Assembly (NCBI GenBank): GCA_046539845.1 | Contig: JBKHGE010000002.1 | Location: 1-64,000, forward strand | Direction: 5' to 3' | DNA length: 64,000 nucleotides | Origin: Desulfonatronovibrionaceae bacterium | GTDB lineage: Bacteria; Desulfobacterota; Desulfovibrionia; Desulfovibrionales; Desulfonatronovibrionaceae | Shown: positions 1 to 64,000 of the stretch, in pieces | Numbering within the stretch: position 1 is the first letter of the stretch | Layout of the letters: each line of letters starts with the position of its first letter | The notes under the pieces: generated by a model | What the model was told of the DNA's origin: nothing | The model's database searches: none | What the model saw: the letters and a program-made list of their open reading frames with translations, nothing else | Made by a program: the position numbers and the translations under genes

Positions 1-486
1 TAAAAAATTATAGTAAGTTATCTAATGTCTAAAAAAGTTTGTTGGGACACCAGTGAGTTCTAGTCTTTTCCAATGTGCAATAAATTGCCCGCTTGTGCAA
101 GGGCCCGGGGAAAAAACCGGTTTTTCCCCGAAATAAGATTGGGGACAAAAGAGGACGCAAAAAGAGCTCATGGATATCGCTTAAAGAATGATTGGCCGCG
201 ACGGCACCGACTCCCTCATTCTCGGAGACAGCGAGTCTTCCGTATATTTTGGGGAAGAGGGCTTCAGGGGCCTTTTTTGAACAATGACCGCGATCCACGT
301 GCAAAACATTGTCAAATACTGCCTGGCAGGGGAAGAAGGCAGCCCGTATACTTGAGCCGCGCAATTTTTCTGCCTGCGGGCTGCATTTGACCTCAAATTG
401 TTTCCGGCTTAACATGATTTTTCCCGCATATGCCAATAAGGAGACATCCTGTGATTTGATTTATTGGTCGGCAAAGGAGGGTTGGG

Positions 487-687
487 ATGCAAAAGGAAAC
501 GATCGGGGACCGGCTGAAAAAGCCTTTTGTCCAGATGGGCCTGTCCGTGTTTGCCGCCTTGTGCGGAGCTGTTGTCCTGGTTATGGATTTTTCTTTGCGG
601 TATGTTTTGTTGGAAATAATTTTGCTTGCAAATGTGGCTGTCCAGTACTGGCTCAACTATTATATGAAGAAGAAATACCGGAAGTGA
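487..687 (+). CDS. small hypothetical membrane protein (2 TM helices)
   Basis: AAGGAGG RBS just upstream of ATG 487; two hydrophobic segments and a basic C-terminus. Confidence 0.6.
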   Translation: MQKETIGDRLKKPFVQMGLSVFAALCGAVVLVMDFSLRYVLLEIILLANVAVQYWLNYYMKKKYRK

Positions 688-908
688 GCCGCTTGAAACA
701 GCTAGCATCTGGCCCGGGGGCAACTTTTAAAGAAAAGCAGCCGAAAAATATTAGCAAGTCATTTTTTATCTTAGGGGTTCAGACCATAAGGCAATAAATA
801 TATTGAGATGGTGAAATAGTGAACCGGTGTTCATTATTCATCCCGGGCAGGCATCAGGCGGAAAGGACAGCGATATCGCTTGGAATCTTATCTCCCAAGG
901 AGGGAAGC

Positions 909-1451
909 ATGAATGCATTTGTGGACAGAATGATCCGGGCGGCCAAACTGGACCCAGGGGTCTACGAAGAGGTGGAAGCGGACCGCGGGGCAATGGGACA
1001 GGCCATGGGGGTAGTTGTTCTCTCCGGTTTGGCTGCTGGCGTGGGCATGATCGGAACCCAGGGCATGGTCGGGATTATTTTCGGCACCGTGGCCGCTCTT
1101 CTCGGGTGGTATATCTGGGCCTTTCTGACCTATTTCATCGGCGTAAAACTGCTCCCGGAGTCCCAGACCGAGTCCGACTACGGCGAGCTGCTCCGGACCA
1201 TCGGCTTTTCCAGTTCCCCGGGAATCATCCGGGTGGCAGGTGTCATCCCCGCACTGCAGGGGATTGTTTCTTTTGTGGCCGGTATCTGGATGCTCATAGC
1301 CATGGTTATCGCGGTTCGGCAGGCCTTGGACTATACAAGCACATTCCGGGCGGTCGGAGTGTGCATCATCGGGTGGTTGGTGCAGATGCTTTTGATTGCG
1401 GCTGTTTTTGCCCTTGTCGGCGGGTTCGGTGGGACCGCCCCGGCCCCTTGA
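909..1451 (+). CDS. YIP1-family membrane protein
   Basis: AAGGAGG RBS before ATG 909; about 5 TM helices; DRMIRAAKLD...YEEVEAD N-terminus typical of bacterial Yip1-domain proteins. Confidence 0.75.
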   Translation: MNAFVDRMIRAAKLDPGVYEEVEADRGAMGQAMGVVVLSGLAAGVGMIGTQGMVGIIFGTVAALLGWYIWAFLTYFIGVKLLPESQTESDYGELLRTIGFSSSPGIIRVAGVIPALQGIVSFVAGIWMLIAMVIAVRQALDYTSTFRAVGVCIIGWLVQMLLIAAVFALVGGFGGTAPAP

Positions 1452-1470
1452 TTTTTCCCGGGAGATAACC

Positions 1471-1896
1471 TTGGATACACAGACCTTTATTCGGGACAGG
1501 ATTCGAAGCTATTACTGGGACCAGGACTTAAACTGCGCCACTGTCAGCCTGTTGATCCTGGCGGAAAGGTTTGGGATGGAGCTTTCCGGCCAGGTTTTGG
1601 ATGCGGCCGCCGGCATGCACGGGGCCGGAAAATATGGGGCCCAATGCGGCCTGGTGGAAGGCCCGCTTATGTTCCTGGGCCTGGCCGGAAGGCAGTTTGG
1701 ATGGGCGGAAAACGAGATCGAGACCGCCTGCAGAGGATTTGCCGCCGGCTTTGAAGGGCGTTTCTCGAGCCTGTTGTGCGCTGTCCTGCGTCCCGGGGGT
1801 TTTAACGATGACGATCCGCCGCATTTGTGCGAGGATCTTACCCGCCGGGCGGTAAGCTTCAGTATTGATTTTGCGGAGGATTGCTTGAACAGATAG
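1471..1896 (+). CDS. C-GCAxxG-C-C family putative redox protein
   Basis: NCA...CGLVEG...LLC...HLC cysteine pattern; TTG start after GGAG. Confidence 0.8.
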   Translation: MDTQTFIRDRIRSYYWDQDLNCATVSLLILAERFGMELSGQVLDAAAGMHGAGKYGAQCGLVEGPLMFLGLAGRQFGWAENEIETACRGFAAGFEGRFSSLLCAVLRPGGFNDDDPPHLCEDLTRRAVSFSIDFAEDCLNR

Positions 1897-1925
1897 CTTA
1901 CAGGAAAAAAGAGCAAAAAACATTG

Positions 1926-1967
1926 ATCCACGGATTTGCCCCGGCCGGTGAATCCGTGGATTTTTTT
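1926..1967 (+). terminator. rho-independent terminator
   Basis: ATCCACGGATT/AATCCGTGGAT inverted repeat followed by a T run. Confidence 0.75.
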
Positions 1968-2162
1968 GGCCCCTCGACGTTGAAGAGGATCAGGCGGAGG
2001 GGAAAAAATGCATAGCCGCTACCGGGGGCTATATATCCTTCGCTTGGGGGTAAAAATGCTTTGCATTGCTTGTAGGGCAGTGTTAATAGACAAATACGTG
2101 TAATGTTAATAAACTCTTATATTTGTTCTTTTTCATTGCCTACACCGCAAAGGAGCGTGCAG

Positions 2163-2684
2163 ATGATCACCCTTTTGGCCAGATTGTTAAAAGTTTTGAA
2201 TTCAGAGGCCTCGCCTGGCCAGATAAGCGCTGCGCTCTGCTTGGCCCTGTTTTTTTCTTTCATGCCCTTTCTAACCCTGCAGCATTTTTTGATCCTGCTT
2301 CTCGCCCTTGTCCTGCGGGTCAATTTGTCCGGGTTTATCCTGGGCTGGCTGGTCTTTTCAGTCCTATCTTTTTTACTGGATCCCCTTTTTCACAAGTTGG
2401 GCCTGGCTGTTTTGTCTGCCGGTGCCCTGGAAGGCTTGTGGTCCGGGCTTTACGCCTCCGGATTCTGGCATCTGACCGGATTCAACAATACCATTGTCAT
2501 GGGCGGGTTTGTAACCGCCCTGGTTTTGGCTCTTCCCCTGTATTTTCTGTCCAACGCGCTTATTAGGCGCTATCGCAGACATTTCATGGCCTGGCTGGAA
2601 AAGACCCGCATTGCGCAGATGATCAAGGGCAGCCGTTTGTACTCCGCGTATAAAAAGGTTTCCGGATGGAGGGAGGCGATATGA
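2163..2684 (+). CDS. TIGR03546-family membrane protein
   Basis: LLKVLNSE.SPGQI, RVN, FNNTIVMG motifs; AAGGAG RBS; paired with the downstream TIGR03545 gene. Confidence 0.85.
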   Translation: MITLLARLLKVLNSEASPGQISAALCLALFFSFMPFLTLQHFLILLLALVLRVNLSGFILGWLVFSVLSFLLDPLFHKLGLAVLSAGALEGLWSGLYASGFWHLTGFNNTIVMGGFVTALVLALPLYFLSNALIRRYRRHFMAWLEKTRIAQMIKGSRLYSAYKKVSGWREAI

Positions 2685-4408
2685 GACGCTTTATAAGATG
2701 GCCGGGCCTGGCGGCTTTTGCCGGGATAGTGATAATAGTCGCTTTTATTTGGTATATTTTTGTGGACTATGCCGTGGAGTACGCGGTGGAGCGCACCGGA
2801 ACCAAAGCTGTCGGGGCCAGGGTGGATCTTGAATCCGCGGATCTGAGCCTCTTCCCACTAGGGCTTGAGTTAAACGGGCTGCAGGTAACCAATCCGAACC
2901 GGCCCATGCGCAACGCGGTGCAGATCGGGGGGATTAGGATGCAGCTGAATACCTCCCAGCTTATTATGGGCAAAAAAGTGGTCGAGGACATGTCTGTGAC
3001 TGAAATGGCCTTCAATACCCAGCGCTCTTCTTCCGGGGCCCTGCCCGGGAAGGAAAAGTCAGCGGAAAGGCAGGCGGAAATCGGGGAAAAACTGCGCAGC
3101 AAACTGGGCACCCTTCCCTCCATGTCTGTTAAAAAGGCAAAGGAGATACTGGAAAAGGAAAAGTTGGCCACCGTTGAGGAGGCCAGGGCCCTTAAGGAGG
3201 ATATCGCCGCGGCCCGGGAGGAGTTTCAAAATCGCCTGGAAAATCTCCCGGATGAAAACACGTTTGAGGAGTATCAAAAGAGAATAAACGACCTCGGCGG
3301 AGGTGACAGCGGCCTGATGGGAGTGGTCAGCAAGGCCGGGGAGGTTCAGGAAATAAGAAAGGATATCCAAGTGGATATAAAAGAGCTCCGCGCCACCCGG
3401 GAGGAGCTTACCCAATCCCGGCAAAATTTCCAGGAGCGCCTGCAAAAACTAAAGAGCGCCCCGGCCCGGGATGCAAGGCGTCTGGCCGACAAATACGGGC
3501 TTTCCCCCACGGGGCTGGGCAATATCTCCGCCCTTTTCTTCGGTCCCAAATACGCGGGCTGGGTGGAAAAGGGACTCGGCTGGTACACGCGCCTTTCCCC
3601 GTATTTGGCCGGAAAGACTGCGGGCGGTCCCAAGGAAGAGAAAAAGAAACGGGGCCAGGGAACGGATGTCCGGTTTGATACCGGTCGGATCGTCCCTCAA
3701 TACTGGGTAAAGAAGGCCGAGGTATCCATGCGCCTGGCTAAAAGCGAGGTCGGGGGAGATATCCGCAATTTCTCCACGGATCAGCCCGGGCTGGGTCTGC
3801 CCCTTGAGTTTTCCTTTTCCGGGACCGGGCTTAAAGATTCGGCCAGCCTGGATATAAAGGGGGCCGTGGACCGTACCAGCCCAAGCGACCCGGAAGACCG
3901 GGCCGAATTTGTGCTTCGGCAGTATCCGCTGGGCTCGATGGATTTGATTGAGCAGGAAAATTTCGGCCTGTCCTTGCAAGCGGCCGATTTGCAGATGGCT
4001 GACGGCAGCATCCGCATTGCCGGGAAAAACCTGGATGCGGATATAGCCGCCGGATTCGGCTCCGCAGACTTCCGAGTGCAGTCTAATCAAAAAAATAATC
4101 TGCTTTTGAGCAGCCTGGCGGACACCATGAGCGGCATAAGCTCGTTCAAGGTGCGCGCGGACTTGAGCGGGAGCATGCAGGACCCGGAGATAAGCATTAC
4201 TTCCGATGTCGACGATGTGCTGACCGGATCCCTTAAAAATACCGTGGCCAAACAGCAGGAAGAGTTGCAGGCAAAACTCAAAAACGCGATTTCCGAGCGC
4301 ACCCAGGGTGCGGTCAGCGGTTCTGAATCCGAACTCGCCGGTCTGGCCGGGATAAAAGAGGAGATAAACGTCCGGCTGGGCAAGGCGACCTCGGTCATGC
4401 CCAAATAA
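2681..4408 (+). CDS. TIGR03545-family protein (N-terminal TM, AsmA-like beta regions, helical insert)
   Basis: IRWPGL N-terminus, TM anchor, QVTNP..PMRN motif; ATGA overlap with the upstream gene. Confidence 0.85.
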   Translation: MRRFIRWPGLAAFAGIVIIVAFIWYIFVDYAVEYAVERTGTKAVGARVDLESADLSLFPLGLELNGLQVTNPNRPMRNAVQIGGIRMQLNTSQLIMGKKVVEDMSVTEMAFNTQRSSSGALPGKEKSAERQAEIGEKLRSKLGTLPSMSVKKAKEILEKEKLATVEEARALKEDIAAAREEFQNRLENLPDENTFEEYQKRINDLGGGDSGLMGVVSKAGEVQEIRKDIQVDIKELRATREELTQSRQNFQERLQKLKSAPARDARRLADKYGLSPTGLGNISALFFGPKYAGWVEKGLGWYTRLSPYLAGKTAGGPKEEKKKRGQGTDVRFDTGRIVPQYWVKKAEVSMRLAKSEVGGDIRNFSTDQPGLGLPLEFSFSGTGLKDSASLDIKGAVDRTSPSDPEDRAEFVLRQYPLGSMDLIEQENFGLSLQAADLQMADGSIRIAGKNLDADIAAGFGSADFRVQSNQKNNLLLSSLADTMSGISSFKVRADLSGSMQDPEISITSDVDDVLTGSLKNTVAKQQEELQAKLKNAISERTQGAVSGSESELAGLAGIKEEINVRLGKATSVMPK

Positions 4409-4476
4409 GAAAAAACGGTTTTCATCGGCCTGCGCATGACCCGGTTCGGCAGCTCAGGCACAAAAATGCGATAAAA

Positions 4477-4509
4477 AACAGGCAAAAGACCGGACGTATT
4501 TTGCCTGTT
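4477..4509. terminator. hairpin, possible terminator after the TIGR03545 gene
   Basis: AACAGGCAAAA/TTTTGCCTGTT 11-bp stem. Confidence 0.45.
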
Positions 4510-4648
4510 AAGATCCGGGAGATACTGGAGGAGAAAAGGAGAAAGCCGGCACGGTTGTCTTTGCCGCTTCACCCGGTTAAGATTACTCCTTGCTTGCGGT
4601 TGATGAAAATTTGTATTGATCGAGAATAGGAAAATGGAGGTTAGAACT

Positions 4649-5641
4649 ATGGAATATACCCGGATACCCGGTTTGCACGAGGAAGTCTCCCGGGTGGCCC
4701 TGGGCACCTGGGCCATCGGCGGCTGGATGTGGGGCGGGACGGATGAGGAACAGTCCGTCCGGACTATACACGCCGCTCTGGATAAAGGGATAAATATCGT
4801 GGATACCGCCCCGGTTTACGGTTTCGGCCGCTCCGAGGAGCTCGTGGGTAAGGCCTTGGCCCAAGACGGCAAGCGCAAAGGCGTGCTCGTGGCCACCAAG
4901 GCGGGGCTGGAATGGGATGCTGACACCAACAAAGTCTGGCGCAATTCTTCTCCGGAGCGTCTCCACCAGGAGGTTGAGGACTCCCTGCGTCGCCTGCGGG
5001 TTGAGGTTATAGACCTGTATCAGATCCATTGGCCGGACCCGGCGGTGCCGCCGGATGAAATCGCCGGTACCCTGAGGGGGCTGCAGGAGCAGGGCAAGAT
5101 CCGGGCTGCGGGAGTGAGCAACTTCACCCCGGAACAGATGCAGCAGTTCTCCCGGGAATGCCGTTTAAGCTCCTGTCAGCCTCCATACAATATACTCGAA
5201 CGGGATATTGAAAAGGATATACTGCCCTTCTGTCGCAAGCAGGGGGTGGCCCTTCTGACCTACGGAGCCCTTTGCCGCGGCCTTCTGACCGGGAAGATGA
5301 CCCCGGAGAGCACCTTTGAAGGGGATGACCTGCGCAACGTGGATCCCAAGTTCCAAGAGCCGCGTTTCAGTCAGTATCTGCAAGCAGTGGACGCTCTAAA
5401 GTCCCTGGCCCGAGATGAATTTGACCGGGAGGTAATCCATCTGGCGGTCAGGTTTATCCTGGACAAGGGCGTGAATGTCGCCCTGTGGGGGGGGCGGCGA
5501 CCGGAGCAGATGGAGCCTTTGGATCAGGTATTTGGCTGGGAGCTGGGAGAAAAGGCCATGCAGGAAATTGATCGGATTCTAAAGGAAACTGTGACCGACC
5601 CGGTGGGTCCGGAATTTATGGCCCCGCCTTCCCGGCAGTAA
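4649..5641 (+). CDS. aldo/keto reductase (YhdN/general stress protein 69-like)
   Basis: LGTWAIGGWMWGG, DTAPVYG, ATK, IDLYQIHWPD, GVSNF, QPPYN motifs; GGAGG RBS. Confidence 0.93.
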   Translation: MEYTRIPGLHEEVSRVALGTWAIGGWMWGGTDEEQSVRTIHAALDKGINIVDTAPVYGFGRSEELVGKALAQDGKRKGVLVATKAGLEWDADTNKVWRNSSPERLHQEVEDSLRRLRVEVIDLYQIHWPDPAVPPDEIAGTLRGLQEQGKIRAAGVSNFTPEQMQQFSRECRLSSCQPPYNILERDIEKDILPFCRKQGVALLTYGALCRGLLTGKMTPESTFEGDDLRNVDPKFQEPRFSQYLQAVDALKSLARDEFDREVIHLAVRFILDKGVNVALWGGRRPEQMEPLDQVFGWELGEKAMQEIDRILKETVTDPVGPEFMAPPSRQ

Positions 5642-5901
5642 GGGCTTGTTTCCCTTTTGAGGCCAGGCTGTCTCCCGGGAGATGGCTTGTTTAGAAGTCA
5701 AAGGATTTAGCAGTCCGGACCTATTTTTACTTACTTTTCTGTGTTCTTGCCGGAAAAGCGGTGAAGAGGTCCGGATTTTTTAAATTGCGTCTGCCATATT
5801 TTCCTTCGAGCTTTTAGTATAGTCTGGTCCTGTAATTGACTCTTTGTTCGCGTTCTTGCTACCGAAAGAAGCTTTGTTGAATTCAGTATCTAAAGACAGT
5901 T

Positions 5902-8238
5902 ATGTCCAGTCTGCCCATAGATGAGATAAAACCGGGATTTATAAAATGTCTGCCAGAGGGGGCGGTGGTTGTAGAAGCTCCTCCGGGGAGTGGGAAGTCC
6001 ACCCGGCTTCCGGTGTGGTGCTCGCAGTTCGGCCGGGTCCTAGTGGTGGAGCCGCGGCGGATCGCCTGCCGTTCCCTGGCCGGATACGTGGCGGAAATAA
6101 ACGGCCTTAAACTCGGGGATGAAATCGGCTATGCCGTGCGTTTCGAGGGCAGGTACGCAAAAGATACCCGGGTGGTCTTTGCCACGCCAGGCATTGCCCT
6201 GCGCTGGTACGCAGCCGATGGTTTGGGCGGATTTGATACTGTTGTCCTGGACGAGTTCCACGAACGCCGCTGGGATATGGACCTTTTGGCGGCCATGCTC
6301 CGCACCGGAGACAAGCATCTGGTCTTGACCTCGGCCACGGTGGAAGGGGAGCGTCTGGCCCGGTTTCTGGGGGGCAGGCGGCTTCTGGCCGGAGGAAAAC
6401 TGTATGACGTGGATATTCGCCACGCACAATCGCCCACCCTGCCCAGCTCCAAAAACCTGGATAGGCGGGCTGCGGACGCTGCCCTTTCGGCCCTTAAGTA
6501 TTCCGACGGCGGGGACGTTTTGGTCTTTTTGCCGGGCAAGGGAGAGATCGCGGCCGTGCAGACCATCCTGGAGAAGAGGCTCAAGGAAACCGAGGTTATT
6601 CCCCTGCACGCGTCCGTGGATATCCGCACCCAGGACAAGGCCCTCCGGGTGGAAAACAGGCAGCGGATCATCCTGGCCACCAATGTGGCCGAAACATCGC
6701 TTACCCTGCCCGGGGTGCGGGCGGTTGTGGACAGCGGATTGGAGCGGCGCACGCATTATAGAAACGGGCGCACCGTTTTGGCCCTTTGCGTGATCGCCGG
6801 TTCAGCCGCGGATCAACGCGCCGGCCGGGCGGGCAGACTGGGGCCGGGTATATGTTTTCGGCTCTGGAGCGAATCCGCCCGCCTGGAGCCGTATACCCCT
6901 CCGGAAGTGGTCCTGGAGGACCCCTCGGAATTCATTTTGGCCGCGGCAGCCTGCGGTTTCCGCGTTCGGGAGCTTTCCTGCCCGGATCCGGTCCCGGAGC
7001 ACGCCCTGGAAAAAGCCGCACACAGGCTGCAGTCCCTCGGCGCTCTGGATGAAAAGGAAGACATCACCGTCCACGGCAAAAGGCTCTTTCCTCTGCCCCT
7101 GGATACTCAGCTGGCCCATTTGATTGCCGCCCAGAGCGATGAGGCGGCCCGAGCGGACATGATCGATCTGGCCGCGGCCTTGAGCGCTCAAGGCCGTATT
7201 CTCCAGCCCGGGCAGTCCGAGCAGGGGATGCAGGATCTTAAACGCTTCGCTCCGGAAGCCTGCGACGCCTGCACCCTGATTCGGCTGCTGCGAAGCGTTC
7301 CCCCGAATTCCGTGCGGGTGAATGTGGCCGCCCGCAGCGAGGCGGAACGGATCGCCACGCAAATAAGAGAAGTTTTGGGCGTTTGTCCTCCGGACTCTTC
7401 CCGGTCTCCGGCCCGGGACGCGCTTACGGCCGGGATACTCCGGGCTGATCCCGAGCTTTGCTTTGCGCGTAGGGTTAAGCGCAACTGGAGCATGGGCAAC
7501 GGCAGCGAGGAGGTGGAGATAGGCAGGGACACCCGGATGCCGGAGGAAAAAGAGGCCGCGATCGTTCTGGATCGGCACAGCATCCCGGGTAAGGGCACGA
7601 CCAGGACGGTGACCATTGCCGCCTGCCTCATGCCGGTAACTTTCCGGGAGATCGCCCGGGCCGGGCTGGGTGGGTTGATCCGGCGCGAGCCCCGTGTGCA
7701 GGAGTCGACGGTAACGGTTACCGCGGACCGGGTTTACGCCGGCCGGGTGATTGATTCCCATGAGGAAAATCCGCAAGGGGAAGCGCTGCGCCGGGCGGTG
7801 GCCGGGCTTATACTTTCCGGGAGGCTGTGGCCGGAGCAGGGCCGGGATCTTGTGGAGGATATCCGGGCCTGGAACCTGTATCTGGCCCTGGGATTTGCCC
7901 AAGGTGAGGCGGTGGAGGCCGAGCCCTGGCTTGTTTCCAGACTGCAAAAGATCGGCCTGGAAGGCCCCGAGGACTTTGAGATCCTGGAGCCGGAAGACAT
8001 CCGTTTTTATGGGATTCCAGAATGGGATCGGCCCGATTTTGACCGCCGCTATCCGCGTGACCTGCATCTGGGGGATTTGCAGGTGGAGGTGGAGTATGAG
8101 CCGGATAAAAGACGCATCACCCTGGTTCGGATAGCCGGGATGCGCAAAAAGCCGCCGCAGCGCTGGGAGCTGCCCAGCTGGGGTGGGAACTGGGAGGTAA
8201 GATACCGCGACGGAAATCGGGTGGTGCCGGTTCGCTGA
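5902..8238 (+). CDS. hrpB: HrpB-like DEAH-box ATP-dependent RNA helicase
   Basis: APPGSGKST, EPRRIA, DEFHER, SAT, FLPG, ATNVAETSLT, QRAGRAGR motifs. Confidence 0.88.
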   Translation: MSSLPIDEIKPGFIKCLPEGAVVVEAPPGSGKSTRLPVWCSQFGRVLVVEPRRIACRSLAGYVAEINGLKLGDEIGYAVRFEGRYAKDTRVVFATPGIALRWYAADGLGGFDTVVLDEFHERRWDMDLLAAMLRTGDKHLVLTSATVEGERLARFLGGRRLLAGGKLYDVDIRHAQSPTLPSSKNLDRRAADAALSALKYSDGGDVLVFLPGKGEIAAVQTILEKRLKETEVIPLHASVDIRTQDKALRVENRQRIILATNVAETSLTLPGVRAVVDSGLERRTHYRNGRTVLALCVIAGSAADQRAGRAGRLGPGICFRLWSESARLEPYTPPEVVLEDPSEFILAAAACGFRVRELSCPDPVPEHALEKAAHRLQSLGALDEKEDITVHGKRLFPLPLDTQLAHLIAAQSDEAARADMIDLAAALSAQGRILQPGQSEQGMQDLKRFAPEACDACTLIRLLRSVPPNSVRVNVAARSEAERIATQIREVLGVCPPDSSRSPARDALTAGILRADPELCFARRVKRNWSMGNGSEEVEIGRDTRMPEEKEAAIVLDRHSIPGKGTTRTVTIAACLMPVTFREIARAGLGGLIRREPRVQESTVTVTADRVYAGRVIDSHEENPQGEALRRAVAGLILSGRLWPEQGRDLVEDIRAWNLYLALGFAQGEAVEAEPWLVSRLQKIGLEGPEDFEILEPEDIRFYGIPEWDRPDFDRRYPRDLHLGDLQVEVEYEPDKRRITLVRIAGMRKKPPQRWELPSWGGNWEVRYRDGNRVVPVR

Positions 8239-8250
8239 GGCCGGATTCCA

Positions 8251-8285
8251 CCCGGCACTCAGGGGTCCTGAGTGCCGGGCTTTTT
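8251..8285 (+). terminator. rho-independent terminator
   Basis: CCCGGCACTCAGG/CCTGAGTGCCGGG stem followed by TTTTT. Confidence 0.8.
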
Positions 8286-8458
8286 CCGACTTGTCACATT
8301 TTCCTTTTTAGGGGGACAGCTTTTTATAAGTTAAAAAGAAGGGGGGATTTCCGGAAAGTTTGGACACGTTTTGAACCGCATAGGAGGGACCATGTTTTTA
8401 AACCGCGGACGAGCCGCTTGCAATGTGCATTGGTATTTTTCATTTTTTGCCGGCCGGA

Positions 8459-8905
8459 TCACAGGTCCTCATACCTTTTTGGCGGATCCACCCCCAGCTC
8501 GGTCAACTTTTGGACAATGGACTCCTTGTCCATGAACCCGGTATGCCGGGCGACTTCTTCCCCTTGGGCATTAAAAAATACCTGGGTGGGAATGGCCTGG
8601 ATGCCGTATTTTTTTGCCTCCTCCTGGTTTTTCCAGACATCTATGAAGATGATCTTCGCCCGGCCTGCGTAGGCCTCTTTCAATTCTTCCAGAATCGGGG
8701 CCATAAGCTTGCACGGCGTGCATTCGTCCGCACCCAGATCGACCATGACCACTTCCCCGGGTGCGGGCGACTCAACCGTCGCGCCTCCTGAGGAGGGCTT
8801 TGAATCCTCCTTCGGCCCGGTTCCGTACTCAAACATATTCCAGACGACCACTGCCGCAAGGATTACTGTCGCGGCGATAAGCATCTTTCTAACGTTGGAA
8901 TTCAT
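8459..8905 (-). CDS. thioredoxin-family protein with N-terminal membrane anchor or signal
   Basis: DLGADECTPCKLM (CxxC), IPTQVFF cis-Pro motif; hydrophobic N-terminus. Confidence 0.85.
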   Translation of the reverse strand: MNSNVRKMLIAATVILAAVVVWNMFEYGTGPKEDSKPSSGGATVESPAPGEVVMVDLGADECTPCKLMAPILEELKEAYAGRAKIIFIDVWKNQEEAKKYGIQAIPTQVFFNAQGEEVARHTGFMDKESIVQKLTELGVDPPKRYEDL

Positions 8906-8943
8906 ATCCTTTTGCTTTCCTTTTTTTGGGTTTTCCAGTGGGT

Positions 8944-10035
8944 CTAATCCCGGCACGTTACATGGCAGACCCCGCTTGGAGTCTGCACGGCAAACGGAAA
9001 ATATTTTTGTTTTAGCCACAGGGCCACGTTGACCAGCAAGATCAGTACCGGGACTTCTACAAGGGGCCCGATTACCGCGGCAAAGGCGACCCCGGAGTTG
9101 ATCCCGAACACGGCCACGGCCACGGCAATGGCCAGCTCAAAGTTGTTCGAGGCCGCGGTAAAGGACAGGGTGGTGGTCTGTTCATAGGTGGCCTTGAACT
9201 TCATGGACATATAGAAGGTTATAAGGAACATAACCACAAAGTAGATGCACAGCGGAATGGCGATGCGGACCACATCAAAGGGGAGTTTAACAATGTATTC
9301 GCCCTTGAGCGAGAACATGACCACGATGGTAAACAACAGTGCGATCAGGGTGAGAGGGCTGATCTTGGGGATAAAAACGGAATGGTACCAGTTCTCCCCT
9401 TTGGTTTTCAGTCCGATGATGCGCGAGACGATTCCGGCGATAAACGGGATGCCCAGGTAGATAAACACGCTCTCGGCAATCTGGCCGATGGTGACATCAA
9501 CTGAGGTGCCTTCCAGGCCGAACCATCCCGGCAGGATGGTGATAAAAAACCAAGCGTAAACAGAAAAAAACAGCACCTGGAACACGGAATTAAAAGCCAC
9601 CAGTCCGGCGCAGTATTCAGCGTCGCCCCGGGCCAGTTCGTTCCAGACCAGGACCATGGCTATACAGCGGGCCAGACCGATCAGGATCAAACCGACCATA
9701 TATTCCTGCTGGCCGGACAGAAAGGCAATGGCCAGCAGGAACATCAAAACCGGGCCGATTACCCAGTTCTGGATCAGGGAGAGGGACAAAATCTTGTAAT
9801 CCCGGAATACCTCCCCGAGCTTTTCATAGCGCACTTTGGCCAGCGGCGGATACATCATCAGGATCAGTCCGATGGCGATGGGTACATTGGTGGTGCCCAC
9901 AGTTACATAATCCAGGAGATCAGTTACCTGCGGATAGAAATGCCCGGCAGAAACCCCGATAAGCATGGCCAGAAATATCCACAGGGTAAGGAATCTATCC
10001 AGGAGAGGCAGCTTCCTGGCTGCGGATTCTGTCAT
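8944..10035 (-). CDS. acr3: ACR3-family arsenite efflux transporter
   Basis: [48 protein letters not shown] motifs; start overlaps the arsR stop. Confidence 0.95.
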
Positions 10036-10421
10036 CTGAGTGCTCCCTTTGTTTGCGTCCTTTCCGTCCGGGAGTTTTGCGTCCTGCAGATCTCTTCGCG
10101 TCGGATTTCGGGCAGCCTGCCGGCGAGTTCGACTACCTCTGCTTCCCCTTCCAGCCAATGCCTTAGATTGCCGAGCATGTTGGATGCATAGGGATTGTCC
10201 GAGCCGTCAGCCAGGGCGTAATTGACCCACAAACCGTCTTTCTTATGGGTGGTCAGCCCGGCTTCCTCCAGAAGCTTTAAATGCTTGCTGGCCGTGGATT
10301 GGGCAATACCCAGGGCCTCCTGGATCTCGCATACGCACATTTGCCTGTGCTGAAGCATTTTCAATATTTTTATCCGCGTGGGATCTGACAGGGACTTCAT
10401 AACTTGTATGAATTTTTTCAT
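10032..10421 (-). CDS. arsR: ArsR/SmtB metalloregulatory repressor
   Basis: [36 protein letters not shown] motifs; heads the acr3 operon. Confidence 0.92.
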
Positions 10422-10454
10422 TATATTCTTCAGGCAAAACCGGTTCTTTAGTGG

Positions 10455-10502
10455 ATATATATCGTTGGATATGAATATAGTGTTAAGGATTTCGTTCGTC
10501 AA
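10455..10502 (-). promoter_or_regulatory. sigma70 promoter of the ars operon with overlapping putative ArsR operator
   Basis: TTGACG (10502-10497), 17 bp, TATATT (10479-10474); imperfect AT-rich inverted repeat TATATTCATATCCAACGATATATA over the -10. Confidence 0.6.
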
Positions 10503-10700
10503 GTCGGATTATTTTCCGGCTTTGTCCCGCTTTTAGCGCTGCCTTTGCCAGGTGGGCGGGAAATTTGTCTTAAGGAGCCTGAGGCAGTTGGATCGCCAGT
10601 TTTGAATTTTATATCTGGACGGGACCTAGCTGGCCAAGACAAAACAAAAAGGATCAGGCGAATGAAACCTAAAATATCCATACTCTATGTCAGAGAGCCC

Positions 10701-10731
10701 AAAAAAAAGCGGCCCAGAAGGCCGCTTTTTT
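10701..10731. terminator. rho-independent terminator downstream of bfr (bidirectional form)
   Basis: AAAAAAAAGCGGCC/GGCCGCTTTTTT. Confidence 0.8.
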
Positions 10732-10753
10732 GAATAGAGCAAGTGTTGCCGGG

Positions 10754-11293
10754 CTATTCCTCCCCGCCGGCAATGGTGAATCCCTTGCTGAAGCCACCGG
10801 TGCTGGCCGGAGTCCCGGCGATGCGGGCCAGATAAGTTGGGCCCAGGTCCCGGATGTGCTCGCCCACGTCGTCAAAATAGTTCAGATGCTCCTGCTCCTC
10901 GTCGATTATCTGCTCGAACAGCTTGGCGGTGATGCTGTCCCCGTTGTCCCGGCAGACCTGGAGGAACTGGTTGTAGACGTCAATGGTGTCGTCCTCCAGC
11001 TTGGAATCGTGGATAAAGATCTGGCCCACTTCCTGATCCTTCTGCACCTTCTGTCCGGACTCGGCCACCGGCTCTCCGCCGAGCTCCTTGATCCGCTCCG
11101 CGAACTGTTCGGCGTGGCGCATCTCGTCAATGGCCACCAGCTTGACGTTTTTGGCCAGCTCGCCGTAGTCCATGTCGTCCAGGCCGTAGTGCTGGTTCAT
11201 GTACTGGTAGATGGCGTGCAGCTCCATTTCCCGGGCTTTGTTCAAAACTTCTATAACCTTGTTCCGTCTTTCTTCACGTGATTTTTCAGCCAT
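10754..11293 (-). CDS. bfr: bacterioferritin (Desulfovibrio type)
   Basis: KVIEVLNKAR.MELHAI.QYMNQHY.LDDMDYGELA, IDEMRHAE (heme Met), DEEQEH ferroxidase motifs. Confidence 0.95.
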   Translation of the reverse strand: MAEKSREERRNKVIEVLNKAREMELHAIYQYMNQHYGLDDMDYGELAKNVKLVAIDEMRHAEQFAERIKELGGEPVAESGQKVQKDQEVGQIFIHDSKLEDDTIDVYNQFLQVCRDNGDSITAKLFEQIIDEEQEHLNYFDDVGEHIRDLGPTYLARIAGTPASTGGFSKGFTIAGGEE

Positions 11294-11588
11294 TTTTTCC
11301 TCCGTTTTTGCTTTGCTTCTTTCTTTCATCCATGCCCGGACAGCAGGGATAATCAACCTGTGTATACAGTTTATCCGGGCTCGGAGTAGATTTCAAGCAG
11401 GCGGTTTTTGCCTTGATCGTATTTTAATTCCCTGGATATATTTTGTCAGCTTTTTGGGTATGTTGGAGTGTTTGACAGGCTTTTGCCCTTGTTTCATATT
11501 GCAGTAGACAATGGTTGCGGTATTTTTTTTGAGTGCCGGAGAGGCGGTTAAAAAAGGTCCAAAAGATAGTAAATATCCAGAAAACATT

Positions 11589-12563
11589 ATGACAGTGGCC
11601 CTTATTTCCCTTATTACCGGCGCATTGCTCCTTGTGTGGAGCGCGGACAGATTCGTTCAGGGCTCCGCCTCCGCTGCCCGTCATTTCGGTATGCCTCCTA
11701 TGCTGATCGGCATGGTCATTGTCGGCTTCGGCACTTCAGCCCCGGAGATGCTTGTCTCCGCCCTGGCCGCGGTGCAGGGCAGTCCGGGTATCGCCCTGGG
11801 CAATGCCTACGGGTCGAATATCACCAATATTGCCCTCATCCTGGGACTGACCGCCCTTATCAGCCCTATTGCCGTGGATTCGCAGGTCCTGCGCAAGGAA
11901 TTGCCCTTGCTGGCCGGAGTTACCCTTGTTGCCGCCTGGCAGCTTTGGGACTCCGAAATATCCCGTTTGGATGCCCTGGTCCTTTTGGCCGTGTTCGGGG
12001 CGGTGATGGCCTGGACCATCCGGCAGGGCCTAGGGAAAAAAAGGGATTCACTTGAAAACGCTGTGAGCAAGGAGCTTAAGGCCCGGGCCATGCCGGTTAG
12101 AAAGGCTTTTTTCTGGCTGGTGGTCGGCCTGCTTGTCCTGGTCGCAAGTTCCCGCCTGCTGGTCTGGGGTGCGGTGGAAATCGCCCAGATACTCGGCCTC
12201 CGGGACATGATAATCGGCCTGACCGTGGTTGCGGTGGGAACTTCCCTCCCGGAACTGGCTTCCTCGATTATCGCCGCCCGCAAAAGGGAGCACGACATTG
12301 CATTGGGCAATGTCCTGGGCTCCAATCTGTTCAATACTTTGGCAGTTGTGGGAATCGCCGGTTCGATTCATCCGATATCTGTCGGCCCGGAAGTTTTTCG
12401 CCGGGATATAATTTTCATGACCATTCTTACTTTCTCCCTGTTTGTTGTAAGCTATCGGTTCAGAAGGGGGCTGGGCCGCATCAACCGCGTGGAAGGTGGG
12501 GTGCTGCTGGCCTGTTACGCCGGATATATGGCTTTTTTGGTAATATCTGCTTTTGCCCCTTAA
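11589..12563 (+). CDS. calcium/sodium antiporter (YrbG/CaCA family)
   Basis: two alpha repeats: GTSAPE...GNAYGSNI and GTSLPE...GNVLGSNLFN. Confidence 0.93.
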   Translation: MTVALISLITGALLLVWSADRFVQGSASAARHFGMPPMLIGMVIVGFGTSAPEMLVSALAAVQGSPGIALGNAYGSNITNIALILGLTALISPIAVDSQVLRKELPLLAGVTLVAAWQLWDSEISRLDALVLLAVFGAVMAWTIRQGLGKKRDSLENAVSKELKARAMPVRKAFFWLVVGLLVLVASSRLLVWGAVEIAQILGLRDMIIGLTVVAVGTSLPELASSIIAARKREHDIALGNVLGSNLFNTLAVVGIAGSIHPISVGPEVFRRDIIFMTILTFSLFVVSYRFRRGLGRINRVEGGVLLACYAGYMAFLVISAFAP

Positions 12564-12621
12564 GTCAGGTTTTAGAGTTTTTTTAAAATGGCCGGATCTG
12601 GACCTTGAGGATGTTTGTGTA

Positions 12622-13284
12622 TTGTCTGTTTCCATAGTTGCTGACGACCGTGAGCGGGAAAGTCAAGTTTTTTGTGTTTTAGCTGGGCATGCGGGAGTTG
12701 AGCTTTCCACAGAACGTCTGGTCGCCGGAGACTATAGGGTGAACGAGCGACTCCTTTTCGAGCGCAAGACCCTGCCCGATCCGAAGCAGTCCATTGTGGA
12801 CGGCCGTTTTTTCCGGCAGGCAATCCGCTTGGCCTCTTCCGAGTATACACCAGTCCTTGTCCTGGAAGGGAGTCATTATGATCCGCCCGGTCCGGAGGTA
12901 TCCCGAGAGGCGGTGCAGGGAGCATTGATCAACGCCAGTCTCGTCCTGGGTATTCCGGTCTTAAGGTCCTTAAGCAGTCCGGAAACCGCCTGGATTATGC
13001 TCTGCGCGGACAATCAGGTCCGGCGAATCGCCAAAGGTGCGGTCCAGCGGCCGGGATATCGGCCCAAGGGCCGCAGGAAGAGGCAGCTTTTTATCCTGCA
13101 GGGCCTTCCGGGGATCGGCCGGGACCGGGCCGAATTGCTGCTTGAAACCTTCGGCAGTGTGGAAAGGGTATTTACCGCCGGATACGATGACCTCCTGCAG
13201 GTAAACGGGATCGGGCGGAAAACCGCCCGACAGATCCGGGATATGGTCCGGGAAGCCGGACTTGATTACGGGCAAACCTGTTAG
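12622..13284 (+). CDS. XPF/ERCC4-domain structure-specific nuclease with tandem HhH
   Basis: IVADDRE, GDY, ERKTLPD (ERKxxxD), SIVDGR; HhH motifs LPGIG and VNGIG; start uncertain (TTG 12622 after GAGG). Confidence 0.85.
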   Translation: MSVSIVADDRERESQVFCVLAGHAGVELSTERLVAGDYRVNERLLFERKTLPDPKQSIVDGRFFRQAIRLASSEYTPVLVLEGSHYDPPGPEVSREAVQGALINASLVLGIPVLRSLSSPETAWIMLCADNQVRRIAKGAVQRPGYRPKGRRKRQLFILQGLPGIGRDRAELLLETFGSVERVFTAGYDDLLQVNGIGRKTARQIRDMVREAGLDYGQTC

Positions 13285-13368
13285 GCCGTTACCTCCTTGT
13301 TCCCTGCGGCCAAATCGTGGATGCATCTTTCGTCTTTCCTGATGTTAAACAGCGCATCCACGAACAGT

Positions 13369-14688
13369 CTATCCGATCCCTCCGAAGATGATGTTTAAAA
13401 CCATGACCAAAAGGGCCACGGCCACGAACACGTATTTGGCATAGGCCTCAAACCATTTGCCCAAGGGATGGGCGGCATGCTTGTTTATCTCCACCCGGGC
13501 TTTGTCCGCTCCATAGATCCAGAAAAAGACCACCGCGGCCACCACTGCACCGAACGGAAGTACGTAAACAGTGGATATATCCGCCCAGATCCCGAACCTG
13601 CTCATGTCCACGGCCAAAGGCAGGCCCACGACAAAGGCCACCGCACTCAAAATGACCACCGCTGTAGACCGCCGTAGTCCGACCTTGTCCATGAGCCCTT
13701 CAACCGCAGGTTCAAGCATGCTTACCGAGGAGGAAAACCCGGCAAAGACCACGGACAGGAAAAAGAGCACCCCAAAGATATCCCCGCCAGGCATCTTGGC
13801 GAATACATTGGGAATGGTCACGAATAAAAGCCCTGGTCCGGTCGTCGGGTCTAGGCCGAAGGCGAAGACAGCCGGGATAATAGCGAACGCGGCCAAAAGC
13901 GAGGCCAGAAAGTTGAACAAAATGGTCTGCATGGAAGAGGAGAGGATCACGGTGTCGTCCCGGGCATAGCTACCGTACACGAGCATGGTTGCCCCGCCCA
14001 GGCTGAGGGTGAAAAAGGCCTGGCCCAGGGCCATTATCCAGGTTTTTATATCAGCCAGTTTGGACCATTCCGGGACGAACATGTAGGCGATGCCCTCACC
14101 TGCTCCGGGCAGAGTCACGGAGCGAAGTAAAAGGATGACCAGGATGGCGAATAAAAGGGGTACCATGGTCTTGTTGGCCTTTTCTATGCCCTTTTGCACC
14201 CCGAAAAGGACGATAAGCATTGTTCCCAGGACTCCGGCTGCATGCCAGCCGATGGTCCCGGTGGTTCCGGCAAAGGACCCGAAGTACTCGGATATGTCCA
14301 TGGAGCTGAAGGCCCCGCTTGCGGCCAGGAACAGATACTTGAGCAGCCAGCCGATGACTATGGCGTAGAAGATAAATATGGAGAACACAGCCAGAACAGG
14401 GATGATCCCGATGACCGCCCCGAGCTTACCCGATCCGGGCCAGCGGGAATTGAACACGTTTTCAAACGCCCCCACAGCCCCCTTTCTCTGGCTGCGCCCG
14501 AAGGCCCATTCTTCCATCAGACCTACACTGGCGATCCCGAAGACGAACAAGAGATAAGGGATAAGGAAGGCGGCCCCGCCATAGGCGCCCATGCGCCAGG
14601 AAAAGAGCCAGATATTGCCCAGGCCGATGGCCGAGCCTGCACAGGCCAGAATGAATCCCATTTTCCCGGTCCAGGTTTCTCTGAGCAT
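13369..14688 (-). CDS. sodium-dependent transporter (NSS/SNF family)
   Basis: RETW..KMGFILACAGSAIGLGNIW, GGAAFLIPY, ALGQAFFTLSLG, GPGLLF motifs. Confidence 0.93.
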   Translation of the reverse strand: MLRETWTGKMGFILACAGSAIGLGNIWLFSWRMGAYGGAAFLIPYLLFVFGIASVGLMEEWAFGRSQRKGAVGAFENVFNSRWPGSGKLGAVIGIIPVLAVFSIFIFYAIVIGWLLKYLFLAASGAFSSMDISEYFGSFAGTTGTIGWHAAGVLGTMLIVLFGVQKGIEKANKTMVPLLFAILVILLLRSVTLPGAGEGIAYMFVPEWSKLADIKTWIMALGQAFFTLSLGGATMLVYGSYARDDTVILSSSMQTILFNFLASLLAAFAIIPAVFAFGLDPTTGPGLLFVTIPNVFAKMPGGDIFGVLFFLSVVFAGFSSSVSMLEPAVEGLMDKVGLRRSTAVVILSAVAFVVGLPLAVDMSRFGIWADISTVYVLPFGAVVAAVVFFWIYGADKARVEINKHAAHPLGKWFEAYAKYVFVAVALLVMVLNIIFGGIG

Positions 14689-14832
14689 AACCACCTCTGA
14701 GTGTTTTTAGGTTTACTCTGCCCCTCCTTAGAAGGTTGTAAAAAAAGATGTCAAGGAGGAAATGGTTTGCTCCCGCTTTTGGTCTGGAGTAGTGCAGAGG
14801 AGAGTTATATCCAGAAGAGCAAGGAGAAACGT

Positions 14833-15795
14833 ATGCACGAGATCGGGTTTTCGCAAATAAAAGGGATAGATGTCGGCCACGCCCAGGATATGGACGCAGC
14901 CACCGGTTGCACGGTAATCCTCTGTACCCCGGGGGCTGTGGCCGGTGTGGACGTGCGTGGCGGGGCGCCCGGGACTCGGGAGACCGATTTGTTGCGGCCG
15001 GGCAATTTGGTCCAAATGATCCACGCCCTGGTTTTGGCCGGGGGCAGTGCGTTCGGCCTGGATGCGGCTGGTGGGGTAATGCGTTTTCTGGAGGAGAAGG
15101 GGATCGGGTTTGACGTCCAGGTGACCAAGGTGCCCATTGTCTGCGGTGCGGTGCTTTTTGATTTGGTGGTCGGAAATCCCATGGTTCGGCCGGAGAGTCA
15201 AATGGGATATCAGGCCTGCGTTGATGCGGAAAACGGCGAGGATATGGTCCAGGGCTGTGTCGGTGCGGGCACCGGGGCGGCAGTGGGTAAAATCCTGGGT
15301 ATGCACAGGGCCATGAAGAGCGGAGTCGGCGCCTTTGCCCTGCAAAAGGATGATCTGCAGGTAGGCGCCCTGGTGGCGGTCAACTGTCTGGGGGACGTGA
15401 TTGACCCCTTTACCTGCAGCAGACTGGCCGGTCCCCTGGATGAGAGCGGGCAAAGCCTGCGGGACACCGAAGAGATTCTTATTGACATGCATCCCGGCGC
15501 AAAGGATATTTTTCGGGGCAACACCAGCATTGGGGCGGTGGTCACCAATGCGGTTCTGAGCAAGGCCCAGGCGGAAAAGCTGGCCTCCATGAGCCATGAC
15601 GGCTATGCCCGGACCATGCGTCCCGCGCATACCATGGTGGACGGGGATACCATTTTTGCCCTGTCCACAGGCGAGGTTAAGGCGGATCTGAACATTGTCG
15701 GCCTCCTGGGAGCGAGGGTCATGGAACGGGCGGTGGTGGAGGCGGTGAGAAACGCCCGCTCCATGTACGGCCTTTTAGCCGCCTTTGATCTTTAA
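14833..15795 (+). CDS. P1/S58 family peptidase (DmpA/NylC-like)
   Basis: VGHAQD, TGCTV, DVRGGAPGTRETDLL, GGSAFGL, GNT autoprocessing site, HT..DGDTIF; AAGGAG RBS. Confidence 0.9.
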   Translation: MHEIGFSQIKGIDVGHAQDMDAATGCTVILCTPGAVAGVDVRGGAPGTRETDLLRPGNLVQMIHALVLAGGSAFGLDAAGGVMRFLEEKGIGFDVQVTKVPIVCGAVLFDLVVGNPMVRPESQMGYQACVDAENGEDMVQGCVGAGTGAAVGKILGMHRAMKSGVGAFALQKDDLQVGALVAVNCLGDVIDPFTCSRLAGPLDESGQSLRDTEEILIDMHPGAKDIFRGNTSIGAVVTNAVLSKAQAEKLASMSHDGYARTMRPAHTMVDGDTIFALSTGEVKADLNIVGLLGARVMERAVVEAVRNARSMYGLLAAFDL

Positions 15796-15803
15796 CCGAC
15801 GTG

Positions 15804-17357
15804 TTATTTTTCCTGGCGGGACCATTTTTTCTCAAATCGTAGCAGGCGGAGTTCATGCTCCCACTGCATGCCAGCCTTATCGTTCCTCTCCAGAAAGGCG
15901 GCGCAGTCCTGGCCGGGGCTTTGCAGGGGGTCGTTCAAGCACTGTTTTACCCTGGTTTTGAGCGTATAGTCCGCCCACATGGACCGGCCGGGCAGAAATG
16001 AATATTCCAGGGAATTGCGCGATACTTCCTTCAGATCCTTGTAGCTGAGACCTTGCTCCAGAAAGGCGCGCATGTATTGGTTGGTCATATCCGAGCGGGT
16101 CACGCCCATGTCGTCCGTGGCCAGGACAACGGGCACTCCGTGCTCCCGATAGAAGTTCAGAGGGTGGCGGTTCCCGGACAGGCCAAGGATTATTGCGTTG
16201 CTGGACAAAAGAGTGGCCACAGCCACGTCTTTGTCCCGCATTTGGTCCATGAGCTGGTGCGGCCGGTCTTCATAGGCGATGGATACTCCGTGTCCGATAC
16301 GGCGGGCATGGCCTTTTTCCACGGCCAGACGGATGTGGTTGTCCAGCTTTTCTGGATCTACCAGTCCCAGGGTTAGTTCCCCGGCGTGTAGGGCTATGTG
16401 GATGCGGTCCGCTTTTTCCTTTTTGTACGGATCACTGCGGTACCGGTTGTACAGGAAGTCGATCATGCCCATGTGCAGCTCATAATCAGACATGGACACG
16501 GGGTGGTCCTCAGCTCCGACCATGTTCAGACCCAATACGCGCGGGTCCTCGCAGGCAAGGGCGAAAGAGAAGGCCAGCTGGGCAAAGACCTCTTCCCGGG
16601 GTAAAACGCGGATGATCTCGTTTATATACCGGATCTTCACCTCGCTGCCCGGGCCTTTGCCCAGGATTTTGTCCCGGGTTTCCTCCCAGGCGTCTATTTT
16701 TCCTTTTACCTCGGATATGCGTTTCGAATCGAACAGCCCGGCCTCGGCCAATACGGAGTAGGCCCGGGCAAAGTCGCCTCGGGCGAGGGGCTTTTCAGCC
16801 TTTTCGGCGATGTCCCGGAGATCCTCTGGATACAGGGTAAGCTGGGTCTCTACGTAACTGACTTTGTCCCGGGCGGCCAGACGCGCGGCCTTGGCCAGCA
16901 TACGGCCCTTGAATTCGGCCTTGTCCAGTTTGTCGAATACGGAGAAGAACTGCTCATGCCCCCACATGAACGGTTCACTGCGTTTTTGGCGAGTGGAATA
17001 GGAGTTGATCGCGGCGTTCCACAGCCCGGAGTCGGTGAGGGCCTTTTGGGCGGGAATGGTTTTGTTTTGGCACGGCGGATCCGTGATCGTGTAGCCGTCT
17101 TGTTTATCCAAGCACAGCCCCGCCTCAGCTGCCCAGCGGATATAGTCCTCGGCATAGACTGTCCCGGACAGATGATTATGCAGGTCGGCGCCCTTGGGCA
17201 TGTCCGCGAGAAAGACGCGCAGCCTTACCGGATCCGCGTCGTGTATGTCCCTGAATGAGGCATTGGGAGCATTTTTTCCGGCGCATCCCGCGCTAATGGT
17301 AAGCATGGCCGCGGTCAGCAGACAGAAAACCAGGGAAGAGATTTTTCTTGGATTCAT
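15804..17357 (-). CDS. adenosine deaminase-family lipoprotein (ADA2/ADGF-like, exported)
   Basis: MPKGADLHNHLSG, LHAGE, RIGHG, LATDD metal motifs; signal peptide with lipobox ISAG-C. Confidence 0.85.
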   Translation of the reverse strand: MNPRKISSLVFCLLTAAMLTISAGCAGKNAPNASFRDIHDADPVRLRVFLADMPKGADLHNHLSGTVYAEDYIRWAAEAGLCLDKQDGYTITDPPCQNKTIPAQKALTDSGLWNAAINSYSTRQKRSEPFMWGHEQFFSVFDKLDKAEFKGRMLAKAARLAARDKVSYVETQLTLYPEDLRDIAEKAEKPLARGDFARAYSVLAEAGLFDSKRISEVKGKIDAWEETRDKILGKGPGSEVKIRYINEIIRVLPREEVFAQLAFSFALACEDPRVLGLNMVGAEDHPVSMSDYELHMGMIDFLYNRYRSDPYKKEKADRIHIALHAGELTLGLVDPEKLDNHIRLAVEKGHARRIGHGVSIAYEDRPHQLMDQMRDKDVAVATLLSSNAIILGLSGNRHPLNFYREHGVPVVLATDDMGVTRSDMTNQYMRAFLEQGLSYKDLKEVSRNSLEYSFLPGRSMWADYTLKTRVKQCLNDPLQSPGQDCAAFLERNDKAGMQWEHELRLLRFEKKWSRQEK

Positions 17358-17683
17358 TTCTGTTTCTCCAGGGCGTTTGAGGGGCTCAATTGCGAATAAA
17401 AAGATCGAATCCCGACTATATCCGTACTTGAGAGTCCGCCTTTGTTCAAGTGTTTCCCGGATAAAAGGGAACTAGTTACCATTGAAAATAGACAGGGAAG
17501 ACATTTATATCCTTCCGGTGCCGTTTCTGCCCGGCGCGGGAGCGATAACCGGCCGGGGAATCAGAAACGACTTCCGCCGCCATATTCACAAGACCTTTAT
17601 CATCGGCCGAGTGGACAGCGGGGAGAGGTTGCTCAAGGTCGGGGAAGATCTGGTCCGGGTACCCCCCGGCAAAACCGTAGCCC

Positions 17684-19063
17684 TTATTTTCCGGCCTTTA
17701 TCCTGAATTCGTCTTCTTTGAAGCACAGCGGTCCGACTGTGCCGGTCCTGTAAACAAGTGTCGGCTGGGGCATGCGGAAGGTGTCCGGATTGATATTCAC
17801 CCACCCGCCGGTATTGTGAATTTTTACCGGACTTTTTTGCTCGTCGTGATACCAGTCAAACGTGCCTCCGAAGGACGGAACGTGAGTGTGGCCGTAGATG
17901 AGCGAGGTTAACCTGTCCCCGGAGTCCAGAAATTCCTTTTGCGCCTGCTGGAGGTAATGCTCAACCAGCCCGCGCTGCTCCTGCAGGGCCTCGATGTCGT
18001 GGTATTTGCGGGAGCCTGTCTGCGGTTCCCCGGTTATGTCCTTGCGCACGTACAGGTGGGCTTTGAGGATCTTCTTTATTCCCTTTTGCCACTTTGCCGG
18101 GGCCTTGTTGTTGAAATGCAGGTCGTATATCTTTTCCCAGAATTCATAGGGCGGGGTCTGGCCCAGTGAATAGCTGTGCATGTCCGTGGTGATGGCGTTG
18201 AACATCTCGATATTGCGGATGGTGAGCGGGATGCCGTTTTGGCGCATCAGATCACCGAACATGATGGTGACCATGTTCCAGTCCGGCTCGAACAGATGAC
18301 CGTGGGTCATGAGGGCGTAATCACCCGGTCCTTTTTTCAGGAAAATATGCGGATAGGCTATGTGCACCGGAGTGGACGAATCCAGTCCGAGCAGGGGAGA
18401 GGCCAGATTTTGAACAGGGATCCTGGATTCTTCCGCGGACGGATCATGACGGATTTCTCCGGTTGAGGCGTCCAGGGTAAAGGAGACAACCCGGGGCATC
18501 TCCAGGGGAGCAAGGCCTTTTTCCAAACGTTCGGTGACCCAGTATCTCTCCTGGATCATCTCCCAGAAATGATGGTCGTGATTGCCGGGGACATAAATGA
18601 CTTCCTCGAATAGATCCCCTATCCCCAGGCCCTGCTTTAGGTCTTTCAGCTGTCCGAAGACCTTCGCGGACAGGGTGAAGGTGCTTTCCTGGTTGTTCAT
18701 GGCCATATCCCACATATCCCCGAGGATAATCAGATACCTGGTCTTGCCGTGTTTCTGCTTCAGGGTTTTGCAGTATTTAAGGAAGTCGATGAATTCGCTA
18801 CGTACGTGAGGACTTTCAGGATCAGAGGGGTTTAGGCGGATATATTTGTCTGGATGTCCGGGGTTTCGGCTTATTCCCCCGTACTTCTCCCCGATATGAA
18901 AATCGCTGATGCATACGGCCAGGGGCTTCTCCGCGCTCCCTCCGGCAAATCCGGCCGGGAGCTTTTCTCCCATGGCTGTGCAGGACGCGAGCAGACCTCC
19001 TCCGGCCAGGGCCGAGCTGTAAGCCGCGTACCTCAAAAACTCCCTTCTGGTTAACTCGGACAT
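17684..19063 (-). CDS. Tat-exported calcineurin-like metallophosphoesterase lipoprotein
   Basis: TRREFL twin-arginine signal, lipobox LLAS-C; SDFH, GDMWD, GNHDH, HGH, GHTH motifs. Confidence 0.82.
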   Translation of the reverse strand: MSELTRREFLRYAAYSSALAGGGLLASCTAMGEKLPAGFAGGSAEKPLAVCISDFHIGEKYGGISRNPGHPDKYIRLNPSDPESPHVRSEFIDFLKYCKTLKQKHGKTRYLIILGDMWDMAMNNQESTFTLSAKVFGQLKDLKQGLGIGDLFEEVIYVPGNHDHHFWEMIQERYWVTERLEKGLAPLEMPRVVSFTLDASTGEIRHDPSAEESRIPVQNLASPLLGLDSSTPVHIAYPHIFLKKGPGDYALMTHGHLFEPDWNMVTIMFGDLMRQNGIPLTIRNIEMFNAITTDMHSYSLGQTPPYEFWEKIYDLHFNNKAPAKWQKGIKKILKAHLYVRKDITGEPQTGSRKYHDIEALQEQRGLVEHYLQQAQKEFLDSGDRLTSLIYGHTHVPSFGGTFDWYHDEQKSPVKIHNTGGWVNINPDTFRMPQPTLVYRTGTVGPLCFKEDEFRIKAGK

Positions 19064-19377
19064 GACAAGCTCCTGTCTTTTTGGGGTTGCTTCCCCGTTA
19101 AAGGGTTTTGGATTCCTGTGATAAATCCGGGCTTGATGACGGACTTAAAAACACTAACCGTAAGGGATGGGAAGACGCCCGGGAAGAGCTGTCTGACGTT
19201 TGCCGTGGATTTCCCCTATGTTTTTTATCCCCGCCTTCAAATTTCGATTTGAGTGCGTCAGAAACCGGACTAGTGAAATGTGTGTAAACAAAAAACAGCA
19301 AAAAATCCAATTTTGGCCAAGCAAAATCTTGGTTTTTCGACGCTTGAAGTTGATTGCATCCGCCAGATCCTTTTGGA

Positions 19378-19403
19378 TACTTTTAATCCCGGGATTAAAA
19401 GTA
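19378..19403. promoter_or_regulatory. perfect 26-bp palindrome, putative operator
   Basis: TACTTTTAATCCC|GGGATTAAAAGTA with no loop, in a divergent intergenic region. Confidence 0.45.
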
Positions 19404-19522
19404 ATTTGAGTCCCGGCACCGGCGGGGTAGAAAACACCGGTTCAGAGAGATAAAGCGTTTGCCTTGGACCGCAATTTTTGTTTTCCTGAGTCCGCGTTGC
19501 ACGGCCGATTCAAGGAGACGGA

Positions 19523-19897
19523 ATGGAGCAGACAGAACAGCCGCGGGAGAATAAAAAACCGCCCGAAGAAAGCCAAAAAGGGGTTTCCCCCAAAACCGTC
19601 GCAGTGCTGGTCTACGCTTTGCAGACGGCCTCGTTCGCTGTGGGAGTGACCCTTATTGTCGGGGTTATCCTCAATTATGTGAAAATGAACGATGTCCGGG
19701 GGACCTGGCTGGAGTCCCATTTTCGCTGGCAGATAAGGACCTTTTGGTACAGCATTTTATGGACCGTTCTCGGGGTGCTGACCGCAATTGTTCTTATCGG
19801 CTACGCCGTGCTTTTCGCCAATGCAGTATGGGTGATTTACCGGATAATAAAGGGTTGGATCTGCCTGTCTGAAGACAAGGAGATGTATCCGCAGTAA
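19523..19897 (+). CDS. DUF4870-like small membrane protein
   Basis: VYALQ...GVILNYVK...LESHFRWQIRTFW...YRIIKGW; AAGGAG RBS. Confidence 0.85.
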   Translation: MEQTEQPRENKKPPEESQKGVSPKTVAVLVYALQTASFAVGVTLIVGVILNYVKMNDVRGTWLESHFRWQIRTFWYSILWTVLGVLTAIVLIGYAVLFANAVWVIYRIIKGWICLSEDKEMYPQ

Positions 19898-20249
19898 TAG
19901 CCCTGCCCCGTCTTATTCCCAGGGGATATGCAGCCTATCAAATGTCCCCTCCTTCCCGCTCCGATATCTCCATCCTCCCTGGCCGGTAGGGTGTCTGTTA
20001 TTTTTGGGGCCGGATTTGTTGAGAGCGGAGCTCAAAAATTGTATGTAAGAGGATGCTCTTTTCCGGGTAGCGGATAAAAACACTCCGGGACGGCCTGCGG
20101 GCAAATCTTAAGGGCGGTTCCCTGGACCCGGACAGACACGCTCCGGCCATGCAAGTCAAGGCGGCCATATTGGACTGCCTCCACTCGAGGCGGGGGAAAT
20201 AGTAGGGGCTGTGGATCGCCCAGGCGTGGTGGAGGTATAAACGGGAAGT

Positions 20250-21686
20250 ATGGGTATGCAATACAACGGGCTGGAAAAGAGAGACGATTATCAGTGGGAA
20301 TTGCCCCGGCAGGGGAAGATGAATGTCCCGGGCCTTGTTTTCGCCGGGGAAAAGCTCCTGCAGGAAATGGAAAAAGGTGTATTGGAGCAGGTGGCCAACG
20401 TGGCCGTGCTTCCGGGGATTGTCCGGGCCAGCATGGCCATGCCGGACGCGCACTGGGGATACGGATTTCCCATCGGTGGGGTGGCCGCGTTTGATCCGGA
20501 TCGGGGCGGGGTCGTATCCGCCGGGGGCGTAGGTTTTGATATTGCCTGCGGCGTGCGCAGTCTGCTCGCTTTTGTCCACGAAAAGGAGGTACGCGAGCGC
20601 TCAAAGGAACTGGCAGACGAACTCTTCAGGTCGGTCCCGGCCGGTCTGGGCTCGCAGGGGGGAATAATCCTCAAGGGAAAAGAAATGGAGTCCATGCTGG
20701 AAAGGGGAGCTGTTTGGGCGGTCTCCAAAGGATACGGAACCAAGGGCGATTTGGAACGCATAGAGGAAGGGGGAAGGGCGGGGGGAGCCTTGGTGGAATG
20801 TGTCTCCAAAAAGGCCCGGGAAAGACAGAAAAAAGAGATGGGCACTCTGGGCAGCGGCAATCACTATGTGGAAGTCCAGGCTGTGCGGGAGATATTCGAT
20901 GAACAGGCCGCCCGGGCCTTCGGCCTTCGGATGTCCGACTGCGTGGTAAGCATCCACTGCGGCTCGCGGGGTCTTGGACATCAGATCGGCACCGACTACA
21001 TCCGGGAGATGGGCCGGGCCGCGAAGGAAAACGGTATTTATCTCCCGGCCCGGGAACTGGCCTGCGCCCCGATCCACTCCCCGGCTGGCCGGGACTATCT
21101 CGGGGCCATGCGCTGTGGGATAAACTGCGCTTTGGCCAACCGCCAGATTATAACCCATCTGGTCCGGGAGGCCTTTGATCGGGTCTTTCCGGGCACTGAA
21201 CTTTCCCTCTTGTACGATGTCTCGCACAATACCTGCAGAGAGGAGAAGCACCAAGTGGACGGGAAGGAGCGCACCTTGTTCGTTCACCGCAAGGGGGCCA
21301 CCCGGGCTTTCGGACCCGGATACCCGGATCTGCCGCCTGATTTTATGCACATCGGCCAGCCGGTGCTTGTCGGCGGGAGCATGGGCACATCCTCATATGT
21401 CCTGGCCGGAACCACCCGAGGCATGGAGCTTTGTTTCGGATCGGCCTGCCATGGAGCGGGCCGGAGCATGAGCAGGCGCCAGGCCCAGAAGACATGGCCG
21501 GCCCGGGATGTAATCCAGACCCTTCAAAATAAAGGCATCGAGATCCGGGGTCATTCCATGCGCGGTCTGGCCGAGGAGGCCCCGGGGGCATATAAGATAG
21601 TCGAGGATGTGGTCCAGGCCTCGGAAAACGCCGGTCTGGCCCGGAAAGTGGCCCGGCTGGAGCCTCTTGTATGCATCAAAGGATAG
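20250..21686 (+). CDS. rtcB: RtcB-family RNA ligase (archaeal-like long form)
   Basis: MPDAHWGYGFPIGG, GFDIACG, GTLGSGNHYVE, HCGSRG, HRKGAT, SACHGAGR, EEAPGAYK; start may be 20256. Confidence 0.95.
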   Translation: MGMQYNGLEKRDDYQWELPRQGKMNVPGLVFAGEKLLQEMEKGVLEQVANVAVLPGIVRASMAMPDAHWGYGFPIGGVAAFDPDRGGVVSAGGVGFDIACGVRSLLAFVHEKEVRERSKELADELFRSVPAGLGSQGGIILKGKEMESMLERGAVWAVSKGYGTKGDLERIEEGGRAGGALVECVSKKARERQKKEMGTLGSGNHYVEVQAVREIFDEQAARAFGLRMSDCVVSIHCGSRGLGHQIGTDYIREMGRAAKENGIYLPARELACAPIHSPAGRDYLGAMRCGINCALANRQIITHLVREAFDRVFPGTELSLLYDVSHNTCREEKHQVDGKERTLFVHRKGATRAFGPGYPDLPPDFMHIGQPVLVGGSMGTSSYVLAGTTRGMELCFGSACHGAGRSMSRRQAQKTWPARDVIQTLQNKGIEIRGHSMRGLAEEAPGAYKIVEDVVQASENAGLARKVARLEPLVCIKG

Positions 21687-21714
21687 GGATAGGTTTTTCA
21701 ACAGGGAGGCGGAG

Positions 21715-22467
21715 ATGAAAGCGGTATTTGTGGGTGTTGGCGAGGCCTTTGACCAGAACAGGCCGAATACCTCGATTCTTTTGCAGTCGGGAGGGATGAG
21801 TCTTATTTTGGACTGCGGCTTTTCCGCACCTGCCGGCTTCTGGAATCTCTGTCCCCATCCCCTGGATCTGGATGCGGTATGGATATCCCATCTGCACGGG
21901 GATCATTTCTTCGGCCTGCCCCAGGTCCTGCTCCGCTTTTACGAGCAGGGGCGGGAAAAGGCTCTGACCGTGGCCGGGGGGCCGGGCCTGGAAAAGAGCG
22001 TCAAGTCCGCCCTGGATCTGGCCTATCCCGGGGTGCGGGAAAGAATAAAATACCGCATCGACTTTCTGGAAGTAAGTCCGGGGGCTCACTTTTCCCTGTC
22101 CGGCTTTGCCTGTCGCACGGCCGCGGTCACCCATGCCGTTCCCGCTCTTTCTCTGCGCGTGGCAGACGGACGCGCTTCGGTTTTCTACAGCGGGGACGGC
22201 CGGGCCACGCCGGAGTCGGCAGCGTTGGCCGAAAAGTGCGATCTGATAATCCATGAAGCCTTTGGGCTGGACCCGGTCAAGCCGGATCACGGCAGTGTAC
22301 GGGAGAGCATAGATTTCGCTGTGCGGGCAAAAGCGAAAACCCTGGCCCTTGTCCATGTGCAAAGAGATGTCAGACGGGAAAAGGAACAACGCATACGGGA
22401 ATTGCTTGTCCGGAACTCGCATCCGCGAATCATATTGCCCGAAGCCGGGGAAGTCCTGGAAGTATAG
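21715..22467 (+). CDS. RNase Z-like metallo-beta-lactamase hydrolase (short, apparently without the flexible arm)
   Basis: LDCG, SHLHGDH, later H, YSGD, HE and LVH motifs; GGAGG RBS; 28 bp after rtcB. Confidence 0.82.
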   Translation: MKAVFVGVGEAFDQNRPNTSILLQSGGMSLILDCGFSAPAGFWNLCPHPLDLDAVWISHLHGDHFFGLPQVLLRFYEQGREKALTVAGGPGLEKSVKSALDLAYPGVRERIKYRIDFLEVSPGAHFSLSGFACRTAAVTHAVPALSLRVADGRASVFYSGDGRATPESAALAEKCDLIIHEAFGLDPVKPDHGSVRESIDFAVRAKAKTLALVHVQRDVRREKEQRIRELLVRNSHPRIILPEAGEVLEV

Positions 22468-22529
22468 AGGCTTGAGAAGGACAGAGTCCGCTTCAAACGT
22501 CGGGGGATCACATTTGTCCGGGACTGGCC

Positions 22530-23021
22530 ATGAAAATGGTGACGAATATGAAGGAATTGTTGGAAGCGGGCGATATCCGCGGATTTGAAACCCGGGACAT
22601 GGACACTGTCCTGGACATCTGGCTCCGGGCCTCGATCCGAGCCCATGATTTTGTGGACCGGGAATTTTGGGAGGCGAGACTGGAAGATGTCCGCGATCTG
22701 TATATCCCGGATTCCGAGACGTACGTGTATGAAAAAAGCGGGGAGGTCCGGGGGTTTTTCAGTCTGGAAAATTTTACCCTGGCCGCGCTTTTCGTCGCCC
22801 CGGACTCCCAGGGTCGGGGTATTGGCAGGTGCCTGCTGGACAGGGCAAAGTCTCTTCGGATCAGGTTGACCCTGACTGTATACAAGGAAAACCGGAAAAG
22901 CGTTCGCTTTTATGTCCGAAACGGTTTCGTCCGCACCAGGGAGAGGGTGGACCCGTACACCGGCCACAAAGAGCTTGTGCTAGAGTACACCGATAACAGA
23001 AAAACCGTTGCGCGGTCTTAA
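22530..23021 (+). CDS. GNAT acetyltransferase (YiaC/YjaB-like)
   Basis: AHDFV...FW, LFVAP..QGRGIG, LTVYKEN...RFY.RNGF; start may be 22536 or 22548. Confidence 0.88.
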   Translation: MKMVTNMKELLEAGDIRGFETRDMDTVLDIWLRASIRAHDFVDREFWEARLEDVRDLYIPDSETYVYEKSGEVRGFFSLENFTLAALFVAPDSQGRGIGRCLLDRAKSLRIRLTLTVYKENRKSVRFYVRNGFVRTRERVDPYTGHKELVLEYTDNRKTVARS

Positions 23022-23053
23022 TGGGGACCGCCCTGTTATCCAAACTAGCCTTT

Positions 23054-25522
23054 TCAGGCAACTCTGCTGGAAATTTTTCCCTCAAACAGCCTCCAGGTGT
23101 CCAGAAAGGCGCGGTCCAAGCTTCTGACTCGGGCGTATTCACGGGCCTTTCTGCCCATTTCCTTCAATCTGCCTGGATCACCGGCCAGAGAGACGATTTT
23201 TTCGGCCAGTTGCTCCGGATCGTCGGCCGGGACAATCACGCCGGTTTCTCCGTCGATAATGTTTTCCCGGGGACCGCCGCGATCGGTGACAATCACCGGA
23301 ATGCCTGATGCCTGGGCCTCCAGGACCACGTTTCCGAAGGTGTCCGCGCCGGAGGGGAAGACGAACAGGTCTGCACCAGAATAAGCCCGAACCAGGCTTT
23401 CGCCGCTCAACTCGCCCGGGAAAGTTACTTTCAGTCCGGCGCACACCTCGTGCATTTCTTGTCTGTACGGTCCGTCGCCAACGACTTCAAGGCTCAGGCC
23501 CTCGATCCGCCTGCAGGCCTGGTCGAACGCCTCGGCCAACACATCCAGGCTTTTCTCCCTGGAGATCCGCCCGACATAGATAAGGCGCGTGTCTGTGCGT
23601 TTATTCTTGTGCTCGCACTTTCCGGGATAAAAGCGCTTGCAGTCCACACCTCGGGGATAGATCACGATCTTTTCCGGGCTGACCCCAAGCTTTTCCACTT
23701 CTTCGGCCGCGGCTTGGGAGGGAGCGTAAACCATCTCCATCTGGCTGTAGTACCAGCCCATATACCGCCGGGCTGCCTCTTCCAGGCTCCCGTCCCCGGT
23801 CATGCAGAATACGAAATCCGGGAAAGAGGTGTGGTAGGTGCCGTGAATGGGGATGTGCATGTTTTTGGATATGGCCAGGGCGGCCAGACCCATGGGACCT
23901 GGAGTGGCGGAGATGATCAGGTCATAGGCGCTGGTAAAACAGTGATCCATTATCTCCAGAAGCGGTGGACAGTGGAAGTTGAGTTGCGGGTATTCCTCCA
24001 ATTTGAAGGTGTGCACCGGGGCAAAGGATTTTATTCCCGGCCATTGTTCTCTGCCGGGCAGAGTTGATTTTTGTTCGCGGTCTTCGGATCCGTAAACGCT
24101 GCAATGCAAAACAGTCATGTCCTTTCCAAATTTTCGGGCCAGTTCCGCCTGTCCCCGAATGGTCAGGGCCACCCCGTTAACCTCCTCCAAGGTGTCCGTG
24201 AAATGGGCGATTCGAAAGCCTTGATTGTTTTCATCAGGCTTGTGCAGGAATTTCTGCCTGCATCTACCGGCAAATTCCCGCTCGCGGGAGAAAAGTCCGT
24301 AGGAGATGAAAAACGGGGCCAAAAGTGTATACAGGGAGCCAGAGGAGCCGATTGTCTTAAAGATATCGAAGAGCCGGGCGTTTTTCAGGTCTTCCAATAT
24401 TTCTCGGGACAAATGCGCGGTGATGCGATTGGAGGCCTGGGATACGAATTCCTGCCAGAGTCTGTCCCGGTCCGGGGCCTTGTCCGGTTTGTTCCCGGCC
24501 GCCTGTTTGAACCGGACGGTGTTATGAATAATGTCGTCCGCCTCCTTCAGGAATAAGTTCTGGATCAGATCGGTGTCCAGCAGCCGGAAATAAAGACTGG
24601 ATTTGCGCTGTGCCCAGGCCTGTTGGAGTTTTTGCAGCAAGCTGACCCGGCTTGTCCCGCCCGGAGCGAGCAGATTGTGGGTAAAGCGGAAAAAAATAGA
24701 TTTTTTAAGCGGCTGGGAGCAGTCCTTGGACAGGTAGAATTGATAGGCTATGGAGTATAGATTGCGGGCCATGGAGAGTGGTGTGTTCGATTCTCCGGCA
24801 AAAAGGGGTTTCTTTTCTCCCAGGAGCCGGAAAAAATCCACTTTGTTCGCGGCCTCAGGCATCTCCGTATACATGCAGGCGATGTTCAGACTGGAATGAT
24901 CGTCCGAGCCCCCGATCAGGCCTTTCTCCCAGGGGGCGCTCCCGAACGGCTCTATTTCGTGTTTGTTTGCAAGCCTTTCCACGTCTCCCCGGGAGAGTTC
25001 GCCGATTATCCGGCGCAGACAGTTGTTCTGGGAGACATCGCGACTGCCGTTCAACTCAAAATAATTAAACAAAAGCAAAAATTTCTCAATGTGCTCCAGG
25101 GTCAGTTTGTCGTTTACGGAAAACAAAGGATGGGCCAGGGCGTGGGCGATATTTTGGTTTCGTAGATAAAGGATCAGGTCATGAATGTTTTCCCGAATCT
25201 TGCCGAATTCGTGGTGGTCTTTTTCACTGATGTCCCAGGCCAAAATATGTGCCTTGCACCCGTCTTTTGGAAAATAGGTAGTTATCTCTTCGCTTAAAAA
25301 GGTGTTATCCAGATGGGCTATTTCCAGAGCGCCATTGATGCGGTTGTGGTCGGTGATGGTAACCAAGTCCATCCCCTTCTTCCTGGCGTCAGTGTATATA
25401 TCCAGGGGCTCGGTGAAGCTCTCCGGGCAGCCGATTTTTTGCAGAATCCATTGCGAAGGGCGCCTGGAATACTTGGAATGCACATGCAGGTCCGCTTTAA
25501 GCGAATTATGTCCATTTTTCAC
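23054..25522 (-). CDS. PHP-domain / family 4 glycosyltransferase fusion
   Basis: N-terminal DLHVHS, TITDHN, AHP, GGSDDH (PHP); C-terminal NGVA, YVGRISREK, FPSGADTFGNVVLEAQASG (GT4); GTG start after AGGAGG. Confidence 0.88.
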   Translation of the reverse strand: MKNGHNSLKADLHVHSKYSRRPSQWILQKIGCPESFTEPLDIYTDARKKGMDLVTITDHNRINGALEIAHLDNTFLSEEITTYFPKDGCKAHILAWDISEKDHHEFGKIRENIHDLILYLRNQNIAHALAHPLFSVNDKLTLEHIEKFLLLFNYFELNGSRDVSQNNCLRRIIGELSRGDVERLANKHEIEPFGSAPWEKGLIGGSDDHSSLNIACMYTEMPEAANKVDFFRLLGEKKPLFAGESNTPLSMARNLYSIAYQFYLSKDCSQPLKKSIFFRFTHNLLAPGGTSRVSLLQKLQQAWAQRKSSLYFRLLDTDLIQNLFLKEADDIIHNTVRFKQAAGNKPDKAPDRDRLWQEFVSQASNRITAHLSREILEDLKNARLFDIFKTIGSSGSLYTLLAPFFISYGLFSREREFAGRCRQKFLHKPDENNQGFRIAHFTDTLEEVNGVALTIRGQAELARKFGKDMTVLHCSVYGSEDREQKSTLPGREQWPGIKSFAPVHTFKLEEYPQLNFHCPPLLEIMDHCFTSAYDLIISATPGPMGLAALAISKNMHIPIHGTYHTSFPDFVFCMTGDGSLEEAARRYMGWYYSQMEMVYAPSQAAAEEVEKLGVSPEKIVIYPRGVDCKRFYPGKCEHKNKRTDTRLIYVGRISREKSLDVLAEAFDQACRRIEGLSLEVVGDGPYRQEMHEVCAGLKVTFPGELSGESLVRAYSGADLFVFPSGADTFGNVVLEAQASGIPVIVTDRGGPRENIIDGETGVIVPADDPEQLAEKIVSLAGDPGRLKEMGRKAREYARVRSLDRAFLDTWRLFEGKISSRVA

Positions 25523-25694
25523 GGCATTCTCCCTCCTTGAATTGTTGTGTTTGCCTTGATTTACCAAAAATAGATAGGCGGGCTCGGTTACAGAAAGATT
25601 TCCCGTGGGTTACAAAAAGGAAAAATTTAGGGGCAGCTCAAGGTATTATGGATTGGGCAGTAGAAAGGGAGAGAGTTGAAGTGGATAAGGCCGG

Positions 25695-25725
25695 AAAAAA
25701 GCCCGGCCAAAGGATTTGGCCGGGC
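25695..25725 (-). terminator. rho-independent terminator of the tct operon
   Basis: GCCCGGCCAAA/TTTGGCCGGGC stem with a T6 tail on the minus strand. Confidence 0.8.
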
Positions 25726-25750
25726 CGGTTTTCGGAAGAAGGGCTTTTGG

Positions 25751-27247
25751 TCACACTTTGGACTTTTTTAACTCGGAGATGATTGTTTTGACGATGACTA
25801 TGACCGTGAGCACCATCAAGGCCATGGCCACCGGTCGGGTGAAGAATTTGAACGGATCGTGCTGGGAGGAGATAATGATCTGCTGTAGATTGGTCTCCCA
25901 GATCGGGGCCAGAATGAATCCGATGATCAGGCTTATAAAGGAGAAATCGAATTTGCGCATGAAATAGGCCAGAAAGGCGAAAAAGAGCATCAGTTTTACG
26001 TCGAATATGTTGTACTGGGCCAGATAGGAGCCGATAAGACAGGTGAAAATAATGATTGGATACAGAATAGGCGGAGGGGCTTGTACCGCCCTGCAGAAAA
26101 GCCTCAAGCCCATGCGCCCCACTCCGAGCAAAAACACATTGGCCAAAATCAGGCTGCCGAAGATGGTGTAGATAAACTGGGCGTTGTCCTCGAACATCAA
26201 AGGGCCGGGGATCATCCCATGGATAATGAATGCCCCGATGAGCAGGGCTGCAGCCAGATTGCCCGGAATGCCTAAGGTAAACAAGGGAATCAGGCTCGCC
26301 CCGAGCACGGCGCTGTTTGCGGATTCGGAGGCGGCTATGCCGTTTAGTTCGCCCTTTCCGAAGTCTTCCGGGTTCTTGGCGTTCTTTTTGGCCCGGTCAT
26401 AGGCGAAAAATGAGGCCACCGGCGCACCCAATCCGGGCATGGAGCCGACTACCGTTCCGGCTACAGAGGAGCGCAGTATCGTTTTTACCGTCCCCAGGTA
26501 TTCGCGCAGGGAGACTCGGCGGTCCTCGGGGTTCTTGGAGAACTCCAGCGGCTGCCGGGGGAATTTTTTATTCAGGATTTCTTCGAGCTGGACAATGATC
26601 TCCGCGAAAGCCAACATGCCTATGCCCACCGGGATAAGGGATATGCCCCGTTCCAGCTTGTACAGGCCGAAAGTCAGGCGTGGCATGGCGGACACCGGCT
26701 CGGTGCCCAACGTGGCGATAAATATCCCCAGGGCCGCGGATATCAGCCCCCGGGCCAGAGAGGAGCTGCCCAGGCCGGCAATTATGGTCAAAGCCAGACA
26801 GATAAGGGCGAATATCTCCGAGGGGCCCATGTACAAGGCCACAGCAGCCAGGGGCGCGGCCACCAGAATTAGGACTATGGTCGAAAAAGCGTCCCCGGAA
26901 ACCGAACCGTAAAGGGCCATACGCAAGGCCTTTTCGCCCTTTCCCTGCCGAGTCAAGGGGTAGCCGTCCCAGCAGGTGGCAGCAGCTTCGGGTGTTCCCG
27001 GGGTATTTAAGAGTACTCCGGAGATGGCCCCGCCGTAAAATGCCCCTTTGTTCAGCCCGACCAAAAATCCTATAGCCACGACCGAGGGCATATAATAAGA
27101 CAGCGGGATGCACAGGGCGAGGGCCATGGGGCCGTTGATACCCGGGATGGCGCCCATGAACATCCCCGCTGTTACCCCCACCAGAACGAAAATAAGATTT
27201 AGAGGCTGCAGGGCGTCAATTAAGCCGGGGACTATAAACTCAAGCAT
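25751..27247 (-). CDS. tctA: tripartite tricarboxylate transporter large permease TctA
   Basis: GMFMGAIPG, YGGAISGVLLNTPGTP, GSMPGLG, ESANSA, TLGIPG motifs. Confidence 0.93.
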   Translation of the reverse strand: MLEFIVPGLIDALQPLNLIFVLVGVTAGMFMGAIPGINGPMALALCIPLSYYMPSVVAIGFLVGLNKGAFYGGAISGVLLNTPGTPEAAATCWDGYPLTRQGKGEKALRMALYGSVSGDAFSTIVLILVAAPLAAVALYMGPSEIFALICLALTIIAGLGSSSLARGLISAALGIFIATLGTEPVSAMPRLTFGLYKLERGISLIPVGIGMLAFAEIIVQLEEILNKKFPRQPLEFSKNPEDRRVSLREYLGTVKTILRSSVAGTVVGSMPGLGAPVASFFAYDRAKKNAKNPEDFGKGELNGIAASESANSAVLGASLIPLFTLGIPGNLAAALLIGAFIIHGMIPGPLMFEDNAQFIYTIFGSLILANVFLLGVGRMGLRLFCRAVQAPPPILYPIIIFTCLIGSYLAQYNIFDVKLMLFFAFLAYFMRKFDFSFISLIIGFILAPIWETNLQQIIISSQHDPFKFFTRPVAMALMVLTVIVIVKTIISELKKSKV

Positions 27248-27291
27248 GTCTGCTCCATTTGATATCGTATTGCCTGTCCGGGTTCATTCTC

Positions 27292-27765
27292 CTAAGGAAA
27301 AGGAACCTCTAGTCCGTAGCGCATGGCTGAATATATGATTCCCACGGTGACAATTGTTACCAATATTATTGTCATCGGCCTGCGCTGGCCGCATAGGTAT
27401 TGGATCACCAACATGAAAAGGAGAGAGGCTGGAATAAAGCCTATCCATTCCATGGCCGGCATAAGCAGGATGCAGGGAATCATAAATCGCAACAGGTGCC
27501 CCAATCGGACCTGTTCCTGGGGCGCTATTTTCTGATCGGTCTTGATCCCTTTTTTCTTTTCCGCCCGATAGGTCATAAAGAGCCGGATAAGCTCAATGCC
27601 GGAAAGAACCAGCATAATGCTGACCGCAATATTGGGCAGCAGATAGGCGGGCATCCCATAGCCCGGGTATTCCGGAGTGTTGGCCGGGATGACCCAGAAC
27701 AGAAAGATAATGCAGCCCACGATCATGCCGCTGTATATGATTGTATCTCGTCTTCGTTTTGTCAT
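27292..27765 (-). CDS. tctB: tripartite tricarboxylate transporter small subunit TctB
   Basis: 4 TM helices, P..LP motif, IGFI, C-terminal LEVPFP; lies between tctC and tctA. Confidence 0.85.
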   Translation of the reverse strand: MTKRRRDTIIYSGMIVGCIIFLFWVIPANTPEYPGYGMPAYLLPNIAVSIMLVLSGIELIRLFMTYRAEKKKGIKTDQKIAPQEQVRLGHLLRFMIPCILLMPAMEWIGFIPASLLFMLVIQYLCGQRRPMTIILVTIVTVGIIYSAMRYGLEVPFP

Positions 27766-27818
27766 CTCCGTTCCCTGTCGGCCGTGCGGTACGGTCCGAA
27801 ATGCAGAAGATTTTCAAA

Positions 27819-27860
27819 GCAGCTTGCCGGGAGCCTTGGCCGGGTCTCCCGGCAAGCTGC
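27819..27860 (-). other. strong intercistronic hairpin after tctC (mRNA stabiliser or attenuator)
   Basis: 15-bp perfect stem GCAGCTTGCCGGGAG/CTCCCGGCAAGCTGC. Confidence 0.65.
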
Positions 27861-27870
27861 AGGCAGGTAT

Positions 27871-28815
27871 TTATTGCTCGGCCTGCTTCCCAAACCGTTC
27901 ATAGGCCTCGTGCATGTATTCCTCGGCGTACTCCTTGCCGAAGTCTACCGGCCGCATCTTGAGCTCGTCCGCAATGTATTTCCTAAATTCCTCGTCGTCC
28001 GCAAGCTTATCCATGGCCTTTTCCAGGACTTCCAGCCTTTCCTCGGGCACGCCCTTGGGCGCGGCCAAGACCACGAACATCTCTACTGATTCGTCCCATC
28101 CCTGTTCCCGGAGTGTTGGCACATCAGGTATCTTGGTCAGCCTTTCCGGGGTGGTGGCGGCCAGCAGGGACAATTTGTCCGCCTGGACATATTCGAACAA
28201 AATCGCGCCCAGGTGACCCAGATCGGCATGACCGCCCATGACCGCCTTGATGACCGAAGGACCGCCGGAGCTGGGCATAAGGGAAATGTCTACCTCTTCC
28301 TGTGCGGCAATGCGCTCCATCACGTCCCGGTCGTCCGAGCCCTGGAACATATAGGTTAGACCTTTGTCGTTCTCCCGCGCCCATTCAAAGGCGTCTTTAA
28401 GGGTCTCCCAGGGCCGGTCCGGCTTGCAGACAATACCGCTTTGGTTCAGCCCCAGCATGGAGATGAAGGTGAAGTCGTCCAGGGAGTAATTCACATTGTT
28501 GTGGTGCGGTGTATAGGTAAACGCTGCCGTGGCCGAGGTCCCCAGGGTGTAGCCGTTGGGCTTGGCTGCACTCAGATCGGCAGCCATAACGCTTCCGTGG
28601 GAGCCGCCGGGGTTGTTTTTTACCAGTAGGGGCTGTCCGAGCACGTCCTTGAGTTCATTGGCCAGCCTGCGGGTGAGCAGGTCGATCTGGGCTCCGGGGC
28701 CGACCATAGTCATGAGCTTGACAGGTCGGTCCGGGTAGTCGGCCGCGCCAGCTGGTTGGACTACCCACATCCCGCCCAGTAAAGCACAGAGTAAAATGGT
28801 AAGTAAGGTTCGCAT
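27871..28815 (-). CDS. tctC: TctC/Bug-family periplasmic substrate-binding protein
   Basis: signal peptide, YPDRPVKL, N.PGG, KPNGYTL, PDVPTLREQG, APKGVP motifs. Confidence 0.9.
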   Translation of the reverse strand: MRTLLTILLCALLGGMWVVQPAGAADYPDRPVKLMTMVGPGAQIDLLTRRLANELKDVLGQPLLVKNNPGGSHGSVMAADLSAAKPNGYTLGTSATAAFTYTPHHNNVNYSLDDFTFISMLGLNQSGIVCKPDRPWETLKDAFEWARENDKGLTYMFQGSDDRDVMERIAAQEEVDISLMPSSGGPSVIKAVMGGHADLGHLGAILFEYVQADKLSLLAATTPERLTKIPDVPTLREQGWDESVEMFVVLAAPKGVPEERLEVLEKAMDKLADDEEFRKYIADELKMRPVDFGKEYAEEYMHEAYERFGKQAEQ

Positions 28816-28910
28816 AACCCCTCCTTGGTCTAGACATTTTCAATACAGGACCTTTTAAATCCCTCTTCCATGCATTATATCTTTGATAAAAGCACAAAAG
28901 AGGAAAGAGA

Positions 28911-28926
28911 TATCGTTTAGGCGATA
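28911..28926. promoter_or_regulatory. Crp/Fnr-type palindrome TATCG-N6-CGATA, copy 1, upstream of tctC
   Basis: TATCGtttaggCGATA; same motif at 33834 and 34003. Confidence 0.7.
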
Positions 28927-29012
28927 GTTTTGAAGATTAAAATTTTCGCCTCTGTAATTGACTCTTGTCTGCATTCGGGATGAAGCGGAACTGCGCCGCC
29001 TTCGGCCCCGGT

Positions 29013-31523
29013 CTAAATCTTGAACGGATTGGGTCCTTTTTCCTTGAGCAGGGCGATTCCGCTATGTAAAAAATCGACGTATTCCTGGATGTCCCTGGGA
29101 CCGAGCCCGGCAAATATAACCCGCTCCGGATCCATGGACATGTTTTTCAGCTTGTCCACCAGATCGTCGTAGCGCTTGCGGACCAGCTCGTTGCCTTTTA
29201 CATAATGACAGGTGTCTTCCGGACAGGCGCCGATAAAGACGCCGTCGATGCCCAGAGAAAGCGCATCCGCGATCAAGGCGTTGTTCAGAGCGCCGGCGCA
29301 AGGGACTTTCAGGGCTATCACATTGAAGGGCACGATTCCTTGGGCTTGGGCCTTTTTTGCCGCGAGCCAGGCATCGTTTGCGCATAAAAAGGCCAAGATC
29401 ACCGGCTCTTCTTTGGGCAGAAACGAGGTGTTGTCCCCGAGTATTTCCACCTGGGAGGCATACTGCTTGATGGTATGATGTCTGAGATCAACGGCGGTCT
29501 TGGGGCAGATGCCCATACAATTCCCGCACTGTCTGCACTTGCCCAAATCCGGGACCGGGATTTCCTTTTCGTTGTAGCTCAAAGCCAAAAACGGACATTC
29601 CTCCAGACAGCGCCCACACTGGTCGCATTTTTTTTCATTGAACGTCGGATAGGTGGGTTCTACCTCCAGGTCCTGGCCGAGAAAGCCCAGGGCTTCCAAA
29701 GCGGCCTTGGCCGCAGATTCTATCGACTGCGAGGCATTCATGGGCTCCCGGGCGCATCCGCCCACATAAATTCCGGTCCGCTGCGATTCGGCCGGGTAAC
29801 ACTGTTTGTGGCTCTCAAAAAATCCGTGCTCATTTTGGGGCAGGTCCAGCACCGGCCCGGTTTCCAGTCCGCTTGCCGACGGACACATCCCCCCGGCCAG
29901 AACAAGCAGGTCCAGGCTGGTTTTCACGTTGCGGCCCAGGTTTTCATCCAAGGCCTCGGCCGCGAGTTTGCCGGAATCCGGTTCAAAATCTATCTGCGAG
30001 GGCCGGCCCTTGAGAAAAACAGCCCCGGTCTTCCTGGCCTGACGGTACATATCCTCGTCAAAGCCCGGGGTACGGATATCCATATAGAATACGTAGCATT
30101 TGATTCCCGGGTTTATGCCTTTTAGTTCCAGAATCTGCTTCATGGTCGCGGAACAGCACACCGAGGAGCAATACGGCAAATGGCGTTCGTCCCGGCTCCC
30201 GGCGCACTGGATAAAGCCCACCGATTCCAGTTCGCTTATCTTGCGGCCGTTCACCCGCGGGATATGAGGGTCCTCCCGGGACAAAAGTCTTTCCATTTCC
30301 AGGTTGTCCACCACTCCGGGGAGCCGGCCGTAGCCGTATTCTTGCAGTCTTTCCACCGGGTACAGGTCCCAGCCGGTGGCCACCAGCACTGCACCCGCAT
30401 CCACGGATTCCATCTGTTCCTGGTCGTTGAGATCAATGGCCTGGTTGGGACAGATTGCTTCGCACTTGCGGCAGTCCGGCGGGCAATGGTCGCGTTCCAC
30501 AACAAAGGGCACTGGATGGGCCATGGGCAAGGCCGGATGAACGGCCTTGCGTCCGAACACGGCCGGCCGGTCTACAGACCGGTCTTGCAGTATCCCGTAT
30601 GGGTCTCTGGGCCGGGTCTTTGTCTCCTTGTTTTCAGTCTCCGAAGCCCGGTCACCGGTTTCGTCTTTTTCCCCGGGCTCCTCCAGGAGCGGTTCAGGAC
30701 TGCTAACTGGTCGGCACTGTACCGCCGGGATATTATCGGTCAGATCCACCGGGCATACTCCCTGACAGGCCCCGCACCCGTCACAATTTGTGTTTACAAA
30801 CCGCGGCGCTCGGCGCACAGTGGCGGTGAACCGGCCCGGTCCGCCCTCCAGACTTTCCACCCGAGCCAGGGTGCGCAGATCGAATTGCTCCGAGGGAGCA
30901 AGCTCGAACAGGATATGTTCCAGTCCGCAGCGCGGATCGCACATCCGGGGATAGAAGCGGGAGAGTTCCGCTACTTTGCCCCCGAGACCGGAGTTCTTTT
31001 CCACCAGAGTGACTGGTTTTCCTTGCCTGATCAGTGAAGCCGCGGCATGCAGCCCGGAAATGCCCCCGCCGATTATAAGGATACGTTCGTTAGCCGGCAG
31101 GGTCTCCGGCTCCAAAGGCTCCAGGTTTTTGGTCCTGGCCAAAGCCATCTTGAGCATGACCTGGGCTTTTTTGTCCCGCATCTCCTGGTCCTGCTCAGGG
31201 TTCAGAAGGCCCTGATCCCCGGGATCGAACCATTCCAGCATATACCGGTTGATCCCTGCGTCATTCAGGAGCCGGGTACAGTACTCTTTCTGGGACGGGA
31301 TGAATCCGCCCACAAAAAGGACGCGCTCAATTTCTTGGCCAAAGGATCCATCCCCGAGCAAAGTGGGGAATGCATCCAGAAACACGTCCTGGACGTGTTC
31401 GGTTTTGACCACGGCCTTGTTTTTTTCAGTTAAGGCCAGGAGCTTCCCCATGTCCAGGGCGGCGCTTAAGCGTCCGCCCTGGTCATTGAAGAAGACAGCT
31501 ATTTTCTTTGCTTTGGCAGCCAT
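29013..31523 (-). CDS. HdrA-family flavoprotein fused to MvhD/FlpD domain (QmoA/QmoB hybrid)
   Basis: GGGISG FAD motif, YPRMCDPRCG, inserted ferredoxin, QCAGSRD...YCSSVCC, two C-terminal CxxCxxCxxxCP, MvhD cysteines (FLC, VPC, GAC...CHY), ends KGPNPFK like QmoB. Confidence 0.88.
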   Translation of the reverse strand: MAAKAKKIAVFFNDQGGRLSAALDMGKLLALTEKNKAVVKTEHVQDVFLDAFPTLLGDGSFGQEIERVLFVGGFIPSQKEYCTRLLNDAGINRYMLEWFDPGDQGLLNPEQDQEMRDKKAQVMLKMALARTKNLEPLEPETLPANERILIIGGGISGLHAAASLIRQGKPVTLVEKNSGLGGKVAELSRFYPRMCDPRCGLEHILFELAPSEQFDLRTLARVESLEGGPGRFTATVRRAPRFVNTNCDGCGACQGVCPVDLTDNIPAVQCRPVSSPEPLLEEPGEKDETGDRASETENKETKTRPRDPYGILQDRSVDRPAVFGRKAVHPALPMAHPVPFVVERDHCPPDCRKCEAICPNQAIDLNDQEQMESVDAGAVLVATGWDLYPVERLQEYGYGRLPGVVDNLEMERLLSREDPHIPRVNGRKISELESVGFIQCAGSRDERHLPYCSSVCCSATMKQILELKGINPGIKCYVFYMDIRTPGFDEDMYRQARKTGAVFLKGRPSQIDFEPDSGKLAAEALDENLGRNVKTSLDLLVLAGGMCPSASGLETGPVLDLPQNEHGFFESHKQCYPAESQRTGIYVGGCAREPMNASQSIESAAKAALEALGFLGQDLEVEPTYPTFNEKKCDQCGRCLEECPFLALSYNEKEIPVPDLGKCRQCGNCMGICPKTAVDLRHHTIKQYASQVEILGDNTSFLPKEEPVILAFLCANDAWLAAKKAQAQGIVPFNVIALKVPCAGALNNALIADALSLGIDGVFIGACPEDTCHYVKGNELVRKRYDDLVDKLKNMSMDPERVIFAGLGPRDIQEYVDFLHSGIALLKEKGPNPFKI

Positions 31524-31846
31524 CAGTCTTCAACCCGGTTTTTATAGCGGTAGCGGGTGACATTCCCGTGTATGTCCTCACAGGTCCAGGTGATGCTGTT
31601 GGTCCCCATCATGGGGATCAGTTTCGCCTTGTGATACCCAATCTGATAAGGGATTCGGGTCTCTATGGCCCCCACAGGACAGACCTTGGTGCAGGACATA
31701 CAGTCCCAGCAGTGCCTAAGAGAGCGGCAGTATGCCTTGCCGTCCTTGGTCAGGGTCATCAAATTCCCGGGACAGACCTGTTCGCAAAGCGGCTCGTCCA
31801 GAGCCATGCAGCCGTCGCATTTTTGTAGATCCACTTTGGGTGGCAT
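31523..31846 (-). CDS. aprB: AprB-like 2x[4Fe-4S] subunit, short (107 aa)
   Basis: KCDGC...CEQVCPGNLM, CWDCMSCTKVCP with the electron-transfer Trp, ITWT; lacks the long C-terminal tail. Confidence 0.82.
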   Translation of the reverse strand: MPPKVDLQKCDGCMALDEPLCEQVCPGNLMTLTKDGKAYCRSLRHCWDCMSCTKVCPVGAIETRIPYQIGYHKAKLIPMMGTNSITWTCEDIHGNVTRYRYKNRVED

Positions 31847-31910
31847 GTGTATATAACCTCCTGATAGCAGTTAATCTAAGGATCAGTGGCTTTCCCCGGT
31901 GGAGAGCCGG

Positions 31911-33656
31911 CTACTCTTCGTCCACTATGCGTTCATAGGGCCTGGTGAACACCTCGATCTCGTCCGTCTCCAGATTCCTGCGGGATTCCACGAAGCAATT
32001 GAAATTCTCGTCGTCGCGTTCTGGAAAGTCGGTCCGGGTCTGCCAGCCAGCCCAGCGGGTCTCTTTGCGGCCTTTGAGGTGATGGCAGACTATCTCGGCC
32101 ACTTCGATGCGGTCCAGTACTTCATGGGCGTGCATCAGCTCGTGCAGGGACCTGGCTTTTAGGTATTGCACCTGTTGCTTCAAAAATCGGATGTGGTTCA
32201 GGGCATAGTCCAGCTGCTGCTCATTGACCCGGTAAAACTGGCTGGTTCCCCCGGCGTATTCGTCCATGAGCCGCTGCAGGCGCTCCTTGACTTCTTCGGG
32301 GATGAGCCCGTCGTAGTCTTCATCCTTGAACAGGGGAGAGAAGACGCGTTCTTTTTCCGCGTCTATCTGGGCCGGATCCGGATTCACATCTCCTTTTTCC
32401 TCTACGAACTTCAGGGCCCCGCGGGCGGAGATTTTGCCTTCAGCCGCGCACCCGCCAACGAACTTGTTGGGATTGCCTCCGGCTGTTTCTCCGGCTGCGA
32501 ACAGCCCCGGGACAGTGGTCATCCGTTCCATGTCCACCCAGTAGCCGCTTCCGGTGTGGCCGCCGACAATATAAGGGTCCGAGCCGTATACTTCCACCGG
32601 CTGTTCAGTGGGGTCAATGGCGTTGGCCGCCAAAAAAAGGACAAAAGAGGGGCGCTCATTCAGGTAGTCGGTGAGCATGCTGTGACAGGTCTCCTCGTCC
32701 ATAATCCTGGTGTCAATATAGGTCGGTCCCCGGCCGGACCTCCATTCCTCCATGGGGGCGTTGGCCCGGATGTAGCGGGGGGCCTTGTCTCCGCCTTTGT
32801 CCGCGTAGTGTTTTTCCAGGAAGTACTCGCCCTTGGCGTTTATCATCTTGGCATTGAATCCCACCGAGACCGTGTCCACCGGACCACAGTAATCCTTTGT
32901 CCTGGCCGCCACCCAGCGCTGCTCCATGGAAGTGAATTCCGCGCCCTTGCGCAGGCCCATGGCATAGCCGCTGCCCACATTGAATGGGCACATCCAGGTC
33001 TGTTGGTGGCAGGCGGTGGAGTCCGAAGTGTAGGATTTGTACAGTCCGCAGGCCCCGCCGGTGGCCACAATGGTTGATTTGGCCTTGAATACGTAGAACT
33101 TGCCGTTACGTACCCCAAAGCCCATGGCCCCGGCGCAGCGGTCCCCGTCCATGAGCAGGGCGGTACCCACGACCCGGTTGTAGATTTCTGCGGAATCCAT
33201 GGCCTTTTCCGCCATGATCGGCTTGAGCTGCTCGCCGTGGATGGATACATCCCAGGCTCCGCGGTATTTGGGATTGCCATCCTCGTCTTCCAGGATGGGC
33301 AGTCCCCATTCCGCGAGTTCGTCCACACATTGATTGAGTTCCTGGGCGTTGGAAAGGGCCAGGTCCTCGCGTAGAGGTCCGCCGCCGACCTGGGAGCGGC
33401 ACCAGCGGACCAAATCTTCCGGGGTCTTGCCCTCCCAGGTGGGGATATAGGTGTTAATGGCGTCCATCCCTGCAGCGCAGGCCCCGGAGCGCTTGATGTT
33501 CGCCTTTTCCATGATTACTATGTGCATATCCGGATTGAGCCTTCTGGCCTCATAGGCCGCGAAGCAGCCCGCATTCCCGCCTCCGATGATCAAAAGATCA
33601 CAGTCAACGGTTTCGGTCTGGACTTCATCCATATTTTGTGGAGTTGTCTCGGCCAT
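31911..33656 (-). CDS. aprA: adenylylsulfate reductase alpha subunit-like flavoprotein (non-canonical AprA)
   Basis: IIGGGNAG, EKANIKRSGACAAGMDAINTY, HGEQLKP, RTKD..GPV, PYIVGGH, GLFAAGE, RLQRLMDEYAGG, RKETRW; AGGAGG RBS 6 nt before ATG 33656. Confidence 0.85.
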   Translation of the reverse strand: MAETTPQNMDEVQTETVDCDLLIIGGGNAGCFAAYEARRLNPDMHIVIMEKANIKRSGACAAGMDAINTYIPTWEGKTPEDLVRWCRSQVGGGPLREDLALSNAQELNQCVDELAEWGLPILEDEDGNPKYRGAWDVSIHGEQLKPIMAEKAMDSAEIYNRVVGTALLMDGDRCAGAMGFGVRNGKFYVFKAKSTIVATGGACGLYKSYTSDSTACHQQTWMCPFNVGSGYAMGLRKGAEFTSMEQRWVAARTKDYCGPVDTVSVGFNAKMINAKGEYFLEKHYADKGGDKAPRYIRANAPMEEWRSGRGPTYIDTRIMDEETCHSMLTDYLNERPSFVLFLAANAIDPTEQPVEVYGSDPYIVGGHTGSGYWVDMERMTTVPGLFAAGETAGGNPNKFVGGCAAEGKISARGALKFVEEKGDVNPDPAQIDAEKERVFSPLFKDEDYDGLIPEEVKERLQRLMDEYAGGTSQFYRVNEQQLDYALNHIRFLKQQVQYLKARSLHELMHAHEVLDRIEVAEIVCHHLKGRKETRWAGWQTRTDFPERDDENFNCFVESRRNLETDEIEVFTRPYERIVDEE

Positions 33657-33833
33657 AATCATCCTCCTGGTTTTAGCGTTTTTTAAACGCTTTCTGTGAG
33701 ACTTGGTGCAAAGTTATCCCGCTTTACCCGGTAGATCGGCGTTGCAGCCGTTTAATGTCCGGGGTCCGGGACTCTCCCTGGCCAAAATGCCTTTGATTTC
33801 ATTTCCCGTATATATTTTCCCTGCCCGGTGAAC

Positions 33834-33849
33834 TATCGGGCCGCCGATA
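33834..33849. promoter_or_regulatory. Crp/Fnr-type palindrome TATCG-N6-CGATA, copy 2, upstream of the aprA-like gene
   Basis: TATCGggccgcCGATA; TATACG -10-like hexamer at 33812-33807 on the minus strand (class II spacing). Confidence 0.7.
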
Positions 33850-34002
33850 AACAAAGAAAAAAGTAGTTTTTTAGTAAAAAGCAACAAACGCCCGGGCCGA
33901 AAATTCTTAATCAATGGGTGCAAAACTGCGCTCGGTTTATGGTCCGGCATTTTTGTCCCTCTGTCCTTTATTGTGCATAAAATACAAAAAAGCCGGAAAA
34001 AC

Positions 34003-34018
34003 TATCGTCCCTGCGATA
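34003..34018. promoter_or_regulatory. Crp/Fnr-type palindrome TATCG-N6-CGATA, copy 3, upstream of the membrane Hdr gene
   Basis: AAAAC-TATCGtccctgCGATA-T; TAAAAG -10-like hexamer at 34039. Confidence 0.7.
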
Positions 34019-34127
34019 TATTTTTTGTTTATATCCGCTAAAAGCGAAGGCACAGATTGAGATGCAGGCCTGAATCCTGCGGATAGAATGTTAGAATGTC
34101 TAACTCCCAAAATATATGGAAGGGGCT

Positions 34128-35873
34128 ATGTTTTTTAATATTACCTTGGCGCTGTCCGTGGTTATTTTTGGCGCGGGCGTGATCTGGCGGGCAGGAAGCT
34201 GGCTGAAGAAAGACCCGGCCCAGGTTCCTCCTTCGTCCGGGCGGCTTAAGACTGCGGCCGCAGCCGTGTTCCGTGCTGTCTTCAGCAGGCGGATTCTGGC
34301 CGTGCTTAAGTCCTTTGCAATGGATGTGCTTTTGCAGAAAACAAGCCTGCGCCAGTCTCCCTTCCGTTGGGTCATGCATATGCTGATCTGGGTGGGGTTT
34401 GTCCTGCTTGTCGTCTTTCATGCTCTGGATGCCGTGACCAGCAAGAACCTTTTTCCCGGGTATTATCCCACCGTGAATCCGTACTGGATGCTGCGGGACA
34501 TATTGGGCGGTTTGGTGCTTCTCGGAGTACTTATGGCCGCTGGCCGCAGACTGCAGCCGGGGAACCCTAGGCTCAAATCCACGTCCAAAGACTGGATCGC
34601 TTTGATTCTGCTGGCGGTGATAATGCTTTCCGGATTCGCACTGGCCGGGATGAAGATAACCTCCAAACAGGCCTTTGACCGCATGGAGCGGGAGTACTCC
34701 CTTATTACTGAAAAAAAGGAGTCAAAACAGCTGGAGGCGTTCTGGGCGGCCGAATATGGCCTTGAGGCCTCCCCCATGGACCGCCCCCTGGATCCGGAGC
34801 AGGTTGAGGCCGGGGCGGAGCTGAACCGTCTCTATTGCGCGGACTGCCATTCCAGACCGCAGACCGCTCCGGTCAGCTATGTGACCGCAGCGCTGATCGG
34901 ACCGGTTGCCGGTCCACTGGATAGGATCAATTTTGCCTCTTTTTTGTGGCATGTGCACTTTTTGTTTGTCTTTGCCGGGCTTGCCTATCTGCCCTTTGGC
35001 AAGTTTTTCCATATCCTGGCCACTCCAGCGTATCTTTTGGCCCGGGCCGGAATGGGCCGGGCGGATGATCCGACCGGCTCGTCCGTTATGCGGGCCATGG
35101 CCCTGGACGCCTGTATGCACTGCGGGGCGTGCAGCGAGATCTGCGCAGTAGGGTCCGTACATGCGGTTATTCCCAACGACCTGATCCTGCCTTCGGAAAA
35201 GATCGCCCTCCTGCAGCGTCTGGCCCGGGGCCAGCCTTTGCGGGGAGAGGATCTGCCCGAAGCGGTAGAGGGTATGCTTTTGTGCACCAATTGCAGCCGC
35301 TGCGGAGATGTATGCCCTGCCGGGATTGACCTGCAGAAATTGTGGGACGCGGTACGGGAAGGGCTTTTGGCTAAGGGTGCGGCCGACCACCCTGATCCGA
35401 TACTTTTATCCGCTTTGTCCTTTTACCGCGCCGGGCGGGCCGGGGAGCTGGGCCCGGCCTACGCCCCGCCCCGCGATCGGGCTTGGCAAAAGATAGCCGC
35501 TCTTTCCCCGGAGCCGGCAGAAGATCCGGTGGCTCTCCCGGCGGCGGACAATCCCGCTTTGCAAAGGATCAAATCCAGCTCCCAGTCTTTTTCCCTTGCC
35601 TATTGCTACAGCTGCCGGACCTGTTCTTCGGTCTGCCCGCTAAAGGAGGAGTTTGAAAATCCACACCAGGACCTGGGGCTTTTACCGCATCAGATCATTC
35701 ACGCCGTTTTGCTGGGCCGGCCGGATATGGCCCTTGGCTGCAGGATGCTCTGGGCCTGTCTGGGCTGTTACCAGTGCCAGGAACAGTGTCCACAGGGCGT
35801 GGCAGTGACCGAGGTATTTTATGAACTCAAAAACCTGGCCCTGGACCGGGCCCGGGAAAAGGGCCGGGGATAA
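34128..35873 (+). CDS. membrane oxidoreductase: NarI-like cytochrome b domain, CxxCH heme c loop and two HdrC-like dicluster domains
   Basis: RWVMHML..GF, WHVHFL, LPFGKFFHI (NarI-type heme b His); CADCH; CMHCGACSEIC, CTNCSRCGDVCP, CYSCRTCSSVCP, CLGCYQCQEQCP. Confidence 0.82.
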   Translation: MFFNITLALSVVIFGAGVIWRAGSWLKKDPAQVPPSSGRLKTAAAAVFRAVFSRRILAVLKSFAMDVLLQKTSLRQSPFRWVMHMLIWVGFVLLVVFHALDAVTSKNLFPGYYPTVNPYWMLRDILGGLVLLGVLMAAGRRLQPGNPRLKSTSKDWIALILLAVIMLSGFALAGMKITSKQAFDRMEREYSLITEKKESKQLEAFWAAEYGLEASPMDRPLDPEQVEAGAELNRLYCADCHSRPQTAPVSYVTAALIGPVAGPLDRINFASFLWHVHFLFVFAGLAYLPFGKFFHILATPAYLLARAGMGRADDPTGSSVMRAMALDACMHCGACSEICAVGSVHAVIPNDLILPSEKIALLQRLARGQPLRGEDLPEAVEGMLLCTNCSRCGDVCPAGIDLQKLWDAVREGLLAKGAADHPDPILLSALSFYRAGRAGELGPAYAPPRDRAWQKIAALSPEPAEDPVALPAADNPALQRIKSSSQSFSLAYCYSCRTCSSVCPLKEEFENPHQDLGLLPHQIIHAVLLGRPDMALGCRMLWACLGCYQCQEQCPQGVAVTEVFYELKNLALDRAREKGRG

Positions 35874-35886
35874 TAAGGGGAATGAT

Positions 35887-36720
35887 ATGAATTATGCCAT
35901 TTTCCGCTGCTGTGTGACCAACCGTTTGCTGCAGGAATACGAGACCGCCACAGACGGTGTGTTGACCGCCATAGACATCCCGGCCCTGGACATAAGGGAT
36001 TTCGGGTGCTGCGGCTATCCGCTGCGTAATGTGGACTACACTGCGTCCATGTATTCCGCGGCCCGTAATTTTGCTTTGGCCGAGCGGGCTGGGCTGGACA
36101 TCCTCACCGTGTGCAACTGCTGTTTCGGATCGCTTAAGCAGGCGGCTTACTCCCTGGCTGCGGATCCCGGCCTGGCGGCCGGGAGCAAAGAGAGGCTGGA
36201 AAAAGAGGGGCTGACACTTTCCGGGGAGGTGCGGGTCAGACATCTTTTGCAGGTCCTTTATCAGGATATAGGTCCCGGGGAGCTGTCCGAAAGGATTTGC
36301 CGGCCCCTGCACGGCCTGCGGGCGGTTATCCACTACGGCTGCCATCTCTTGCGGCCCTCGGATGTGGTAGGATTTGATGACCCCTTTGATCCGAGCATTT
36401 GCGAGGATCTGGTCGCGGCCGTAGGGGTGGAGTGCCTGGATTGGGAACGGCGCCTGGACTGCTGCGGAGCTCCTTTGGCCGGGACTTTTGATGATCTGTC
36501 CTTATCTTTGAGCAGGCAGAAATTGCGAGCCGCAGCCGGGGTGGGAGCGCACTGCCTGCTCTGCGTGTGTCCTTTTTGTCAGCTACAGTTTGAGCGTGCC
36601 CGCAGGGAAATGATCAATCGCGGCCAAGACACCCCTGAGGTGGTGGGCTTTGTCCAGCTTTTGGCCGCTGCCTTGGGCCGGGAACAAAACCTGCCTGTCT
36701 TGCAGCTGTCCGGGAAATAA
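35887..36720 (+). CDS. hdrB: heterodisulfide reductase subunit B-like protein
   Basis: two CCG domains: GCCG...TVCNCC and HYGCH...DCCG...CVCPFC. Confidence 0.88.
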   Translation: MNYAIFRCCVTNRLLQEYETATDGVLTAIDIPALDIRDFGCCGYPLRNVDYTASMYSAARNFALAERAGLDILTVCNCCFGSLKQAAYSLAADPGLAAGSKERLEKEGLTLSGEVRVRHLLQVLYQDIGPGELSERICRPLHGLRAVIHYGCHLLRPSDVVGFDDPFDPSICEDLVAAVGVECLDWERRLDCCGAPLAGTFDDLSLSLSRQKLRAAAGVGAHCLLCVCPFCQLQFERARREMINRGQDTPEVVGFVQLLAAALGREQNLPVLQLSGK

Positions 36721-36866
36721 TCCTTTCCCCTTCGGCCACACATTAGTCGAGGAGGCATAAATTTTCCCGGCTGCAGAAATCTCTTGTCTATCTTCCGGTT
36801 TTTGGCCTATTATTCAATCATATTGATGTAGGCACGTTATTCTAATATCGTTTTCCGGAGGAGGAC

Positions 36867-37556
36867 ATGCCTGGACAATGGCATTTGGGAGTGGGAGATT
36901 TCTTTGAGGACCTGCCGCAGGAGCGGGAGGCCTTTCTTAAGCTGGCCCGGACCCGCGAGATTTCCCGCAATGAGATCGTGTTTTTCGAGGGAGATCCCGG
37001 ACATTCCTGTTTTTATCTGGAACGGGGGCTGATCAAGATCTTCCGCATCACGCCTTCAGGCAAGGAGTCCATATTCTTCCTGCGCCGTTCCGGGGAACTC
37101 TTCGGGCTGGCCGAAGTCATGGATTCCTCGGCCCGCAAGGCAAACGCTCAGGCCCTTTCTCCGTGTCTTCTGCACGAGATGCCCTGCCGTGAATTCAACT
37201 CCTTTCTGGAGGAATATATTACGGCCACGCGTAAGGTGGTCCGTACCCTGGGCCGCAGGGTACGTTACCTGGGGGAGCAGGTAAGCAACCTCATGGTCTG
37301 CGATGTAAGCATGCGACTGGTAAAGCTCCTGGTGTACATAGGCTATGACCGGCTGCAGACCGAGGACGCTTGGCTTCGTCCGGTACACATTCCGGTCCGC
37401 CTGACCCAGGAGCAGATGGCGGCCATGACCGGATCGTGCCAGCAGACAGTAAGTGAACTCTTAAACCGTTATCAGGAAGAGGGGCTTATTGAATTCAACC
37501 GCAAAGAGATAGTCATCCTCAATCCGTTGTCCCTGCTGGAAAAGGCCCAAATTTAG
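36867..37556 (+). CDS. Crp/Fnr-family transcriptional regulator
   Basis: FFEGDP, GLIKI, GELFG, C-terminal HTH LTQEQMAAMTGSCQQTVSELL; GGAGGA RBS. Confidence 0.93.
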   Translation: MPGQWHLGVGDFFEDLPQEREAFLKLARTREISRNEIVFFEGDPGHSCFYLERGLIKIFRITPSGKESIFFLRRSGELFGLAEVMDSSARKANAQALSPCLLHEMPCREFNSFLEEYITATRKVVRTLGRRVRYLGEQVSNLMVCDVSMRLVKLLVYIGYDRLQTEDAWLRPVHIPVRLTQEQMAAMTGSCQQTVSELLNRYQEEGLIEFNRKEIVILNPLSLLEKAQI

Positions 37557-37624
37557 GGCTCAAGCTATGCCTGTCGGGGGACTGCAGCAAGCTTCGAGTC
37601 TGATGGCCTGGTCCGGATAGTTTT

Positions 37625-38368
37625 TTAGATTACCTGGAAAAGGAGCTTTATTCCCAGCCCCAGGATAAGCAGGGCCAGAAGCCTTTTTACCGTATCCGGG
37701 GAAAGTCGGAGCTGCATGAAGTGCGTGCCCAGATAGCCTCCGGCGCAGGCGGCCAGCCCCACGGGCAAAACCAGTTCGGGCCGGAGATGCCCCATTCCCC
37801 AGTAGGCCAGAAATCCGGTAAATGAGGAAAAGGGCACGGCAAAAGCGGTCACTGCGGCGATTTTTTTCGGATTGAATCCTAGAACCAGAAGGAGCGGGGA
37901 GATGACTCCGCCGCCGCCCACTCCGAGTATGCCGGAAAGCCCCCCGGCCAGGGCGCCTATACCGAGGAGTGGGGCAGCAGGACGGTCTTCGCGGTATTGT
38001 TCCTTGTACTTTCCTCCCTTGAAAAACAGCATCATGTTCCCGGAGAAAAACAAAAACAAAACGAATAAAAGCAAGATGATCCGTTCCGGAAACAGGGTAG
38101 AGAAATAGGCGCCGGCCGGGGCAATGACAACCGAGCTTATGATTATGGGCAGGCCGAGGGAAAAATCCAGCTTCTTTTGTCTGATATTGGAAACAGTGGC
38201 GCTGACCATGCTTACCGTGTTCACAAAAAGGCCGGTAGGTTTGGCCTCGGTCATGGGGATGCCCAGCCAGCTCAAAATCGGGATGAGGACCACGGCCGAG
38301 CCCACGCCGCCCAAGGCGAAGGCGAAGCTCAAAAAAAAGGCCAAGGTGCTGATGAGGGCGGTTTCCAT
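37625..38368 (-). CDS. TauE/SafE (TSUP) sulfur-compound exporter
   Basis: GGVGSAVVLIP and SGILGVGGGGVISP repeats; about 8 TM helices. Confidence 0.88.
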   Translation of the reverse strand: METALISTLAFFLSFAFALGGVGSAVVLIPILSWLGIPMTEAKPTGLFVNTVSMVSATVSNIRQKKLDFSLGLPIIISSVVIAPAGAYFSTLFPERIILLLFVLFLFFSGNMMLFFKGGKYKEQYREDRPAAPLLGIGALAGGLSGILGVGGGGVISPLLLVLGFNPKKIAAVTAFAVPFSSFTGFLAYWGMGHLRPELVLPVGLAACAGGYLGTHFMQLRLSPDTVKRLLALLILGLGIKLLFQVI

Positions 38369-38374
38369 GCCTGT

Positions 38375-38764
38375 CTACTTCCCCCGGCCGGACCTTTGAT
38401 ACAAGGGACCGGGTTTCAGCTGCGCAGCCAATTGCTCTATGCTTCCGGTCAGCCCCTTGAGCGAATCAAACCCCTTGGACAGGAGATAGCCGTAGACCAA
38501 AGCGGCCCGGAAGATAGAGGAGCACATAACTATTACCAGCCCCTGGGCGGGGATTTCGTCCAGACGGTCCGGCAGTTCGCTGACCGGGATGTTTTTGGCC
38601 CGGGGAAAATTTAAGAGACCCACTTCCTCCCGGGTGCGTACATCCAGAAAAAAGGCTTTATTTTCCTCGTAGACCCGCGCCGCCTCGGGCACGGATATGG
38701 AATGCTCGCCGGAACCGAAAAAATCAAAGTCCATTTCCCTTAATGCCTGATCCATTTTATCCAT
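38375..38764 (-). CDS. rhodanese-like sulfurtransferase
   Basis: FLDVRTREE, NIPVSELPDRLDEIP, active-site loop MCSSIFRA, GLTGSI. Confidence 0.88.
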   Translation of the reverse strand: MDKMDQALREMDFDFFGSGEHSISVPEAARVYEENKAFFLDVRTREEVGLLNFPRAKNIPVSELPDRLDEIPAQGLVIVMCSSIFRAALVYGYLLSKGFDSLKGLTGSIEQLAAQLKPGPLYQRSGRGK

Positions 38765-39043
38765 TTTTTTGCCTCCATTGAATCTCAGCCCCGGGAAAAG
38801 GGCGTTTTAATGACAGTATCCGGTCCCCCCGGCCGGGATATCCAAAACGGATCCCATGTTTTAACAGTAAATTAAGGCCTTGGAAACTGGATACGATTTG
38901 TTTGGTTAAAGTATTCACGCGAATGTTTGGCCATTTAGCCAAATTTGAGCCAAATGTAAATATTAGATTTTGCCTTTTGGGCCGAAAGATGATTTGATCC
39001 CTGCCGGTCCTGGGTTGTATCGGGGATAAGCGTCTTTCCGGAG

Positions 39044-40345
39044 GTGAAAAAAATCTTTGCTTTTATCAGTGCCGGCTTGCCCTTTTTAAAGGTGCTTGCC
39101 GCTTTTGCGGCCATGCTCGCAGCCATGCGCCTGCGTGCCCCCCTAAGCCTGGCCATCCTGTCCGGGGGTGTCCTTATGGGCATTTTTTTTAATGTAGGCG
39201 CGCAGTCCATGGCCGCGGCCTGTCTCCGGGCCTTGACCGAAGAGAAGTTTTTGTTTTTGGCAGCAATTGTCGGTTTGATACTTGTTCTGTCCGATGCCCT
39301 GGAGCGCTCCGGCCAGTCCCGGCGACTCCTGGATGCATTGTCCGGGTATTTGACCCGGCCCAGGCTGCGGCTGGTGTTTTTCCCCGCCCTTATCGGGCTT
39401 TTACCTATGCCCGGCGGGGCGGTATTTTCCGCCCCGCTCACCGAGGCCGCCTCCAAAGATATGGAAATGGATGCCACCCAGCGGGCGCTTATAAACTATT
39501 GGTTCCGGCATGTCTGGGAACTGGCCTGGCCTTTGTACCCGGGAATAATTTTGACTGTGGCCCTGGCCGATATCCAGGTGTCTGCCCTCATCTCCAGGAC
39601 TTGGCCGGCTGTATTGGCTATGTTCGGGGCGGGTTGGATATTTTTTCTCCGGCCCGGGGTCCTACGCACGCCAAAGTGCGCTGCAGCTGAAAACCTGTAT
39701 CGCAGCCCTGCAAGGGTGCTTAAGGAGGGTATGCCGCTTATTGTGGCCATAGTCGGGGCTATCGGCTTGGAAGCTTTGATGCCGGCCGTTTTACCGGGTG
39801 TGCCTTTTGAGGCCGGCGTGCTAGCCGCGCTTGCGGCCTCGGTGGGCTGGGTGACGGTTCAAAACCGCATCGGCCGTGATTTTTTGCTTCAGGTCGTGAG
39901 CAAAAAGAGCCTGTATTCCATGCTCCTGGTTATTGCGGCCATTTTTATATTCAAGGAGATAATGCATTCCGCGGACGTGGTTCAGGAGATGGCTGACGCT
40001 GCCGGGGATGAAGCGGCCCTGTTTGCCGCGGCCGTGTTCCTCCCTTTTCTGGTGGGAATGGTTTCCGGGATAAACGTGGCCTTTGTCGGGGCTACTTTTC
40101 CTCTCCTTTTGGGCCTCTTGGCCGCCCTGGGGATAAGCGAGCACAAGATCCCCTATCTGGTCCTGGCCTCTTTTGCCGGGTTTACCGGGGTAATGATCTC
40201 CCCGCTGCATATCTGTTTCATTCTCTCCTGTCAGTTTTTCGGGGTGAATATTGTCCGGGTATGGCGCAGGCTGGTTCCGCCCTCCCTGGTATTTGCCGGC
40301 TGCGGCTTGGCATTGTTTTTGTTTTTGCTCATGACCGGCCTGTAA
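39044..40345 (+). CDS. DUF401-family membrane protein (IT-superfamily-like transporter)
   Basis: PALIGLLPMPGGAVFSAP, INYWFRHVWE..WPLYPG, SPLHIC motifs. Confidence 0.85.
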   Translation: MKKIFAFISAGLPFLKVLAAFAAMLAAMRLRAPLSLAILSGGVLMGIFFNVGAQSMAAACLRALTEEKFLFLAAIVGLILVLSDALERSGQSRRLLDALSGYLTRPRLRLVFFPALIGLLPMPGGAVFSAPLTEAASKDMEMDATQRALINYWFRHVWELAWPLYPGIILTVALADIQVSALISRTWPAVLAMFGAGWIFFLRPGVLRTPKCAAAENLYRSPARVLKEGMPLIVAIVGAIGLEALMPAVLPGVPFEAGVLAALAASVGWVTVQNRIGRDFLLQVVSKKSLYSMLLVIAAIFIFKEIMHSADVVQEMADAAGDEAALFAAAVFLPFLVGMVSGINVAFVGATFPLLLGLLAALGISEHKIPYLVLASFAGFTGVMISPLHICFILSCQFFGVNIVRVWRRLVPPSLVFAGCGLALFLFLLMTGL

Positions 40346-40698
40346 GCCCCGGGGTCGAGCGGATACGAAGTCTGGTGGTTGTGCTGTTTGATCAAGGGGC
40401 TGCCTTGAGCGGGGTGCCGGGAGGTTTTGAGCGCTGAAAAGGACAAAAGAGTGGTGGAAAAAGACCGGGAAATGGCCCGGGAACTGAAGGTTATCCGCGC
40501 CCACTTTTGTCTGTACTCCAAAAATGCCGGCCGAATACAAGCCGCATTCCGAGCTTGGGGGGCTGGATTCTTTGCTCTCCTAGTTGTCGATGCTTTACAA
40601 GCAAAACGTATAGGAAAAACATTTGCATCCCTCTTGAAATTTGTTATTTAATAATCACATCCTGGGAAAGTTTTTAACCCAAGTTAAGGGAGGGTAGT

Positions 40699-42363
40699 AT
40701 GAAACAGCCGGGTAAGCTTGTGCTTTGGATCCTGGCCGCGACCCTGCTCATTCCGTGCATAGCGGCGCACGGTGCTGAATATGAGCTGGCCCCGGGACGG
40801 GAGATGGCCCAGCAGGCGGTTCGGGGCGAAACTCCGCCTAGCACCGTTGATCATTCCGAGCTAAAGCCCCTGCAAACGGATTTTGAGTCCGGATCGGAAG
40901 TCACCCGGGCCTGTCTGTCCTGTCATAATATGGCCGGGGAGCAACTGGCCCAGACCATCCACTGGCTGTGGCTCGATCCACAGGGAGGTAATGAGACCGA
41001 GGTGGGCAAGGCCGGTCTGGTAATGAACAATTTCTGTATCAATATTCAAAGCAACGAGCCGCGCTGTACCAGCTGCCATGCCGGATACGGCTGGGAAGAC
41101 AAAGATTTTGATTTTAAGGACCTTAAACACATAGACTGCCTAGTCTGCCACGAGCAGACCGGGACGTACAAAAAATATCCGGCCGGATCCGGATACCCGG
41201 TTCAACCAGAGGAGGAGAACCCGGACAAGCCCGGAGAAATGGGGCAGATGTTCAGCGGGAAGTTTCTGCCTGCCCCGGATTTGAAAAAAGTGGCCCAGAG
41301 CGTGGGCAAACCCACCCGCCGCAACTGCGGTTCCTGCCACTTTTACGGCGGCGGTGGGGATGGGGTCAAACACGGCGATTTAGACTCGTCCATGACCAAT
41401 CCGCCTAAAAATCTGGACGTGCATATGGCAGAGGAAGGTCAGGATTTTGCCTGCCAGAGGTGTCATACCACCAGGGCGCATGATATCTCCGGGCGCATTT
41501 ACAGCACGCCCGCCTATACCGACCGCAAGAGCCTGATCGAGGATGACCTGGCGGCCAAAATCGCCTGCGAGTCCTGTCACACCGCCACTCCGCACAAGTC
41601 CGGACAAAAGGCCAACGATCACACGGACAAGGTCTCCTGCCAGGCCTGTCACATACCGGAATTCGCCCGCGCTCTGCCCACCAAGATGTGGTGGGACTGG
41701 TCCAAGGCCGGGCAGACGATAGATGGAAAGGCCAAAGTCATGGGACCGCACAATCGTCCAGTGTTCATCAAGAAAAAGGGTGAGTTTGTCTGGGAAAAGG
41801 ATGTTGTCCCGGAGTACTACTGGTTCGCCGGGGGCATAGACACGGTTTTGGCCACGGACAGGATCGACCCCTCCCAGCCGGTCAAAATGGCTTGGCCCAT
41901 CGGGGATAAAGACGACCCCAATGCCCGGATCATGCCCTTTAAGGTGCATCGGGGACTTACCCCGTATGATCCGGTTCAGAATAACATGGTCATCCCACAC
42001 CTTTTTCCCTGGGATAAGAACGATACCGCCGCCTACTGGAAGGGATTTGATTGGGACAAGGCGGTGGAGGCGGCCATGGACTATGCCGGCGTCCCGTTCA
42101 GCGGAGAGGTAGATTTTGTTGAGACCGAGTATGTCTATCCAACAACACACATGGTGGCCCCGAAGGAGGACTCGCTTCGCTGCGAGGCCTGCCATACTGG
42201 AGAGGGCAGCCGCCTGAGCAATTTGTCCGGTTTTTATATGCCGGCCCGGGATTCATACGCGGCTGTTAACTGGATAGGCTGGACCGTGGTTGTGCTTTCG
42301 CTTGTGGGCGTTGTCATCCACGCAGTCGTTCGTATAATCGCGCGTAGCAGAAGGGAGAGCTGA
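40699..42363 (+). CDS. octaheme c-type cytochrome, tetrathionate reductase (Otr) family, with C-terminal membrane anchor
   Basis: signal peptide; eight CxxCH (CLSCH, CTSCH, CLVCH, CGSCH, CQRCH, CESCH, CQACH, CEACH); NNFC, GGGDGVKHGDLDSS, WDWS, HMVAPKE. Confidence 0.92.
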   Translation: MKQPGKLVLWILAATLLIPCIAAHGAEYELAPGREMAQQAVRGETPPSTVDHSELKPLQTDFESGSEVTRACLSCHNMAGEQLAQTIHWLWLDPQGGNETEVGKAGLVMNNFCINIQSNEPRCTSCHAGYGWEDKDFDFKDLKHIDCLVCHEQTGTYKKYPAGSGYPVQPEEENPDKPGEMGQMFSGKFLPAPDLKKVAQSVGKPTRRNCGSCHFYGGGGDGVKHGDLDSSMTNPPKNLDVHMAEEGQDFACQRCHTTRAHDISGRIYSTPAYTDRKSLIEDDLAAKIACESCHTATPHKSGQKANDHTDKVSCQACHIPEFARALPTKMWWDWSKAGQTIDGKAKVMGPHNRPVFIKKKGEFVWEKDVVPEYYWFAGGIDTVLATDRIDPSQPVKMAWPIGDKDDPNARIMPFKVHRGLTPYDPVQNNMVIPHLFPWDKNDTAAYWKGFDWDKAVEAAMDYAGVPFSGEVDFVETEYVYPTTHMVAPKEDSLRCEACHTGEGSRLSNLSGFYMPARDSYAAVNWIGWTVVVLSLVGVVIHAVVRIIARSRRES

Positions 42364-42364
42364 T

Positions 42365-43018
42365 ATGGCCAGTCAAAAGAAAATGCAAAAAATATATCTG
42401 TATACGCGGTTTGAACGCTTCTGGCACTGGATCCAGAGCATTTTGATCATGGTTTTGCTCATAACCGGGTTCGAAGTGCACGGCACATTCAGCCTGCTCG
42501 GCTACGAGGGGGCCGTGTACTGGCATAATTTCACCGGCCTTACTTGGCTTGTGCTTTTTGCCTTTATTGTCTTTTGGCTTTTTACCACCGGGGAATGGAA
42601 GCAGTATATACCAACCACCAAGAAATTGTTTCAGGTGGTTCGCTACTACACTTCCGGGATATTCAAGGGATACCCCCATCCGGTACAAAAATCTAAAAGG
42701 TCCAAGCACAATCCTCTGCAGCGGCTGACATATCTCGGATTGACAGCCATTTTGCTCCCGGTCCAGATGATAACCGGGCTTTTATACTATACCTATAATT
42801 CCTGGGAGAGCTGGGGGCTGGGGTGGATGAGCCTCAAGGTCCTGGCGGTGGTCCATATCCTGGGCGCGTTTGCCATTTTGTCCTTTATCCTGGTCCATGT
42901 GTACATGACCACCACCGGCCATACTGTTACCGCTCATATCCAGGCCATGTTCTCCGGCTGGGAGGAGGTAGAGGATGAAAGTGAAGTCGACGAATGGGAG
43001 CGGGCCGGAAGCAGGTAG
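42365..43018 (+). CDS. cytochrome b/b6-domain membrane protein (PhsC/FdnI-like), partner of the octaheme cytochrome
   Basis: RFERFWHW.Q, GEWKQYIP, KHNPLQRLTY, HILGAF...HVYM; 1 bp after the otr-like gene. Confidence 0.9.
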   Translation: MASQKKMQKIYLYTRFERFWHWIQSILIMVLLITGFEVHGTFSLLGYEGAVYWHNFTGLTWLVLFAFIVFWLFTTGEWKQYIPTTKKLFQVVRYYTSGIFKGYPHPVQKSKRSKHNPLQRLTYLGLTAILLPVQMITGLLYYTYNSWESWGLGWMSLKVLAVVHILGAFAILSFILVHVYMTTTGHTVTAHIQAMFSGWEEVEDESEVDEWERAGSR

Positions 43019-43056
43019 ATTCCGCTTCAGTTCATTTCCAAATTGGCAACCAGTTA

Positions 43057-43094
43057 CTTCTTATCCGGAAACTCAAAAATTTCCGGATAAGAAG
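43057..43094. terminator. hairpin between convergent genes (probable terminator)
   Basis: 15-bp stem CTTCTTATCCGGAAA/TTTCCGGATAAGAAG. Confidence 0.65.
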
Positions 43095-43152
43095 AGCTAA
43101 CCCGTGTTTTAAAGCCTAGCGGCCGCGCAGGAAAAACTTGCCCGGCCGCTTT

Positions 43153-43890
43153 TTAGTGTTTTTGGGAAGTCAGATGGTGCAGGCTCAGGACTATCATGGC
43201 CGCTGTTTCCCAGCGCAGCATGCGCGAACCCAGGGACTTGGCGGAGATATTTTTTCCCAGGATTATTTCCTCTTCTCTTGGAGAAAATCCGCCTTCCGGT
43301 CCGACAATGGCTAGATTGTCGCCGGGGGGGATATCCGAGGGAACGAGTATGCCTTTTGTGTGCTTGTTTTGAACAAGGGCTATCCTTGCGGGATAGTCTT
43401 TTTTTTGCAGAAGCTCTTCTAATCCGCCGGGGTGGGCGGATAATTTCGGCAACCAGGGATTTAGGCTCTGCTTGATCCCGGAGATCAACGGTCCGTGCCA
43501 TTTGTCCAGGGATTTGTTTTTTAGCCTGCCCTGGCTGTTATCCCCCATCCATACCGCCAGCTCCCAGGCCCCGAGTTCAGCCGCCTTTTCCAGGAGCCAG
43601 GAGCGGCGAATCGCTTTGGACCAGGCAATACCCAGGCACAGTCTGTACTCTGGAACCGTGTGTTTTTCCCGGCTGATCTCCTTGAGGGCTGCCCTGTTTT
43701 TTTGAGCGGAGGTGATTTCAAATATGCCGGTTGTCCCCTGTCCGTCCAAAAGCCGAACCATATCCCCCTCTCTAAGGCGCATGACTTTTATCATGTGCAC
43801 CGCCTCCTGCCCGGTGAGGACAAACGGGAAAGTCCATTTCTCCGGGGGGAGATAAAATGTGTGCCTGGTCTTTGCTTCGTTATCGGTCAT
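43153..43890 (-). CDS. rsmE: 16S rRNA m3U1498 methyltransferase
   Basis: HMIKVMRL, LLEKAAELG, VGPEGGFS, LGSRMLRWETAA. Confidence 0.92.
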   Translation of the reverse strand: MTDNEAKTRHTFYLPPEKWTFPFVLTGQEAVHMIKVMRLREGDMVRLLDGQGTTGIFEITSAQKNRAALKEISREKHTVPEYRLCLGIAWSKAIRRSWLLEKAAELGAWELAVWMGDNSQGRLKNKSLDKWHGPLISGIKQSLNPWLPKLSAHPGGLEELLQKKDYPARIALVQNKHTKGILVPSDIPPGDNLAIVGPEGGFSPREEEIILGKNISAKSLGSRMLRWETAAMIVLSLHHLTSQKH

Positions 43891-44123
43891 GTTTTTTAGC
43901 TTCCCTACATAAATAAGTCGCTTTATGTCTTGTGATAAAAGGGCCCTCATATCTGTTGTTTAAACAGCAAAAAATCGAGTGTTGGGCCATAACAGACAAT
44001 TTAGTTTTCAACCATCTGATCTTAAAGAATCTTTAGCTTAAGACTTGATATGGTCTGCAAAGATATATTTATTGCTGGCGTATCCAAAAATGGCTTGCCT
44101 GAAATTTGAGAAAAACCACTGGG

Positions 44124-45365
44124 CTATAAACTAAGTATCATCCATTGCGGGAAAAGGACCAACAGGCTCAGGATAAAAATACCCACCAGCAAAAATGGCC
44201 ACACCTGGGCAAAGATGCTCCGGATGGGGGTCCCGGATACTGAGGAGCTGACAAACAGGGTGATCCCAAAGGGCGGGGTCATCATGCCCAAAATAAGATT
44301 GTGAACCAGAACCATCCCCAAATGCACCGGGGGGATGCCCAGGGCCTCGGCAACGGGCAATACCGCCGGGACCACCAGGTAGATGGCCGCAGTGGTCTCC
44401 AGGAAAGTACCCAGGATAAAAAGGCCCGCATTGAGTATAAGCCAGAAGCCGAGTTTTTCGGCCGGAAAGACGCCCAAAACCGCCTCGAATATCCCGGTGA
44501 GATCGAACAGGGTCAAGCAGAAGGAAAAGGCGGCGGCGCAGGCTATGATCAGCAATACCTGGGCCGAGGCCAAAGCGGACCGGACCAGGATCCCGGGCAG
44601 TCGGCTTACAGGTCCACCGGTGCAAAAGAGATATATTCCGCCCAGCAGGACAAAACCCATGGCCGCTTCGGTTATGGTCAAAATCCCGGTGATCATAACC
44701 AGGATAAGGGCAAGGGGAGGGACGACCACCCGGACGATCTCCAGGATCACCTCCGTCCAGGTCCCACTTTGCGCTGCAGTCTTGGCCGTTTTCTCTTTGG
44801 AGAAGTTGACCGCAAAGATGCCGAGTGCGGTCAGAATCCCGGGCAGAATACCGGCGGCAAAGAGGGAGGCAATTGAGGTCTGGGCCATGAGCCCGTAGAT
44901 AATCAGCGGAATGCTTGGGGGGATAATTGGGCCCAGTGTGGAGGAGGCAGCAATCAGGGTGGCCGAGTAGTCGGCCGGGTATCCGCTTTTTTTCAGGGCC
45001 GGGAACAGCACCGAGCTCAGGGCCGCGGTCTCGGCCACGGCTGCACCGGTCAGCCCGGAAAGAAAAAAGGCCACAAAGATGGTCACCGAGGCCAGCCCCA
45101 GGTGCAGTTTATTCCCCAGTATGCTGGAGACCCTTACCAGCCTAGCGGTGAATCCGCTTTCCACCAGGAGCTCCCCGCCGAAAAGAAATAAAGGGACCGC
45201 GGCCAGGGGAAAAGAATAGACCGCTCCCAGCATCTTGGAGACCAGAAACTCTAGGGGCAGATCCAAAAACAAAACTGCTGCGGCCACAGAGGAACAGGCC
45301 AGGGCCACGGCCACAGGCAGGCCCAGAAACAGGCCCAAAAGTAAAATAATCAGGGTGAGGATCAT
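44124..45365 (-). CDS. dctM: TRAP transporter large permease DctM
   Basis: GLPVAVAL, AVPLF, GPIIPPSIPLIIYG, TITEAA, GMMTPPFG. Confidence 0.9.
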   Translation of the reverse strand: MILTLIILLLGLFLGLPVAVALACSSVAAAVLFLDLPLEFLVSKMLGAVYSFPLAAVPLFLFGGELLVESGFTARLVRVSSILGNKLHLGLASVTIFVAFFLSGLTGAAVAETAALSSVLFPALKKSGYPADYSATLIAASSTLGPIIPPSIPLIIYGLMAQTSIASLFAAGILPGILTALGIFAVNFSKEKTAKTAAQSGTWTEVILEIVRVVVPPLALILVMITGILTITEAAMGFVLLGGIYLFCTGGPVSRLPGILVRSALASAQVLLIIACAAAFSFCLTLFDLTGIFEAVLGVFPAEKLGFWLILNAGLFILGTFLETTAAIYLVVPAVLPVAEALGIPPVHLGMVLVHNLILGMMTPPFGITLFVSSSVSGTPIRSIFAQVWPFLLVGIFILSLLVLFPQWMILSL

Positions 45366-45829
45366 TTCTCGGTCCGCAACAAGGCGTTATGCTCGGGGAA
45401 GATTCCGAATGCGGCCAGTCCCAGTCCGGCCCAGGCCAGAGCCAGATAGTTGACCGTCATGGGGATGTTCAGCACCGGACTTGTCTGCCCCCAATTATTT
45501 ATTCCGGCCCTGGCCCCGGCCAGGATCACAACCAAGCCTACGGCCAGGCAAAGGGGCCGGACAAGAAAATTTTTGATCCAGGCCGAAGAAAAAAGGTCCA
45601 ATCGGAGCAAAAGCCCTGTCGAGGCCAGAAGGCCGCCGCCGGATCCGGTAAGCCAAACCATGGCCGTCTGGGTCATGTCCATGGTCCAGCCTCCGCCCTT
45701 GAAGGAGGCCAGTCTGGCTGCGATTTGACAGAGCAAAGAGATGCAGATGAAAAGCAGGGCAGTAGCGGCGAGGAACGCACTGGTCTTTTGGTAGACCGCG
45801 AGGATGCCAGCGGCGATCTGTCTGGCCAT
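45362..45829 (-). CDS. dctQ: TRAP transporter small permease DctQ
   Basis: 4 TM helices, QIAAR, W..D....MVW, QTSPVLNIPM; overlaps the dctM start. Confidence 0.78.
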   Translation of the reverse strand: MARQIAAGILAVYQKTSAFLAATALLFICISLLCQIAARLASFKGGGWTMDMTQTAMVWLTGSGGGLLASTGLLLRLDLFSSAWIKNFLVRPLCLAVGLVVILAGARAGINNWGQTSPVLNIPMTVNYLALAWAGLGLAAFGIFPEHNALLRTEK

Positions 45830-45835
45830 GGAGGT

Positions 45836-46924
45836 CTAGGAGAGTTTCATCCGGGCCGTTCCCTGTTTGTAGAAGGGGAGGTCGGTTTTTCTCGCCTCAA
45901 GCTCGCTCTTGGCCACAGGGATTGTGAACCGGGTGTTGTCCGCTGCCTGGACATCCACATAGGCCAGGGCGATGCAGTGCCCCAGAGAAGGGGCAAAGGA
46001 ACCGCTGGTCACAGTGCCCACTTTTTCTCCGTGGTAGTAGACCGCAGATCCGGGACGGGCCGCCCTGCGACCGGGGAGGTTCAGAGCAACAAGTCTGGTT
46101 TTGCCCTCATCCAGGGCGTCTTTTCCTATGTATTCGGCCTCGGACTTGAGCATAAAGGAGTATCCGGCTTCAATTGGGGTGTGCTCTGTGTCCAGATCCT
46201 GTCCGTAGAGCAAAAGACCGGCCTCCAGGCGCAGGGTGTCCCTGGCCCCGAGCCCGGCCGGTTTGACTTTTTCACTTGCGGCCAGGGCCTTCCATATCTC
46301 AAGAGCCCTTTCCCAGGGCAGGTATATCTCGTAGCCCAGCTCCCCGGTATACCCGGTCCGGCTGACTTTAAGCGGGATCCCCTGCCATTGTGTGTCCCAA
46401 AAATTGAAGTATTTAAGTTCACGCCAGTTCTGTCCGGGCAGGGCCTCCTCCAGGACCTCGATGGACAGCGGGCCCTGTAGGTCGATTTTTGCGGTATACA
46501 TGGATCTGTCTTCGATCTTGATCCCCGGGGCCAGATTGGAGCTGATCCACTCCAGGTCCGAGTCCCTGCACGCCGCGTTGACCACCAGCATAAACCGGTC
46601 CTTTTCCAGGCGGTAGACGATCAGATCGTCGAGCACCCCTCCGGAGGGGTTGAGCATGAATCCGTACCTGCACTTTCCCGGAGACAGAGTGGCTAGGTTA
46701 TGGGTTACTATTCGGGACAGACTTTCCGCCGCCCCAGCTCCGGAGAGGAAAAATTCGCCCATGTGTGATATATCGAACAGGGCGGCCCGGGTCCTGGTCT
46801 GTTTGTGCTCCTCAATTATTCCGGAATACTGCACCGGCATTTCCCAACCGGCGAAGGGGACCATCTTCGCCCCGTTTTCCCGGTGCCACGAGTCCAGAGG
46901 GGTTTTGTTCAGGTTGCCGGTCAT
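45836..46924 (-). CDS. gcvT: glycine cleavage system aminomethyltransferase T
   Basis: KTPL..WH, FAGWEMPVQY, FDISHMGE, SRTGYTGELGYE, GLGARDTLRLEAG. Confidence 0.96.
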   Translation of the reverse strand: MTGNLNKTPLDSWHRENGAKMVPFAGWEMPVQYSGIIEEHKQTRTRAALFDISHMGEFFLSGAGAAESLSRIVTHNLATLSPGKCRYGFMLNPSGGVLDDLIVYRLEKDRFMLVVNAACRDSDLEWISSNLAPGIKIEDRSMYTAKIDLQGPLSIEVLEEALPGQNWRELKYFNFWDTQWQGIPLKVSRTGYTGELGYEIYLPWERALEIWKALAASEKVKPAGLGARDTLRLEAGLLLYGQDLDTEHTPIEAGYSFMLKSEAEYIGKDALDEGKTRLVALNLPGRRAARPGSAVYYHGEKVGTVTSGSFAPSLGHCIALAYVDVQAADNTRFTIPVAKSELEARKTDLPFYKQGTARMKLS

Positions 46925-46989
46925 GGCTTAGACTCCTTTATGGTCTTTAAGGGGATGTTTTAATCTTCGGCGCTGGCCTGTCTCTACGG

Positions 46990-48702
46990 TCAGCTGGATT
47001 TTGCCCTGCGGATGGCCTGCAGATCGTCTAACAGGTTGACCGTGTGGCCGTAAAGCTTGCGGATGCCCCGGCCATAGTCGGTGAGCGTGTCCTCATGCGG
47101 CTCCAGATATTTTTTGTGCAGGTAGCGGTCGTCCAGGATGCTGGAGCTGATGGCCATTGCCTTGGCCACCACCTGCTCATAATAGTCAACCAGCTCGAAT
47201 TTCAGCTCATTGAGGATGTTGTACATCTCCTGGAGCATTTCTAGATAGTTCAGTTTTTTACCGTGCAGCTTCCTGTGTTTCAAATCCTCCAGCAGCCGTA
47301 TTTTGCGCGTCTGTCGGATAAAGCTGTATTTTTCCCACACTTCCTGGTATAATTGAGATAGCCTACTGAATTCGGCGCTGTTATCCGGGTTCAGGAGATA
47401 GTTGTCCAGAACCTTGATCACGTTGGAATAGAACTCCTCGGAGTAGCCCACAATCCTGCGCTGATGTTTGCTGAGCCAAGCATAGAGGAATTTGAGTCTT
47501 TTTTCGTGCGTGTCGGTGTTTTCCACTATCTCCCTTTTGTACTTGACCCGGCCCGTGTATTCGCCTTTGACTATGTCGTTCAGCTTCAAGGTCAGATAGG
47601 AGGTGTCCTTTATCAGGTTCACCCGGGTGCAGGATTCCCCGGTCACCGGGTTGACCAACTCCTGGCGCAGCACGGAAAGGGCTCGGTCTTCCTGGACATT
47701 ATTGGGATCGTATTTGTGCTGTTTGTACACCACCCGGAGGAGGACCACCTTTTTTTCCGGGTCAACGAAGAAATTGTGGCGGTGCAGGTAGTCCTCGGTC
47801 TTGGGGTCGAATGCATCCAGGCGGAACAGGGCCAGTTTTTCTACCCGGGGGTAGAATTTCTGGTCCGGATGGGTGTACAGAGTGGTTATACACCTGTCCG
47901 ACTGGCCCAGAACGCGGATCATAAAGGTTTCCCCCAGTTTGAACAGCCTGCGGCTGAAAAGGGCGGCCGAGGTCCGCCTCTCGGAGACGATGGGGAACCC
48001 GTATAGCTCCATCAGGTATTGGTACACGAAGTTTCGGTTCAGCTCGTAATAGTAATTGTTGTCAGGGACAAATTTTTTGATCCGCACCCCGAATCGCTTT
48101 AGCTCGGTGTCCAGGTCCGAAGGGAAAGAGGCATAAGTGCCGGTCAGGTAGAAGTCGTCCTCGCCATCCAGGGCCAGGACGTGCCCCCGGTCCATATGTA
48201 AGAGAAAGGGCAGAAGCACCGGGTAGTTGTCCATGCTGAATATCTCGGACTTGGCAAACTTACGTCGGAAATTGTCCTGCATCTTTTTGGGCAGTTTGTG
48301 ACAAATAGTCTGGAGGTTGTGTTGCTTTATGCTCTCCGGAACTTGGCAGCACGGTGCCTCCTGGGCCGGGTATTTCTCCCGTGGGGAATGAATGATGTCA
48401 AACTGAAAGACCTCGTTGAAATAATCAATCTGCCTTTCAAAGGCGACCATGCTAAAACCCGGCAGGTGCTCGAATTCATAGAGGTCGGCCTCAAAGGAGG
48501 GCAAAAGCTCCCGGGTGTCCACCAGGGGATATCTTCTGCACTCCAAATACGGCTTTATCAGGCACCGCTGGGCTTGAACAATATCCAGGTATTTTTTTAG
48601 GGCTATGATATTGTTCAGTTTATATTTGGGGAGTGGGACCGAGCGATTGGACCAAGTAATATTTTCAGCTTCCTGGAAAAAGTCTCTCCATTTCTTTTTC
48701 AT
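46990..48702 (-). CDS. conserved hypothetical protein (570 aa)
   Basis: long ORF with native-looking codon usage upstream of gcvT; no recognisable catalytic motif. Confidence 0.8.
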   Translation of the reverse strand: MKKKWRDFFQEAENITWSNRSVPLPKYKLNNIIALKKYLDIVQAQRCLIKPYLECRRYPLVDTRELLPSFEADLYEFEHLPGFSMVAFERQIDYFNEVFQFDIIHSPREKYPAQEAPCCQVPESIKQHNLQTICHKLPKKMQDNFRRKFAKSEIFSMDNYPVLLPFLLHMDRGHVLALDGEDDFYLTGTYASFPSDLDTELKRFGVRIKKFVPDNNYYYELNRNFVYQYLMELYGFPIVSERRTSAALFSRRLFKLGETFMIRVLGQSDRCITTLYTHPDQKFYPRVEKLALFRLDAFDPKTEDYLHRHNFFVDPEKKVVLLRVVYKQHKYDPNNVQEDRALSVLRQELVNPVTGESCTRVNLIKDTSYLTLKLNDIVKGEYTGRVKYKREIVENTDTHEKRLKFLYAWLSKHQRRIVGYSEEFYSNVIKVLDNYLLNPDNSAEFSRLSQLYQEVWEKYSFIRQTRKIRLLEDLKHRKLHGKKLNYLEMLQEMYNILNELKFELVDYYEQVVAKAMAISSSILDDRYLHKKYLEPHEDTLTDYGRGIRKLYGHTVNLLDDLQAIRRAKSS

Positions 48703-49102
48703 CTTCTGCTTATTCTTTGCGTGTCCGGGTGATAGATTACGATGTTTTCTTTTGATAAGTTTATGTTTGAGTCTGGATACCTTAAATCAGTTTTCGGTTC
48801 AAGTTTAAATTTTGTTTTTGCATAAAAAGCACTATTTGCTTTATTTTTTGTTTTTTATTCTGTATCTTAAGCCTGAAGAATATTTTTTTGAAGATGCGCG
48901 ACAGTGGGTACTGCATTTGTTGATTTATTGAGATTATGTTTCTAATTATTACATATCTTTCGTCTGTTGAAAAGGTGCGTTTTGCATGTTCAGGGTCCGG
49001 GCATATGCATCCAAGACAAATGTTGACACCACGCAGTCATTTTATCTATATCTTCGTGTTGTTTCTGTCCAAAATCTGCAAGTCATATCAGGATGTTCAA
49101 AA

Positions 49103-49312
49103 ATGAAAAAATTGGATAAATGTCCGCGGGCCAGGATCAACGCCGAGTACTGCACCTGTACCTATTCAGACTGCCCCAGGCACGGCTTGTGCTGCGAATG
49201 CCTGCATTATCACCGCCAGCGGGGGGAGCTCCCGGCCTGTTATTTTACCGAGGAAGAGGAAAAGACGTATAATCGTAGCCTGGAGTTCTTTTTTCAGCGG
49301 CACTTCAAGTAA
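49103..49312 (+). CDS. small Cys-rich protein (DUF6485-like)
   Basis: C...N...CTCTY..C.RHG.CCEC..YH...GELPACYF...E.TY.RS. Confidence 0.8.
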
Positions 49313-49321
49313 AGGATAGAT

Positions 49322-50269
49322 ATGACCGCTAACTGCCTGGACAGGATCCTGGGCATCGTCAGCAGTGTTTTTGATGCCTATTCCACGGTGCTCGTATTGC
49401 GTGAGACCCAGGACGAGTATGTAATCGCTAATTATTTTAGTCTTGGCGACCACATAAGCACGGACAGCCGGATACGTCCGGGCACCGGTCTGGCGGGTTG
49501 GATACTGCGCAACCAGAAACCGCTTTTGATAAACAATTTTGACCGCGAGGTAAGCTGTCTCGGATACTATCAGCCCGCCGGAGAGTCCAAGATAAAGGCG
49601 TTTATGGGCTGTCCCCTTTCCGCAGGAGAAGGGGTGCTCTGCGTGGACAGCAAGAAAACCTATTCCTTTAGTGACAAGGACCAGAAGGTCTTACACCAGT
49701 TCGTGCTTTTGGTGGAGACCCTGCGGACCGGGCTCTGTGAGATAGACGCCACCCGGCGCAAAGAGACCTTGTTTGACTGCCTGCGTCTGATCCTTGGGTT
49801 ACGCTCCAACTTTCCCCGCTGGGATTCGTATATAAAGGAACTTTTGGCGGTGCTCATCCAGTATGCAGGTTTTTCCTGCTCCTTTATAGCCACCCGGGAC
49901 GAGACGGGATCGGGTTTTTTTCTGGAAAGCCAGACCAATCTGGAACTCAAGTCCCGGATTCCCCGGGACTACAAGTTCAATATCAATTCCGGGCTCGTGG
50001 GCTGGGTGTTCAAGAATTCCACCCCGGTTTTCTCCTCCGAAAAAAAGGGGGTGACCAAAATGCCCCTGTTTGGTAAGGAAGTGCACACACCCGAGTTCGC
50101 CTCTCTGGTCTGCCTTCCTCTGGTGGTGTGCAAAAAGACCCGGGGCGTTTTGGTCCTGGCCGACCATGAAGATGTGGACTGCGATCGCAATCTGAAGTCC
50201 TTTTTGCTTATGGTTGCCGATTATCTGGCTCTTTTTCTAGAGAATCTGTATTTGAGGTCCAGGTTGTGA
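49322..50269 (+). CDS. tandem GAF-domain protein
   Basis: GLAGWI...KPL...FMGCPL...GVLCVDS and a second GLVGWV...CLPL...GVLVL unit. Confidence 0.82.
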   Translation: MTANCLDRILGIVSSVFDAYSTVLVLRETQDEYVIANYFSLGDHISTDSRIRPGTGLAGWILRNQKPLLINNFDREVSCLGYYQPAGESKIKAFMGCPLSAGEGVLCVDSKKTYSFSDKDQKVLHQFVLLVETLRTGLCEIDATRRKETLFDCLRLILGLRSNFPRWDSYIKELLAVLIQYAGFSCSFIATRDETGSGFFLESQTNLELKSRIPRDYKFNINSGLVGWVFKNSTPVFSSEKKGVTKMPLFGKEVHTPEFASLVCLPLVVCKKTRGVLVLADHEDVDCDRNLKSFLLMVADYLALFLENLYLRSRL

Positions 50270-50312
50270 TAAATGTTGAGTTTCAGGAATAATCTCTATA
50301 CCGGGGGCGGAT

Positions 50313-51338
50313 ATGGTCTGGAATAAATTGTTTGGTTTCATGAGCAAGGATCTGGCCATGGATCTGGGCACGGCAAATACCCTTTTGTATACGCCCAGAG
50401 ACGGAATTGTGCTCAACGAGCCCTCGGTAGTGGCCCTTTCCTCACGGGACAACAAAGTCCTGGCCGTGGGGCAGGAGGCCAAGGAATTCCTGGGCCGGAC
50501 CCCGAAGAGCATAAACGCGGTTCGGCCCATGAAAGACGGGGTGATTGCTGATTTTGAGGTCACCAAGATCATGATCTCCTTTTTTATCCGCAAGGTGATA
50601 AGGGGATTCAATATAGTCAAACCGCGGTTGGTCATCTGCGTGCCCACCGGGATAACCCCGGTGGAGAAACGTGCAGTCATTGAGTCCGGTCTGCAGGCCG
50701 GGGCCCGGGAGGTTTTGCTCATAGAAGAGCCCATGGCTGCGGCCATCGGTGCGGACCTTCCCATAGACGAGCCTCTGGGGAACATGGTCGTGGATATCGG
50801 CGGTGGGACCACCGAGGTGGCTGTAATGTCTCTTTCTGCTGTGGCTTATTCCGAGTCTGTGCGTGTGGCCGGGGACGAGATGAACGACTCCATCCAGAGA
50901 TACGTGCAGAACAAGTATCAGATGCTTATCGGGGAAAACATGGCCGAGACCCTGAAGAAAAAAGTTGGTGCGGCCGTGCCCCTCAAGGAGTCTCTGAGCT
51001 GCCGTCTGACCGGGAAGTACCTGGTCAACGGCGCCCCCAAATCAGTCCAGATTTCCGATCGGGAGGTTAGCGAGGCCATACGCGAGCCGGTGAACGCGAT
51101 AGTTTCGGCTGTGGCCCGGGCCCTGGACAAGACTCCGCCGGAACTTATTTCGGACATCCTGGACCAGGGTGTGCTTCTGGCCGGGGGTGGGGCGCTTTTG
51201 AAAGGTCTGGATGAGCTGCTGGCCAAGAAGCTGCAGCTCAAGGTGGTCATTGATCAGGAGCCGCTGACCACCGTGGTGCGTGGCACCGGGATCACCCTGG
51301 GCAACATGAAGAAGTTTAGTGAAGTATATATAAACTAG
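50313..51338 (+). CDS. mreB: MreB-family actin homolog (paralog without mreCD)
   Basis: DLGTANT, EPSVVA, RPMKDGVIADF, EEPMAAAIG, DIGGGTTE, LAGGGALL. Confidence 0.93.
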   Translation: MVWNKLFGFMSKDLAMDLGTANTLLYTPRDGIVLNEPSVVALSSRDNKVLAVGQEAKEFLGRTPKSINAVRPMKDGVIADFEVTKIMISFFIRKVIRGFNIVKPRLVICVPTGITPVEKRAVIESGLQAGAREVLLIEEPMAAAIGADLPIDEPLGNMVVDIGGGTTEVAVMSLSAVAYSESVRVAGDEMNDSIQRYVQNKYQMLIGENMAETLKKKVGAAVPLKESLSCRLTGKYLVNGAPKSVQISDREVSEAIREPVNAIVSAVARALDKTPPELISDILDQGVLLAGGGALLKGLDELLAKKLQLKVVIDQEPLTTVVRGTGITLGNMKKFSEVYIN

Positions 51339-51365
51339 CCGGCGGGTTTCGGCTTTGCCGTTTGT

Positions 51366-51896
51366 TTACGCAAACGAGAACACCAGTTTTTTTCTCCAGG
51401 CGAAAATAAGGGATGGGGTGAGCTGGTCCGGCATCTCCAGGACTAGATGCTCCAGCTCCTCCGGGTCCAGAAATAAAAAGGAGGCGGTTTCCGGATCCCG
51501 GAGGCCCGAAGGTTGTTTGATCCGGCCGGCGGAAAAGAAGTGAACGGTCCTGAAGTCGGTCTCCGGGTTGGAGTGAATGGTCCGTATCGGATGCATGCCC
51601 GGGGGCGGGGATCCAGTCTGTTCAAGGAAGTATCTGCAGGCGGCGTCATAAGCCGCCTCTCCGGAGCGAACATGACCGGAGGCGATTAGGTCCAGGCGAC
51701 CGGGATAGATTCTGCTTTCAGTTCCTCGTCTCCGGATACAGGCCCTTCGGCGGGCGTCGCCAAGAGTGAGCAGTACCTCGCGGTGATTAAGGCCTTGAAA
51801 TCTCGCCTCCCTTCTGGACATAACCGCCAGTCTGCGCTGGCCTGCGTCCAGGATATCCACAAATTCAATGCCGCTTTTATCTCTTTTGGGGGACAA
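51366..51896 (-). CDS. NUDIX hydrolase (Idi/YfcD-like, degenerate Nudix box)
   Basis: EFVDILD, GLNHREV, YPGRLD..ASGHVRSGE....AA.R...E; start uncertain (TTG 51896). Confidence 0.7.
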   Translation of the reverse strand: MSPKRDKSGIEFVDILDAGQRRLAVMSRREARFQGLNHREVLLTLGDARRRACIRRRGTESRIYPGRLDLIASGHVRSGEAAYDAACRYFLEQTGSPPPGMHPIRTIHSNPETDFRTVHFFSAGRIKQPSGLRDPETASFLFLDPEELEHLVLEMPDQLTPSLIFAWRKKLVFSFA

Positions 51897-52040
51897 TTCA
51901 CTCTCGCCGGGATGGGGATAAAAGGCGCAGGCCGGTCCGGTTAACGAAATGTTCCCGCCTGCATAACTGCAATTCAGTCTACTTGTTTTGCCCGCTATGG
52001 GAAAGCCCCTTTTTTCGGGTGGTATTAACCGAGGTTTTTT

Positions 52041-52460
52041 ATGTATGAATATCATTTGCAGGTAACTTCCCAGGACATAGACGGCAACGGCCATGTAAAC
52101 AATGTCCGCTATCTGCAGTGGCTGCAGGATGCGGCCATAGCCCATTCGGATGCGGTGGGCTGGACCCAAAAGGAATACGACAGGCTGGGTGCGACCTGGA
52201 TCGTGCGCAGGCACGAGATTGACTATTTCCACCCCGCCTTTGTCCGGGACCGGCTGATCGTTTACACTTGGGTCAAAGAATTCCGCCGTATCAGGTGTCT
52301 GCGCAGCTATGAGATGCTGAGGCCGAAAGATGGGGTATGTCTGGCCCGGGCCCAGACCGTGTGGGTGTTTATGGATACCCAGACCGGCCGGCCCCGGACC
52401 ATCCCTGAGGACATGGCCCGCGATTTTGCGGTCCAGACGCACGAGGCGGCAGCAAAATAA
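52041..52460 (+). CDS. acyl-CoA thioesterase (4HBT/YbgC/FadM-like hotdog fold)
   Basis: DIDGNGHVNNVRY, WIVRRHEIDY..PA; GAGG RBS. Confidence 0.9.
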   Translation: MYEYHLQVTSQDIDGNGHVNNVRYLQWLQDAAIAHSDAVGWTQKEYDRLGATWIVRRHEIDYFHPAFVRDRLIVYTWVKEFRRIRCLRSYEMLRPKDGVCLARAQTVWVFMDTQTGRPRTIPEDMARDFAVQTHEAAAK

Positions 52461-52487
52461 CTCGTTATTTTTCGGGGGGTCAAAATA

Positions 52488-52898
52488 GTGTGGGATGACG
52501 TTTCTGATCTGACTTTGCTGGGCAAGAGCAAAACCGAGTATGTGGACCGGGTGAGTCCGGATATCCTAGAGTCTTTTCCCAACCAGTTCCCGGACCGGGA
52601 CTATACAGTGGTCATGTCCAGCGAGGAGTTCACCTCGCTCTGCCCCATGACCGGGCAGCCGGACTACGGCTGTATAAGCGTGGAATATGTCCCGGATAAG
52701 CTGTGCATTGAGTCCAAATCGTTCAAGCTCTATTTATTTAGCTATCGCCAGGAGCCCACGTTTATGGAGACGGTCACCAACAGGATCCTGGATGATTTGG
52801 CAGCGGCCTGCAAGCCCAGGTACATGGCTGTAACCGCCGAGTTCAACGCCCGGGGGGGGGTGGCTATAAATGTCCGGGCCGAGTATGCAGGGAAGTGA
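52488..52898 (+). CDS. queF: preQ1 synthase (NADPH-dependent 7-cyano-7-deazaguanine reductase)
   Basis: EFTSLCPMTGQPD, ESKSFKLY, F.ARGG. Confidence 0.95.
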   Translation: MWDDVSDLTLLGKSKTEYVDRVSPDILESFPNQFPDRDYTVVMSSEEFTSLCPMTGQPDYGCISVEYVPDKLCIESKSFKLYLFSYRQEPTFMETVTNRILDDLAAACKPRYMAVTAEFNARGGVAINVRAEYAGK

Positions 52899-53394
52899 TT
52901 TTCCCTTTCTGGAAGACAGGATTTTGGCCCCGGTGGCCCGGATTTCCACCCTTCTAACCCGTTCCGGACAGACTTTGGCTGTGGCCGAGTCCTGCACTGC
53001 CGGCCTTCTCGGCTATCTATTGACTTCCGTACCCGGGAGTTCGGCCTGGTTCGCCGGCGGGATCATAGCCTACAGTAACCGGATCAAGGCTGCGGTGCTC
53101 GGGGTGGAGGAGGCGGTCCTGGACGAACACGGCGCGGTGAGCAGAGAATGCGTTTTGCAGATGGCCGAAAGTGTTGCCCAGTTGTTTTCCGGCCGCGTGG
53201 GGATCGCAATCTCCGGGATCGCCGGTCCCGGAGGCGGGAGCGCCCGGAAACCGGTAGGGACTGTATATGTGGCCTGGCGGACTGATTCCGGGGCCGATGC
53301 GCAAAGGCTTCTCTTTTCCGGCACCCGGGAGGAGATCAGACAGGCCGCAGCACTCGAGGCTGTGAATGGACTTTTGCAAAGGATTGTTGCCTGA
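52885..53394 (+). CDS. pncC: CinA C-terminal domain / NMN deamidase
   Basis: AVAESCTAG, PGSSAWF, YSN..K, HGAVS, SGIAGPGGG...KPVGTV. Confidence 0.9.
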   Translation: MQGSDFPFLEDRILAPVARISTLLTRSGQTLAVAESCTAGLLGYLLTSVPGSSAWFAGGIIAYSNRIKAAVLGVEEAVLDEHGAVSRECVLQMAESVAQLFSGRVGIAISGIAGPGGGSARKPVGTVYVAWRTDSGADAQRLLFSGTREEIRQAAALEAVNGLLQRIVA

Positions 53395-53985
53395 ATGCGT
53401 CTTTTTGTGGCTTTGGGCCTGCCTCCGGAATATAAAGACGGTCTGCGGGCGATAAAAGAGAGATGGGAAGCGAGTTTTGCCTCCGGGTTAAAATGGACCC
53501 GGCCTGAAAATTGGCATCTGACGCTCAAGTTTATCGGGGAGCAAGACCCGGCTGATCTGGACCGGATCAAGCAGGCCCTGGATTCGGTGTCCTTCAGCCG
53601 GCTTTTTTTGCAGGCCTCCGGAGGAGGTTTCTTCTCCGGCCGGGGAAGGATCAAGGTGGCCTGGGCCGGGATGAGCGGGGAGGTGCAAGGTCTGAAGACC
53701 CTGGCCTCGGAGGTGGACAAGGCCCTGACCGGGGTGGGGATCCCGGCTGAAAAGCGCCCTTTTCAGCCTCACCTGACCCTTTTCCGGGTCAAGCGTTTCC
53801 GGCGGGAGGATCCGTGGAAGGAATTCGGTGATTATCTGAAGGGTAGAAAATGGCCGGAATTTGCTTGCCAAAAGATCTGTCTGTGGCAGAGCACCCTTAC
53901 CCGGAGGGGCCCCGTCTATGAGCAGATGTATTGGGTACCCTGCCTGGAGGATCAAGGAATCAGGACAGATAATCCCCGCGGTTGA
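53395..53985 (+). CDS. thpR: RNA 2',3'-cyclic phosphodiesterase (2H family)
   Basis: MRLFVA, HLTLKF, PHLTL, S.L...GPVY. Confidence 0.92.
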   Translation: MRLFVALGLPPEYKDGLRAIKERWEASFASGLKWTRPENWHLTLKFIGEQDPADLDRIKQALDSVSFSRLFLQASGGGFFSGRGRIKVAWAGMSGEVQGLKTLASEVDKALTGVGIPAEKRPFQPHLTLFRVKRFRREDPWKEFGDYLKGRKWPEFACQKICLWQSTLTRRGPVYEQMYWVPCLEDQGIRTDNPRG

Positions 53986-54433
53986 ACTTCATCTTTTCCG
54001 TGGTGGTCATGACGTCCAGCTCATTGAGCATTTCCCGGACTTCCGGGCCATGCTTGTCCGGGTCCACTTTGGCCTTCATGTCCTCGACAGCCTGCGATAT
54101 CTCCTCCAGTCCGGCGTAGGCCTCCTTCAGGCTGGATTGGGGGGAGCCCAGCTGTTCTGCGTACATTTCCCACTTGGCTAGGATATTGTCCAGGTTGTCC
54201 ATGACCGCGCCTGGTGAAGGGTTGTTGTTCAGCAAAGACACCTGTAGATAGGCGGAAGAGGAAATATTTTCCTGAGCCCCGCTCTTGGCCGCCGGAGATG
54301 TGTTTGCCTTGTTTTGTTTGTCCGCTTCCTGACGCAGCAACCGGCCGAAATCTTTCTGGTCCTTTTTGTTTTTGGACTGCTGGGCCTGTTCCTGGTTGCG
54401 GATCTGGTTTATCTGTTCCGGGTTTATTTTCAT
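53960..54433 (-). CDS. hypothetical protein under a sigma54 promoter (possibly flagellar regulon)
   Basis: AAGGAG RBS; MKINP... low-complexity N-terminus, helical C-terminus ending KFNRGDY. Confidence 0.75.
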   Translation of the reverse strand: MKINPEQINQIRNQEQAQQSKNKKDQKDFGRLLRQEADKQNKANTSPAAKSGAQENISSSAYLQVSLLNNNPSPGAVMDNLDNILAKWEMYAEQLGSPQSSLKEAYAGLEEISQAVEDMKAKVDPDKHGPEVREMLNELDVMTTTEKMKFNRGDYLS

Positions 54434-54486
54434 TGTCTGCTCCTTAGGAGAAGAAATTTCCTTGGTTGGAACCCTGCAAAAGGATA

Positions 54487-54503
54487 AGCAAATCTCCTGC
54501 CAA
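54487..54503 (-). promoter_or_regulatory. sigma54 (-24/-12) promoter
   Basis: TTGGCAGGAGATTTGCT on the minus strand with correct GG-N10-GC spacing. Confidence 0.75.
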
Positions 54504-54598
54504 AATCACATTTCCTTATCCTTTTTTTGAGTGTAAATAACAATGCCCGGTTTGGCAATACCGGGCAGAAAAGACTGCGGTCAAAAATCTGATTGCTT

Positions 54599-55243
54599 AT
54601 GAGCGTTGTCAGTCGTGATATCCACCGGGCGGTGCGGGTGGTGAAAAGGGGGGGGGTTTTGGTCTATCCCACGGAGACCTTCTGGGCCCTGGGCGGGAGT
54701 GCGTGCTCGTCCGAGGCTGTTTTGCAGACGGCAAGGATCAAGAACCGTCCTCCGGACAAGCCCCTTCCGGTTGTCATCGGATGCATGGAGCACTTGTCCG
54801 CCTTTTTCCGTCCCCGACCAGAGGAGCTGCAAATTGCCGCCTTGTTCTGGCCCGGGCCATTATCCATTGTCGTCCGGGGCGGCCCGGATCTTGCCCCCGT
54901 TCTGGCGGACAGCCGGGGACGGGTATCTGTGAGGTGGTCGGCCCATGCCGCGGCCTGCGGCTTGGCTGTTCAGACCGGGGTGCCGCTTGTCTCCACCAGC
55001 GCCAATCCCTCCGGCCGGCCCCCGGCCAGGGAATTTATCGAGCTGCATAAGGATATAAAAGACAGGGCGGACTTGTGTTTTGTTAGCGAAGAGGTACCCG
55101 CAGGGGGCATGCCTTCCACAGTGGTCGAGGTCACCGTCGGGATGAGCTGTACGATCCTGCGTCCGGGTAAAGTGGGCAGAGAGGATTTTTTAAAAAAAGG
55201 CGTAAACGCGTCCCCGCCACCGGATCAAAACAGCCGGGGCTAA
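54599..55243 (+). CDS. tsaC: L-threonylcarbamoyladenylate synthase (Sua5/YrdC/TsaC)
   Basis: YPTETFWALG, K.RP..KPL, FWPGPLS, STSANPSG, PSTVV. Confidence 0.9.
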   Translation: MSVVSRDIHRAVRVVKRGGVLVYPTETFWALGGSACSSEAVLQTARIKNRPPDKPLPVVIGCMEHLSAFFRPRPEELQIAALFWPGPLSIVVRGGPDLAPVLADSRGRVSVRWSAHAAACGLAVQTGVPLVSTSANPSGRPPAREFIELHKDIKDRADLCFVSEEVPAGGMPSTVVEVTVGMSCTILRPGKVGREDFLKKGVNASPPPDQNSRG

Positions 55244-55845
55244 AAGTTGTAGCGCAAACCGGTGGTCAGGGCGTTGCTACCTCCTTCATCCCCGAATACT
55301 CCATAAGCCGTAGAGCGGTGATGGAGGCGCAAAATCAGGGCCCAGGGGGAATCCGGCAGGGAGAAGGTGGTGTCTATATGCCAATAGAGCATGAGGTGCT
55401 TGGAGGAAGGGTTGATCTCCTCCTCGGTCCTGGGCCGTTTTGTGGTCACGGAGGGTCCCATCCCAAAGCCCAGGGTCTGCTCCAGGGTGTCGTGCCAGGG
55501 GAACTTGTCCCAGTTGGTGGTCAGTATGGGGAGGTTGAACTCCCAATGTTTCTGAGTCCCGAAGTGCCGGGCCACGTTGGCCTCCAGGCCCAGGGAATAA
55601 CGGCGCTTTGATTCCCGCCAGAAAGTCCAGCCTGCGGAGGCCACCAGGAGATGCGAATCCACGAAATCCGCCTGGCCGGTTATTGACTTTTGCCAGTCGT
55701 CGTCTGTAAGGGTACCGCCGTAAATGCTTATGGAGTAGCTTTTTCCCTTGTCCTCGGACTGCGGCCGGGATTCGGCTTCGGCCAGGACCGCCCCCCCCAA
55801 GGTAAGAAAAATACAAAAAAGGAAAACAGGCCAGTGAAAGCGCAT
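55240..55845 (-). CDS. outer-membrane beta-barrel protein (PagL-like)
   Basis: signal peptide, alternating beta strands, RLHHRS motif, GSN, terminal GLRYNF. Confidence 0.7.
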   Translation of the reverse strand: MRFHWPVFLFCIFLTLGGAVLAEAESRPQSEDKGKSYSISIYGGTLTDDDWQKSITGQADFVDSHLLVASAGWTFWRESKRRYSLGLEANVARHFGTQKHWEFNLPILTTNWDKFPWHDTLEQTLGFGMGPSVTTKRPRTEEEINPSSKHLMLYWHIDTTFSLPDSPWALILRLHHRSTAYGVFGDEGGSNALTTGLRYNF

Positions 55846-55984
55846 AGGCCAACCCCCAAGACTAAATGGTTTCAGGTTGATAACCACCTGATCTCAAAAG
55901 GGTAGTGGCAAGTCAATACCCTGTTTTCCGTCCAGCTCCCGGTATCTCCCGGCCCGGAGATACCGAAGGTAAAGGGTTTGGGGG

Positions 55985-57643
55985 TCAAAACCCAGTGCTT
56001 TTAATGTCCCGTGCTCTGATCTCCGCCCGTTTTATCTTGCCGCTTATGGTCTTGGGCAGTTCGGATACGTATTCCACCACCCTGGGGTATTTGTACGGGG
56101 CGGTAACCTTTTTGACGTGATCCTGGATGCTTTTGGTCAGCTCCTCAGTTGCCTCCCAGCCTTCGCCCAGAACTAGAGTCGCCTTGACCGCCTGCCCACG
56201 CAATTCATCCGGGATCGCGGTCACTGCCGCCTCGATGACCGCTTCATGGGTGATGAGCGCGCTCTCCACTTCAAATGGGCCGATGCGGTACCCGGAACTC
56301 TTTATCAGATCGTCCACCCGGCCCAGGAACCACATGTAACCATCCTCGTCCATCCAGGCCTTGTCCCCGGTGTGGTAAAATCCGTGGTACAGGACTTTGT
56401 CCGTGCGCTCCTGCTCGTACAGGTAGCCGGCGAAAAGACCGAGCATGGGATTGTCGGTCAGATTTATGCATATCTCTCCTTCTTCGCCTGGAGGTACCTC
56501 ATTGCCGTCCGCATCCAAAAGGCAAACAGGCCAGATCGGGCTCGGCTTCCCGATTGAACCTGGCTTGGGCTGCATAAACGGAAAGGTGGCTATAAGCAGG
56601 GTGGTCTCGGTCTGGCCGTAGCCTTCGTATATGGGCAGGCCGGTGCTCTCTTTCCAGGCCTGAAAGACGCTGGCGTTTAAAAGTTCTCCGGCTGTGGTGC
56701 AGTGGCGCAGATGGGACAGATCATAAGCGGACAGGTCTTGGCGAACCAAAAAACGATACACTGTGGGTGGGGCGCAGAAGGTGGACACCTTGTTTCCGGA
56801 GATTATGTCCAAGAGACGGTCCGGCTCGAATTTGCCCCGGAAATCCCAGACAAAGATGACCGCATCCGCCAGCCATTGACCATAGAATTTGCCCCACACC
56901 GACTTGGCCCAGCCGGTGTCGGACAGGGTCAGGTGGATGTCCCCGGGCTCCAGGTCGTGCCAGTACATGGCGGTTACGATATGGGCCAGGGGGTAGGTAT
57001 GCAGGTGCTCGACCATTTTCGGAGGTCCGGTGGTCCCGGAGGAGAAATAGACGAACAAGGAATCGTTCCCACCGGCGCGGTCTGGTCCGGAATGGAAATC
57101 TTCAGAGGCGCTTTCCACCATTCGGGAATAGTCCAGCCATCCCTGGGTCAGAGGAGAGTCTCCCACCTGGAGGAGTACAGTGAATTCCGGGCAGTTCTTC
57201 CGGGCAGCGTCCACCTTGGGCACGGCCGAGTCCTCGATGATCGCTCCCTTTATTGCCGCGAAATTGACCCGGTACTCGATGTCTTTGGTGGTCAAAAGTG
57301 AGGGCGAGGGGACGGCCACGGCCCCCAGCTTGTGCAGGGCGAGCATGCTTACCCAGAATTCCACCCGCTTGTATAGAATGAGCATGACCTTGTCCCCTTT
57401 GCCAATGCCGGATTCGCGCAGGGCGTTGGCCAGCCTGGAGGAAGAGGAGGAAAAATATTTGAAGTCATAGTCCCGGCGTATTCCGCTGTCATCCACGTGG
57501 ATCATGGCCGTTTGATCCGGATTGCTGCGGGCTTTGTCGTCAACTATATCCAGGGCGAAATTGAAGTCCTCCGGGACCTGGATATGAAAATCGCGCAGGA
57601 ATTGTTCATAGCTTTCCGGGCGTATCTTTTTGTGCACTTGCAT
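55985..57643 (-). CDS. AMP-binding acyl-CoA synthetase
   Basis: FSSGTTGPPK, YEGYGQTET, YHTGD, IKSSGYRIGPFEVES, LPKTISGKI. Confidence 0.93.
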   Translation of the reverse strand: MQVHKKIRPESYEQFLRDFHIQVPEDFNFALDIVDDKARSNPDQTAMIHVDDSGIRRDYDFKYFSSSSSRLANALRESGIGKGDKVMLILYKRVEFWVSMLALHKLGAVAVPSPSLLTTKDIEYRVNFAAIKGAIIEDSAVPKVDAARKNCPEFTVLLQVGDSPLTQGWLDYSRMVESASEDFHSGPDRAGGNDSLFVYFSSGTTGPPKMVEHLHTYPLAHIVTAMYWHDLEPGDIHLTLSDTGWAKSVWGKFYGQWLADAVIFVWDFRGKFEPDRLLDIISGNKVSTFCAPPTVYRFLVRQDLSAYDLSHLRHCTTAGELLNASVFQAWKESTGLPIYEGYGQTETTLLIATFPFMQPKPGSIGKPSPIWPVCLLDADGNEVPPGEEGEICINLTDNPMLGLFAGYLYEQERTDKVLYHGFYHTGDKAWMDEDGYMWFLGRVDDLIKSSGYRIGPFEVESALITHEAVIEAAVTAIPDELRGQAVKATLVLGEGWEATEELTKSIQDHVKKVTAPYKYPRVVEYVSELPKTISGKIKRAEIRARDIKSTGF

Positions 57644-57705
57644 GGATACCTCGCATTAGAGATTTTGGTTGCTGATCCGCACTTTTTCCGGATGCACAAA
57701 TCCGG

Positions 57706-58263
57706 CTAGACAATCACATCCAGGAATTTAGCCTCTTTTCCGTCCAGTCCGCGCAGAGCATGCGGCGTCCTGGAGGTAAAATACAGGCTGTCCCCTTCCT
57801 CCATGTGCAAAACGTCCTCCCCGAGCCGGATTTCCAGCCGGCCTCGGAGTATATAGATGAATTCCTGGCCCGGATGCTCGTTAAAGACCAAGTCTTTTTC
57901 CTCCTTGGGGGGCACGGTCACCAAAAACGGTTCCATCCGGCTCTCGGCAAAGCGGTAGGCCAGGCTTTTGTAGTCGTAATCTTCGCGCCGGTCCACATTC
58001 ATCCCTTTACCCTTGCGGACCAGGGAATAGTTGTGCAGATGGGCCTCCTTACCGGATATGAGCACGGTCAGGTCTACACCGGAGGCCTTGGAGACCTCGA
58101 ACAGATAGCTCACCGGGATCTCCACGGTCCCGGACTCGAAAAGCTCGATTTTTTCCCGGGGAAAGCCGGTCTGCCCGGCCAGTTCCTCTGAAGAAAGGTC
58201 CAGGGCATCGCGCAGACCCTGGAGCCGTTTGGCGATTTCCACATATGCGGGTGCTACGGCCAT
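57706..58263 (-). CDS. XRE-family HTH plus cupin transcriptional regulator
   Basis: IAKRLQGLRD...E.G...IPVSYL; MEPFLVTV, HPGQEF.Y, GDSLYF...PH; AAGGAG RBS. Confidence 0.9.
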   Translation of the reverse strand: MAVAPAYVEIAKRLQGLRDALDLSSEELAGQTGFPREKIELFESGTVEIPVSYLFEVSKASGVDLTVLISGKEAHLHNYSLVRKGKGMNVDRREDYDYKSLAYRFAESRMEPFLVTVPPKEEKDLVFNEHPGQEFIYILRGRLEIRLGEDVLHMEEGDSLYFTSRTPHALRGLDGKEAKFLDVIV

Positions 58264-58318
58264 ACTCGTTCTCCTTGCTTTATTCGCGTGTAGCTGAGTC
58301 AAAAATCACGGAAGGGGG

Positions 58319-58347
58319 ACACTATTTTTTTATTTCCCCTTGGTCAA
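58319..58347 (-). promoter_or_regulatory. sigma70 promoter of the XRE / acyl-CoA synthetase operon
   Basis: TTGACC, 17 bp, TAGTGT. Confidence 0.55.
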
Positions 58348-58489
58348 GGGAGGAGGAACCGAGGCTCAAAAGAGATAAACCGGAATAAATCCTCTTCAAA
58401 TGTCGAGGGGCCAGGAACATTCAAGGTCCTCTCAGTTCAGCAGAGGATTTTTGTTCTTTTCTAGGTAGCCGGTTTGTCGGGTATCTTTT

Positions 58490-59488
58490 TCAGACTGACC
58501 TGCATACTCCGGCCAGGAGGGTAGAGGCCAGCTCCAGGGCCTGTACAAGGCTGGTGGGGTCGGCCCGGTCCGAGCCGACCAAGTCGTATCCGGTACCGTG
58601 GTCCACTGAGGTGCGGATAAAAGGCAGGCCCAGGGTAATGTTGACCGCTTCCTTGAAGTGCAGGAGTTTCAAAGGGGCCAGACCCTGGTCATGGTACATG
58701 GCCAGGACAGCACCGTATTCACCGCGGGCGGCGTGATAGAAAACAGTGTCCCCGGGCAGGGGACCGACTGCGTCTATTCCCTGTTTTTCGGCCACTTCCA
58801 CCGCTGGTCGGATGATTCTGCCTTCTTCATCGCCGATTTTTCCGTCTTCCCCGGCATGGGGATTGAGTCCGCAGACCGCGATCCGGGTTTGCTCCGCCCC
58901 CAGGCGGATCAGAAAGTCTCGGGTGAGGCTCAGGCATTTCAAAATCCTTTCCCGGTTTATTAGCCCGGGTACATCCTTGAGCGCCGGATGGGTGGTCACC
59001 AGGCTGACCCGCAGTCTGGATCCGCACAGGTGCATACAAACGTTCTTTTGACCGCTTTTCGTGTATTCGGCCAGAAACTCTGTATGTCCGGAAAAGCAAA
59101 ATCCGGCCCGGTTCAGCGTGGATTTATTGATGGGGCAGGTCACCAGGGCCCAGTCTCTTTTCCGGGACAAAATAGTGCAGGCTAGCTCCAGGCTCTGCCC
59201 GGCCACAAGACCGCCGTTGGTCGTGGCCCGACCGAAAGCGGGTTCGAATTGGGCCTCTGGCTCCAAAAGCCAGATCCCGGGCGGGATCCCGGCGCATACT
59301 GTGTCTACCCCGATCCTGCGCCAGAAAGGAGGACGTCCGGCGTCCTGGCAGTGGCGAAGCAGGGGTTTTTCCGAGCCGATCATCAAAAGCCGGTCGCCTT
59401 TCGGGCACAGCCTCTCTTCCGGGATCCGGACCGCGAGCTGCGGCCCTAGTCCGTTGGGATCGCCCAGGGTGAGGATCAATGCAGACAT
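58490..59488 (-). CDS. pdxA: 4-hydroxythreonine-4-phosphate dehydrogenase
   Basis: TLGDPNGLGP, GHTEFLA, LVTTH, GLNPHAGE, AMYHDQG, RTSVDHGT. Confidence 0.95.
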   Translation of the reverse strand: MSALILTLGDPNGLGPQLAVRIPEERLCPKGDRLLMIGSEKPLLRHCQDAGRPPFWRRIGVDTVCAGIPPGIWLLEPEAQFEPAFGRATTNGGLVAGQSLELACTILSRKRDWALVTCPINKSTLNRAGFCFSGHTEFLAEYTKSGQKNVCMHLCGSRLRVSLVTTHPALKDVPGLINRERILKCLSLTRDFLIRLGAEQTRIAVCGLNPHAGEDGKIGDEEGRIIRPAVEVAEKQGIDAVGPLPGDTVFYHAARGEYGAVLAMYHDQGLAPLKLLHFKEAVNITLGLPFIRTSVDHGTGYDLVGSDRADPTSLVQALELASTLLAGVCRSV

Positions 59489-59493
59489 AGAAT

Positions 59494-59694
59494 TCAGTTC
59501 TTGTCGGAAAGCTGCATGCAGTCCTGATAAAAAAGGCAGTTCTTTTGATCGCAATACTTGTTTCCGGCCCGGGCAAAGCAGTCAAAATTGCCCTCCGCCC
59601 TCTGGATGGCGCGGATGGCGTTGACCTTGGTGCTTCCCACTTTGAAGCTCAATCCGTGTTTTTTGCCCAGTTCTCTTACTTTCTGCATCTTCAT
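59494..59694 (-). CDS. small SAP/Rho-N-like protein with Cys-rich C-terminus
   Basis: IRAIQRAEGNFDCF...CDQ..CLF..DC; GGAG RBS. Confidence 0.78.
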   Translation of the reverse strand: MKMQKVRELGKKHGLSFKVGSTKVNAIRAIQRAEGNFDCFARAGNKYCDQKNCLFYQDCMQLSDKN

Positions 59695-59973
59695 GGCCTG
59701 CTCCGTTTTTGGGGTTGGGCGCGCAATCAGGCGGATTTTATCGCGGGCAAAGCCCGTTATGTGCCGCCCGCCCGGCAGTCCACCCGGTCCTGATAAACCG
59801 GGCAGCCTATAAGCTGTTTGTGCGCGCCAGATCGGGCGCAAAAACAGCATATAAGGCCAAAGGGGTCTTTGGCAACTTCCTGGAAATAGATTTCCAGCTC
59901 TTGGACAACGTTTATGGATTTTTATATTTAATCCATTTCCGGCCTTGGAAAACCAAATCCTTACGCTCCAGAG

Positions 59974-61473
59974 TCAGTCTCCCGCAAGGCTTTCGTAGGC
60001 CCGGGCGTATACCTGGGCCGATTTGGTCCAGGAAAAATCGGTCTGCATGGCCCGCTGCCGCATTTTTTCCCAGATTAATGGCTGGTTCCTGAATATATCC
60101 ACCGCCTGTTCAAGGCATTGCATAAAGGGCTCGAGCCCGAATTTCCGGAAGATGAAGCCATTGGCATCTTTCTCCGGATAGGGAGTGATGGTATCCTTGA
60201 GCCCACCCACAGCGCTGGCCACAGGCAGGGTTCCGTAGCGCAGGCTGTACATCTGGGTCAGCCCGCACGGTTCATAGCGAGAGGGCATGAGAAAAACGTC
60301 AGCTCCGGCCTGGATCTTATGGGCCATTTTCTCGGTATAGCCGACAATCCCGGCGATATTTTTAGGGTGTTGCTCCACCAGCTCCATGAGCCTTGTCTCG
60401 TAGAGGTCTTTTCCCTCTCCAAGCACGATAAGGCCGGCCCCGATCTCCACCAATTTTTGCGCCGCCTCCAGGACCAAGTCTATCCCTTTTTGTCGGCGCA
60501 TGCGTCCGATGAATCCGAAGACCGGCCGGTCAGCGAGTTTTTCCGGCAGGCAGAGCTCCTGCAAGAGGCTTTTTTTGCATTCCATTTTCCCGCTCAGGTC
60601 CCGGAGAGAATAATTGCGGGGCAGGTATCTGTCTTTGCGCGGGTCCCAGATGCTGTAGTCCGCGCCGTTGAGAATCCCCCAGATCTTGTCCTTGTTTTTG
60701 GCCAGCAGACCCTCCATGCCGCAGCCGAATTCCGGGGTGAGTATCTCCGAAGCATAGGTGGGGCTTACTGTGGTGATCAAATCGGAGTAGGCTATTCCAG
60801 CCTTGAGCAGGTTAAAGCTGTTAAAGAACTCCACTCCGTCCATATTCCAGGCCTCGAAGGGGAGGCCGGAATCCCAGAACAGCCTGGAGGAAAATCTCCC
60901 CTGGAAGGCCAGATTGTGAATAGTGAAAACGGTTTTGGTCTCTTTCCAGAAAGCGGAGCTCCTTTTGTTAAAATAGATGTAGGTGTTGCACAGGGCTGCA
61001 TGCCAGTCGTGGGCGTGGACTATGCGCGGCTGTGTCCCCAGCCTTTCCATAAGGGCCACGGCCGCCCGGCAGAAGAAAATGAAGCGTTCGCAATTGTCAA
61101 AGTAGTCCCCTTTGTGCGTGCAGTAGTAGTGTTTGCGGTCGAAATATTCGCCGCGGTCGATGAAAAAGATCGGAATACCGTGGAAATCAGTCCGGTATAT
61201 GTCCGTGGTTATGTCCGGCCAGGGATAGCCCACCGGGCAGTTTTCATAGGCCAGGTTGATACGATACTGGGAGGTGGCGATCCGGCCGTACAGGGGGGTG
61301 ATTACGCAGGCCCTGAATCCGGCGTCGTGCAGGGCCTGAGGCAAAATGCCCACCACATCGGCCAGTCCTCCGCTTTTGGAAAAGGGGTATATCTCGGAGC
61401 TTATATGGAAGATATCCGGAGCGTCCTGGTGTCGGCCGGGATTTTTGGCCTGTGGAGACTCTTTCCGTGCCAT
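59974..61473 (-). CDS. glgA: glycogen synthase
   Basis: PFSKSGGLADV, HAHDWH, TIHNLAFQG, GILNG, QKG.DL, MPSRYEPCGLTQ. Confidence 0.96.
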   Translation of the reverse strand: MARKESPQAKNPGRHQDAPDIFHISSEIYPFSKSGGLADVVGILPQALHDAGFRACVITPLYGRIATSQYRINLAYENCPVGYPWPDITTDIYRTDFHGIPIFFIDRGEYFDRKHYYCTHKGDYFDNCERFIFFCRAAVALMERLGTQPRIVHAHDWHAALCNTYIYFNKRSSAFWKETKTVFTIHNLAFQGRFSSRLFWDSGLPFEAWNMDGVEFFNSFNLLKAGIAYSDLITTVSPTYASEILTPEFGCGMEGLLAKNKDKIWGILNGADYSIWDPRKDRYLPRNYSLRDLSGKMECKKSLLQELCLPEKLADRPVFGFIGRMRRQKGIDLVLEAAQKLVEIGAGLIVLGEGKDLYETRLMELVEQHPKNIAGIVGYTEKMAHKIQAGADVFLMPSRYEPCGLTQMYSLRYGTLPVASAVGGLKDTITPYPEKDANGFIFRKFGLEPFMQCLEQAVDIFRNQPLIWEKMRQRAMQTDFSWTKSAQVYARAYESLAGD

Positions 61474-61498
61474 AAACTGTCCTTGGATGAGGGTTTAA

Positions 61499-61623
61499 CA
61501 GCCCGTTGAAAATCACCCAACGGCTGCGTTACAAGGATTTGTCCCACACTCGGTCAGGGCAAAAAGCCTGACTCTTAACCGCGGATAACTGCGCTTTGTC
61601 CTGGAAAGTTCTCCAGCGGGCTG
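61499..61623. mobile_element. MITE-like non-autonomous element (125 bp) with imperfect terminal inverted repeats
   Basis: left end CAGCCCGTTGAAAATC versus reverse complement of right end CAGCCCGCTGGAGAAC; non-coding. Confidence 0.5.
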
Positions 61624-61700
61624 CGGGATATGCAATTTTTTTATTGCGGGGTTTGGCTTCCCGGGCTCGGCCAATCCAAACGCTTCTTTATGGTCCCCGC

Positions 61701-62159
61701 TCACGGCTCGAGCTGTCTCCGTCTGACCCGGAAGTCTTCGAGTATCCGGGGGTGATCAAAGACAAGCCTTGGCAGGCCGCTGAGAGGGAAAAATCCGGTT
61801 TCTCCGGCGTCGTCTCCGGCCCGGGGCAGGGTATTGTCTTTCGGGTGCGCTGTGAATACTGTACTTAAGGTGTGCTGGCGCGGATCGCGGTCCGGATGAG
61901 AATACACGCCCAGAAGGCCGTCCAGGATCACCTCCAGGCCGGTTTCCTCCAGGGCTTCTCTCTTGGCGGCCTCTTCCGCGCTTTCCCCGTAGTCTACAAA
62001 TCCTCCGGGCAGTGCCCATCCCACAGGCCGGTTTCTGCGCCGGACAAGCAGGACGCGGTCCGGAGGGGTGAATATGATTATATCCACGGTCGGGACCGGG
62101 TTGCGGTAATATGAGACGGGCTGTCCGCAGTGCGGACAGGCTTTGTATTCAGCGGACAT
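61701..62159 (-). CDS. NUDIX hydrolase (ADP-ribose pyrophosphatase-like)
   Basis: CPHCG, YRNPVPTVD, WALPGGFVDYGESAEEAAKREALEETGL, RDPRQH, FDH. Confidence 0.92.
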   Translation of the reverse strand: MSAEYKACPHCGQPVSYYRNPVPTVDIIIFTPPDRVLLVRRRNRPVGWALPGGFVDYGESAEEAAKREALEETGLEVILDGLLGVYSHPDRDPRQHTLSTVFTAHPKDNTLPRAGDDAGETGFFPLSGLPRLVFDHPRILEDFRVRRRQLEP

Positions 62160-62280
62160 GATTTCGGCCTGCAGTTTGTTTGTGCTTTTTTGGTCCCGGT
62201 CCGGTTCATGCCGGGAGTAAAACGCGTATGGCTTTGCCGGGATCAGGAAAATCCAAACTATTTCAATTCTAAGGAAAATA

Positions 62281-63195
62281 ATGTCCATTGACAAGCTTTT
62301 GCTGGTGCACAAGGGGGCGCTGGGGGATTTTTTCCTGGCCTGGCCCGCTTTTCTGGCTGTAGCCCAAGGATTTACCAACACCGCGCTTCTGTGGCACGGC
62401 AGATCAGAATTTCTGCCCTGGCTGGCCCCGCTCGGATTTAAAGGCTGCCCCCCGCAAATCAGAACCGCTCTGGACCGGATGTATTCTGCGGAAAAAATCC
62501 CTGAAGGGCTTGAAAACTGCCGCATACTCTGGTTTGGGGTGGACAAAAAAACGGTCGAAGTCCGCGATCAGCGGTTGAGTTTTGTCCGGGCGGTGCGCGG
62601 CGGCAGGGAGCATGTCCGGGAGGCCTACCAAAAGCAGCTGGCAGATTTGGGCCTGGGATGGCCCGAGCAATGGGAACGAATGTGGAAAGGCTGTTTCGGC
62701 CGGTCCGGATCAGGGTGTGGACGGGTGGTCTTGTTCCCGGGATCGGGGCATCCGGCCAAGAACTGGCCCCGGGTCAAATTTTTTGAACTGGCTGCAGGCC
62801 TGGAGGAAATAGGCCTCAAGCCGGTGTTTGTCCTCGGTCCGGCAGAGAGGGGTTTTGTTCCTTGCCGGTTTGAGGTCCTAACACCCCGCGATGTCCAGGA
62901 GCTCTCCCGGGTCGTCCTTGCTGCGGACGCAGCGGTTGGGAACGACTGCGGGCCCATGCACCTGGCCGGGAACTTCCGCGTCCCGGGAGTGGAGATCTTC
63001 GGACCCACGGATGCCCGGCAGTGGGCGGCTAGGGGGATGATCCCGATTGCAAGCCCTGTTCAATGCGCGCCGTGCTCGCAGACAGCCAGAATCGAGTGCA
63101 AAGATCCGGTGTGTATGCAAAAGATCCGGGTCTCAGCCGTGTTCGATGCCCTGAGGTCTATACACATAGCAAATCAGGGTTCTTCCGGGAAATGA
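62281..63195 (+). CDS. family 9 glycosyltransferase (LPS heptosyltransferase-like)
   Basis: GALGD, PGSG...KNWP, GPAE, GNDCGPMHLA, FGPT, CAPC...C....CM. Confidence 0.88.
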   Translation: MSIDKLLLVHKGALGDFFLAWPAFLAVAQGFTNTALLWHGRSEFLPWLAPLGFKGCPPQIRTALDRMYSAEKIPEGLENCRILWFGVDKKTVEVRDQRLSFVRAVRGGREHVREAYQKQLADLGLGWPEQWERMWKGCFGRSGSGCGRVVLFPGSGHPAKNWPRVKFFELAAGLEEIGLKPVFVLGPAERGFVPCRFEVLTPRDVQELSRVVLAADAAVGNDCGPMHLAGNFRVPGVEIFGPTDARQWAARGMIPIASPVQCAPCSQTARIECKDPVCMQKIRVSAVFDALRSIHIANQGSSGK

Positions 63196-63246
63196 GCGGA
63201 TTTTTTCGATAACACCTCGAAATATAATGCATGAATTTGCCGGACC

Positions 63247-63286
63247 AAAAAAAACCGGCTCTACTGGAGGAGGTAGAGCCGGTTTT
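63247..63286 (-). terminator. rho-independent terminator of the sRNA (may also serve the GT9 gene)
   Basis: AAAACCGGCTCTAC/GTAGAGCCGGTTTT stem. Confidence 0.8.
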
Positions 63287-63322
63287 GCCAAAAGGAGGAA
63301 AAGTGATTTGATTTACGATTTA
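63247..63322 (-). ncRNA. putative sigma54-dependent small RNA (about 76 nt) with CU-rich anti-Shine-Dalgarno motifs
   Basis: sigma54 promoter directly upstream, no plausible ORF, UUUUCCUCCUUUU tract, terminator with CUCCUCCA loop and U8 tail. Confidence 0.65.
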
Positions 63323-63332
63323 GTTAATCTAC

Positions 63333-63348
63333 TGCAAATCCCGGGCCA
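63333..63348 (-). promoter_or_regulatory. sigma54 (-24/-12) promoter
   Basis: TGGCCCGGGATTTGCA on the minus strand with GG-N10-GC spacing. Confidence 0.75.
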
Positions 63349-63524
63349 GGATCTATATTTTGGTTTAGTACATTAAAATCAGGACGTTATCCGTGCAGAC
63401 AGCCGAAAGCGGGGTTTAAAAATTTATACCGTTTTTCCTTTTGTCCGACCCGGCCGGTAAAAGGAGTTCAATAATTTAAACCCCAAGGGTTTCAGTGACT
63501 GTCTGGGGGCGGGCCTTGATCCGG

Positions 63525-64000
63525 TTACTTTTTCCTCCACAGTCTTTCAGACAGGCCATCGGCTGTGATGCGGGCCGGGGCTATGCCTATTTTCAGGGCC
63601 AAAAACATGAACCCGGCCCCTAAAATAGGGACCAGAGCCAGACACATCCAGGGGTGAAGAGTCCGGGCGGCCCCCCAGGCCAGGACCAGGAGCCCCAGAG
63701 ACAGGGCGGCTGTTTGTGTTACCGGCCCGGAGAGATCCCCCCAGCTGCCGATTCTGCGGCGCAGAAATATCCCTAATAGGAGCACGTTGATCCACGAGGC
63801 CAGGCTTGCGGCCAAGGCCAGACCAAGGTGGTTCAGGTGCTGCATGAGCAGGTATCCGGCGCAGATATTGAAAAGCATGCATAAAATGGACACAAACACC
63901 GGAGTCCGGGTATCCTCCAGTGCATAGAACGCCGAAATCAGGGAGCGCACCGCGGAGAAGGCAGGCAGGCCGGAGGCATAGCCCAGAAGGGCCAGGTTGG
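63525..64000 (-). CDS. murJ: lipid II flippase MurJ, C-terminal part (runs off the window)
   Basis: ALLGYASGLPAFS, SAFYALEDTRTPV, H.GLALA.SL. Confidence 0.85.
   Translation of the reverse strand, partial: NLALLGYASGLPAFSAVRSLISAFYALEDTRTPVFVSILCMLFNICAGYLLMQHLNHLGLALAASLASWINVLLLGIFLRRRIGSWGDLSGPVTQTAALSLGLLVLAWGAARTLHPWMCLALVPILGAGFMFLALKIGIAPARITADGLSERLWRKK

Follow-up and report, generated by a model that had tools for sequence, protein, structure and literature searches.

A conserved gene module in a Desulfonatronovibrionaceae bacterium, composed of a transporter, a flavoenzyme (AprA2B2) and a regulator, may, independently of Sat and as an inducible reductase, provide DsrAB with sulfite split off from an X-SO3 compound that the cell imports. 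As judged from sequence, this reading has a probability of about 0.65. The module lies on contig JBKHGE010000002.1, in the 64,000-nucleotide stretch analysed here (the window), within positions 25751..38764. All eleven open reading frames described for this region in an earlier note are found at their positions and on their strands, and all match the families named there (Table 1).

Table 1. Genes and operator sites of the module and its flank in the window.
Feature	Position	Strand	Size or remark
aprA2, FAD subunit	31911..33662	-	583 aa
aprB2, 2x[4Fe-4S] subunit	31523..31846	-	107 aa
hdrA-mvhD fusion, QmoB-like	29013..31523	-	836 aa
tctC, periplasmic binding protein	27871..28815	-	
tctB, small membrane subunit	27292..27765	-	
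tctA, large membrane subunit	25751..27247	-	
membrane NarI-type cytochrome b + one CxxCH + HdrC-like Fe-S domains	34116..35873	+	585 aa
hdrB	35890..36720	+	both CCG motifs present
crp, Crp/Fnr-family regulator	36867..37556	+	recognition helix QQTVS
tauE + rhodanese	37625..38764	-	outside conserved module
operator TATCG-N6-CGATA	28911..28926	.	~95 bp upstream of tctC
operator TATCG-N6-CGATA	33834..33849	.	upstream of aprA2
operator TATCG-N6-CGATA	34003..34018	.	upstream of membrane subunit gene

The earlier note proposed a second, non-canonical AprAB, and none of the observations that it named as fatal to the idea was made. The same genome carries a canonical sat-aprB-aprA-qmoABC locus on contig C50, apart from aprA2, as well as dsrA on contig C3 and an APS kinase gene. 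AprA2 shares 31% identity with the genome's own canonical AprA and scores 431 bits on the canonical model TIGR02061 (cut-off 642), on which the canonical protein reaches 1061 bits. It exceeds the cut-off of the short-AprA model NF005331 (591 bits against 557) and falls below that of the PRK08275-type model NF006131 (319 against 587). In trees, AprA2 and canonical AprA form separate clades with support of 100 and 96-100, which places AprA2 outside the canonical clade. AprB2 has no C-terminal tail, the canonical AprB of this genome being 167 aa long; its eight cysteines and the electron-transfer tryptophan (W47) are invariant. A single-sequence structure model of AprA2 reached a pLDDT of 33, and a search of the ESM Atlas returned generic names only.

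Members of the AprA2 clade occur in Desulfobacterota, Bacillota and Chloroflexota. The core that is conserved at their loci, an anion transporter (TTT, DASS or TSUP) with aprA2, a tail-less aprB2 and crp, was found again in 53 groups of loci, so that the clustering is not due to chance. The transporter, drawn from three unrelated families, and crp are each present in 41/53 groups (crp is absent from the locus of genome G100), and a binding-protein importer in 19/53. An optional electron-input part, hdrA-mvhD, occurs in 28/53; hdrB (11/53) and the membrane NarI-cytochrome fusion (7/53) are optional as well. Recurring accessory genes encode only Flx, HdrC, TSUP, YeiH and binding proteins, some of them PhnD-like or ModA-like, and none is catabolic. 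Carriers make up 20 of 400 sampled Desulfobacterota (~5%) and, in one family living in gut and sediment, 26 of 161 genomes (16%). Among 32 carriers tested, dsrA was detected in 31, canonical aprA is kept in 29 and sat in 30, which makes APS available in most carriers; genome G148 has sat, and no canonical aprA was found in it.

Four residues of canonical AprA, Asn74, Trp234, Arg265 and His398, have been assigned to the sulfite/FAD site (PMC2211403). Their equivalents are invariant in 70/70 clade rows of the alignment and in 79/79 further rows, mostly Bacillota-type members; together with canonical Arg317, they are kept in the window as N70, W223, R254, H369 and R299. Conversely, the phosphate, ribose and channel residues G274, H446, Q145 and L278, kept in 28/28 canonical sequences, are changed in all 70 clade rows, and Asp, Asn and Asp at the first three positions are also found in the 79 further members. 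The swaps in AprA2 are G274D, H446N, Q145D, F277S, L278V, M365E and T314R, and the residues specific to the clade are D67, W87, D138, W250, D263, R296, E336, R337 and N399. With residue roles carried over through the alignment, this pattern supports an altered AMP pocket next to a preserved sulfite site.

A role of AprA2B2 as an additional reductase of APS or PAPS, for assimilation or as a back-up, is unlikely. Its best solved relative is indeed the Methanothermococcus PAPS reductase (E 4e-144), its score on the short-AprA model fits, sat is present in most carriers and an APS kinase gene in this genome, and G148 has sat while no canonical aprA was found in it. Assimilation has also been proposed for AprAB-like pairs, near which sodium:sulfate symporters were noted (PMC8477390, the DiSCo paper). 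However, Gly274, also kept in 21/21 short AprA, is Asp in every row of the clade (Asp263, with Glu336 at the Met365 position of the short group), and the PAPS-determining Lys120/Arg121/Ser122 (PMC10322725) align with Ala/Trp/Asp. Assimilatory reduction would, moreover, be needless for sulfide producers. The genomic setting also argues against this alternative: neither sat nor an APS kinase gene lies at any of 113 module loci, whereas all four tested short sister AprA genes adjoin sat. The ATP sulfurylase domain is absent from the draft genomes of three carriers, G100, G465 and G329 (100, 96 and 94% complete), and in the drafts of G100 and G329 neither canonical aprA nor qmoC nor cysD was found, nor any apsK that passes the cut-off. 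In these two, dsrA follows the end of the module on the same strand after ~300 bp; the module of G465 lies directly next to a glycyl-radical sulfolyase. The independence from Sat suggested earlier is thus supported.

The TctA, TctB and TctC triad is a complete tripartite tricarboxylate transporter (TTT). TTT and DASS can serve interchangeably for one sulfonate in sulfite reducers (PMC10413351). The TctC of the window belongs to a module-specific subfamily with a ligand loop altered to PGAQID, unlike the G-G-x-D type of most of 19 other TctC, and the carboxylate-binding loops of the module DASS carriers are altered too. A sulfoacetate-type carrier was considered and set aside: sulfolyase-rich genomes contain no close TctC or DASS relative, their TctC proteins being only 22-29% identical. 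A transporter of importer families is conserved with the module, as the earlier note proposed, and import is the likely direction, as inferred from family; the TSUP and YeiH families, however, include exporters.

AprA2B2 might instead be a fumarate-reductase-like enzyme, or a reductase of another oxyanion (selenium, phosphorus), that merely resembles Apr; this is improbable. TTT and DASS mostly carry carboxylates, PhnD-like and ModA-like binding proteins would suit other oxyanions, and R296 aligns with the APRD/ASRD catalytic Arg of Sdh/Frd, where canonical AprA has Thr or Ala. D67, R296, E/D336 and K/R337 are also common in uncharacterised PRK08275-type flavoproteins (25, 17, 30 and 22 of 33 rows). 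Against this stand the invariance of all four sulfite-site residues, the altered carboxylate-binding loops, the DsrAB background of 31/32 carriers, and the three genomes in which the module is joined to a dsr cluster (two) or to a sulfolyase locus (one).

The electron-transfer partners have the features of HdrABC-MvhD: the FAD and Fe-S motifs of HdrA, the MvhD domain, HdrC and HdrB are all present, although the N-terminal cysteines of HdrA are missing. The membrane subunit has conserved His 88, 102, 281 and 299, a CxxCH and four CxxCxxC motifs. The HdrA-MvhD protein is 35% identical to QmoB of this genome, but the set is not a QmoABC complex: it has one HdrA-MvhD, not two HdrA-like proteins, and its membrane subunit reaches 64 bits on NF038018, whose cut-off is 300. 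In HdrA, the Glu and Lys assigned to the bifurcating flavin site are retained. In view of how few groups have hdrB or the membrane fusion, the handling of a persulfide co-product by HdrB is not supported, and neither are membrane-derived electrons as a general trait.

The retained Glu and Lys, the blocked AMP pocket and the kept sulfite site would also suit an AMP-independent sulfite oxidase, in which water attacks the FAD-sulfite adduct and low-potential electrons pass to Hdr, in disproportionation or detoxification. Sulfite/sulfate exporters are also known among the TauE and YeiH families. Even with its bolder form, direct sulfate reduction with bifurcated electrons, this explanation is highly improbable. 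The binding-protein importer and the many groups without Hdr speak against it, and carriers with Sat would lose ATP. A cultured strain without sat and qmo harbours a cluster that matches the module in gene order and lengths, on which its assignment to the clade is based; this cluster is silent although intracellular sulfite is formed under all three conditions studied, and neither sulfate nor sulfite supports growth of the strain (PMC10507020). Oxidative running in disproportionation, as raised earlier, finds no evidence in its favour and some against it.

The three conditions were thiosulfate, taurine and sulfolactate. Near-silence under these ordinary acceptors is as expected of an inducible system, but it could also reflect decay. 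In the window module, the operator TATCG-N6-CGATA occurs three times, and across the module loci exact copies stand in 18/43 of the upstream regions (shuffle mean 0.02); it was not found in several Desulfovibrio-type loci. Together with the near-silence, this is evidence of tight regulation and agrees with the proposed regulator and inducibility. A fourth exact copy in this genome lies within an ORF and reveals no distal regulon member, 15 distal sites in other genomes are mostly within ORFs or without clear target, and a sigma-70 scan of the divergent promoter region found nothing.

Expression also bears on thiosulfate as substrate. A cytoplasmic thiosulfate reductase replacing the molybdoenzyme PhsA would fit the lack of a PhsA-like protein in this genome and in G038, the tetrathionate-reductase-like genes near the module (Otr in the window, TtrA-like in one other group) and an Arg acid suited to a sulfide leaving group. 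We give this explanation very little credence. In one family sample, PhsA-like genes are commoner in carriers (22/26) than in non-carriers (61/135), the opposite of what replacement predicts, and G100 and G148 also encode them. During PhsA-free thiosulfate respiration, the matching cluster stood at TPM 1.9 with no protein (PMC10507020).

In the preferred reading, a reductase releasing sulfite, Crp would sense the substrate and activate three promoters through the operator, and TctCBA (DASS or TSUP in other groups) would take the substrate up. HdrA-MvhD would pass electrons to AprB2, which it would receive from the membrane cytochrome/HdrCB unit in the window and from Flx/NADH in other groups; where the module has no Hdr, the house QmoABC probably supplies them. 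In AprB2, they would run through two [4Fe-4S] clusters and then by way of Trp47 to FAD, whose reduced N5 would, as in APS reductase, attack the sulfur of the sulfonyl group. Arg296, at the place of the Sdh/Frd catalytic acid, would protonate the leaving group X, and sulfite would leave the FAD adduct, with X-H requiring no dedicated further enzyme. We know of no direct precedent for N5 attack with a poor leaving group.

An S-sulfonate (S-sulfocysteine, polythionates) is the leading, tentative guess for the putative substrate overall. Within the X-SO3 reading, an S-sulfonate of the S-sulfocysteine type or tri- or tetrathionate comes close to even odds, a C-sulfonate is doubtful, a sulfate ester somewhat more so, and sulfamate and thiosulfate are each unlikely. 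Choline-O-sulfate finds no support (CutC in 3/26 carriers and 25/135 non-carriers, hand count). A sulfolyase is encoded in 13/26 carriers and 38/135 non-carriers of the one family sample, a weak link that is not independent; none was found in this genome or G100.

Like the AprAB of A. fulgidus (1JNR/2FJA) and D. gigas (3GYX), AprA2B2 pairs an FAD subunit with a 2x[4Fe-4S] subunit and a Trp relay, and many groups share the QmoB-like HdrA-MvhD partner of AprAB-QmoABC. Unlike these systems, the module has the order aprA-aprB, no AprB tail, no QmoA or QmoC, and its own transporter and Crp, and never lies beside sat. A short alpha, a tail-less beta and the gene order are shared with the Methanothermococcus thermolithotrophicus PAPS reductase (8A8O), which sets a precedent for changing the substrate through few residues, and with the short 'AprAB-like' group (NF005331; DiSCo), in which a DASS gene is often adjacent, as in some AprA2 loci. 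That group, however, adjoins sat and keeps Gly274, whereas AprA2 forms a separate clade, lacks the residues for the 3'-phosphate and is linked to organisms that respire with DsrAB. PRK08275-type clusters and AsfAB likewise combine importer, flavoprotein, small ferredoxin and local regulator, and their flavoproteins, ~30-35% identical to AprA2, share D67, R296, E336 and R337; unlike AprA2, they mostly lack the Asn74/Trp234/Arg265 set and occur in aerobic hosts. AsfA of aryl-sulfonate desulfonation is presumably of this type. Its described role is to assist a monooxygenase by electron transfer (PMC4267179). Sulfonate pathways that supply sulfite (IseG/IslA, HpsG, Xsc, SuyAB; carriers SauXYZ, SauI, SlcHFG) also join TTT/DASS import, sulfite release and DsrAB respiration, but they rely on non-redox lyases and accessory carbon-processing enzymes, whereas the module has a redox flavoenzyme and no conserved accessory enzyme.

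The clade is widespread and uncharacterised, and such proteins are lumped in the literature surveyed as assimilatory 'AprAB-like'; the accessible part of PMC5701242 mentions only canonical apsB, and no second Apr was found in PMC6278857. With somewhat better than even odds, it may be an undescribed enzyme class in which a flavin removes sulfite reductively from an imported sulfo compound with an S-, O-, N- or C-link, on a branch between PRK08275-type flavoproteins and APS reductases that would preserve a pre-APS, pre-Sat function of Apr. If so, ~5% of the sampled Desulfobacterota and 16% of one family would make respiratory sulfite, and hence H2S, from an untried compound, without spending the two ATP equivalents that sulfate activation costs; in habitats that range over soda and hypersaline mats, sediments, wetlands and the gut, this compound would be an overlooked electron acceptor. 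Databases name AprA2-type proteins APS reductase, and a genome with that copy alone may therefore be taken wrongly for that of a partial sulfate reducer. On which substrate the Apr scaffold first acted has been posed as a question (PMC10504309); the clade, with members in cultured strains, a regulon of few genes, a binding protein and an operator, makes it directly testable.

The earlier interpretation thus holds for the second AprAB, the importer, Crp and Sat independence; the roles given to HdrB, membrane electrons, thiosulfate and oxidative running are not upheld, nor is the membership of tauE and rhodanese. These two genes accompany the module in 1/53 groups only, that of the window. They go with a DUF401-otr-cytochrome b neighbourhood and are present in the congener G002 without the module.

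The unit built around aprA2 and aprB2, the genes for the window's APS-reductase-like flavoprotein and its small Fe-S subunit, is a real, conserved module (an anion transporter, aprA2, a tail-less aprB2 and crp, with optional Hdr subunits) and apparently uncharacterised so far. The central idea of the earlier note, a second Apr-like system, stands, with a conserved module, sat-free loci and retained sulfite-site residues. We put the probability that the module releases sulfite reductively from an imported X-SO3 compound at about 0.65; the sulfur chemistry of AprA2B2 is probably APS-reductase-like.

The ORF positions in the window agree with those of the earlier note, and the families were confirmed with Pfam and NCBIfam. 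The same genome (2.34 Mb, 98.9% complete) has its canonical sat-aprB-aprA-qmoABC locus elsewhere, on contig C50, which bears out that the system is a second one, and it carries dsrA on contig C3. AprA2 (583 aa) shares 31% identity with the canonical AprA of this genome, and AprB2 has 107 residues compared with 167 in the canonical AprB. The GC content of the module, 0.56, is like that of the window. A stand-alone APS kinase scores over the cut-off at a site distant from both apr loci. QrcB is the sole match to the molybdopterin-oxidoreductase domain in the genome; PhsA, TtrA and the formate dehydrogenase alpha subunit were not found by this whole-genome query. Just downstream of tctA lies a gene unrelated to the module, encoding an 837-aa fusion of a family-4 glycosyltransferase with an N-terminal domain that we read as PHP-like.

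Coordinates of the module genes, operator sites and neighbouring or related features (C, contig; L, locus)
Feature	Location	Strand
aprA2	window, 31911..33662	-
aprB2	window, 31523..31846	-
Operator sites at module promoters	window, 28911, 33834, 34003	
PHP-like/glycosyltransferase fusion	window, 23054-25567	-
DUF401	window, 39044-40345	
Octaheme cytochrome and cytochrome b	window, 40699-43018	+
Stand-alone APS kinase	G000 (genome of the window), C1:125220-125756	
QrcB	G000, C4:79024-80139	
Module remnant of congener G003	L307:4111-5710 (G003:C50)	
SBP_bac_11 protein	L008:4574-5482	
Sulfotransferase-family gene with second Crp	L048:3115-4260; L146:9923-11065	
TtrA-like molybdoenzyme with NrfC/NrfD-type partners	L062:16129-19353; L055:15902-17916	
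Glycine/sarcosine/betaine reductase cluster	L014:3166-7240	

Homologues of AprA2 (63-70% identity) are encoded by 20 of the 400 genomes sampled from the phylum and by 26 of 161 genomes from a single Desulfovibrionales family; in the phylum sample, four further matches at 39-51% identity represent short sister AprA. Desulfovibrio desulfuricans, D. intestinalis, Desulfocurvibacter africanus and species of Fundidesulfovibrio and Solidesulfovibrio are among the named carriers; a second search added members of Bacillota and Chloroflexota, e.g. Moorella glycerini, Calderihabitans, Desulfofundulus and Pelosinus. A search of 26 genomes from the window's own family yielded no full-length copy, and one congener holds an operator, a TSUP gene and a truncated aprA2 (131 aa) of a different sub-lineage without aprB2, which is a case of independent gain and decay. 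The module has therefore been gained and lost.

Trees were calculated with FastTree (99 rows) and IQ-TREE in quick mode (51 rows), with PRK08275-type flavoproteins as the outgroup. A single branch splits off the AprA2 clade (support 99-100 and 96, respectively), and both canonical AprA and the short, sat-linked AprA fall outside it, in agreement with the earlier reading of AprA2 as non-canonical. The branching order differs: in the IQ-TREE tree, the clade branches as the sister group of canonical and short AprA together, at a fork with a support of 82 only, whereas FastTree places it among the short forms. AprA2B2 belongs to neither the canonical nor the assimilatory Apr group. The "AprAB-like" pairs that DiSCo reports from 63 organisms, nine of them with Dsr, and for which assimilation was proposed (PMC8477390), likely overlap with the clade. 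It is not singled out in the accessible parts of PMC10504309, PMC10591310, PMC5099947 and PMC13490349, and no paper defining the clade, its operator or its substrate was found in the open-access literature. AsfA is described in PMC4267179 and PMC2864759.

At an AprA2 identity of 90%, the 113 loci form 53 groups, among which the core recurs: aprB2 is present in all 53, crp in 41 and a transporter in 41 (TctC in 19, two DASS types in 6 and 14, TSUP in 6), several of the 12 transporter-less groups being short contigs. Electron-transfer genes vary more, with hdrA-mvhD in 28 groups, hdrB in 11, the membrane NarI-HdrC fusion in 7 and HdrA-HdrC-Flx without HdrB in about 6. The window therefore holds the most complete version, with an importer, the catalytic pair, HdrA-MvhD, the membrane HdrC, HdrB and a regulator. 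No accessory catabolic gene recurs in the 113 loci. The exporter tauE and rhodanese, previously counted as module parts, are found near it, like DUF401 and otr, in the window's group alone (1/53), and congener G002 has tauE-rhodanese without the module; these parts, and the persulfide role given to HdrB and rhodanese, are dropped. The window also encodes an octaheme cytochrome of the tetrathionate-reductase family (TIGR04315, 604 bits) with a cytochrome b; two congeners keep this pair together with DUF401, tauE and rhodanese and have no aprA2 module next to it. In one genome (L267), a minimal module directly follows qmoABC.

The lack of sat and APS kinase noted for the window extends to all 113 loci. 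At the genome level, canonical aprA was found in 29, sat in 30 and dsrA in 31 of 32 carriers tested, and the one in which dsrA was missed, G427, has two NIR_SIR matches. In two carriers, G100 (100% complete) and G329 (94%), no sat, canonical aprA, qmoC or cysD was found, nor any APS kinase over the cut-off. In both, the run transporter-aprA2-aprB2-hdrA-hdrC-hdrB stops about 300 bp upstream of dsrA on the same strand, with the rest of the dsr cluster beyond (dsrD, dsrN and dsrC are labelled from our reading of the translations). No ATP sulfurylase domain was found in G465 (96% complete), which is not independent of G100 because it belongs to the same genus; its module adjoins an HpsG/IseG-type sulfolyase. 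The short sister AprA lies beside sat in 4/4 cases, three of them in genomes without dsrA. A counter-case is G148, with sat present and canonical aprA not found. Four Desulfovibrio-type carriers (G043, G332, G460 and G461) have two full-length dsrA copies.

The operator TATCG-N6-CGATA, found by an unbiased palindrome count, has exact copies in 18 of 43 upstream regions, compared with a shuffle mean of 0.02, and 29 of the 53 groups carry it at some point of their locus. The window's genome has four exact sites versus 0.8 expected, three of them at module promoters. For a 17-letter form, all matches lie at the module in 6 of 21 other genomes and none exists in 7; several Desulfovibrio-type loci lack the operator. 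The module Crp presumably binds it.

Residues were numbered after A. fulgidus AprA from a HMMER alignment, with roles from PMC2211403, according to which Asn74, Trp234, Arg265 and His398 hold sulfate/sulfite and bend the flavin. These four and Arg317 are retained in 70/70 clade rows, near-copies included. Compared with 28 canonical rows, phosphate, ribose and channel positions are altered in all 70 (Gly274 to Asp, His446 to Asn, Gln145 to Asp, Leu278 to Val), Phe261 and Tyr95 are likewise replaced by Trp, and Phe277 is Ser in 69; Gly274 is retained in 21/21 short AprA. The core of this signature is present in 79/79 further rows. The PAPS-determining residues known from the Methanothermococcus enzyme (PMC10322725) are missing. 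Thr314 is replaced by Arg296 of AprA2, the counterpart in alignments of the APRD/ASRD arginine of succinate dehydrogenase/fumarate reductase. In those enzymes, this arginine is the catalytic acid. Asp67, Arg296, Glu336 and Arg337 of AprA2 are common to many PRK08275-type flavoproteins, whose clusters likewise pair a flavoprotein and a ferredoxin with an importer. Judged from sequence, AprA2 would keep the sulfite chemistry, lack the AMP pocket and be able to protonate a poorer leaving group. PRK08275-like flavoproteins, one to three each, occur in 15 of 17 genomes of G329's family (L244-L262); in many cases an Fe-S/NAD(P)H oxidoreductase comes next and TTT or ABC importers lie nearby.

A single experimental data set bearing on the substrate was found, that of Taurinivorans muris (PMC10507020, the source of the following data). 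This bacterium has aprAB without sat or qmoAB, in the order crp, tctC-like, two membrane genes, aprA (1761 bp) and aprB (324 bp), a match to the module as judged by gene order and length. On taurine, sulfolactate and thiosulfate, aprA reached 0.26, 0.67 and 1.87 TPM and dsrA 448, 279 and 751 TPM, with no significant change of aprA and no AprA protein; no growth occurred on DHPS, isethionate, cysteate, sulfate or sulfite. These data argue against all of these compounds as substrate, including thiosulfate, one of the candidates of the earlier note, and against constitutive expression; the T. muris cluster, however, lacks Hdr and is possibly in decay. PhsA-like genes tend to accompany aprA2 and not to exclude it (22/26 carriers versus 61/135 others in one Desulfovibrionales family, kin that are not independent). 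Sulfite reducers use TTT and DASS carriers to take up sulfoacetate (PMC10413351); those of the module show no close kinship to the carriers of sulfolyase-rich genomes, and their ligand loops are altered. Remaining candidates, in a tentative ranking, are S-sulfonates, polythionates, other C-sulfonates, sulfate esters and sulfamate. S-sulfocysteine, an amino-acid-like anion, would fit a pocket that has Arg as well as Asp/Glu, and its cleavage would leave cysteine, so that no extra enzyme would be needed.

Several other genes adjoin the module in a few groups. In 7 of 53 groups (that of L008 and six others), tctA is followed by a ModA-like SBP_bac_11 protein that shows no obvious signal peptide, and PhnD-like binding proteins lie beside DASS-type loci in about three. 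A sulfotransferase-family gene and a second Crp adjoin the module in two groups, a TtrA-like molybdoenzyme with its partners lies upstream in one, and a glycine/sarcosine/betaine reductase cluster directly precedes DASS-aprA2 in one Desulfobaccales-type locus.

Follow-up and report, generated by a model that had tools for sequence, protein, structure and literature searches.

A probable palindromic TATCG-N6-CGATA operator and its predicted Crp/Fnr-family reader at an AprAB-like gene cluster of a Desulfonatronovibrionaceae bacterium

The window analyzed here, a stretch of 64,000 nucleotides from the Desulfonatronovibrionaceae bacterium assembly GCA_046539845.1 (contig JBKHGE010000002.1), carries a gene cluster transcribed in two directions. 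The minus strand encodes the membrane transporter TctA (25751..27247; PF01970), TctB (27292..27765; PF07331), the periplasmic binding protein TctC (27871..28815; PF03401), an HdrA/QmoB-like flavoprotein with a fused MvhD/FlpD domain (29013..31523), an AprB-like 2x[4Fe-4S] ferredoxin of 107 aa (31523..31846; 77 bits against TIGR02060, under the cut-off), and an AprA-like FAD enzyme (31911..33662, likely start 33656; 591 bits against NF005331, over the cut-off of 557, and 431 bits against TIGR02061, under the cut-off of 641.75). The plus strand encodes a QmoC/HdrC-like membrane Fe-S protein with one CxxCH motif (34116..35873, likely start 34128), an HdrB-like CCG-domain protein (35887..36720), and a Crp/Fnr-family regulator of 229 aa (36867..37556).

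Exact copies of the palindrome TATCG-N6-CGATA, to which an earlier note on this DNA had drawn attention, are present without strand assignment at 28911..28926 (operator 1, upstream of tctCBA and 96 nt before the tctC ATG), 33834..33849 (operator 2, the top PWM score genome-wide at 24.9 bits), and 34003..34018 (operator 3, upstream of qmoC-like/hdrB). All three are intergenic and fall within 5.1 kb, the first in the gap of 197 bp between hdrA and tctC and the other two in the divergent gap of 471 bp between aprA and qmoC. The AAC described on one flank of each is likewise found, as GTT after site 1 and as AAC before sites 2 and 3. In 100 dinucleotide shuffles of the window, the word occurred 0.01 times on average, with a maximum of 1 and never 3, and a search of the window allowing one mismatch returned no additional sites. 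The genome-wide scan proposed in the earlier note detects 4 exact copies in 2.34 Mb, compared to ∼0.8 expected from half-site counts, with 0 to 2 copies for each half-site spacer from 0 to 14 except 6. Three of these copies are the cluster sites, and the fourth (C19:30436) is intragenic, within what reads as an aldehyde:ferredoxin oxidoreductase gene. The PWM scan of the same genome gave a single further intergenic candidate scoring over 13 bits, and the regulon of the cluster Crp protein, consisting of the three cluster sites and this candidate, appears to be local.

The tctC promoter region contains a weak candidate −10 element, TATCAA (28883..28888, minus strand), at the class II spacing of 22 nt from operator 1, and a perfect TATAAT (28874..28879, minus strand), an alternative −10 without a −35 match, at the non-class-II distance of 31 nt, about one helical turn further. 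In the predicted aprA-like promoter, the candidate −10 TATACG (33807..33812, minus strand) lies 21 nt from operator 2, which would put the operator centre at −41.5. Operator 2 has −10-like hexamers on either side, at 21 nt to the left and 22 nt to the right, and may therefore act on both of the divergent units, as a single site does in the orthologous loci L154 and L158, the former of which shares the geometry of the aprA-like promoter. Operator 3 could be paired with TAAAAG at 20 nt or, at 73 nt, with a TG-preceded TAGAAT, a predicted extended −10-like element (TGnTAGAAT; 34089..34097, plus strand) that would place the operator at about −93.5, a class I alternative. Accordingly, the earlier note's suggestion of one site per transcription unit holds for the count, but the assignment of sites 2 and 3 to the divergent units is not fixed by the sequence; class II spacing, also suggested there, is clean at the aprA-like promoter, plausible at tctC, and ambiguous at 34003. 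The −10 hexamers of the window are weak, and a sigma-70 promoter search at the three operon heads gave no match, which suits dependence on an activator. Among 46 non-redundant sites, 34 have the TA of a −10-like element at spacer 21 or 22, compared to 11 of 46 on the far side, which points to class II geometry in most of them. The site quite probably overlaps the −35 region, with its centre at about −41.5 as judged from predicted −10 elements, and activates transcription.

The regulator consists of a cNMP-type effector barrel (PF00027, E 3.6e-18) and a winged HTH domain (PF13545, E 3e-13), and its AF2 model (pLDDT 86.9) has the Crp fold, matching GlxR/CRP at E values of about 1e-18. The recognition helix quoted in the earlier note is indeed present, as GSCQQTVSE, with Q192 conserved in all 120 homologues and Q193 in 115 of them. 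This helix aligns with GASRETV of the Mycobacterium tuberculosis CRP, so that Q192 and Q193 correspond to CRP positions 180 and 181; very probably, a dimer of the regulator would place one such helix in each half-site. The only further Crp/Fnr protein of this genome is unlinked and has a different helix.

The palindrome and the cluster are found together in dozens of related sulfur-respiring bacteria. In non-redundant orthologous clusters, the exact site is present in 44 of the 50 with the Gln-Gln helix and in 1 of the 14 with a Gln-Pro helix, most of which have drifted to TATCA-N6-TGAT(A/G). The cluster span of 356,646 bp contains 52 exact sites, and 372,307 bp of flanking sequence contain none; other spacers from 2 to 11 yield 0 to 2 sites each, so the 5-6-5 layout is spacer-specific. 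None of the sites in orthologous clusters falls inside a cluster gene, and they stay with the operon heads despite rearrangements (L060, L076, L087, L129, and L144). The six Gln-Gln representatives without the exact site comprise four Cys184 variants whose right half is degenerate (L009, L010, L012, and L164), one locus with a single mismatch (L139), and one whose operon head is out of view (L128). In a sample of 401 genomes, the regulator is encoded in 19 and the AprA-like clade (at least 63% identity) in 20, with co-occurrence in 19 of 19 and 19 of 20, respectively. Genome G044 carries an intact module with a one-mismatch site 52 nt before the aprA-like gene and TAAAAT at spacer 21, and a search of its 50-contig assembly, less 4,330 withheld bases, turned up no cognate Crp (best E 3e-30). 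Genome G418 retains an exact site without crp, possibly as a relic, given that its aprA-like gene is truncated. Two outcomes named in the earlier note as counting against its proposal, absence of the motif from orthologous clusters and its abundance at random positions, were thus looked for, and the counts above speak for the opposite. The pairing of the site with the local Crp/Fnr protein stands, and that protein is strongly supported by these sequence comparisons as the predicted reader.

The claim that a Gln-Gln helix predicts TATC, on the other hand, was post hoc, and the recognition code does not bear it out. Positions 180/181 of Crp/Fnr proteins correlate with motif bases, which, in the excerpts cited, include wTGTGA-N6, TTGAC-N4, TTAAC-N4, and TTGAT-N4, and NssR, which has Q181, binds TTAAC (PMC1274295). 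In the cluster regulators, the Q181-to-P replacement accompanies a change of the fifth base (G to A), not of the C. As 13 of the 14 Gln-Pro rows form one clade in a quick tree, this covariation seems to amount to about one evolutionary event. It also has counter-examples: the exact site persists in the Gln-Pro locus L159, and the Gln-Gln loci L139 and L140 show TGATA halves. The cluster regulators nevertheless supply a well-populated natural Gln-Gln/Gln-Pro series for studying Crp recognition.

Across loci, the module combines an importer (TctABC, DASS, or TauE) with AprAB-like proteins and sometimes Hdr/Qmo-like genes; the DASS transporters match the Na:sulfate symporter family. The regulon occurs in 67 of the 401 genomes sampled from the window's order, and further families of the phylum, several in number, have it too. 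No regulator gene besides crp is a recurrent neighbour of the clusters, and neither sat, cysDN, nor an APS kinase gene recurs within 5 kb in at least 3 of the 65 loci. The comparative evidence backs the view, put forward in the earlier note, that the transporter, Apr-like, and Hdr-like genes probably form one system. Sat is encoded in 25 of 28 carriers; the other three (G566, G044, and G290) have DsrA and lack Sat, canonical AprA, and CysD, leaving no evident source of APS there, and in G044 and G290 the module adjoins dsrAB on the same strand.

The AprA-like enzyme retains the sulfite-binding residues and has a remodelled AMP pocket. The cited excerpts on Archaeoglobus fulgidus AprA list N74, W234, R265, and H398 as sulfate contacts and G274, Y95, and H446 as phosphate/ribose contacts (PMC2211403). 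The former are kept as N70, W223, R254, and H369 in 120 of 120 homologues, and R317 and D361 are kept as well. The latter are replaced by D263, W87, and N399, with Q145 replaced by D138 and M365 by E336 (each in 119 to 120 of 120); F277 and L278 of canonical AprA correspond to S266 and V267. In the aligned AprA-like proteins linked to sat/cysDNC (L226 and L230), G274 is kept and E336/R337 are absent. The replaced AMP-pocket residues and the missed TIGR02061 cut-off set the enzyme apart from canonical dissimilatory AprA, although retention of the adenine-clamp Arg makes a nucleotide substrate possible.

Of the ways to read these sites, chance is practically negligible. By chance, a word of 10 bases should turn up roughly once in a genome, at least one copy is present in 56 of 121 genomes, and this word was picked after it had been seen; however, three copies in 5.1 kb, recovery at the operon heads of orthologous clusters amid variable flanks, and the spacer specificity refute such an origin. 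Very improbably, the palindrome could belong to another, unlinked factor, or the Crp protein could sit on it over the −35 region and repress. The well-placed near-site of G044 and the exact site of G418 occur without an evident cognate crp, and binding across −35 might equally obstruct polymerase. Against this, no second regulator is a regular neighbour of the clusters, the site drifts along with the Gln-Pro regulator clade, the 5-6-5 layout with its predicted centre at −41.5 is a Crp signature, and the operon heads gave no sigma-70 match, in line with a need for an activator.

The function of the controlled enzyme allows more latitude. It is rather unlikely that the operator and its activator stand while the enzyme is an APS/PAPS reductase, i.e., an inducible second copy that serves assimilation or oxidizes sulfite during disproportionation, the transporter's cargo being sulfate or sulfite. 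The NF005331 model that it passes is named adenylyl-sulfate reductase subunit alpha, its best PDB match is the Methanothermococcus thermolithotrophicus PAPS reductase, neither R317 nor any of the sulfite-binding residues is lost, and the DASS family and the prevalence of Sat among carriers would fit; an assimilatory role has been put forward for AprAB-like proteins, in the cited excerpts as a proposal only (PMC8477390). Nevertheless, the whole clade shares the replacement of G274 by D at the phosphate site and of Q145 by D, and the PAPS determinants K120/R121/S122 of the M. thermolithotrophicus enzyme (PMC10322725) are not kept as a set, the 3′-phosphate pocket reading A(K/G)136, W137, and D138, which sets the enzyme apart from that type. 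The clusters also lack a recurring sat or APS kinase gene, three carriers have neither Sat nor CysD, and Taurinivorans muris fails to grow on sulfate or sulfite. The latter organism has a like-ordered crp-tctCBA-aprAB cluster, whose link to the AprA-like clade consists solely of its gene order and gene lengths. Across three acceptors, the values for its aprA are 0.26, 0.67, and 1.87 TPM, compared to 279 to 751 for dsrA (PMC10507020, Supplementary Data 1), and AprAB of the cluster was not detected as protein (PMC10507020). The acceptors were sulfolactate, taurine, and thiosulfate. Such near-silence is expected of an inducible module, although it names no inducer. It bears on a flavin thiosulfate reductase induced by thiosulfate, an improbable and already disfavoured reading: small oxyanions would be apt cargo for DASS, TauE, and PhnD-like proteins, the AMP pocket could be occupied by bulky and charged residues, and T. 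muris respires thiosulfate without PhsABC, but its cluster reaches only 1.4 to 7.3 TPM on thiosulfate, with no significant change versus taurine (adjusted p 0.59 for aprA) and no AprAB detected in the proteome.

We consider it likely that the palindrome serves as operator for the Crp/Fnr protein encoded in the cluster, a predicted class II activator, and that the module imports a sulfite-releasing compound that is reduced without ATP sulfurylase. Respiration of a sulfur compound taken up from outside is the likely benefit of the cluster to the cell. The AprA-like enzyme would attack the sulfonyl sulfur via flavin N5, as APS reductase does, displacing a leaving group other than AMP, with electrons supplied by the Hdr/Qmo-like proteins via AprB and sulfite passed onward to DsrAB, a scheme that we regard as somewhat more probable than otherwise. 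With similar probability, the effector would be a small anion rather than cAMP, probably the imported substrate or its product. From the chemistry, rather than from data, the best single guess for the substrate is, tentatively, an S-sulfo compound (S-sulfocysteine or polythionate), followed by a doubtful guess at an N-sulfonate such as sulfamate. Evenly balanced is the broader proposal of a phylum-wide, Sat-independent entry to the Dsr pathway, in which an imported non-nucleotide X-SO3 (S-sulfocysteine, polythionate, or sulfamate) would be reductively cleaved to sulfite by a distinct APS-reductase-like flavoenzyme, under a dedicated Crp activator that reads a TATCG-N6-CGATA code of its own.

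The operator by itself is of less interest than the genes under its control. Singleton Crp/Fnr regulons of Desulfovibrionales were reportedly reconstructed for RegPrecise by Kazakov et al. in 2013, with genomes said to include Miyazaki F and ATCC 27774. Orthologues of the regulator are common in Nitratidesulfovibrio and Desulfovibrio, and whether the motif is already among those regulons is roughly a toss-up. Databases and papers label AprAB-like paralogues adenylylsulfate reductases or presume them assimilatory without tests, and the regulon distinguishes one clade among them through the importer, the missing Sat, the rebuilt pocket, and an activator dedicated to it. The operator offers a simple substrate screen, by reporter or gel shift against candidate sulfur compounds. 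If true, the Sat-independent route would provide gut and sediment sulfidogens with an electron acceptor not recognised so far.

Like the CRPs of Escherichia coli and M. tuberculosis, the cluster regulator combines a cNMP barrel and a winged HTH with a 5-6-5 palindrome whose predicted centre is at about −41.5, and it keeps the equivalents of R82 and R123. Unlike them, it has the helix Q-Q-T-V-S-E instead of R-E-T-V-x-R, with Q/Q/E for R180/E181/R185, and the site TATCG instead of TGTGA. In CRP, cAMP is contacted by E72, R82, S83, T127, and S128, of which only R82 is kept here, the others being L81, K91, L135, and G136; helix, site, and pocket thus place the protein outside the cAMP-CRP subfamily. 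CooA has an R-Q helix and recognizes TGTC(A/G), and the invariant Q192 argues against identity with it. CooA, HcpR, NssR, and DNR belong to the same family and are likewise local regulators of anaerobes, but their motifs differ from TATCG-N6-CGATA, and none is tied to an AprAB-like cluster in the excerpts of the cited literature.

The closest solved structure to the AprA-like enzyme is the M. thermolithotrophicus PAPS reductase (8A8O, E 4e-144), which, together with the clostridial-type assimilatory AprAB-like proteins, shares the short AprB and an NF005331 score over the cut-off. Unlike the module enzyme, the clostridial-type proteins are linked to sat/cysDN/cysC (L224-L227 and L230), and the loci of these sat-/cysDNC-linked relatives have no such crp or operator. 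With dissimilatory AprAB and QmoABC, the module shares the FAD/Fe-S architecture and the HdrA/QmoB-like, QmoC/HdrC-like, and HdrB partners. The module enzyme differs in sharing 31% identity with the AprA that the genome encodes on C50, in its replaced phosphate, ribose, and channel residues, and in its predicted cotranscription with an importer rather than with sat.

The three exact copies of TATCG-N6-CGATA reported in the earlier note are all present in the window, at 28911, 33834 and 34003 (sites 1, 2 and 3); 100 dinucleotide shuffles of the window yielded a mean of 0.01 copies, none reaching three, and a window scan allowing one mismatch produced no further site. Site 1 is located inside the 197-bp gap ahead of the minus-strand genes tctC-tctB-tctA, and sites 2 and 3 both fall inside the 471-bp divergent gap between the minus-strand hdrA/mvhD-like, aprB-like and aprA-like (31911-33662) genes and the plus-strand qmoC/hdrC-like, hdrB-like and crp genes. 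The last of these (36867-37556), which encodes the Crp/Fnr regulator with the helix GSCQQTVSE, lacks a dedicated exact site; a weak sigma-70-like match was found at 36784-36813, in a scan whose matches stood at chance level only.

The genome-wide scan proposed earlier found 4 exact copies in the 2.34-Mb genome against approximately 0.8 expected, and 0 to 2 copies for each spacer other than 6. The fourth copy (contig C19, position 30436) is inside a coding sequence and was dropped as a regulon member, and a wide regulon was rejected as well. Related genomes have a background of about 1 exact copy per genome, with any copy in 56 of 121, so a lone match is uninformative; three copies within 5.1 kb do count. 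An intergenic site with one mismatch (L198, contig C32, position 7224; 16.8 bits), lying 127 nt upstream of a gene for a methyl-accepting chemotaxis protein, is a weak candidate regulon member because it lacks TA at spacer 21 or 22. GTTATCT-like tandem repeats are a source of false positives, such as the exact match at 2140-2230 of L196 (genome G413, contig C28).

For the orthologous clusters, a GTDB scan supplied 12 close orthologues among its 37 loci, a metagenome scan its best 80 of 109, and two genome searches 18 of 18 non-own matches and 40 of 58 additional matches, respectively. These gave 150 loci with a regulator of at least 200 aa; 116 had the operon head in view and are represented by 65 loci under 90% identity. 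The motif, whose recurrence in such clusters the earlier note had made decisive, has an exact copy inside the cluster span of 44 of the 50 representatives with Gln-Gln at positions 192 and 193 and of 1 of the 14 with Gln-Pro, the window being left out. Of the six Gln-Gln misses, four are Cys184 variants whose right half has degenerated to CGAAA or CGAAG; the other two are a site with one mismatch and a locus without an operon head. Clusters contain 52 exact sites in 356,646 bp, none within a cluster gene, versus 0 in 372,307 bp of flank; all 52 have spacer 6, and other spacers occur 0 to 2 times. Gene order and transporter type (DASS, TctABC, TauE or a PhnD-like binding protein) vary among clusters, yet the site keeps to the heads of units. 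Bulk homology does not explain this conservation, since the flanking columns of 46 non-redundant sites vary, apart from a T before and a G(A/T) after the core. That all 65 representatives have a transporter was discarded as independent evidence, because these were picked for having the operon head in view. Exact matches in L019 (1 of 25 distant Crp loci) and in L226 (8.5 kb distant, where it falls in an unrelated gene) were taken as chance. In L046/L063, L098 and L100, an exact site is also found upstream of crp itself, which suggests autoregulation in some lineages. L006 (Nitratidesulfovibrio sp. 1201_IL3209, 9270-10690) has a deletion of aprAB-like, flanked by a truncated tauE and crp, and retains the operator.

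The 46 sites are followed by a TA 22 times at spacer 21 and 12 times at spacer 22, against 11 times on the far side. Spacer 21 places the 16-mer at -49 to -34 relative to the start expected from the -10-like element, with its center at -41.5, the CRP class II position. The class II spacing proposed earlier fits the candidate -10 of aprA-like (TATACG at 21), and the other two units each have alternative candidate -10 elements: tctC has TATCAA at spacer 22, yet a perfect TATAAT at 31, and for site 3 the candidates are TAAAAG at 20 and a TGnTAGAAT that would give approximately -93.5. Site 2 has candidate -10s both ways, and in L154 and L158 a single site appears to serve both divergent units, so site 3 may be an extra site added beside site 2.

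The regulator and the AprA-like clade were found in 19 and 20 genomes, respectively, of one 401-genome sample, together in all 19, with G044 as the exception. The main evidence against assigning the site to this crp comes from two genomes: G044, which has an intact module and a well-spaced site with one mismatch, but no cognate crp that could be found, and the same-genus relative G418, which has an exact site before tauE and a truncated aprA-like gene, and no crp. The G418 locus (L197, contig C50) has aprA-like cut at 131 aa; besides this, the operator and tauE, nothing more of the module was recovered. Some clusters (L063, at 8496-9194 with helix GATRTTVTE; L080; L121; L144; L151) encode a second, more distant Crp/Fnr protein; the only other one found in the own genome is on contig C63 (helix GTSQEALSR). 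An ESM Atlas search with the regulator returned generic Crp/Fnr clusters only.

In the alignment, Q192/Q193 correspond to R180/E181 of CRP; Q192 is conserved in 120 of 120 homologues and Q193 in 115. Gln-Pro loci have TATCA-N6-TGAT(A/G)-like sites positioned as in Gln-Gln loci, with A, G, T and C as the fifth base in 18, 6, 3 and 1 of 28 hand-picked half-sites. A single clade (SH-aLRT 97 in a quick tree) takes in 13 of the 14 Gln-Pro representatives; L159, an independent Gln-Pro case, retains TATCG, and the Gln-Gln loci L139 and L140 carry TGATA halves. The motif follows the lineage of the regulator. This favors pairing the two and falls short of a residue-to-base code. The earlier argument that Gln-Gln predicts TATC is post hoc, because Q181 occurs with TTAAC in NssR, according to the accessible text of Rodionov et al. 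2005 (PMC1274295).

The own genome also encodes a canonical sat-aprBA-qmo set (contig C50), 31 to 38% identical to the module counterparts, as well as dsrA; the module here is therefore a second, separate one. The QmoC/HdrC-like protein (34116-35873) has a single CxxCH at residue 241; this lies in a loop that joins membrane segments and could hold a c-type heme, which canonical QmoC is not known to have. A tauE and a rhodanese gene (37625-38764, minus strand) converge on crp; this tauE also comes after crp in L097 and L157, outside the conserved core and without an operator. At 40699-43018 (plus strand), 3 kb from the cluster, are genes for an octaheme cytochrome of the tetrathionate reductase family (TIGR04315, over cut-off) and a cytochrome b, which do not recur among orthologous loci. 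The flanking genes for a GT4 glycosyltransferase with a PHP-like N terminus (23054-25567, minus strand) and an RtcB-like protein (20250-21686, plus strand), called by eye except for the GT4 Pfam match, are unrelated to the cluster.

Alignment to A. fulgidus AprA, with residue roles from the accessible text of PMC2211403, shows that AprA-like keeps N74, W234, R265, D361, H398 and R317 (A. fulgidus numbering) and, in 119 to 120 of 120 homologues each, has G274 changed to D263, Y95 to W87, H446 to N399, Q145 to D138, M365 to E336, E141 to R134, S71 to D67 and F277 to S266. More distant AprA-like genes adjoin sat or cysDNC (L224-L227, L230), with neither this crp nor the site at the AprA-like unit. 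The contrast with other AprA-like clades comes from four aligned loci, leaving out L224, L225, L227 and L228; the two aligned loci that are linked to sat or cysDNC retain G274 and have no E336/R337. Genes for Sat, CysDN or APS kinase do not recur around the 65 loci. Sat is encoded in 25 of 28 carrier genomes; in G566 (one contig), G044 and G290, DsrA is present and no Sat, canonical AprA or CysD was found. In two of these Sat-less genomes, the module immediately precedes dsrAB in the same orientation (L223, G044 contig C7; L065, G290 contig C12). The dsrA matches in G024 (C144), G065 (C8) and G101 (C7) are each interrupted by a single in-frame stop close to where the model match ends, possibly just reflecting shorter proteins.

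From the sites, their geometry, the gene linkage and the residue changes, we infer binding, activation, effector and substrate as follows. Most likely, a Crp dimer with an imported anion would activate all units from approximately -41.5; a compound would enter via the TTT, DASS or TauE system, AprAB-like would split its X-SO3 bond via a flavin N5-sulfite adduct, with electrons from Hdr/Qmo-like proteins where present (hdrA in 21 of 65 representatives), and DsrAB would then respire the released sulfite. As a first guess, on chemistry alone, the substrate would be an S-sulfo compound. The effector pocket lacks four of five positions that, by analogy with CRP, we take to be cAMP contacts and conserves R73, R90, K91, R131 and R133, so a small anion would suit it. 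Instead of binding an anion, the regulator might sense through thiols: of 120 homologues, 112 keep Cys48, 116 keep Cys145 and 99 keep Cys191.

Taurinivorans muris is reported in PMC10507020 to have aprAB homologues but neither sat nor qmoAB. Supplementary Data 1 of that paper lists consecutive genes (TAUVO_v1_0341-0347) for crp, tctC, two membrane proteins, aprA and aprB, a cluster tied to the AprA-like clade by gene order and length only. There, aprA stood at 0.26 TPM on taurine, 0.67 on sulfolactate and 1.87 on thiosulfate, with no significant change; the protein was not detected, and dsrA was at 279 to 751 TPM. Should the tie hold, the default state of the module is off, and these three compounds are not inducers there; thiosulfate was rejected as the inducer on these data.

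Relative to the PAPS reductase described in the accessible text of PMC10322725, AprA-like lacks the K120/R121/S122 set. The literature searched, with subscription papers mostly outside it, contained no account of a TATCG-N6-CGATA operator or of an AprAB-like clade linked to Crp and independent of Sat; there is roughly an even chance that Kazakov et al. 2013 already contains the motif. In its accessible text, the DiSCo paper (PMC8477390) notes AprAB-like proteins in general terms and proposes an assimilatory role, untested there. Judged by sequence comparison, the operator is real, conserved and of a known kind, and the novelty is the variant of the APS reductase system under its predicted control.
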